Shown here: piece after piece, positions 1 to 30,494 of the stretch
Layout: each line of letters starts with the position of its first letter
Position numbering within the stretch: position 1 is the first letter of the stretch
From: Bacillota bacterium
Lineage (GTDB): Bacteria > Bacillota > Clostridia > Peptostreptococcales > Anaerovoracaceae
Length of the DNA stretch: 30,494 bases
Reading direction: 5' to 3'
NCBI GenBank assembly: GCA_017523605.1
Contig: JAFWVZ010000092.1
Span: forward strand, 1 to 30,494
The notes under the pieces: model-generated
The model's database searches: none
Seen by the model: the letters and a program-made list of their open reading frames with translations, nothing else
What the model was told of the DNA's origin: nothing
Translations under genes and position numbers: made by a program

Positions 1-516
1 CTTCTTTGATGTGCCCGGAGCCGCGCCTGTGCCGTGGCAGGTCTCGCACTCGACGTTCTTGGTGAGGTTGATCTTTTTGGTCGTGCCGAACACAGCCTCT
101 TTGAAGCTGATGTTCATGTGCTTTTCTATATCGCGGCCCTTGCGCGGGGCGTTCGCGGACTGGGTGTAGCCGCCGAAGCCGCTTCCCCCGAAGCCGCCGA
201 ACATGTTGAAGATGTCTTCAAATCCGCCGAAGCCCGTCCCTCCGAAGCCGCCGAAGCCGCCCTGGCCTCCGCCGAAGCCTGCGTTCGGATCCACGCCGGC
301 GAAGCCGAAGCGGTCGTATTTCTCCTTCTTATCAGGGTCGGAGAGCACTGAATAAGCCTCGTTGATCTCCTTGAACTTTTCTTCGGCAGACTTATCACCC
401 GGATTACGGTCCGGGTGATATTTCATGGCCATCTTTCTGAAGGCTGATTTTATCTCATCTTCCGAGGCGCCCTTCTTTAATCCGAGCACCTCGTAGTAAT
501 CTCTTTTATCGGCCAT
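1..516 (-). CDS. dnaJ: Chaperone DnaJ, N-terminal 172 codons (3' end runs off the window)
   Basis: Not in the ORF track; manual translation from ATG at 516 gives [41 protein letters not shown] (J-domain with HPD), a G/F-rich region, then the first zinc-finger repeat [16 protein letters not shown] upstream; follows dnaK. Confidence 0.97.
169..309 (-). repeat. Low-complexity TTCGGC/GGC repeats encoding the DnaJ G/F-rich linker
   Basis: Repeated gccgaagcc on + strand; translates [47 protein letters not shown]. Confidence 0.85.
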
Positions 517-609
517 ATAAGTGGCTCCTTAACATAATGCATATTACGGTGTATGAGCTTTCAGAGAGCTGGCAACTGTCAGTCTCCCGCCTCAGAGCCC
601 TAGCGCCGC

Positions 610-2547
610 CTACTTGTCGTCGTCGACGACCTCGAAGTCAGCGTCCACTACGTTGTCGTCTCCGCCCTTCTGTCCGGCTCCGCCCATATTTCCGGGATTA
701 AAGCCGCCCATGTTCGGGTCAAATCCGGCTCCGCCCATGTTTCCGGGGTTAAAGCCTGCGCCGCCCATGTTCGGGTCGAAGCCCGCTCCGCCGTTCTGCG
801 CGTTCTGCTGAGCGGCCTGCTCGTAGAGCTTAGTGGAGATGGTGTGGAACTCGTTGGTCAGAGCCTCGAGCTTTGTCTTGAGCTCCTCTACGGTGCCGTT
901 TTCGAGGGTCCTCTGCAGCTCGTCCTTGGCCGCGTTGATCCTGGAGACCTCGTCCGCCGAGAGCTTGCCCTCGAGGGTCTTGAGGTTCTTGTCGGTCTCG
1001 TAGATCAGGGTCTCGGCCTGGTTCCTGAGCTCGGTCTCCTCCTTCTTGGCCTTGTCGGCGGCGGCGTACTGCTCCGCTTCCTTGACCTTCTGCTGTATCT
1101 CCTCGTCAGAGAGCTTGTTGGAGGAGGTTATGGTTATGTGCTGCTCCTTGCCGGTGCCGAGGTCCTTGGCGCTGACGTTGACTATGCCGTTGGCATCGAT
1201 GTCGAACGTTACCTCGATCTGAGGAACGCCTCTCCTGGCCGGCGGAATGCCTGTCAGCTGGAAGCGGCCAAGCGTGATGTTGTCCGCAGCCATGGGACGC
1301 TCGCCCTGCATTACGTGAATGTCTACTGCGGTCTGGTTATCCGCCGCGGTGGAGAATATCTGGCTCTTCTTGGTCGGGATGGTAGTGTTCCTCTCGATCA
1401 GTCTGGTGGCTACGCCGCCCAGAGTCTCTATGGACAGAGACAGCGGAGTTACATCCAGAAGCAGTATGTCGTTTACCTCGCCGGTAAGAACGCCTGCCTG
1501 AATAGCTGCGCCTACTGCTACGCACTCATCCGGGTTGATACCCTTGAACGGCTCCTTGCCGGTCACCTGCTTAACAGCTTCCTGTACCGCGGGGATACGT
1601 GTGGATCCGCCTACCAGTATTACCTTGCTGATGTCCGCGTTGGATACGCCTGCGTCCGCCATTGCCTTTCTCATAGGCTCTATGGTGCGCTGTACAAGGT
1701 GAGCGGTCAGCTGGTCGAACTTGGCTCTGCTAAGATCCATGTTCAGGTGCAGCGGACCCGCCTGGTTTACCGTAATGAACGGCAGGTTGATATTGGTGCT
1801 CTGGCTGGAGGACAGTTCCTTCTTGGCCTTTTCGGCAGCTTCCTTAAGACGCTGCATCGCCATGCGGTCGTTTCTGAGGTCTACGCCGTTCTCCTTGGCG
1901 AACTCGTCCGCCATCCAGTTCATTATTACGTTATCGAAGTCATCGCCGCCCAGCTTGGTATCGCCGTTGGTGGACAGTACTTCGAATACTCCGTCGCCCA
2001 GCTGCAGTATGGATACATCGAATGTTCCGCCGCCCAGGTCGTATACCAAGACCTTGTGGGAGCTTGTATCCTTGTCCAGACCGTAGGCCAGAGCTGCAGC
2101 CGTCGGCTCGTTTACTATTCTCTTAACGTCCAGTCCGGCGATCTTTCCGGCGTCCTTGGTAGCCTGCTTCTGGCTGTCGGAGAAGTAAGCCGGTACGGTT
2201 ATTACAGCCTCTGTAACGGGCTGACCCAGATAGCTCTCGGCATCCGCCTTAAGCTTTGCAAGGATCATAGCGGAGATGTCCTGCGGAGTGTAGGTCTTTC
2301 CGTCTATGCTTACTGTGTAGGACGAACCCATCTGACGCTTGATGGACGAGATGGTCCTGTCCGGATTTGTTATTGCCTGACGCTTTGCGGTCTCGCCCAC
2401 GAGACGCTCGCCGCCTTTGGTGAATCCGACAACGGACGGTGTGGTCCTGTTGCCTTCCGCGTTTGCGATGACTACCGGGTCGCCGCCTTCAAGTACGGCC
2501 ACGCAGCTGTTGGTAGTTCCAAGATCTATTCCTATTACTTTACCCAT
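610..2547 (-). CDS. dnaK: Chaperone DnaK (Hsp70), 645 aa
   Basis: [19 protein letters not shown] and [11 protein letters not shown] Hsp70 signatures; lacks the N-domain insert typical of proteobacterial DnaK; SD GGAGG. Confidence 0.99.
673..793 (-). repeat. Degenerate tandem repeat in the DnaK C-terminal tail
   Basis: [40 protein letters not shown]; nucleotide unit ccgcccatgttcgggtc recurs at 704 and 761. Confidence 0.9.
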
Positions 2548-2595
2548 CGTTATTTCCTCCTGAGTATCGATATTATTAACCGTTTATATTTGCTC

Positions 2596-2624
2596 GCGCC
2601 TTCGGGGCCCTGCCCCTTAAGCGC
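2596..2624 (-). other. Possible mRNA stem-loop in the grpE-dnaK spacer
   Basis: Minus strand GCGCTT-aa-GGGG caggg CCCC-ga-AGGCGC pairs ~10 bp with an internal loop; no U-tract. Confidence 0.35.
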
Positions 2625-2638
2625 TGCTTATTGACTGT

Positions 2639-3202
2639 TTACTGGCTGACCGCCACCATGGCCGGTCTTATTACCTTGCCGTTAAGAGTGTAGCCTTTCT
2701 GCATCACCCTTGTTACTATGCCGCTCTCTGTACCTTCTACTGCCTCCGTCATTACTGCGTTGTGGAAGTTGGGGTCGAACGGCTCTCCCAGAGCCTTTAT
2801 CTCTTCTACTTTATTCTTTTCCAGTACTCCCTTCAGCTGGACCAGTATCAGTTCCATGCCGTCCGCGAATTTGTCGCCTTCAGGCTTGGCGTCCATGGCC
2901 CTCTCGAAGTTGTCGATCACGTCCAGCAGGCCTTTAGCAAACTTTTCTCCCGCGTAGGCGTACAGATCGGATTTCTCTTTTTCCGTGCGGCGCTTGTAGT
3001 TCTGGAACTCAGCAAAGAGCCTTGAATACCTTTCGGACTCCGCCTCCTGAGCTGCAGCTTCTTTTGCCTCGTCAGCAGGCTTCTCTTCCGAAGCACCTTC
3101 CGTTCCGGCGGTCTGTTCTGCGTCCTCCGCCGCCTGATCCTCTGTTTCGGGAAGTTCTTCTTCAGGAACTTCCTGTTTGTTCATATCTTCATTGTTCGTC
3201 AT
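2639..3202 (-). CDS. grpE: Nucleotide exchange factor GrpE
   Basis: RLFAEFQNYKRRT, FDPNFHNAV, QKGYTLNGKVIRPAMVAV motifs; between hrcA and dnaK; overlaps the hrcA stop by 14 nt; SD GGAGG. Confidence 0.98.
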   Translation of the reverse strand: MTNNEDMNKQEVPEEELPETEDQAAEDAEQTAGTEGASEEKPADEAKEAAAQEAESERYSRLFAEFQNYKRRTEKEKSDLYAYAGEKFAKGLLDVIDNFERAMDAKPEGDKFADGMELILVQLKGVLEKNKVEEIKALGEPFDPNFHNAVMTEAVEGTESGIVTRVMQKGYTLNGKVIRPAMVAVSQ

Positions 3203-4262
3203 TATCTGCTGCCTCCACCGGCTCCGCTTCCTCTGCCGGAGCTTCTATCTCGAAAGTCCTGCTGAGGTTGTCGGTTATGTATTTTATTACGGATGTTACT
3301 TCTCCGTATTTCATTCTCTTGGGCCCTATTACACCCAGCCTTCCGACCAGCTTTCCGTTTACCTTGTAGTCCGCGGTCACCAGCGCGCAGTCCTTAAGAT
3401 CTTCGGAGTTCTCGTCGCCTATAGTTATCGCAAGGCCGTTATCCCTGTTTACCAGCACGTTGGTGAACTGTTCCTTGTTGGTAACGGTCTCCAGGAAGTT
3501 CTGCGCCTTAGCTACGTCGCTGTACTCGGGAAGACGGAATATGTTGCTGTATCCGTCCATGTACAGGTCCACGTTCAGCATCTTCTCCAGCGTCTTCATG
3601 AAGCTGGGGACCACGCTTCCCGCAAGTCCCGACAGCGCCTGCATGTCGCTCTCGAACATGGACGCAATGTTCTCCGTAAGCACCGCGCTTACTGCCTTGC
3701 CCTTAAAGTTATGGGTCATTACCTTGCTCATGAGGGTAAGGTTCTCTTCCGTGTACGGAGCGTTCATCCTTATCGCAGAGTTTGTAACCTTGCCGTCTTC
3801 GCAGACTATCATGAGTACTACGGAGTTCTCGTCCACCGGCAGGAAGTTGATGTAGCTTATCTTGCTCTCGCTGCGGTTCGGCGTTATCGCAAAGCTTACA
3901 AGGTTAGTCATCTCCGACAGTAGCTGAGCCGCATGCTCCACAGTCTGATCAAGCTCGTCCGCGTCCTTGTGCAGACGGTCCGTTATCTCCTGCTTGTTGA
4001 CCTCCGGCAGATCGCTGCCCTGCATAAGCTGGTCCACGTACAGGCGGTAGGCCTTATCCGAAGGCACTCTACCCGCCGATGTGTGCGGATGGGTAAGGTA
4101 TCCCATCTCCTCCAGGTCCGACATCTCGTTTCTGATGGTTGCCGGACTCAGGTCGATGTCCGGACGCTTGGAAAGTGTCCGGCTTCCGACAGGCTCCGAT
4201 GTGGTTATGAAATCCGACACGATAGCCTGCAGTATCTTCAGTTTTCTTTCGTTAAGATCCAT
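3189..4262 (-). CDS. hrcA: Heat-inducible transcription repressor HrcA
   Basis: EPVGSRTL, SPATIRNEMSDLEEMGYL, PHTSAGRVPSDKAYRLYVD, LGVIGPKRMKY; CIRCE directly upstream. Confidence 0.98.
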   Translation of the reverse strand: MDLNERKLKILQAIVSDFITTSEPVGSRTLSKRPDIDLSPATIRNEMSDLEEMGYLTHPHTSAGRVPSDKAYRLYVDQLMQGSDLPEVNKQEITDRLHKDADELDQTVEHAAQLLSEMTNLVSFAITPNRSESKISYINFLPVDENSVVLMIVCEDGKVTNSAIRMNAPYTEENLTLMSKVMTHNFKGKAVSAVLTENIASMFESDMQALSGLAGSVVPSFMKTLEKMLNVDLYMDGYSNIFRLPEYSDVAKAQNFLETVTNKEQFTNVLVNRDNGLAITIGDENSEDLKDCALVTADYKVNGKLVGRLGVIGPKRMKYGEVTSVIKYITDNLSRTFEIEAPAEEAEPVEAADNDEQ

Positions 4263-4307
4263 TATCTTTACCGTTCAGATCCGCTCGATCTGTTGTCTCG
4301 CTCTTTG

Positions 4308-4334
4308 TTAGCACTCTGAGCGAAAGAGTGCTAA
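4308..4334 (-). promoter_or_regulatory. CIRCE operator (HrcA binding site)
   Basis: Perfect TTAGCACTC-N9(tgagcgaaa)-GAGTGCTAA; arms extend to 12 bp (4305-4337). Confidence 0.98.
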
Positions 4335-4345
4335 CAACTGACTAT

Positions 4346-4374
4346 AATATAATCCCCTGCCGACGTTTTGTCAA
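4346..4374 (-). promoter_or_regulatory. Sigma-A promoter of the hrcA-grpE-dnaK-dnaJ operon
   Basis: TTGACA (4374-4369), 17-nt spacer, TATATT (4351-4346), immediately upstream of CIRCE. Confidence 0.85.
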
Positions 4375-4380
4375 CAGGGG
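4354..4380 (-). terminator. Terminator-like hairpin downstream of the LCP gene, overlapping the hrcA -35
   Basis: Minus-strand CCCCTGTTGAC aaaac GTCGGCAGGGG: 11-bp stem with two G-U pairs, followed by AUUAUAUUAU (U-rich, not poly-U). Confidence 0.5.
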
Positions 4381-4458
4381 AATTGTGAAATTGCTGTGTA
4401 GTTAAAGGCGTACTTTCAACGTTTCATGAAGTTCCGCCCGGCTGCAGCGCAGAGTCTT

Positions 4459-5499
4459 TTACTGAGCTACATTGCCGTCCGGCTGGCCGTAGATGAACTC
4501 CTTTATGGCGTTGCTGTTCTTCTGAAGGTCCGGCAGGACTACGGATCTGGTACCGTCTATCATTGCATACTTCCAGCCGCCGTCTATCGGCACACGCAGA
4601 GTCTCGCTTATGGAATAGCTGCTGCCGCCCACCTGGGTAATAAGGCCGAGTATGGTAGCGTTGTTCATATCCGTTGTAAAGCACGGAAGTATCTTGTCTG
4701 CCAGAGAAAGTATGTCCTTGAGAGGCAGTTTCTTGATCTTGTCGAATGCGGCTATCAGGACCTTACGCTGCCTTTCGGTGCGCTCGAAATCTCCCTGGCC
4801 CACGTTGCGAGTCCTTGCATATGCCAGAGTCTGCTCCGGATCCAGAGAGTTTACGCCTTCCTTAAGATGCCAGTGGAAACTGCTGTATGTAGGCTCCGTG
4901 TTAAGATAGTTTGCTTCCTGCTTTGTCAGGGCGATGTCCAGGTTACCGACGGCTGTCATAGCTTCTATGAACGACTCGAAGTTTACTGCTACGTTTCCGT
5001 CTATATGGACGCCGAAGTTCTTTTCCACCACCTCATCCAGAAGCGACATTCCGCCGAAGATGTATGCCGCATTGAGCCTGTTGTTGCTGTAGCCCGGGAT
5101 CTGGACATACATGTCGCGCATAAGGGAAGTGAGCTTGATGTCTTTGGTCTTTGAATTTACGCTGCAGATTATCATTGTATCCGATCTGCCGCGGGAATTA
5201 TCTGCATTAAGATCGTAGCCTATCAGAAGTATGTTCTTTACGTCCGATGCTTTGAACGTATCGATGTCTTCTCCGTTCAAGTCTACGTCGTTAGCGTTTA
5301 TGGCCTCTCCGCCGTTGCTCTCGCCCTGCTCGAAGGTCTCTTCATTCCTGTCGATGCGGTTCTCATTTCCGATACGTTTTATCAGATTCAGTTTTCCGCT
5401 TATTAAAAGCCAGCCGACAAGACCTACGATCGCTATTACAGCAACGAGGCTGATGACAACTTTAGATGCTGTTGACTTTTTCTTTTTTGCTGCACACAT
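4459..5499 (-). CDS. LytR-CpsA-Psr (LCP) family glycopolymer-peptidoglycan ligase, ~346 aa
   Basis: NILLIGYD, RSDTMII, TSLMRDMYVQIPG, RLNAAYIFGG, ALAYAR-like LAYARTR, DFERTERQRKVL; basic N-terminus plus one TM helix. Start moved from 5685 to ATG 5499 (SD GGGAG, own promoter upstream). Confidence 0.92.
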   Translation of the reverse strand: MCAAKKKKSTASKVVISLVAVIAIVGLVGWLLISGKLNLIKRIGNENRIDRNEETFEQGESNGGEAINANDVDLNGEDIDTFKASDVKNILLIGYDLNADNSRGRSDTMIICSVNSKTKDIKLTSLMRDMYVQIPGYSNNRLNAAYIFGGMSLLDEVVEKNFGVHIDGNVAVNFESFIEAMTAVGNLDIALTKQEANYLNTEPTYSSFHWHLKEGVNSLDPEQTLAYARTRNVGQGDFERTERQRKVLIAAFDKIKKLPLKDILSLADKILPCFTTDMNNATILGLITQVGGSSYSISETLRVPIDGGWKYAMIDGTRSVVLPDLQKNSNAIKEFIYGQPDGNVAQ

Positions 5500-5542
5500 T
5501 TTTATTGTATCTCCCTGCCCCCTTTTACTGACAAGTCCAGTT

Positions 5543-5571
5543 ATTATACACTTACCGCAATGTAAAGTCCA
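5543..5571 (-). promoter_or_regulatory. Putative sigma-A promoter of the LCP gene
   Basis: TGGACT (5571-5566), 17 nt, TATAAT (5548-5543). Confidence 0.6.
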
Positions 5572-5698
5572 TAAGGACAGCGTGAATAAATAGTGAAAGA
5601 GTAAAATTTTATACATATGCAGCAGATCGGGCCCCGCATCCCCGAGATGCAAATGATTGCAACGCTTTATGGACATGTGTCGCATTTATTCCGATCGA

Positions 5699-5728
5699 TT
5701 GACGCTCGTGATTTTCCTTTGATATAAT
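5699..5728 (+). promoter_or_regulatory. Putative sigma-A promoter (extended -10) of the MBOAT/AlgJ-like pair
   Basis: TTGACG, 18 nt, TATAAT preceded by TGn. Confidence 0.7.
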
Positions 5729-5795
5729 AAATAATAATTCGTATTTACACAGTCCCGATCGACCGTTAACGCTTTTCTTTTTCGGACGGACAAGT

Positions 5796-7226
5796 ATGGG
5801 CTTTACGGAGATAACATTTCTGTTCATATTTCTGCCTGCGTCGATCCTGCTCTATCTGGCGGCGGACCGGCTGTTTAAGAATGTAAAGATCAGCAATGCG
5901 GTCCTATCCGTATTAAGTCTGGCCTTCTGCTTCTGGACAGACAAAAACTTACTTATCTTTTTGGCATCGCTGATAATCTTTGTGTATCTGGCAGGACTAG
6001 TTCTGAAAACAAAAGGCAGGCATGCGCCGGGGCAAAAAAGGGCTGCGGCCGCTGTTCCTGTCATCGTGCTGACAGCTGTCCTGCTTTTCTTTAAATATGT
6101 GTCCGTCATCTCGTCCTGGATAAACAAAGCCGCTGGCCGCGGCATCATAAGAGCCGCCGACATCATAGTGCCGGCCGGCTTGTCGTTCATCATATTCGGA
6201 TCGATCTCCTACCTTATAGATATATACCGCGGCGATGCTCCAGCCGGGACGCTTCTGGAATGCTGCACTTTCATATCGATGTTCCCCAAGCTGATATCCG
6301 GCCCTATCGTCCTTTGGAAAGACATGAGTAGTCAGTTAACGGAACGGAGCAGCACTGCCGAACAGACAGCATACGGCATGGACCGCATAATAGTCGGATT
6401 AGCCAAAAAAGCTATACTCGCGGACACTTTCGGGGCGCAGATAGCATCCATAAACAGCGGAATTGCAGGCTCAGGAGCGGATGTTCCGACGATGTGGCTC
6501 AGAGCGCTGCTGTATTTCTTCCAATTATATCTTGATTTCTCCGGCTACTCCGACATAGCCATCGGACTTTGCAGCATCTTCGGATTCAGGATCAGGGAGA
6601 ACTTCGATCACCCGTATCTGTCCTGCTCCGTTACGGAGTTCTGGCGCAGATGGCACATATCGCTCGGGATCTGGTTCCGTGAATACGTATATATACCGCT
6701 TGGCGGAAACAGACGCGGAAGCGTCGGCCTTCATCTGATGATAGTGTTCCTTCTTACAGGAATATGGCACGGCAACGGACTGCAGTTTCTTATCTGGGGC
6801 GCAGTTCACGGGATCCTTGTCGCTGCCGAACGGAAGATCCGGGATCATGAATGGTACAAAAAAATTCCCAAGGCTGTAAAATGGGTGCTTACTGCCCTTT
6901 TCGTGCTCCTGGCATGGGTGCTGTTCATGTCAAAAGACCTGCAGTCGGCCGCACAAACATATTCCGGCATGTTCGTCCCCATGTCCCCCGGCGGCGTCGG
7001 ACTAAGCTGGAGATATTATCTTACCAACAGAACGCTGCTGTTCCTTGTCATAGCTGCCGCATCGGAGATCATTGCAGCATCCGGCTTGCGCAGCAGGCTT
7101 AGCCGCCTGTTAGATACGGACGCCGGGACCATCGTAAAACGTATACTTCTGATCATCCTGTTCATGATAGATATTCTTTACATAGTAAACTCCACCTATA
7201 GTCCGTTTATATATTTCCGTTTTTGA
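5796..7226 (+). CDS. MBOAT-family O-acyltransferase (AlgI/PatA/DltB type)
   Basis: FPKLISGPI, QLYLDFSGYSDIAIG, ENFDHPY, EFWRRWHISLGIWFREYVYIPLGGNR, catalytic GIWHG, C-terminal SPFIYFRF; polytopic membrane protein. Confidence 0.93.
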   Translation: MGFTEITFLFIFLPASILLYLAADRLFKNVKISNAVLSVLSLAFCFWTDKNLLIFLASLIIFVYLAGLVLKTKGRHAPGQKRAAAAVPVIVLTAVLLFFKYVSVISSWINKAAGRGIIRAADIIVPAGLSFIIFGSISYLIDIYRGDAPAGTLLECCTFISMFPKLISGPIVLWKDMSSQLTERSSTAEQTAYGMDRIIVGLAKKAILADTFGAQIASINSGIAGSGADVPTMWLRALLYFFQLYLDFSGYSDIAIGLCSIFGFRIRENFDHPYLSCSVTEFWRRWHISLGIWFREYVYIPLGGNRRGSVGLHLMIVFLLTGIWHGNGLQFLIWGAVHGILVAAERKIRDHEWYKKIPKAVKWVLTALFVLLAWVLFMSKDLQSAAQTYSGMFVPMSPGGVGLSWRYYLTNRTLLFLVIAAASEIIAASGLRSRLSRLLDTDAGTIVKRILLIILFMIDILYIVNSTYSPFIYFRF

Positions 7227-7242
7227 TGCAGGGGCGGCAGAC

Positions 7243-9051
7243 ATGAAGAAGATATCAAACATCATATACATTCTGTGCTTTCTGCTGATCCTTGCGGTCC
7301 CTCTGTGCTTTACAGAGACAGCGGAAAACGTCCGGTCCGAGTACGACAACAGGCTTCTGGCCGAGCTGCCGGAAGCAGGCGATGCAGATTTTTCGGGTCG
7401 TTTCGAATCATATCTGCGGGACAGGATAGGTTTCCGCAGCAGAATGATGGACACATTTCAGATCCTTAACGACAGTATCGCGGGAGAACTCACCCACCCC
7501 ATCTATACTTACGGTAAGCAGGGCTATGTCTTCTTCAGGATGCACGATACTATCCGCTACGGCTGGTATCACAAGACATTTGCGGATGCAGTCCTTAAGA
7601 TGAAGGAGTACTGCAACGCCAGAGGCGCGGAATTCTATTTCGTTTTCGACCCGGAAAAGATATCCGTATACAGGCAGTATCTACCCAATGGAGTAAACTA
7701 CGACGACCAATGGGCGGACGAACTTCTGGAATACATGGAGAGCCTCGGAATAAAATGCGTAGACAATAAAACGCTTCTGACGGAACTCAGCAAGGAAGAG
7801 CAAGTATTTAATGTAAAGTATGATGCCGGCCACTGGAACGACCTCGGCTGTTTCTACGCTACTAACAACCTCTGGAGGACCATACACCGGGACTTCCCGG
7901 AAGTTACGGAATATAAAAAAGAAGAATTTGACACCGGTACAGGCATAGGAAAATACCTGGCTTCTTCTCATTTTTCCGTTAACGAAGAGGTCCCTTCTTA
8001 CAGGCTGAAGGCCGGATGGAACGATATTTCATATCAGTACAACGCACTGGATCTTAATAGGAACTATAGTTATTTCCGTTACTACGTGAACAACGCTCCG
8101 GGCTCCGAAGCCCTGCCGAGGATGCTTGTTTTCCAGGGCAGCTATTACAACCGCAGTCCGCAGTTTCTGGCGGGAAGAGCAAAAGAGTACATAGGTGTAC
8201 ACGATTACCAGAACGTGCTGGACCTTGACTATTATTTCAACATCTTCCATCCGGATCTGGTCGTATTCGAGGCCGCGGAATATACTTTCTCCGACACCTA
8301 TTTTGACAGCTCAAGAATGGCCGGTCTGGAATATGCACCAAGCCTTGCCGGGCCCGGGGAAGACAGTTCGACAGCCGCCGCATCGGCGATGGAAAAAGCG
8401 GAAAGGTACGAGCCGGCAGAAGGATCCGACCTGTTCATTCTTCCGAGAGGCGGGTTCGACAAGGTGTATACGGAAGCGGACCTTGCATCGGCAAGATTCG
8501 TCTATCTGCTGACCAGCGGCAGCATTTTCGACATGAAGAAAGACAGATACGGAGTTTTCAGCGCTGGCGTTCCGCACGGGTCCGTGTCGGGATCGCCTTA
8601 CATATACTTTGTCGATGATGACGGCAAGGCATCCTATTTTGCGGTAAACATACAAAACGCGTCGGCATTAGCCGGGCAGAAAGACGGCTTCTCCTATTCC
8701 GAAGGCGCAAGCTACGATGCCCGGGAGTCCCGCTACGAGTTCACCACAAACATAAAAGGCAACCGATTCAGCATGGTCAACATGCAGCTGCTGGATGCTG
8801 AATGGAATTATCTGAATGCTGTCACTTCTGCCTACTGGCAGGGGACATTCAGCGGTGTCTACACGCACGACAGACCGACAGGCAATTACATAATACGCCT
8901 GAAAGGCAATACAAACATAAAAGACGAAGGCATAGATGCCTCCGTCTATCTGGTAAATGGTTCGAAATATTACTATTCCTTCGATGTTCCGCTGCTCTCA
9001 AAGAAGAAGGTCGCGATAAAGGACTATATCTTCTTCGGACCCTGCCCTTAA
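7243..9051 (+). CDS. AlgJ/AlgX/PatB1-like SGNH O-acyltransferase with long C-terminal extension, 602 aa
   Basis: N-terminal TM; DNRLLAELP, ESYLRDRIGFR, GKQGYVFF, PEKISVYRQYLP, DAGHWNDLG (D-x-x-HW), VFQGSYY (G-S nucleophile block); directly follows the MBOAT. Confidence 0.75.
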   Translation: MKKISNIIYILCFLLILAVPLCFTETAENVRSEYDNRLLAELPEAGDADFSGRFESYLRDRIGFRSRMMDTFQILNDSIAGELTHPIYTYGKQGYVFFRMHDTIRYGWYHKTFADAVLKMKEYCNARGAEFYFVFDPEKISVYRQYLPNGVNYDDQWADELLEYMESLGIKCVDNKTLLTELSKEEQVFNVKYDAGHWNDLGCFYATNNLWRTIHRDFPEVTEYKKEEFDTGTGIGKYLASSHFSVNEEVPSYRLKAGWNDISYQYNALDLNRNYSYFRYYVNNAPGSEALPRMLVFQGSYYNRSPQFLAGRAKEYIGVHDYQNVLDLDYYFNIFHPDLVVFEAAEYTFSDTYFDSSRMAGLEYAPSLAGPGEDSSTAAASAMEKAERYEPAEGSDLFILPRGGFDKVYTEADLASARFVYLLTSGSIFDMKKDRYGVFSAGVPHGSVSGSPYIYFVDDDGKASYFAVNIQNASALAGQKDGFSYSEGASYDARESRYEFTTNIKGNRFSMVNMQLLDAEWNYLNAVTSAYWQGTFSGVYTHDRPTGNYIIRLKGNTNIKDEGIDASVYLVNGSKYYYSFDVPLLSKKKVAIKDYIFFGPCP

Positions 9052-9066
9052 GATCTGCCCTTACGG

Positions 9067-10131
9067 TCAGCAGCCCAAATCCTTAAGGACCGCTATTGTG
9101 CGTGCCATTCCGCTCTCTATGTCGTATGCAGGCTTCCAGCCCAGCTTCATTAGTTTGTGTCCGTCCAGCCTTGCTTTGGTCGCCTTACTGTATCCCGCCG
9201 CTTCTACGGCGTCGGGTATTTCGAACACGACTTTTCTACCGCTTATTCCGGCAAGAACGGCGGCAAGATCCTTAAGCATTATGTCGCTGTGCTCTTCGGC
9301 TATGTTGTATGCTTCTCCGCTGCACCCCTTTAGGAGTATCGTAAGAAGACCGCTTACTGCATCCGCCATGTAGGTATAGCTGTAGAACTGCGTTCCTGCG
9401 GACTTGAGCACGATATCCTCTCCGGCGATGCATTTTTTTATGAACTGGCTTATTGCCTTCGTATCCGACATCTGCATGGTGGGACCGTAAGATCTGGTAA
9501 ATCTGGGGATCACCACATTCAGCCCTTTCTGCGCTTTATACGCTTGGCAGAGAGCCTCGCCGCAGCGCTTGCTCTCAGGATAGCCTGCTCTCATGGTATT
9601 GGAGTCGATGTATCCGCAGTAGCCCTCATCAAACAGTTCGACATCACCGCGGTTCTCGCCGTAGATCTCGTTGGAGGAAGCAAAAGCAAAACGTTCCGCA
9701 TCATGTCCGGCAGCAAAGTCCAGCATGTTCTGAAGACCTATGATGTTGGTGGTTATTGTACCGATCGGATCTGTGGAATACTGTACCGGATGGGTATTGG
9801 ATGCAAGGTGGAGAACGAAGTCCACTGTTCCTATGTCCTCGCATTCCAGCGGCTGATTTACATCATACGGGCGGAAGATAAGATGATCATCTTCTGTGTG
9901 CCTGCTGAACCTGCTCATCGCTTTGGCTTTGTTTCTTCCAAGGGCATATACTGTGCAGTTCAGACCGTCGGAGGCATCCTTCTCAAGAATCACATCCACA
10001 AGAAAACTGCCTAAAAGACCTGTAGCGCCGGAAAGCATAAGCTTCTTATCCTTAAGCTTTTCCCAGGGAAGATCCAGACTGCAGACGTTCCGGACATCTT
10101 CCATATAAAGAGCATTGTCGTAAAGACTCAT
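9067..10131 (-). CDS. Extended SDR (NAD-dependent epimerase/dehydratase family), probable CDP-ketose/CDP-alditol reductase
   Basis: GATGLLG Rossmann motif, SSNEIYG, YPESK (YxxxK); coupled to the IspD-like gene. Confidence 0.8.
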   Translation of the reverse strand: MSLYDNALYMEDVRNVCSLDLPWEKLKDKKLMLSGATGLLGSFLVDVILEKDASDGLNCTVYALGRNKAKAMSRFSRHTEDDHLIFRPYDVNQPLECEDIGTVDFVLHLASNTHPVQYSTDPIGTITTNIIGLQNMLDFAAGHDAERFAFASSNEIYGENRGDVELFDEGYCGYIDSNTMRAGYPESKRCGEALCQAYKAQKGLNVVIPRFTRSYGPTMQMSDTKAISQFIKKCIAGEDIVLKSAGTQFYSYTYMADAVSGLLTILLKGCSGEAYNIAEEHSDIMLKDLAAVLAGISGRKVVFEIPDAVEAAGYSKATKARLDGHKLMKLGWKPAYDIESGMARTIAVLKDLGC

Positions 10132-10142
10132 TTCGTTATCCT

Positions 10143-10859
10143 CTACTTCAGCCAGTTATCTTTATCCGATTTAAGATATGCCTTAAACATCTCCAGGTCG
10201 TCTTTGGTGGTAAGCTTTATGTTCTTGTCCGACCCGGCTGCGAAATACAAACGCACGCCCAGTTCTACCATCATCGTATTGGTATAGTGCGATCCGTAGA
10301 TGCCTATGCCCTTTTCGTACGCTTCGTGATACTTTGAATCCAGAAGATCGAATCTGTAAGCCTGAGGAGTGGATACTCTGCGGAGCGTCTCCCTCGGTAT
10401 GAACTTCGTGGTGCTTATCTCGTCGTCGATCACGAATATCTGCTCGTTGTACGGAAGCGATGTTACAGCGTTCCCGTATTCCTGCGCCTTGCGTATTACA
10501 TCGGTCAGAACAGTCTCATCGACCAGCGGTCTTATTCCGTCGTGGATAACGATGATGTCGCCGTCGGCAGCCTTACCTTCCAGGTTGTATACGCCGTTGC
10601 GGATGGATTCCTGACCGGTAGCTCCGCCGGAAACGATCCACTTAAGCTTATCGATGTTGAACTCCTTTGCATAAGCACGGAGAATGTCGTGCCAGCCGTC
10701 CAGACAGACCACTTCTATGGCATCGATCATCGGATGTTTCTGAAAACCTTCCAGTGTGTAGATCAGTATGGGCTTGTCATATACGTTGATGAACTGCTTG
10801 GGTATGTCCTGCCCCATTCTGGTACCGGATCCTCCGGCAATTATTACTGCAATAGTCAT
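10143..10859 (-). CDS. IspD/TarI-family cytidylyltransferase (alditol- or ketose-phosphate)
   Basis: IAGGSGTRMGQDIPKQF, IHDGIRP, TPQAY, NIKLTT; TAATG overlap with wzx. Confidence 0.88.
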   Translation of the reverse strand: MTIAVIIAGGSGTRMGQDIPKQFINVYDKPILIYTLEGFQKHPMIDAIEVVCLDGWHDILRAYAKEFNIDKLKWIVSGGATGQESIRNGVYNLEGKAADGDIIVIHDGIRPLVDETVLTDVIRKAQEYGNAVTSLPYNEQIFVIDDEISTTKFIPRETLRRVSTPQAYRFDLLDSKYHEAYEKGIGIYGSHYTNTMMVELGVRLYFAAGSDKNIKLTTKDDLEMFKAYLKSDKDNWLK

Positions 10860-12382
10860 TACGACTGCTCCTTTCCCTTTAACATGCTGCGCACTATTTC
10901 TATGTGCCGCTTTATTTTCCTGCCTTCAAAGGCATAATTTACTATCAGGAACAACAAGATGCTTACAACGAACATCATCAGTCCGCTTACAAAGAACCCG
11001 CCCCATGTCGACGCTGTAACTCCGATCTTGACCGAGATGAAAACTATCAGAGCCATAACGACAGCGTTTCTGATCAGCCTTGTAAAAGTGATCTTAAGTA
11101 CTTCGTGCTCAAAGAACCTTTTGCTGTATATGATCGAATCTATCGTCCTGTATGCGTAAGAGCATATGGTGCCTATCACCGCGCCGGCTATGCCGTATCT
11201 GAATATGAGGGCAAGCGTAACACCCAGGTTTATCACTGCTTCGGCAAATGCTCTCCACTGGGTCTGTTTATAATGACCTGCAGCGCATATCATGGAGAGT
11301 GCAGGGATCCTTATGTTCTGTATCAGTCCCATCATTACGAACAGGCCGGCAAGCCCGCGGCGTACGTATTCAGCGTCGCTTACGGAAGCTGTATAAATGC
11401 CCACGAAAGGCAGCAGAAGTACATACATGCAGGTGTAGACCGTAAAGATCAGAACGAAGTATAAAAACTCGAAACTGTCGAACGTATCCCTTAATTCATC
11501 CTTCCTGTCCATTACCAGCAGTTTGCCGAACGTGGGCGTGATCGCACCTGACAGCGAATTGGCCAGTGAAGTAAACATGTTGGCCGCCAAAGCGTACACA
11601 TAATAAACGCTCGCCTCTGTAAGAGATCTGGAACCAAGACATACCGTTATAAGTATTATGTCCGTATTATTGCATACCACGCCTACTATCTGATGGAAAA
11701 GCGCGCTCCATCTTTGCGGCAATGCATTCTTTTCCGTTTTTACATCAAATCTGATGTTATCATAATGTCTTCGAACATATATAACGATCAGCACCGTCCT
11801 GCAGGCATAGATGACGGTGGCTGCCAGCTTAACGAGCACCACGCTCTGTCCTGCAAGCATAAGCGCTATCGAAACTGCAATGTTCAGGATCGTTCCGATG
11901 CTTTGTATGTTGTTTAAAACGGATATCCTCTGATCCGCCGAGAGCAGCACCCTGTACTTCCCGAGAATGAAATAATCGATAAGATTGCTTCCGGCAAGGA
12001 CTATGATCATAAGTATCGACGTGGTACGGTCTACCTGCTCGCTTATTATTGCCGGATACAGCAGCACTAACAGAGCTAAAAGAACAACATACAGTATGCC
12101 GGACTGAAGATAAAACTTTTTTGCCGCACTGAGGACATAATTGCGCGACAGATCGTCCTTTTCTTCGAGAGGCTTGTACAATTCGACTATGGCCGACGCG
12201 CTTATTCCGGATTCCACCAGCGCCAGATACGAAAGGAACTGCGTGATGGAAGACACCATGCCGTTGATCGCGGAACCATAGCAGGAAATGAAATAGTGAG
12301 GCAGTATGATGCCTGACAGGGCCGTTACCACTTGCAGAACTATGCTCGATATTAAATTATTGATCGTTCTTTTTGATGTCAT
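10859..12382 (-). CDS. wzx: Wzx-type repeat-unit flippase (MOP superfamily)
   Basis: 507 aa with many TM segments; YGSAINGMVSSITQFLSYLALVESGI and LYKPL N-terminal pattern of Firmicute polysaccharide transporters. Confidence 0.85.
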   Translation of the reverse strand: MTSKRTINNLISSIVLQVVTALSGIILPHYFISCYGSAINGMVSSITQFLSYLALVESGISASAIVELYKPLEEKDDLSRNYVLSAAKKFYLQSGILYVVLLALLVLLYPAIISEQVDRTTSILMIIVLAGSNLIDYFILGKYRVLLSADQRISVLNNIQSIGTILNIAVSIALMLAGQSVVLVKLAATVIYACRTVLIVIYVRRHYDNIRFDVKTEKNALPQRWSALFHQIVGVVCNNTDIILITVCLGSRSLTEASVYYVYALAANMFTSLANSLSGAITPTFGKLLVMDRKDELRDTFDSFEFLYFVLIFTVYTCMYVLLLPFVGIYTASVSDAEYVRRGLAGLFVMMGLIQNIRIPALSMICAAGHYKQTQWRAFAEAVINLGVTLALIFRYGIAGAVIGTICSYAYRTIDSIIYSKRFFEHEVLKITFTRLIRNAVVMALIVFISVKIGVTASTWGGFFVSGLMMFVVSILLFLIVNYAFEGRKIKRHIEIVRSMLKGKEQS

Positions 12383-12389
12383 ACTGCTT

Positions 12390-13307
12390 TCAGGCAGTTG
12401 CCGCCTCGTCTAAGAGATCCAGCAGCTCACTGCTTTTTATCTCGTCCATCTTTCTGGCAAAAAGGCATCCGGAGCTTATAAGAAGATCGAAGTCCTCACC
12501 CGTCCAGACATATGGATTCCCCCTTTTCCAGTCGATCGCCCTTTTTATAGCGATCTCGGCTTTGTTTATCGTTCCGTGATCTTCGCGGTCCATATCGCAT
12601 AGCGCGGATCCAGAGATGTTTTTTTCTTTTTGATATATGCGGAACAATGTCTGGAAAAACATCTCATCCGCGCAAAAAGTGCTTCTGTACTTCTTTTCCC
12701 ATACTGGCCAGTTATTTACTATCCAGCAGGCAAAATCTCCGGTAATGTCGAAAAACGCAGACCCGAAGCCCACTTCTTCCGGTATCTTTCTGTATATTTT
12801 CAGCATTACCTGAACTTTATTCAGGGCTCTCTGAACGTAATACAGAAGACCACCGTCCCTGCCCACCTTTTCCTGGAATGGATACCACAGAGCAAGTCTG
12901 TCGAGATGACTTGCAGTTTCATCATCTTTATATGATATGTAATTCACTTCCGGGGTCTCATCGTAGGACCTGAGTATCTCTTCTGTTCCGCATAGCGGAT
13001 AATCCTGACCGGAAATGTAATGATAGTAACTGTATCTCCCGTTTTTACACGCGTGCTGCAGCAGGATCATTTCTGCTTTTATTGTACTGAATGATCCCCA
13101 GGAAACACTTATCCTGCGAGTAAGAAACAGTCTGGAATGCATCAGTTCCGGCAGATCCTCCGCAGACAGAGGAGATTTTCTGTCCAGATGCAGATAGATA
13201 TCCACCCTTTCGTTGTCCAGTCGTTTAAGCAGCCTTGCAAGGAGCTCCTTCTGGGTATGGGCCATTATGAGGAAAGCATGTTTTCCGGCATTTGCTTCGT
13301 TTCCCAT
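12390..13307 (-). CDS. GT14 (core-2/I-branching family) glycosyltransferase
   Basis: HAFLIMAH, YLHLDRK, WGSFS, YYHYISGQDYPL, CADEMFFQT, IDWKRGNPYVW, LFARK. Start set at ATG 13307 (GGAGG 6 nt upstream). Confidence 0.88.
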   Translation of the reverse strand: MGNEANAGKHAFLIMAHTQKELLARLLKRLDNERVDIYLHLDRKSPLSAEDLPELMHSRLFLTRRISVSWGSFSTIKAEMILLQHACKNGRYSYYHYISGQDYPLCGTEEILRSYDETPEVNYISYKDDETASHLDRLALWYPFQEKVGRDGGLLYYVQRALNKVQVMLKIYRKIPEEVGFGSAFFDITGDFACWIVNNWPVWEKKYRSTFCADEMFFQTLFRIYQKEKNISGSALCDMDREDHGTINKAEIAIKRAIDWKRGNPYVWTGEDFDLLISSGCLFARKMDEIKSSELLDLLDEAATA

Positions 13308-13309
13308 GG

Positions 13310-14404
13310 TCATCCTCCCAGCCTGTCTATCAGACTGCACCATTTATCCAGTATCGAATGTTTTCTGAACTGATCCATGTTGTCGTAAGCATGATCGGAC
13401 AAACGCTTCCGCAGTCCTGTATCGTCCATCAGTTCTTCGATCTTTTCCGCCATGGCACCGGTATCGTACGGAGGTATCAGATAGCCGTCTGTCCCGTCCT
13501 GAATTATCTCTCCGGGGCCGGTAATAATGTCGAAGCTTACTAGCGGAAGCTTATAGCTTTTTGCCTCGAGCAGCACCAGCGGAAGGCCCTCTCTGTAGGA
13601 CGGCAGCACCAGCAGCGCTGCATGAGCATATTCGTAAGTAAGATCTCTTTTTTCTCCTGCAAGGATCAGCTGTCCGCCGAGCTGCCTGCGATCCACTTCA
13701 CGGCTGATCTCATCGAATGTATCGCCGTTTCCGTATACCGCCCATTTCCAGTCAGTATGCCCGGGCAGTATCTTTTCGGCAACATCCACCATCAGATCGT
13801 ATCCTTTTTCCTTGCCGAAACGTCCTACCGACAGTATGGTCTTCGAGCATTCGTCGTATACGGCATCCGGGTCGTAGAGCTCCTCCTCGATCCAATTGTA
13901 TATGCACGAGATCTTGCTTTCTCTCAGATGGAAATGCTCTATGTAATCTCTGCGGGAACGCTCCGTAAGGACCACCGTATGATCGCACAGAAGAGTAGAT
14001 ATCCTTCTTATGGTTCTGATATCCTTATCCTTGTACTGACTCATGAACGATCCGTGATCGCAGAACACCATTTTAGTCTTTACGAACGGACTTACGGGGG
14101 AACAGAGCATTCCGCTGTAATTACCTTCTATTAAGGCAACATCGATCTTGCCCTGTTTAAGGAACTTCCTCAGTGCGCCGAAAGTGCAGCGGGCCTGAGT
14201 CCTGAGCCTGTCGGCCGGTACGTTAAGAGATGCCGTCCGTACGTTTTCCGCGAATACGTACGCAGGGTGTGCATCGGCGCTCGTTAACGACAAAAGAGTT
14301 ACATCATAGAAGGCCGACAGTTCGTTGGCAACGTTGACTGCGACCTTTTCTGCTCCTCCGAGTATGGATATGTCGTAGACTATTACAGCAAGTTTCTTAC
14401 GCAT
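13310..14404 (-). CDS. GT4 glycosyltransferase
   Basis: GGAEKV, VGRFGKEKGYD, LPSYREGLPLVLLEAKS (E-x7-E). Confidence 0.92.
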   Translation of the reverse strand: MRKKLAVIVYDISILGGAEKVAVNVANELSAFYDVTLLSLTSADAHPAYVFAENVRTASLNVPADRLRTQARCTFGALRKFLKQGKIDVALIEGNYSGMLCSPVSPFVKTKMVFCDHGSFMSQYKDKDIRTIRRISTLLCDHTVVLTERSRRDYIEHFHLRESKISCIYNWIEEELYDPDAVYDECSKTILSVGRFGKEKGYDLMVDVAEKILPGHTDWKWAVYGNGDTFDEISREVDRRQLGGQLILAGEKRDLTYEYAHAALLVLPSYREGLPLVLLEAKSYKLPLVSFDIITGPGEIIQDGTDGYLIPPYDTGAMAEKIEELMDDTGLRKRLSDHAYDNMDQFRKHSILDKWCSLIDRLGG

Positions 14405-15854
14405 TTTTCCTCTTTGTGCTGCCGGAGCGGTACTTGATGCGTCCGCTCAGAAACCATGACATTACGATTATTACCAGGAAGAGGAATATTGAATAGATCC
14501 TGAATATGCCTCCTATGAAGGCATCAAAGCTTCCTCTTGGTGCAAGGAACAGATAGTACATCATGGCCAATGCTATTCCTCCCAGCAGCTTGTTTCCCTT
14601 CTCCAGCCTGCTTATCCTGCTGAGCGCGAACCCGTAGAACAGGCTTCCGGCCGCTACTCCTACAGCGCCGAAATCATGGAACAGTTCAGCGATGTACGAA
14701 CTGCCGGTGCCCATGCCGCTCAGGTATCCGTTTCCGTAAGCTATCCATGACAGTCTCGCTGAAAGATCGTGACCGGCCATTGCTCTCGCTACGGAGTTGC
14801 CAGAGAAGGTCTCGATACCGAACAAAGCTCTGGAGATGAAATTCTCGAACACAGCGGAATACGTACCGCTCAGAGATACAAGATGCATGTCCTGGAGCTG
14901 CTCGGCATTGTAGATGGTACGCCTTATGGTATTGATGCTTCCTCCCTGCTGGTCGAAGAATGTAATTACTGTCTCTCCCGTGCTCTTAAAATCGAAAGCC
15001 TTTCCCTGCCTGATCGAGTCGTAGGCGGTGAAAAGTATCATAAGAACGGGTATGGCGATTATGACATAGGCATAATATCTCTTTTTGATCCAGCCTTTTT
15101 CTTTCCTGTTGCGGATGAACATGTAGGAAAGCACGAACATGCTTATGCCTATGAACGGATACCTCTGTCCAGTAAATACTGTAAGGACCCCGTATATCTC
15201 GTAAAGTACAAGCGCGCGCATAGAAGCCTTCTTCGACGGGAACGTAGCAAGATAAAGGCTCAGGGCTACCGGAGCGAAAGATGCGAAATAGCTCACGAAC
15301 GTCGGGACACCAGCACCTCCGGCCTGTGTGGTGTAGGATGCAAGATAACCTACCCGGCGCACGTAAAGAACATGAAGGATCACCGAAGCCACAGAAAAGA
15401 CGTAGCATACATAGAACATTATCTTGCATGCAGTGGAATAGTTGCGGCCGTAATCAGGATTATCCAGAAACGACTTCCATCTTGATGTTCCTTCGGCCAA
15501 CCTGACCTTGTACGAGCCTATTCTGGAACCGATGCACAGAAAGACCAGCGCTGTAATAAGTAGAGTGTAAGTCTGATCGTTCGTTACATCCAGATAGGTG
15601 TATACTTCTTTTCTTTCAAACAAAGAATAAACTACCTGGCGGCCCAGCAGAAACACGAAAAAGCTGATCATGAAGCAGAAGAACGCAATGTTGTCACCGA
15701 GATTAGCCAGATAGACAATGAACGCGGCTGCCCAGATCAGCAGACATACCGTAAGCAAAGTGTCGAAATGGTACGTTAAAGACAGTACCAGCACCAATAC
15801 TGTTACTATTGCAGCAGCCGCTATTGTCTTTGCGTGTACCTTCAGTGAACTCAT
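14397..15854 (-). CDS. wzy: Wzy polysaccharide polymerase
   Basis: 485 aa polytopic protein; TGQRYPF, FFDQQGGS, GTGSSYIAELFHDFG patterns of the Firmicute O-antigen polymerase family; located among GTs. Confidence 0.82.
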   Translation of the reverse strand: MSSLKVHAKTIAAAAIVTVLVLVLSLTYHFDTLLTVCLLIWAAAFIVYLANLGDNIAFFCFMISFFVFLLGRQVVYSLFERKEVYTYLDVTNDQTYTLLITALVFLCIGSRIGSYKVRLAEGTSRWKSFLDNPDYGRNYSTACKIMFYVCYVFSVASVILHVLYVRRVGYLASYTTQAGGAGVPTFVSYFASFAPVALSLYLATFPSKKASMRALVLYEIYGVLTVFTGQRYPFIGISMFVLSYMFIRNRKEKGWIKKRYYAYVIIAIPVLMILFTAYDSIRQGKAFDFKSTGETVITFFDQQGGSINTIRRTIYNAEQLQDMHLVSLSGTYSAVFENFISRALFGIETFSGNSVARAMAGHDLSARLSWIAYGNGYLSGMGTGSSYIAELFHDFGAVGVAAGSLFYGFALSRISRLEKGNKLLGGIALAMMYYLFLAPRGSFDAFIGGIFRIYSIFLFLVIIVMSWFLSGRIKYRSGSTKRKNA

Positions 15855-15857
15855 CTA

Positions 15858-16856
15858 TCACCCTTTGCCCGGTGACGGCGTAGAATAATTCTTTTTAATA
15901 TACTTGAGCGCGAGGCTCTCATACGCTCTGCTGCTGAACATAAGCACCAGAGCCGCTATCTTTCTTGCTTTTCTGAAGTACGGATTGAATACGACGCGGA
16001 AAGTATTCCTCTTCAGAAAACGCATCATCTCTTTTTTCTCTTTCCGGTCCGCTTCCGAAAGCGTATCGGACTGGAGCATGTATTCCAGGACCCAGTAATA
16101 CGACCAAAGATACCTGTACTCCGCGGCTTTGCGCAGCTGCGGATAAGCCGCGACTACAAGTTCCATGTTGTTTTTATTTGCCTCTATGAGGCTTTTGACA
16201 GCAGGTCTGTACCTTTTGGTCGTGATGCTGTTTTCCCTGTGGATGTAGTGATATTTCGGCTTCAGATCGTAGACGACCTTTTTTGCGCGCATGATCACCG
16301 GAACGGTAGTGTGCGCATCTTCGTAAAGTTTTCCTACAGGAAATCTTACCTCGTCGAACAGTTCCTTTTTGTATATCTTGTTGACTGCGCTTACAGGGAC
16401 CTCTGTCAGTTCCAGCCTTACGGCATCGTAGGTGTCTGCAGTGCAGTAACCTATGCGGTCTTCTGTAACAGTTACCTTTTCGGTGTAATGCTGGTAAAAG
16501 CCGCATACCGAAACATCTGCATCCTCTTTTACAAGAGCGTTATACAGAGTCTCGATCATGTCCTCATCGACATAATCGTCACTGTCTATGAATGCTATAA
16601 GATCAGCCTGCGCAGCATCTATTCCGTGATTCCTGGCATCGCTCAGTCCGCCGTTCTTTTTATGGATCACCCGTACTCTGGGATCTGCGTCGGCGTATCC
16701 GTCGCACATGCGTCCGCAGCCGTCGGGAGAGCCGTCATCCACAAGAATGATCTCTATGTCGCGCATGCTCTGCGAAAGAAGCGACTGCACACATTTATCA
16801 AGATATTCTTCGACCTCGTAGACCGGAACTATTATGGAAACGAGGGGTCTTTGCAT
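15858..16856 (-). CDS. GT2 glycosyltransferase
   Basis: VSIIVPVYEVEEYL, ILVDDGSPD, NGGLSDARN, FIDSDD, GKLYED. Start set at ATG 16856 (GGAG 6 nt upstream); GTG 16877 is the alternative. Confidence 0.92.
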   Translation of the reverse strand: MQRPLVSIIVPVYEVEEYLDKCVQSLLSQSMRDIEIILVDDGSPDGCGRMCDGYADADPRVRVIHKKNGGLSDARNHGIDAAQADLIAFIDSDDYVDEDMIETLYNALVKEDADVSVCGFYQHYTEKVTVTEDRIGYCTADTYDAVRLELTEVPVSAVNKIYKKELFDEVRFPVGKLYEDAHTTVPVIMRAKKVVYDLKPKYHYIHRENSITTKRYRPAVKSLIEANKNNMELVVAAYPQLRKAAEYRYLWSYYWVLEYMLQSDTLSEADRKEKKEMMRFLKRNTFRVVFNPYFRKARKIAALVLMFSSRAYESLALKYIKKNYSTPSPGKG

Positions 16857-16877
16857 CTTCTGCTCCACTTTATACAC

Positions 16878-17759
16878 TCATCGCCCGGAAACAGCCTCGC
16901 CGGATCCGTCCTTGCAATAATATACGCCTTTATATTCCAGGTACGATCTTTCGGTATCGATGAATACCGCATCGTGCCCCGGTACCTGCTTTTCTTTCGG
17001 GGGAGGCGTCATGTAGTCTCCGAAAGCGATCCTAAGGTACTGATCGTAACCCACGGGAATAGGCATCTTTGTATCTTCGAAAACATGATATACAGCTTCC
17101 GCAAAGCATTCCTTAGGATATCTGTTCTTAAGGTAATGGGGACCGGCGCATATCTCCGTAATGGCATCGCAGTCGCGTATGCTGTACTTGGTCATATGCC
17201 TTTCCGCAGCCCTCCAGATCTTATATCTGGTCTTAGGGCTCCTTACTAAGGACAGCCCTATCCTGCCGGCAAACGCCGCAAGACCGCCGTGGTTCTCCGG
17301 TACCAGCTGAGCACAGTACAGCTGATAGATCAGCGCCCAGAACACCTGGATCTTGCGTTTGAGCCTGCTGTCCGGATATCCGTCCAGAGGGAATATGTCC
17401 AGAGCCAGACCGTGAGGTATGTCCATGTCTTTCTGGCTGGGCTTGATCATGGTAGTATTCTTGTCTCTGAGCGTGATGTACATGCTGTGATCGTTGTATT
17501 CTTCGGTAGGATACAGCAGTACGTATCTGTCAGTATCTTTCCACAGTTTTTTAAGCTTTTCGTAGTCGTCACGCGGCATGAAGAAATCCAGGTCGTCGTC
17601 CCATGGGATAAAACCGTTATGCCTTACAGCGCCTATGCAGCCTCCTCCGCAGAAATAGCAAAGCAGGCCGTTTTCCCTGCAGAAGTCCGAAAAGACTTTA
17701 GCAAGTTCCAGACAGCGCTTCTGTACGTTTTTCAGTAGTTCGTCAGTGTATATCTGCAT
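16878..17759 (-). CDS. LicD-family phosphotransferase
   Basis: GGGCIGAVRHNGFIPWDDDLDFFMPR, LDIFPLD, IPVGYDQYLRIAFGDYMTPPP. Alternative GTG start at 17792. Confidence 0.92.
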   Translation of the reverse strand: MQIYTDELLKNVQKRCLELAKVFSDFCRENGLLCYFCGGGCIGAVRHNGFIPWDDDLDFFMPRDDYEKLKKLWKDTDRYVLLYPTEEYNDHSMYITLRDKNTTMIKPSQKDMDIPHGLALDIFPLDGYPDSRLKRKIQVFWALIYQLYCAQLVPENHGGLAAFAGRIGLSLVRSPKTRYKIWRAAERHMTKYSIRDCDAITEICAGPHYLKNRYPKECFAEAVYHVFEDTKMPIPVGYDQYLRIAFGDYMTPPPKEKQVPGHDAVFIDTERSYLEYKGVYYCKDGSGEAVSGR

Positions 17760-17779
17760 TCTTTGTGTGTTTTGCGGGA

Positions 17780-18895
17780 TCAGTATTCCCACGCTTCATA
17801 TCTTCCGGTCTCAAGTATGTCCGCGATCCTTTTGCAGGCATGTCCGTCGCCGTAAGGATTGCACGCCTGCGACATCTTCTTGTACGAGTCGGGATCCTCG
17901 ATCAGCTCCGTAAACGCTCTGTAGATGTTCTCTTCACCGGTGCCGACCAGCTTAAGAGTTCCGGCAGCTACCCCTTCCGGTCTTTCTGTCGTATCTCTCA
18001 TCACCAGTACGGGAACACCGTAGGACGGACATTCTTCCTGGATGCCTCCGGAATCAGTAAGGCACAGGAAGCTTCTTGCTTCAAAATTATGGCAGTCGAA
18101 CACCTCTATAGGCTCGATTATGTGTATTCTGTCGCATCCGCCGAGCTCCTCTGCCGCAGCCTGCCTTACAAGAGGATTCATGTGGATCGGGTAGACCGCC
18201 CTGCAGTCTTCATGTTCGTCCAGGACGCGCCTAATGGCTCTGAACATGTGATGCATAGGCTCTCCGAGGTTCTCCCGTCTGTGCGCGGTAATGAATATGA
18301 GTTTGTTATCCCCCACCCACTCCAGCTCGGGATGAGTATAGTCCGCCTTAACGGTATGCTGCATAGCATCTATTACCGTATTTCCGGTAATGTATATCGA
18401 ATCAGGGTCTTTTCCTTCCCGTATCAGGTTCTCGGCAGCCAGCTTCGTGGGCGCGAAGTTGTATCTGCTTATTATTCCCACAGCCTGCCTGTTGAATTCT
18501 TCCGGATATGGGCTGTAGATGTTGTAGGTACGCAACCCTGCTTCAACATGGCCAACAGGGATCTTTAGGTAAAAGCACGCGAGCGCAGTAACGAAAGTAG
18601 TCGAAGTATCCCCGTGCACAAGGACTACGTCCGGGCTTACCTTTTCCAGAACGTCCTTTATGCGCTCCAGTATGCCTGCCGTGATGTCGAACAGCGTCTG
18701 CTTATCCTTCATTATGGACAGGTCGTGATCCGGAACTACATTGAACGTTGCAAGCACCTGGTCCAGCATCTGCCTGTGCTGTCCAGTTACGCATACCACG
18801 GTCTTTATTCCGCTTCTTTTTTTTAGTTCGTTTACAAGCGGGCACATTTTTATGGCCTCGGGTCTTGTACCGAACACTAATAATACTGTCTTCAT
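17780..18895 (-). CDS. wecB: Non-hydrolysing UDP-GlcNAc 2-epimerase (makes UDP-ManNAc)
   Basis: GTRPEAIKM, TGQHRQML, HGDT, HVEAGLRT, PEEFNRQ, HRREN, TDSGGIQEE, RDTTERPE. Confidence 0.96.
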   Translation of the reverse strand: MKTVLLVFGTRPEAIKMCPLVNELKKRSGIKTVVCVTGQHRQMLDQVLATFNVVPDHDLSIMKDKQTLFDITAGILERIKDVLEKVSPDVVLVHGDTSTTFVTALACFYLKIPVGHVEAGLRTYNIYSPYPEEFNRQAVGIISRYNFAPTKLAAENLIREGKDPDSIYITGNTVIDAMQHTVKADYTHPELEWVGDNKLIFITAHRRENLGEPMHHMFRAIRRVLDEHEDCRAVYPIHMNPLVRQAAAEELGGCDRIHIIEPIEVFDCHNFEARSFLCLTDSGGIQEECPSYGVPVLVMRDTTERPEGVAAGTLKLVGTGEENIYRAFTELIEDPDSYKKMSQACNPYGDGHACKRIADILETGRYEAWEY

Positions 18896-18930
18896 CCATC
18901 ATCACCTTACACCGGCGCAGCTTAAACAGG

Positions 18931-20187
18931 TCATTTGCCGCGCTCGATGCAGTTCATTATTATTTCCTGCCATTTACGGTTTATCTCGTCTGTGTCGAAG
19001 AGCCTGGCTGTCTGAAGAGCGTTATTCTTATACCTGCTCATCTCTTCGCTGTCCATGGTCGCGAAGAATTCAACGCCTTTGGCGTATTCTTCGGATGACC
19101 CGGCTTTTACGACCTTTCCGCAGCCGTATTTGGTTATTATCGGGTACTTCCCCTCGTCTATGTTTGCGATCACCGGATTGCCTGCCGCAAGATACTCAAA
19201 CAGCTTATTGGAACTGTTGCCGTACTTCTGCGTCTTTGCCGGTTTAAGGTTGAGCACGTTGAGGTCACTTCTGGAAAGCACATAGGGAATGTATTTTTTA
19301 TCTATGCTGCCTTTGAATACTACGTTCGTGATCCCTTCGTCGGCACAGCGCTTCGCAAGCACTTCCCTGTCCGGACCGTCGCCGTAGATAATGAAACGTA
19401 TCTTGTCTTTGAAACCGTCCTTGTTGAGGCTGTCCGCACAGGATACGACCGTGCCGATATCGTTGGCAGTTCTGACGCTTCCGCAGTACATTACGCGGAA
19501 TTTGTCATCCGTAAGATCCGGATCATCTATCTTGTAAGTCTCCAGGTTGTGATAAAATTCCTTAAGATCCACGCCGATGTTTATGTAGTGGAACTTACTT
19601 CTAGGGACCTGCTTATCCCAGCCCTTGTCGATAATGTAGTCGTAAGCTCCTTCCCATGTAAACACGAGCTCATCGGACTTTTTGTACAGCCATTTTTCGT
19701 AAGCGTACATAGCTTTTATGGCAGGGTTGTTGTCGGAAAAATCCGCATACTCCACTATCGACAGCGGCCAAAGGTCAACGATGCTCGTAATGTACGGGAT
19801 GTTATACTTTTTGGCGATCTTGTATCCGGCAAGGCATGACAGAGGCTGAGGCATTGCTGCCATGATCAAGTCGGGTCTTTCGAAATGACGGTAACACTTA
19901 AGCATGTTCAGATAGAAATCCACAAAGCTGAGCGACTCGCCTTTTCTGCTGCTGTAGGATCTGGTGCGGATATAGACGAACGGAACGCCGTCCACCATCT
20001 GTTCTTTGTATGTGCTTCCGTCGGTAATGAAATTAATGTCCGTATTGTGAAGCGCGCTCCCTGCAAACACCAGAGCGTCGCAGCCATGCTCGCGCAGATA
20101 CTTAGCCAGACTGTAATCCGGTATCCTCGGACAGTACGACGGCCCCCCGGCAAAATAGCTGATTATCCATACCATAGGTTTTTTCAT
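18931..20187 (-). CDS. GT4 glycosyltransferase, WbuB-like
   Basis: IVDLWPLSI, MYCGSV, YGDGPDR, NSSNKLFEYLAAG; first GT after the initiating transferase. Confidence 0.88.
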   Translation of the reverse strand: MKKPMVWIISYFAGGPSYCPRIPDYSLAKYLREHGCDALVFAGSALHNTDINFITDGSTYKEQMVDGVPFVYIRTRSYSSRKGESLSFVDFYLNMLKCYRHFERPDLIMAAMPQPLSCLAGYKIAKKYNIPYITSIVDLWPLSIVEYADFSDNNPAIKAMYAYEKWLYKKSDELVFTWEGAYDYIIDKGWDKQVPRSKFHYINIGVDLKEFYHNLETYKIDDPDLTDDKFRVMYCGSVRTANDIGTVVSCADSLNKDGFKDKIRFIIYGDGPDREVLAKRCADEGITNVVFKGSIDKKYIPYVLSRSDLNVLNLKPAKTQKYGNSSNKLFEYLAAGNPVIANIDEGKYPIITKYGCGKVVKAGSSEEYAKGVEFFATMDSEEMSRYKNNALQTARLFDTDEINRKWQEIIMNCIERGK

Positions 20188-20193
20188 CGGATG

Positions 20194-20892
20194 CTACTCC
20201 TTGTACTCTTTTCCCAAAACTGCGAACACCGTTCTGAACATGGTGGCTATGTCTCCGGAAAAGCTGAACTCCTTAATGCTTTTTAAGTTCCATTTCATCT
20301 TTTCCGGGAGCACCTTTTCTATGTAGACCTTGTCCACGTCGTCTGCCGCGTTAAGCAGCCGGTCTTCGTCTTTATATCTTATAGAGGCTTCGCTGGTTAT
20401 TCCGGCCGGCATCAGCAGTGTTGCCCTGTACTCCGGCTCGTAGCGTTCTATGTATTTTACGGCTTCCGGCCTTGTCCCTACAAAGGACATGCTGCCGGAT
20501 ATTACGTCCAGGACCTGCGGAAGCTCGTCCAGCCTGTGGCCTCTGAGCTTTGATCCGACCTTGGTTATCCTGCTGTCGTTGCCGACGGTAACGGTGCTTC
20601 CGATCTTATCCGCGTTGCTTACCATCGTACGGAACTTGTGTATCCTGAAATGTTTCCCGTACGCAGTGGCCCTTTCCTGTCTGTAGAACACGGGCCCTTC
20701 GGAGTCTCTCTTGATCAGAACAGCTATGACAGCCATCGGTATGGCCAAAATGATCAGGAGGATGACCCCTGCGACTATGTCGAACAGCCGCTTAAGCATC
20801 AGCTGACCGCGCTTTTTATTCAGTATCTCCCAGTAAGGGCGCACCTCCGGTACTCTCATGAAGTCCGGAAGATCATCCCATTTCTTTAACAT
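20194..20892 (-). CDS. Initiating phosphoglycosyltransferase (small monotopic PGT), probably for the 4-amino sugar
   Basis: KRLFD, FYRQER, KFRTM, RITKVG, LDELPQ, MSFVGTRPE, GITSEAS; from memory strongly resembles pneumococcal Spr1655; directly follows the aminotransferase. Confidence 0.92.
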   Translation of the reverse strand: MLKKWDDLPDFMRVPEVRPYWEILNKKRGQLMLKRLFDIVAGVILLIILAIPMAVIAVLIKRDSEGPVFYRQERATAYGKHFRIHKFRTMVSNADKIGSTVTVGNDSRITKVGSKLRGHRLDELPQVLDVISGSMSFVGTRPEAVKYIERYEPEYRATLLMPAGITSEASIRYKDEDRLLNAADDVDKVYIEKVLPEKMKWNLKSIKEFSFSGDIATMFRTVFAVLGKEYKE

Positions 20893-20906
20893 TCACTTTC
20901 CCCAAA

Positions 20907-22241
20907 CTACAGTTCTTTAATTGCTCCGCGCAGCGCTTCGCACACGTATTCGACGTCTTCGTCGGTAAGCAATGTATGCAGCGGAAGCGATATCAGGTTA
21001 TGGTAGTAATCGTAGGAATTCGGGAAATCCTTTATGTCCCATCCAAGCGCCTTATATGCCGTCATCATTGGGAGCGGTTTATAGTGTACGTTGGTCGCAA
21101 CACCTCGTTCCGCCATCTTTTCGATGATAAGGTTCCTAGTATCGGCGTCGATGCCCGGAACACGCATCAGGTACAGATGGTTGGAACTGTCCATGTCCGC
21201 CGTGTGATGGACCAGGTGGCTGATCCCAAGCTCATCGCACACCGCATCGTACTTGTTTATTATCTGAGTTCTGCGCTCGATAAGCCCCGGATAACGGTCC
21301 AGCTGGCGAAGGCCTATCGCGGCCATTATGTCCGTCATGTTGCACTTGTACCAGGGACCGATGATATCGTATTCCCAGGCGCCGAGCTTGGTCTTGGCGA
21401 GCGCGTCCTTGTTCTGTCCGTGCAGGGACAGGAGCTGGAACATCTTGTATATCTCCGCGTCTTCGACTCCGCTGACCGGAAGCCAGGTGCTGGCTCCGCC
21501 TTCTGCAGTCGTAAAGTTCTTTACTGCATGGAAGGAGAAGCTCGTAAAGTCCGCACTGGCTCCGCAGCATTTCTTTTCTCCGCGGAACAACCTGGAAGCG
21601 CCCAGGCTGTGAGCGCTGTCCGCAACGACTGCAACTCTTCCGAGCGCCTTCTGGATCCTGGAAGAAAGGTCTCCCAATGCCGTGCCGTCGCTCTCTGCAG
21701 GACTGAAAAGGTCCTTCTTTTTTTCGACTATTCCGAAAACTCTTTCGTAGTCGCAGACGATGCCGGCAAGATCCACCGTTACGATGGCTTTCGTTCTCTC
21801 GTTGATAAGCTTCTCCAGCGCATCGTAGTCCATTTCAGGCATATGCGTGGCCGGATCTCCGTCCTTCCGGATGTCGGCGAATACCACCTTTGCTCCGCAG
21901 TGAAGCGCCGCCGAAGCGGATGCTGTATATGTGTATGCAGGAACTATTACCTCATCTTCCGGACCTATCCCAAGCACGCGGAGATTAAGCTCCTCCGCAG
22001 CGGTCGCCGAGTTAAGGCATACTACCCTGTTGCTGTATTTCTCTGCATTGCCGGGCTCAGTGCAGTCTATGTCGTTGCGTCCGGTCTCTATGAAGGCTGC
22101 CAGCCTTCTTTCCAGAAGCTTGGTCCTGGGACCGGTCGTTATCCAGCCGCTCTTCAGTGCCTCACATACTTCTGCTATCTCGCTCTCACTGATGTCAGGA
22201 GGGCTGAAAGGTATTGTTTTTTTTCTGATATCGCTGCTCAT
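20907..22241 (-). CDS. DegT/DnrJ/EryC1/StrS PLP-dependent sugar 4-aminotransferase (Spr1654/WcfR-like)
   Basis: IPFSPPDI, SGWITTGP, DSAHSLG, SFSFHAVKNFTTAEGG (PLP lysine), LSLHGQNKDALAK, YKCNMTDI, NVHYKPLP. Start set at ATG 22241, 1 nt after the upstream stop. Confidence 0.92.
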   Translation of the reverse strand: MSSDIRKKTIPFSPPDISESEIAEVCEALKSGWITTGPRTKLLERRLAAFIETGRNDIDCTEPGNAEKYSNRVVCLNSATAAEELNLRVLGIGPEDEVIVPAYTYTASASAALHCGAKVVFADIRKDGDPATHMPEMDYDALEKLINERTKAIVTVDLAGIVCDYERVFGIVEKKKDLFSPAESDGTALGDLSSRIQKALGRVAVVADSAHSLGASRLFRGEKKCCGASADFTSFSFHAVKNFTTAEGGASTWLPVSGVEDAEIYKMFQLLSLHGQNKDALAKTKLGAWEYDIIGPWYKCNMTDIMAAIGLRQLDRYPGLIERRTQIINKYDAVCDELGISHLVHHTADMDSSNHLYLMRVPGIDADTRNLIIEKMAERGVATNVHYKPLPMMTAYKALGWDIKDFPNSYDYYHNLISLPLHTLLTDEDVEYVCEALRGAIKEL

Positions 22242-22242
22242 T

Positions 22243-23067
22243 TTATTCTTGTTCAAGTTCCCCTTTTCCAAAACCGGCCCCGGCTGTTTCCGCAGTCCTG
22301 ACCAAACACTCTGCATCCGCCAGGAAGCCCTCCAGATTGCCTTCCCGCAGGATCTTTACGTACTTGCCGTCCCATTCTGCCTTTTCTTTGTTGTTGAGCT
22401 CTATTCCGCCGTTCAGCTGAGCAAGACCTGTTATGCCCGGCATTACGTTGTTGGCGCCGTATTTATCGCGTTCTTCTATAAGCTCTTTTGTGTTCCATAT
22501 CACGGGTCTCGGACCGACCAGACTCATTTTGCCGCGGAACACGTCCCAAAGCTGTGGCAGCTCGTCCAGATAGGTCCTGCGCAGGAACCTGCCGACACGG
22601 GTCATGTACTCTTCCTGATCCTCGAACCTCTCTATTGGAACATCCGTAGGCGCGCTTTTCTTCATGGACCTGAACTTGTGGATCTCAAAGAATCGCTTAT
22701 CCTTCCCGACCCTCTTTTGCTTAAACAGCACGGGACCCGGGTCGTCTATCTCTATTGCCACGGCTATAAGTCCGAACAACGGAGCAAGTAATACAAGACC
22801 GCAGAACGAAACTACCTTATCCAGAGCTCTCTTGCCGAACCGCTCGTATGCGGTAGGCTCATCGGGTTCCTGCATGAGCGCATCCGCCCCGTCCCAGCCG
22901 TTGCCGATATAAGACGGCTCCAGATAAGGGTTGTCATCATCTATGTTTTCCGGCTCCTTTACTGCCTTGGCGAGCCTTTCCAGAAAGACAGCTGCACCGG
23001 TCAGAAACAGCGCAGCTGCTCCGATCTTAAGACCGGCACGTATTTTTTTCTTCTTGTTCTTATTCAT
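22243..23067 (-). CDS. Second initiating phosphoglycosyltransferase, diverged, with extra N-terminal hydrophobic segment
   Basis: KRALD, LFKQKRVG, KFRSM, LDELPQ, MSLVGPRP, ERDKYGANNVMPGITGLAQLNG; no clear SD upstream. Confidence 0.85.
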   Translation of the reverse strand: MNKNKKKKIRAGLKIGAAALFLTGAAVFLERLAKAVKEPENIDDDNPYLEPSYIGNGWDGADALMQEPDEPTAYERFGKRALDKVVSFCGLVLLAPLFGLIAVAIEIDDPGPVLFKQKRVGKDKRFFEIHKFRSMKKSAPTDVPIERFEDQEEYMTRVGRFLRRTYLDELPQLWDVFRGKMSLVGPRPVIWNTKELIEERDKYGANNVMPGITGLAQLNGGIELNNKEKAEWDGKYVKILREGNLEGFLADAECLVRTAETAGAGFGKGELEQE

Positions 23068-23078
23068 TCAGTCAATTG

Positions 23079-25052
23079 CTATATAGGCGTAAACATCCTT
23101 GTGTTTCGGAACTCATCCGCGCTCTGGGCGTAGGCGTTCACCTCTTCCGGAGACCTGTAGGTCGGAACTACGGATTTAAGAGCATCCTTTACGGAAGCGT
23201 CGCTGCCGGTGCTGAGCGCGGTCTTAAGTAGTCCGAGCCTGAGCCCCAGATCGCTCATTGAAAGCGGCGTGTCGCGCTCTATGAAGATAAGTTCGTTGTC
23301 CGTCTTGTCCAGACCTTCGTCACGCACCAGAAGCTCTTCGTAGAGCTTTTCACCGGGGCGAAGTCCGGTCTCGATAATGTCTATGTCCTTGTAGGGTTCC
23401 AGACCGGAAAGACGGATAAGGTTCTCCGCAAGGTCAAGTATCTTTACCGGCTGGCCCATGTCGAGGACGAAAAGCTCTCCGTTCTTAGCCATTACTCCGG
23501 ACTGCAGCACCAGACTGGAAGCCTCGGGGATGGTCATGAAGTAGCGTATTATCCTTTTATCCGTAATGGTTATCGGACCGCCGTTAGCTATCTGCTTCTT
23601 AAAGAGAGGTATGACGGATCCGGCAGAACCCAGAACGTTTCCGAACCTTGTAGCGGAGAAGCTGGTCCCGCTGCCGCTCTGGCTGTGCGCCTGCACTATC
23701 ATCTCGCACATGCGCTTGGTAGCGCCCATGACGTTGGTGGGATTTACAGCCTTGTCCGTGCTTACCATCATGAAACGCTCCGCGCCGTACTTTTCCGCAA
23801 GCTCCACGCAGTTGAGCGTTCCGAACACGTTGTTTTCAACGGCCTCTATCACGTTGTGCTCCATCAGCGGCACGTGTTTATGAGCCGCGGCATTTATTAT
23901 TATCTGAGGTCTGTAATAATCAAAAACTCTTTCCAGAGCCGGCCTGTTGCAGATGGACAGTATCTCAACCTTAAGATTGAGCTTGTTTCCGTGCTCCAGC
24001 CGCAGTTCCTGCTGCAGATCGTAAGCGCCGTTCTCATAGACGTCCAGAATTATCAGCTGTCTGGGATCCATCCTGGCTATCTGCCTGCAGAGCTCCGAAC
24101 CTATCGATCCGCCGCCGCCTGTAACGAGAGTTACCTTGCCCTTAAAGTACGCCGCAGTCTTTTCGTCTTTAACGTCTATCTCGCGTCGGAAGAGAAGCTC
24201 GTCTATGTCGAACTCACGAAGTGACTTTTTGCTGCCTGCAGTGCGCATGGTGGGATAGTCGTAGACCTTTACCTTATATCCCATCCCCTTATAGCGCTCG
24301 TATATCGCCTTTTTCTGTTCGGGAGTAGGCGACGTTACAGCCATAACCACTTCCTGGATCTCGTATCTTGAAAGTGTCTCCACCGTAGCGGATTCCTCGG
24401 ATATGACAGGAACGTTGAATATCTCCTTGCCTATCTTTTCCTCGTTTACGTCTACGTAGCAGCGAGGCAGGTAAGCAGATGCGGGGTTGCTCATAAGCTC
24501 CGATGCCAGAGTCGTACCTACGCGGCCGGCTCCTATGATGGCGATGTTGATCTTATTGGTTCCTGCACCCACGTCCGCGCTGAGGCTGTCTCCGCTGAAA
24601 AGACGGTAAAGGACCCTGAGGATCTTGCCTCTGGTGGTATCCTGATTTCCGAATTTATAGGTGTAGCGGTACATCATCCTCATGCCCAGGCACAGAAGAA
24701 GCTCTATGGTGAACAGGGAAATGGAAGCGACCGCTGTCATCCTCTGCATGTTGGTAAGTCTTAACAACGAAAACACTATGAAAGCGCAGAAATCCGACAG
24801 CATCAGCTTAATGTAAGACTGGATGCCTCCGTACCTCCATACGAGTCCGTATATCTTGAAGAAACTCCTGAACACCATGATGAAGACATACGCCAGAACA
24901 AGCTGTATGATCTTGTTCTGGAATGTCATGTAGTCGGAGCCTCTGTATATGACGAACAGCAGGACTGCAGTAGCGACATAGATCAGAAAATCATATATCA
25001 CCAGCGCCCATCTTATCGTCTTTTTCTGATGTGTATTACCGGGTTCTTTCAT
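23079..25052 (-). CDS. CapD/PglF-type membrane-bound UDP-GlcNAc 4,6-dehydratase
   Basis: N-terminal TM helices, IIGAGRVG, TGGGGSIGSEL, AAAHKHVPLME, STDKAVNPTNVMGATKR, RFGNVLGS, RYFMTIPEA, GLRPGEKLYEEL. Confidence 0.94.
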   Translation of the reverse strand: MKEPGNTHQKKTIRWALVIYDFLIYVATAVLLFVIYRGSDYMTFQNKIIQLVLAYVFIMVFRSFFKIYGLVWRYGGIQSYIKLMLSDFCAFIVFSLLRLTNMQRMTAVASISLFTIELLLCLGMRMMYRYTYKFGNQDTTRGKILRVLYRLFSGDSLSADVGAGTNKINIAIIGAGRVGTTLASELMSNPASAYLPRCYVDVNEEKIGKEIFNVPVISEESATVETLSRYEIQEVVMAVTSPTPEQKKAIYERYKGMGYKVKVYDYPTMRTAGSKKSLREFDIDELLFRREIDVKDEKTAAYFKGKVTLVTGGGGSIGSELCRQIARMDPRQLIILDVYENGAYDLQQELRLEHGNKLNLKVEILSICNRPALERVFDYYRPQIIINAAAHKHVPLMEHNVIEAVENNVFGTLNCVELAEKYGAERFMMVSTDKAVNPTNVMGATKRMCEMIVQAHSQSGSGTSFSATRFGNVLGSAGSVIPLFKKQIANGGPITITDKRIIRYFMTIPEASSLVLQSGVMAKNGELFVLDMGQPVKILDLAENLIRLSGLEPYKDIDIIETGLRPGEKLYEELLVRDEGLDKTDNELIFIERDTPLSMSDLGLRLGLLKTALSTGSDASVKDALKSVVPTYRSPEEVNAYAQSADEFRNTRMFTPI

Positions 25053-25055
25053 TAT

Positions 25056-26075
25056 CTATCCCTCGTATCCGTTGGGATTGTTCTTCTGCCAGTTCCATGT
25101 GTCGCGGCACATCTCCTCGAGCCCTCTTACAGCTTCCCATCCAAGGATCTTTTTGCTCTTGACAGGGTCGCTGTACAGTTCGGCCAGGTCTCCGGGACGC
25201 CTTTCGGCAATTACGTAAGGGATCCTGATCCCGCTGGCTTTTTCAAACGCTTTTACGATATCCATAACGGAATAGCCGGTACCGGTACCCAGATTAAAGA
25301 CCTCTTCACCGGTGTGTGATACCGCATACTCCACAGCTTTCAGATGCCCTTCGGCAAGATCCATTACATGTATGTAATCCCTTACGCCTGTTCCGTCGGG
25401 AGTGTCGTAATCGTTTCCGAATATGTTCAGATGATCGCGTCTGCCTACGGCGACCTGCGAAATGTAAGGCATCAGATTGTTCGGGATCCCGCTGGGGTCC
25501 TCTCCGATCAGCCCGGAAGGATGAGCTCCTATAGGGTTGAAATAACGGAGGTTCACCACGCTCACTCCGGGGTCCGATGCAGCCCAGTCTCTAAGGATCT
25601 GCTCGTTCATGAATTTAGTCCAGCCGTAGGGATTGGTGCAGTTACCGGTGCGGTCGGTCTCGGAGAACGGAGACGGGACATTGCGTCCGTCGTAAACTGT
25701 TGCGGATGAAGAGAAGATCATTCTCTTGCAGCCATGTTCCGACATTACCTTGGCCAGAGAGATGGTGGATGCAAGATTGTTGTCGTAATACTCCAGCGGT
25801 TTCTGCGTGGATTCCCCGACAGCCTTAAATCCTGCAAAATGTATTACACAGTCTATCTTATTAGCCTCGAAGATCCTGTCTAAAGCAGCGCGGTCGCATA
25901 CGTCGGCCTTGTAAAACGTTAAGGTCTTTCCGGTGATACGCTCGACCCTGCGCAGGGCTTCCTCCGAGGAGTTGGACAGATCGTCGGCGACGATAACATC
26001 GTACCCGTTTTCAAGCAGTACTACACAGGTATGAGACCCTATGTATCCGGTCCCTCCTGTTACCAGAACAGTCAT
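25056..26075 (-). CDS. galE: UDP-glucose 4-epimerase
   Basis: GGTGYIGSH, IHFAGFKAVGES, SSSATVY, YGWTK, LRYFNPIGAH, GVRDYIHV. Confidence 0.96.
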   Translation of the reverse strand: MTVLVTGGTGYIGSHTCVVLLENGYDVIVADDLSNSSEEALRRVERITGKTLTFYKADVCDRAALDRIFEANKIDCVIHFAGFKAVGESTQKPLEYYDNNLASTISLAKVMSEHGCKRMIFSSSATVYDGRNVPSPFSETDRTGNCTNPYGWTKFMNEQILRDWAASDPGVSVVNLRYFNPIGAHPSGLIGEDPSGIPNNLMPYISQVAVGRRDHLNIFGNDYDTPDGTGVRDYIHVMDLAEGHLKAVEYAVSHTGEEVFNLGTGTGYSVMDIVKAFEKASGIRIPYVIAERRPGDLAELYSDPVKSKKILGWEAVRGLEEMCRDTWNWQKNNPNGYEG

Positions 26076-26076
26076 C

Positions 26077-27441
26077 TTACTTTGCCGCCTTTCTGCTCTT
26101 ATGCGAGCGATCGTTTTTCCTGCCGCTTTTTACCTCGTCTGCAAGGCCTATTATAAGGATCACAAGAAGCGCGACCGCACACAGCGGCGCCTCGCTTTTG
26201 ATCAGAGCCTTTATGTAGGAAGCGGAAACAATGGATCTTCCGTGGTAATCCGTTGCAACGCTCCTTATGGAAGAGGTGCTGGCGTACTCCGCGTTATAGG
26301 CCTCTGCCAGCGAATCGAAGTCCGCGATGAGCGCATCGATCTTAGCGGAGACCGCAGCGATGGATGCCTCAAGCACGGATCCGTCCGTCTGTTCACCTGT
26401 CGCATTCGCATCGATATCGGCGATCCTGCTCTCGATATCGTTGATGTTGATGCGCGCCTCGGTAAGCGCCTCGGATAAAGCGGCCTTTACACCTACCAGC
26501 TCTTCGTAGGTCTCTTTGGAGTTGCCCTCGACCGTGATTATGTTGTTGCCGGATCCCAGATACAAAGTAGCGTCCATTTCGTAGCTGTCGATCAGCTGCT
26601 CGACCTCTGCAAGCTCCTTTGTGAGTGCATTGAACTTCCTGATCTGGATATCATCCTCGTACACATACTTCTGTCTGAGAGCTTCCGTATCCTTAGACAG
26701 TGCGTTGAGCGTTATCATTGCCGACAGACTCTGAAGATCACTTGAAAGGATCGACTTTGCCCTTGTGGAAAGCGCCAGGAAAGTAGCTCCGTCCTTATCG
26801 AATGCCTGCTTTACCTCGTAAAGGGCAAGAGAATGCTTATCCACGAGGTCGCATTTCAGGGTAAGAAGCTCAACAGCCTGCATGTAGTCCTTGCTCGAGA
26901 TATCGAAGATCTCACCGAGCTTGTCCCATTCGACTCCTGCGCCGTAGGTCTTCTGATATACCTGCTTGTATTCCTCTACAAGAGTGCTCAGAAGTCCGGT
27001 CAGCTGGGACTTGCTGAGTTTGTTCTTAAACTCGTTGTAAATGCTTATCGTGAATGTAGTCGGATAATAATCGCTGAGGGAGACCACTCTGGTCGGGTCC
27101 GACGTAAGAAGCGAATCGAAACTCTTTATCTGTTCGATTATGTTAGTCGGATAACTTCCGCGGACCACCATGTTCCCGGCAAGATCTTCTGCGGTAAGTT
27201 TATCCGCCAGTCCTGCCTTATCTATTACTCCGCTCAGGAAATCTTCGTTCTTTATCTGTTCTACAGTAAACGGCTGTCCGTTCGGAGCTTCACCCTTCTC
27301 GGCTCCGCTGTGAAGAAGGATGAATCCCGATCTTGCATATTCTCTGGCAGGATTGACCGCCAGGAAGTTTACAAGCGAAAGGATAAGGCCGAGGATTACC
27401 GCAATGATAAGCAGATTCCATTTACCAAGCTTTTTAAGCAT
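26077..27441 (-). CDS. Hypothetical membrane protein, Wzz/polysaccharide co-polymerase-like architecture (paralogue B)
   Basis: TM helix near each terminus enclosing a ~380-aa domain with heptad-rich stretches; shares spaced motifs with the upstream gene; ATGCTTAA overlap. Confidence 0.55.
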   Translation of the reverse strand: MLKKLGKWNLLIIAVILGLILSLVNFLAVNPAREYARSGFILLHSGAEKGEAPNGQPFTVEQIKNEDFLSGVIDKAGLADKLTAEDLAGNMVVRGSYPTNIIEQIKSFDSLLTSDPTRVVSLSDYYPTTFTISIYNEFKNKLSKSQLTGLLSTLVEEYKQVYQKTYGAGVEWDKLGEIFDISSKDYMQAVELLTLKCDLVDKHSLALYEVKQAFDKDGATFLALSTRAKSILSSDLQSLSAMITLNALSKDTEALRQKYVYEDDIQIRKFNALTKELAEVEQLIDSYEMDATLYLGSGNNIITVEGNSKETYEELVGVKAALSEALTEARININDIESRIADIDANATGEQTDGSVLEASIAAVSAKIDALIADFDSLAEAYNAEYASTSSIRSVATDYHGRSIVSASYIKALIKSEAPLCAVALLVILIIGLADEVKSGRKNDRSHKSRKAAK

Positions 27442-28903
27442 TTGCTCTGCCCTCCTTTCTCAGTTCTTCAACAAATCCGGCTGCAAACCACAGGCAGCAG
27501 GCCAATACTGCTCCGCCGATCCCGCAGAGCACGGCATTCTTAATGTTCGAAGCGCTGAAGAAACTGACGCTCTTCGTCTGGGCCGTCGTATTATTGATGA
27601 ACTCATTCATGATCGTGCCGCTGGAAATGAACTCGTTTGCATAATCCGTAACAAGATCTGACAGTTCCGTTGCGTTATCGTAAAGAGCTTTAAGATCCTT
27701 GTCGGCTTTGGCGAGCTCTTCCGCGGAAACTTCTGCGCCGAAAGAGACGACTCTGCTCTCCAGATCGGCTATGGTCTGGTTCAGCTCCGCCTGACTGTCG
27801 TAGAGCTCCACCTGCGCAAGCACCAGATTGTTATAGTACTCGGTAGTTATCGTGGTGCTCTGCCTCTCATCCTTTTCGGATCCGGTAACGGAGATGCTCT
27901 CGTTCTGATACTCGTCTATGATCCTCTGCGTACTGGCGATGTTGCTTTCTACCTTTGCCAGCTCCAGCCTTGCATTTCTCAGAGTGTAATTGAGCCTGTT
28001 AAGAAGATCCGACGGAGTCTTGGAGATGCCTCCGCTTATCAGCGCAGCACTCAGGTAATTGATGTCCACATCGTTAAACGCAGACAGGATGCTGCTTAGA
28101 TCTCCGAAGGTAAGACCTGTTTCGGCACTTGTATAATCCGGATACGACTCTGCTTTTTCGTCACAGTACTTTTTAAAAGAATCCATGACAGTTTTGATGA
28201 GGTCAAGGCTCTCAAGATAATCAAGGTCTCCGGACACGGCATCGCTCAGATCCCCCTCGGGAAGATCGTAATCCGCCTTGGTCTCATAGAGATAGTTGTT
28301 GTATTCCTTGATCATGTTGTTGAGAAGGTCCGTGATCTCGGCGGCGGTAAGGTAGGTCTTGTTTGAAGACTCTTCTTCACCGAATCCGTTCTTGAGCGTG
28401 ATTATGTATGTATCCTCGTATTCAAGAGTTATGTTTGCGGCTTGTCCTACCGCAGTACCGCTTGCCTTGACCTGCTCGCGGAGCACTTCCTGCCTCTGCC
28501 TTACGGCCTCGGTAAGCAGCTGCTCCACCTGAAGATTGGCTTCGACCCTCGAAACGCTGACAGACTTCTTGAGCTTGGTCTTATCCAGCGCGGCGGCAAT
28601 TACGCTCGCCGAAAAACTCAGTCTGTCAGGCTTCCTCTCTTCCGGAGTTTTTCCCTCTGCATTTTCGTAAGTAAGTTTTACGACAGCCCTGGCATCCGAG
28701 CTCTTCTGGGACAACTCGGCTGCAAACAGCGGCGTTATCAGCCCGATGATCACGAAGATCGCGATCAGCCTCAGGAACACCTTCTTTTTGGTTCCCATGT
28801 TTCTGAAAACGTTCAGGAGAGATATCTCACCGCCGTCTTCATTCTGATGGCTGACGTATAATTCGACCTTCTGGCTGTTGTCTTTTTTCTCTATCTGGTC
28901 CAA
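27434..28903 (-). CDS. Hypothetical membrane protein, Wzz/polysaccharide co-polymerase-like architecture (paralogue A)
   Basis: TTG start with AAGGAG SD; EISLLNVFRNM resembles the Wzz N-terminal EIDL motif; TM1, coiled-coil domain, Gly-rich TM2 (GIGGAVLA); first gene of the operon. Confidence 0.6.
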   Translation of the reverse strand: MDQIEKKDNSQKVELYVSHQNEDGGEISLLNVFRNMGTKKKVFLRLIAIFVIIGLITPLFAAELSQKSSDARAVVKLTYENAEGKTPEERKPDRLSFSASVIAAALDKTKLKKSVSVSRVEANLQVEQLLTEAVRQRQEVLREQVKASGTAVGQAANITLEYEDTYIITLKNGFGEEESSNKTYLTAAEITDLLNNMIKEYNNYLYETKADYDLPEGDLSDAVSGDLDYLESLDLIKTVMDSFKKYCDEKAESYPDYTSAETGLTFGDLSSILSAFNDVDINYLSAALISGGISKTPSDLLNRLNYTLRNARLELAKVESNIASTQRIIDEYQNESISVTGSEKDERQSTTITTEYYNNLVLAQVELYDSQAELNQTIADLESRVVSFGAEVSAEELAKADKDLKALYDNATELSDLVTDYANEFISSGTIMNEFINNTTAQTKSVSFFSASNIKNAVLCGIGGAVLACCLWFAAGFVEELRKEGRANA

Positions 28904-28987
28904 TATACTGTCTCCTTTTATTAAAACTATGAAATGACGATTTTTTTACAAACAAAACAGATGGTACGCCAAGGTATCATTTGTTGC

Positions 28988-29016
28988 ATTATAACCTATA
29001 TTTAAGTTTATTTCAA
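28988..29016 (-). promoter_or_regulatory. Sigma-A promoter of the polysaccharide operon
   Basis: TTGAAA (29016-29011), 17 nt, TATAAT (28993-28988) in AT-rich spacer, ~85 nt before the TTG start. Confidence 0.8.
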
Positions 29017-29036
29017 CTTTATTATCTTTAATATAT

Positions 29037-29065
29037 GGAAAAGCCGGAAGACGAGCTCCCGGCTT
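29037..29065 (-). terminator. Intrinsic terminator of thrS
   Basis: AAGCCGGGAG ctcgt CTTCCGGCTT: 10-bp stem with one G-U, then a short U-run (GGCUUUUCC). Confidence 0.65.
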
Positions 29066-29070
29066 CAAGC

Positions 29071-29114
29071 GTTGAAAACACTGCGTCCGGCGCGTTTTTC
29101 AACTGCCGGACGCA
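29071..29114. repeat. Two interleaved perfect inverted repeats (A-B-A'-B') after the thrS stop
   Basis: A gttgaaaa 29071-29078 / A' ttttcaac 29096-29103; B tgcgtccggc 29082-29091 / B' gccggacgca 29105-29114. Confidence 0.8.
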
Positions 29115-29124
29115 TAATTATCAG

Positions 29125-30494
29125 TTACTTTATCCTCTTGTTATACACGTCGTCCTTGAGGATCGCGAGGAAATCGGCCAGCTGCATGGTGCCCAGATCG
29201 CCTTCCGACCTGTGGCGCGGAGCCAGCGTGCCGGCCTCCATGTCGCGGTCTCCGACAACGATCATGTACGGTACCTTCTCCATCTGCGCGTCGCGTATCT
29301 TACGGCCCGTCTTCTCGTTGCGCTTGTCGACTTCAACACGGTAGCCCAGAGCCTCGAGTTTCTCCTTTATGCCGTCCGCGTAACCGTATGCTCTGTCCGT
29401 TACGGGCAGGATCTTTACCTGAACCGGGGACAGCCACGTGGGGAACGCGCCCGCGAAGTGCTCCGTAATAACGCCTATGAAGCGCTCTATGGAACCGTAA
29501 ACCACGCGGTGGATCATAACCGGAGTCTGCTTTTCGGAGTTGGAATCCGTGTATTCCAGATCGAACCTTCCGGGCAGCTGGTAGTCCAGCTGGATGGTTC
29601 CGCACTGCCATACTCTTCCCAGAGAGTCGGTTACGTGGAAATCCAGTTTGGGGCCGTAGAACGCACCGTCTCCGGGGTTGATCTCGTAGGTCTTGCCTAT
29701 GGACGTTATGGCATCCGCGAGAGCCGCTTCCGCCTTCTCCCAGTCGCCGCGGGTACCGATGTGGTCCTCGGGCATCGTGGACAGAACGATCTTATACGGA
29801 AGTCCGAACACGTTGTAGACTTCGTCGATAAGCTTTGTGATGCGCACTACTTCGCCCTGGATCTGGTCCTTGGCAAGCAGTATGTGCGCGTCGTCCTGAG
29901 TGAAGCACCTTACGCGGAACATTCCGTGAAGAGCGCCGGACAGTTCGTGTCTGTGGACCCTTCCAAGTTCGCCGTAGCGCAGCGGCAGATCCCTGTAGCT
30001 GTGCGGCTCAAGAGCGTATACCAGTATGGAACCGGGGCAGTTCATGGGCTTTATCGCGTAGTCCTCGTCCTCGATCACCGTGGTGTACATGTTGTCCTTG
30101 TAGTGTTCCCAGTGGCCGGACGTCTCCCAGAGAGTGCGCTTCATGATCTGAGGCGTGGAGATCTCCAGGTAATCGTATTTCTTATGCATCTGCCTCCAGT
30201 AGTCGATGAGCAGGTTCTGCAGTATCATGCCCTTGGGCAGATAGAACGGGAAGCCGGGAGCCTCGTCGCGGAACGCGAACAGACCCAGCTCTCTTCCGAG
30301 CTTTCTGTGGTCCCTCTTCTTAGCTTCTTCTATGCGCTCCAGATACTGTTCCAGCTCTTCCTTCTTCTGGAAGGCTATTCCGTATATACGCTGAAGGGTC
30401 TCCCTGTTGGAGTCGCCTCTCCAGTACGCGGCGTTGCAGGTGAGCAGCTTAAGAGCGTTGCCCTTGATGCGGCCGGTGTAATCGAGATGCGGTC
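29125..30494 (-). CDS. thrS: Threonine--tRNA ligase, C-terminal part (5' end off the window)
   Basis: Frame stays open beyond the track's Met at 30228: AAYWRGDSNRETLQRIYG, EAKKRDHRKLG, KPMNCPG, RHELSGALHGMFRVR, FYGPKLD, WQCGTIQLD, HRVVYGSIERF. Confidence 0.98.
   Translation of the reverse strand, partial: PHLDYTGRIKGNALKLLTCNAAYWRGDSNRETLQRIYGIAFQKKEELEQYLERIEEAKKRDHRKLGRELGLFAFRDEAPGFPFYLPKGMILQNLLIDYWRQMHKKYDYLEISTPQIMKRTLWETSGHWEHYKDNMYTTVIEDEDYAIKPMNCPGSILVYALEPHSYRDLPLRYGELGRVHRHELSGALHGMFRVRCFTQDDAHILLAKDQIQGEVVRITKLIDEVYNVFGLPYKIVLSTMPEDHIGTRGDWEKAEAALADAITSIGKTYEINPGDGAFYGPKLDFHVTDSLGRVWQCGTIQLDYQLPGRFDLEYTDSNSEKQTPVMIHRVVYGSIERFIGVITEHFAGAFPTWLSPVQVKILPVTDRAYGYADGIKEKLEALGYRVEVDKRNEKTGRKIRDAQMEKVPYMIVVGDRDMEAGTLAPRHRSEGDLGTMQLADFLAILKDDVYNKRIK

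Follow-up and report, generated by a model that had tools for sequence, protein, structure and literature searches.

A predicted AATGal-primed, phosphate-bearing and wall-anchored polysaccharide locus in a rumen-type Clostridia genome

Gene content of the locus

The DNA analysed here (hereafter the window; 30,494 nucleotides in full) comes from the MAG of an uncultured, rumen-type member of the Clostridia, which is 73% complete, leaving 27% unseen. It contains a 24.4-kb surface-polysaccharide locus (4459-28903), flanked on one side by hrcA-grpE-dnaK-dnaJ and on the other by a class II aminoacyl-tRNA synthetase gene (Table 1). Four genes occupying 20194-25052 code for a sugar dehydratase, a sugar aminotransferase and two phosphoglycosyl transferases, termed here PGT1 and PGT2. 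The remaining genes include those for a GT14 enzyme, a presumed O-acylation pair and an LCP protein, all of which had been claimed in the original prediction and were recovered by domain matches.

Table 1. Genes of the surface-polysaccharide locus in order of position in the window
Product or predicted role	Position	Strand	Length and matches
LCP (LytR-CpsA-Psr) glycopolymer-peptidoglycan ligase	4459-5685	-	Pfam E 1.2e-33; TIGR00350 94 bits, above cut-off
MBOAT, presumed O-acylation	5796-7226	+	Pfam MBOAT E 1.4e-25
AlgX-like SGNH protein, presumed O-acylation partner	7243-9051	+	Pfam ALGX E 7e-7
SDR, cytidylyltransferase partner	9067-10131	-	Pfam Epimerase E 1e-37
IspD/TarI-like cytidylyltransferase	10143-10859	-	Pfam IspD E 2.6e-39
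Polytopic membrane protein, presumed Wzx-type flippase	10859-12382	-	507 aa; hydrophobic throughout
GT14 'Branch'	12390-13343	-	Pfam
GT4	13310-14404	-	Pfam
Wzy polymerase	14397-15854	-	Pfam; TIGR04370 above cut-off
GT2	15858-16877	-	Pfam
LicD-family phosphotransferase, predicted alditol-phosphate installer	16878-17792	-	Pfam LicD E 2.4e-49
WecB non-hydrolysing UDP-GlcNAc 2-epimerase, UDP-ManNAc source	17780-18895	-	TIGR00236 501 bits, above cut-off
GT4, probable second-sugar addition	18931-20187	-	Pfam Glycos_transf_1, Glyco_transf_4
PGT2, Spr1655/WcfS/WbgY-type initiating transferase	20194-20892	-	232 aa; Bac_transf E 1.5e-52
Spr1654/WcfR-type PLP sugar 4-aminotransferase, DegT family	20907-22241	-	444 aa from Met26; 6EWJ match
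PGT1, second small monotopic phosphoglycosyl transferase	22243-23067	-	274 aa; Bac_transf E 6.5e-51
Membrane-anchored retaining UDP-GlcNAc 4,6-dehydratase (PglF/Spr0092 type)	23079-25052	-	657 aa; Polysacc_synt_2 E 2.4e-114
GalE UDP-glucose 4-epimerase	25056-26075	-	TIGR01179 448 bits, above cut-off
Two tandem Wzz/PCP-like proteins	26077-28903	-	454 and 489 aa; each TM / long coiled-coil / TM

Against the DltB model the MBOAT protein scores 159 bits, under the cut-off of 375. The two Wzz/PCP-like proteins recovered no Pfam matches and are not accompanied by a kinase, and they show 75-77% identity to those of the nearest relative locus (L005). The 507-residue membrane protein matched neither a Pfam nor an NCBIfam model and has weak homologues (30-31% identity) in four related polysaccharide loci; its position and hydrophobicity suggest that it is presumably the flippase.

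The dehydratase, the aminotransferase and the two PGTs

The 4,6-dehydratase named in the original prediction is of the PglF type, its top PDB match being Campylobacter jejuni PglF/WlaL (5BJU; 293.6 bits), and is 89% identical in L005; its predicted product is UDP-4-keto-6-deoxy-GlcNAc. Of the inverting or epimerising types, FnlA-type 4J2O (147 bits), FlaA1/PseB 2GN4 (136 bits) and CapE (120 bits) all scored below PglF.

The longest reading frame of the aminotransferase extends to 22316 and overlaps the PGT1 gene, the likely start being the ATG at 22241. Its translation contains all the motifs quoted earlier (IPFSPPDI, FSFHAVKNFTTAEGG, LSLHGQNKDALAK and NVHYKPLP), and it matches pneumococcal Spr1654 (PDB: 6EWJ) with 478.8 bits (e-value = 1.1e-142) as against 161 bits or less for ArnB/PseC, bearing out the proposed likeness to Spr1654. 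In the alignment Tyr84, His196, Val198, Lys199, Gln234, Tyr249, Lys257, His344 and Tyr345 of Spr1654 are all kept, the catalytic Lys199 and the named substrate-contact residues thus being conserved along with both Spr1654-specific insertions. By these sequence measures the enzyme, the sole strong DegT gene of the MAG, is an orthologue of Spr1654, and its product is most likely UDP-AATGal, the galacto form. C. jejuni PglE (1O61/4ZTC) matches with only 33 and 32 bits. Formation of UDP-AATGal by Spr1654 has itself never been demonstrated biochemically (PMC5936713). For comparison with the Bacteroidales we used the aminotransferase/PGT pair of Parabacteroides distasonis in place of Bacteroides fragilis WcfR/WcfS; its aminotransferase is 58% identical to that of the window. 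Of the enzymes named for the phylogenetic check suggested with the original prediction, Shigella sonnei WbgX is only 33% identical to the window enzyme and does not join the clade of Spr1654, from which it stands apart on a long branch.

PGT2 carries the motifs KKWDDLPDFM, FVGTRPE and VLPEKMKWNL, in agreement with the W-DLP..M, FVGTRPE and VLPEKM.NL reported for the adjacent PGT. It is 54% identical, over 227 of its 232 residues, to the PGT adjoining the aminotransferase of a mitis-group streptococcus, an Spr1655 orthologue whose neighboring aminotransferase scores 842 bits against 6EWJ. The anticipated kinship with Spr1655 is also seen in the PGT tree, where PGT2 is one of 63 PGTs in a clade (99% support) that includes the mitis-group orthologues and has no member from loci bearing 4-N-modifier genes; the next sisters are S. 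sonnei WbgY and the Parabacteroides WcfS-like PGT (98% support), the latter 42% identical to PGT2. PglC, which has a similar small monotopic architecture, is no better a match (70 bits) than WbaP (77 bits). An orthologue of PGT2 comes after the aminotransferase in 54 of the 80 related loci. We predict that PGT2 moves AATGal-1-phosphate to undecaprenyl phosphate.

PGT1, which lies between the dehydratase and the aminotransferase and was missing from the original prediction, has an extra N-terminal hydrophobic segment, an LDELPQ dyad and a PRP motif. It groups with PGTs of loci bearing 4-N-modifier genes, the nearest being those of L005 and three further loci (L045, L018 and L020). Its dN/dS of 0.08 relative to L005 indicates purifying selection and hence a maintained gene. 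Both of the Bac_transf PGTs found in the MAG lie in this locus, and with PGT1 present the priming sugar of the repeat unit is harder to assign.

The predicted free 4-amine and priming sugar

The original prediction held that the locus lacks a PglD-type N-acetyltransferase, and domain searches accordingly found no Hexapep, PglD_N, GNAT, ATP-grasp or formyltransferase domain in any reading frame of the window; TBLASTN with N-modifying genes from related loci likewise recovered nothing there. The proposed genome search for an unlinked PglD found neither a PglD_N domain nor a NeuD-family match above cut-off in the assembled part of the 73%-complete MAG. The weak matches from these searches were Rex, a GlgC-like protein and a generic hexapeptide protein.

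We then compared the 80 related loci, in most of which an Spr1655-type PGT directly follows the aminotransferase. A modifier-like gene occurs within 3.5 kb in 6 of 49 loci with a PGT2-type enzyme and in 19 of 22 with another PGT (Fisher p = 2e-9). The six are hexapeptide genes of WbpB-WbpD-WbpE cassettes serving another sugar, which brings the corrected count to 0 of 49. Where the PGT is not of the PGT2 type, the genes separating it from the aminotransferase code for ATP-grasp ligases, a GNAT, a PglD-like protein, or a formyltransferase together with a PIG-L deacetylase. The modifier label is clustered on the PGT tree and scattered on the aminotransferase tree. Phylogenetic contrasts between PGT clade and modifier genes yielded six independent cases, five in the expected direction and none opposite (p about 0.06), so that the association is not robust under phylogenetic correction. 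The contrast between 0 of 49 and 19 of 22 loci makes a 4-amine that is free at priming, as had been proposed, well supported at the level of gene content.

The 4-amine might nevertheless be N-acylated after export, or by an enzyme encoded in the 27% of the genome missing from the assembly, making the mature polymer purely anionic and conventionally teichoic acid-like. The incompleteness of the MAG, a generic 220-residue hexapeptide transferase on another contig (C119), and the fact that in roughly one in four related loci an aminotransferase of this family serves an N-acylated product all leave room for such a step; yet in those other loci the modifier gene directly adjoins the aminotransferase and the PGT is of a different clade, whereas the Spr1655-type PGT seen here has no modifier in any of its loci once the WbpD genes are reclassified, and the assembled genome has no PglD_N domain. 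We consider this outcome unlikely. Similarly improbable is that PGT1, rather than PGT2, initiates the Wzy repeat unit with another sugar, with AATGal priming only a further, minor glycan or a linkage unit used once per chain, in which case the main polymer would not be zwitterionic. Two PGTs do share one Wzy and one flippase-like gene, PGT1 is intact, under purifying selection and in the same operon, and the pairing of PGT1-type and PGT2-type enzymes recurs in L005 and L045; against this, it is PGT2 that accompanies the aminotransferase as its conserved partner, and of the two PGTs it is the better preserved relative to L005 (95% against 78% identity), PGT2-type enzymes are the sole initiators in most related Wzy loci, and the window holds no second set of assembly genes. 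It is quite improbable that the aminotransferase yields the gluco epimer, a bacillosamine-type 4-amine that would still be cationic: stereochemistry cannot be read from sequence and the Spr1654 product lacks an in vitro determination, but the pneumococcus, source of the orthologous Spr1654, has AATGal in its teichoic acid, the Bacteroidales relative is 58% identical, and the gluco-forming PglE matches with only 33 bits.

Predicted phosphate and polymer assembly, and comparison with known systems

The alditol-phosphate gene set foreseen in the original prediction is present in the locus. Its LicD is the only one in the MAG and is co-operonic with the cytidylyltransferase and SDR genes; a P. distasonis locus similarly combines a fused cytidylyltransferase/SDR with LicD, an aminotransferase and a PGT. 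The IspD-like protein scores 85-86 bits against the ribitol-5-phosphate cytidylyltransferases 4JIS and 6XHP, with all NCBIfam equivalog matches of the pair under cut-off, and we predict that the pair makes CDP-alditol. The claimed absence of choline genes holds for the locus but not for the MAG, where a second contig (C188) has a choline/ethanolamine-kinase-like gene beside a nucleotidyltransferase gene (LicA/LicC-like). LicD enzymes include phosphocholine transferases, and these C188 genes could supply phosphocholine, phosphoethanolamine or a similar donor, leaving the IspD-like/SDR pair to another step, but they adjoin their own TagF-like and sulfatase-domain membrane protein genes on that contig whereas LicD keeps company with the pair here and in P. 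distasonis, making this the least probable of the alternatives.

The closest parallel is the type IV teichoic acid pathway of Streptococcus pneumoniae and the mitis group (Spr0092, Spr1654, Spr1655), which resembles the locus in its membrane PglF-type dehydratase, an aminotransferase whose active-site residues and insertions recur in the window enzyme, the PGT next to it, LicD supplied with CDP-alditol, polymerisation of the Wzy type and anchoring by LCP. In the window, however, the genes are gathered in one locus without the choline genes licA/B/C, the cytidylyltransferase is paired with an SDR rather than the Zn-dependent TarJ, and WecB, GT14, the MBOAT/AlgX-like pair, PGT1 and the tandem Wzz-like proteins are added; the differing glycosyltransferase set implies a different repeat unit. 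Initiation of B. fragilis PSA (UngD2/PglF, WcfR, WcfS) follows the same three-step logic to Und-PP-AATGal before Wzx/Wzy, and that PglF-WcfR-WcfS route has been demonstrated experimentally (PMC13063421). PSA differs in drawing its negative charge from a pyruvate ketal rather than a phosphodiester, while here the dehydratase lies inside the locus and the polymer would be a Gram-positive wall polymer attached by LCP. The S. sonnei form I O-antigen genes WbgV, WbgX and WbgY (FucNAc4N, that is AATGal) cluster a dehydratase, an aminotransferase and a small PGT in like manner, with a uronic acid as the acidic partner. The C. jejuni diNAcBac pathway (PglF, PglE, PglD, PglC) shares the dehydratase type and departs from the locus in its PglE and in its PglD, which was found in neither the locus nor the assembled MAG.

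Every part of the original prediction testable in silico was supported, and we regard a Wzx/Wzy-type pathway for an AATGal-primed, phosphate-bearing, peptidoglycan-anchored polysaccharide resembling pneumococcal teichoic acid as, taken whole, somewhat better than an even prospect. The dehydratase would convert UDP-GlcNAc to UDP-4-keto-6-deoxy-GlcNAc, from which the aminotransferase would form a UDP-2-acetamido-4-amino-2,4,6-trideoxyhexose, most likely AATGal. PGT2 would load this sugar, its 4-amine free, onto undecaprenyl phosphate to begin each unit, and two GT4, one GT2 and one GT14 enzymes would extend it, with WecB supplying UDP-ManNAc and GalE supplying UDP-Gal or UDP-GalNAc. LicD would add one alditol-phosphate per unit, the unit would be flipped and polymerised by Wzy under the two Wzz-like proteins, and the polymer would be O-acylated by the MBOAT/AlgX-like pair and joined to the wall by LCP. 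With Wzy present and both PGTs of the MAG in the locus, one AATGal per repeat unit is expected.

A phosphodiester is expected under the alditol-phosphate and phosphocholine-type readings alike, and each repeat unit would probably bear roughly one charge of either sign. T-cell activity, which the original prediction had in view, would be a possible further property of such a polymer. The design, AATGal-primed and alditol-phosphate-bearing, is of a known kind that is very common among gut bacteria: more than 581 species genomes contain relatives of the aminotransferase, and the wcfR genome screen of Neff et al. 2016, as described in PMC10167101, found 'putative AATGal-ZPS operons'.

Gene content and genomic setting of the locus

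Read along the minus strand from 28903 to 9067, the locus opens with two genes for Wzz-like proteins, each built as a TM segment, a coiled coil and a further TM segment, followed by those for GalE, a dehydratase, PGT1, an aminotransferase and PGT2. These are succeeded by GT4, WecB, LicD, GT2, Wzy (PF14296; E = 4.8e-84), another GT4 and GT14, and the run closes with a 507-residue polytopic protein that, from its sequence, is presumably the flippase, an IspD-like cytidylyltransferase and an SDR. An MBOAT and an AlgX-like protein are encoded on the plus strand. The three genes named in the original prediction for the region 20194-25052 were recovered where they had been placed, and every motif quoted for them is present in the translations; however, that inventory had omitted a second Bac_transf PGT, PGT1, which occupies the gap between the dehydratase and the aminotransferase.

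Coordinates of the boundary genes, the amino-sugar genes and other features placed in the window
Feature	Position	Strand	Remarks
dnaJ, dnaK, grpE, hrcA (left boundary)	1-4262	-	housekeeping genes
LCP ligase	4459-5685	-	E = 1.2e-33
PGT2	20194-20892	-	small PGT, 232 aa
Aminotransferase	20907-22241	-	444 aa; start probably Met26 (22241), just past the PGT1 stop codon
PGT1	22243-23067	-	small PGT, 274 aa
Dehydratase	23079-25052	-	657 aa
ORF, probably spurious	29035-30492	+	without family match; overlaps the aminoacyl-tRNA synthetase ORF
Class II aminoacyl-tRNA synthetase (right boundary)	29125-30228	-	tRNA-synt_2b + HGTP_anticodon

The window belongs to a MAG of an uncultured, rumen-type bacterium that comprises 1.53 Mb in 261 contigs and is 73% complete. 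Another of its contigs (L130:1407-8970) codes for a pyruvyltransferase-GT4 fusion, a GT4, a DUF4330 protein, an O-antigen-ligase-like Wzy_C protein and TagA/WecG, and this set adjoins ftsE, ftsX and the gene for a PcsB-like M23 peptidase; it looks like a locus for a pyruvylated secondary cell-wall polymer. Given this reading, the polymer of the window is not the only wall glycan, and we rejected the notion that it is the sole wall polymer of the organism, both on account of this TagA/pyruvyltransferase/Wzy_C locus and of TagF-like genes on a further contig.

The amino-sugar module and its two PGTs

The sugar AATGal (2-acetamido-4-amino-2,4,6-trideoxygalactose) is the source of positive charge in Bacteroides fragilis PSA, in pneumococcal Sp1 and in pneumococcal teichoic acid. 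The module that makes it combines a dehydratase (Spr0092/PglF), an aminotransferase (Spr1654/WcfR) and an adjacent PGT (Spr1655/WcfS), and all three have counterparts in the window. The dehydratase carries a Polysacc_synt_2 domain at residues 309-591 behind an N-terminal region of about 300 residues, and its top PDB match is Campylobacter jejuni PglF (293.6 bits), with the FnlA-type, FlaA1/PseB and CapE enzymes at 120-147 bits; it thus has the features of a retaining UDP-GlcNAc 4,6-dehydratase whose N-terminal part is a membrane domain. The route from PglF/UngD2 through WcfR and WcfS to Und-PP-AATGal has been established experimentally (PMC13063421).

In searches against the PDB, the aminotransferase recovered Spr1654 (PDB: 6EWJ) with 478.8 bits (E = 1.1e-142), compared with at most 161 bits for ArnB/PseC. 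Alignment of the two proteins revealed that Lys199, Tyr84, His196, Val198, Gln234, Tyr249, Lys257 and His344-Tyr345 of Spr1654 are kept in the window protein, and that both of the insertion regions of Spr1654 are also present, being even longer there. The paper describing that structure assigns these residues to catalysis and sugar binding, terms the two insertions Spr1654-specific and proposes that the enzyme is the synthase for the AATGal found in pneumococcal teichoic acid (PMC5936713). Our comparison set consisted of PDB bit scores, the aminotransferase-PGT pair of P. distasonis, WbgX/WbgY of S. sonnei and mitis-group orthologues; within it, the Parabacteroides homologue is 58% identical to the window aminotransferase and WbgX only 33%. 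From this orthology the product would have the galacto configuration at C4, a point of stereochemistry that is without effect on the charge of the sugar. The alternative that the locus makes diNAcBac, by a PglE-type aminotransferase followed by PglD, fares poorly, as PglE scores only 33 (PDB: 1O61) and 32 bits (PDB: 4ZTC) and a PglD gene was found in neither the window nor the 73%-complete MAG.

PGT2 begins 15 nt past the aminotransferase stop. A search of 401 Lactobacillales genomes recovered a close homologue of the aminotransferase in 61, one of which scores 842 bits against 6EWJ, indicating that its source is a mitis-group streptococcus. The PGT adjoining it is 54% identical to PGT2 (227 of 232 residues), as against 39% to PGT1 (142 residues). 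Consistent with the original assignment of PGT2 to the Spr1655 type, the PGT tree unites it with the mitis-group Spr1655 orthologues to form a 63-member clade (SH-aLRT 99), which WbgY and a Parabacteroides PGT are next to join (98% support). PGT1 lies on the opposite side of the tree, together with the PGTs of loci that encode a modifier, that is, a gene acting on the 4-amine, and such loci are absent from the PGT2 clade.

We rejected the possibility that PGT1 is a decaying relic: its LDELPQ dyad and PRP motif are intact, and with a dN/dS of 0.08 against the nearest related locus (L005, from a goat-omasum Bacillota MAG) it is under purifying selection. PGT1 might itself be the enzyme that starts the repeat unit. 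In the PGT tree it clusters with transferases from loci whose 4-amino sugar is N-acylated; among its relatives linked to a modifier, the nearest is that of L020, which adjoins a PglD-like gene. PGT1-type and PGT2-type genes also occur as a pair in L005 and in one other related locus, L045.

PGT type and the fate of the 4-amine

To follow the 4-amine across related loci we scanned a genome collection, where more than 581 species genomes carry a relative of the aminotransferase; we examined the 80 best (62-93% identity), nearly all of them from rumen or gut Clostridia MAGs. Of these 80 loci, 54 have a PGT2-type orthologue (55% identity or more) together with the aminotransferase, 48 as its immediate neighbour and 5 with nothing but a VanZ-like gene or a transposase in between; a different type of PGT is found in 22. 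Next to the aminotransferase and the other-type PGT, or in the stretch that separates them, these 22 loci encode at least one of the following: an ATP-grasp protein resembling L-amino-acid ligases, a formyltransferase together with a PIG-L deacetylase, a GNAT protein or, in a single case, a PglD-like protein bearing PglD_N. When the count was limited to loci with 3 kb or more of sequence downstream, a modifier-like gene fell within 3.5 kb in 6 of 49 PGT2-type loci versus 19 of 22 other-type loci (Fisher p = 2e-9, a value that ignores shared ancestry).

The six exceptions are hexapeptide matches about 3 kb from the aminotransferase, which we rejected as 4-N-acetyltransferases on finding them to be WbpD genes within WbpB-WbpD-WbpE(-WbpA) cassettes. 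Such cassettes serve 2,3-diacetamido-uronic acid and not the 4-amine. Since these genes belong to another sugar, the actual contrast is 0 of 49 versus 19 of 22.

The modifier label is clustered on the PGT tree but spread over that of the aminotransferase, where its 21 rows require 19 changes and it does not outperform shuffled labels; this indicates that the same aminotransferase is used throughout and that the fate of the amine follows the type of PGT. The association of PGT clade with modifiers depends on phylogeny, and well-supported branches yield only 6 independent contrasts, 5 as expected and 0 opposite (p ~0.06). As a provisional practical rule, a Spr1655-type PGT right after the aminotransferase goes with a predicted unmodified amine, and a PGT of the other clade with putative ATP-grasp, formyl, GNAT or PglD-like modifiers. 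A 44-kb plasmid of E. hirae (L087; NZ_CP068121.1) bears a capsule-type locus with CpsC/D/B genes, a dehydratase, an SDR, a Spr1654-type aminotransferase (54% identity), an ATP-grasp ligase and, as its PGT, a member of the other clade; this locus probably specifies an N-aminoacylated variant of the sugar.

The original prediction that the amine is left free had rested on a locus devoid of a PglD-type N-acetyltransferase, and indeed no hexapeptide, PglD_N, GNAT, ATP-grasp or formyltransferase domain is present in any ORF of the window. It had also called for a genome-wide search for an unlinked PglD: in the 73%-complete MAG there is no PglD_N (PF17836) and no NeuD-family match above cut-off, the weak TIGR03570 matches being rejected as Rex, a GlgC-like nucleotidyltransferase and a generic hexapeptide protein. 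An unlinked acyltransferase encoded in the 27% of the genome that the MAG lacks may act on the amine from outside the locus. As far as sequence goes, the biochemical reading of the original prediction is supported.

The predicted anionic partner and possible exchange of cassettes

The LicD gene of the locus is the only one in the MAG and shares its operon with the IspD/TarI-like cytidylyltransferase and the SDR; a search of LicD against the PDB gave no match. The cytidylyltransferase scores 85-86 bits against ribitol-5-phosphate cytidylyltransferases, slightly under true IspD enzymes, every NCBIfam equivalog match is below cut-off, and its partner is the SDR, not a Zn-ADH. The pneumococcal type IV teichoic acid offers a close comparison: Wzy and LCP are common to both systems, the flippase would correspond to the 507-residue protein, and where the pneumococcus uses TarI/TarJ and LicD for ribitol-phosphate the window has LicD, an IspD/TarI-like enzyme and an SDR. 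In contrast, the phosphocholine decoration of that polymer (licA/B/C, LicD1/2) finds no equivalent set in the locus. The earlier statement that choline genes are lacking holds for the locus, which has one LicD and no kinase, but not for the genome, where another contig has a LicA/LicC-like pair alongside genes of TagF type. On that 6-kb contig (L128:225-6011) four consecutive genes code for a choline/ethanolamine-kinase-like protein, a nucleotidyltransferase, an 875-residue protein with YidC-like and sulfatase parts and a TagF-like glycerophosphotransferase, and they may constitute a second phospho-polymer or head-group pathway. LicD may draw its donor from the LicA/LicC-like genes of this contig and not from the CDP-alditol pair of its own operon.

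A LicD gene lies within 10 kb in 11 of 83 related loci. A locus in P. distasonis (L085; NZ_OY725790.1, 'plasmid 45', 277 kb, annotated as a plasmid in the record) has a flanking PD-(D/E)XK transposase and genes for flippase, Wzy, GT2, fused cytidylyltransferase/SDR, LicD, glycosyltransferase, aminotransferase and PGT, a predicted gene logic that nearly matches that of the window.

The nearest relative, L005, shares with the window a 5' block extending from the Wzz-like genes through PGT2 (73-95% identity), and in place of the LicD/alditol region its 3' block (12042-17385) has a GT4 gene and a WbpB-WbpD-WbpE-WbpA-like cassette predicted to serve a 2,3-diacetamido uronic acid. Thus, related lineages appear to combine a shared cationic primer with varying anions. 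Nine or more additional related loci have a Wbp cassette of this type. Between the window (20194-22241) and L005 (9980-12045), the aminotransferase and PGT2 differ with a dS of 0.53-0.66, against 1.4-1.9 for their neighbours, the genes for the dehydratase, PGT1 and the Wzz-like proteins, which suggests that the aminotransferase and PGT2 form a two-gene cassette exchanged more recently than its flanks. Relatives at 72-75% identity occur in MAGs labelled Bacteroidaceae (L034), Coriobacteriaceae (L036) and Acidaminococcaceae (L025).

In a Wzy pathway the initiating sugar would enter once per repeat unit, so that each unit would carry one amine, by way of the aminotransferase and PGT2, and one phosphodiester, by way of LicD and the CDP-alditol pair; genes predicted to supply both charges are present. 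The locus is nothing new in kind, as hundreds of such genomes have already been reported: as described in PMC10167101, Neff et al. (2016) searched more than 8000 genomes for orthologues of wcfR and obtained putative AATGal-ZPS operons in hundreds, across diverse bacterial orders. Taking the lines together, we tentatively propose, as a possibility that we hold with less than even confidence, that the PGT clade and not the aminotransferase tells where the amine is free; that Spr1655-type cassettes mark free-amine Wzy polymers resembling pneumococcal teichoic acid in hundreds of gut and rumen Clostridia; that the anion is swapped by lineage, an alditol-phosphate in the window and the product of the 2,3-diacetamido-uronic acid cassette in L005; and that PGT1 lets one operon prime two glycans. 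Loci of this kind predict in which uncultured bacteria of gut and rumen the surface glycans carry both charges, and the PGT-clade rule could sharpen the genome-based prediction of zwitterionic polymers.
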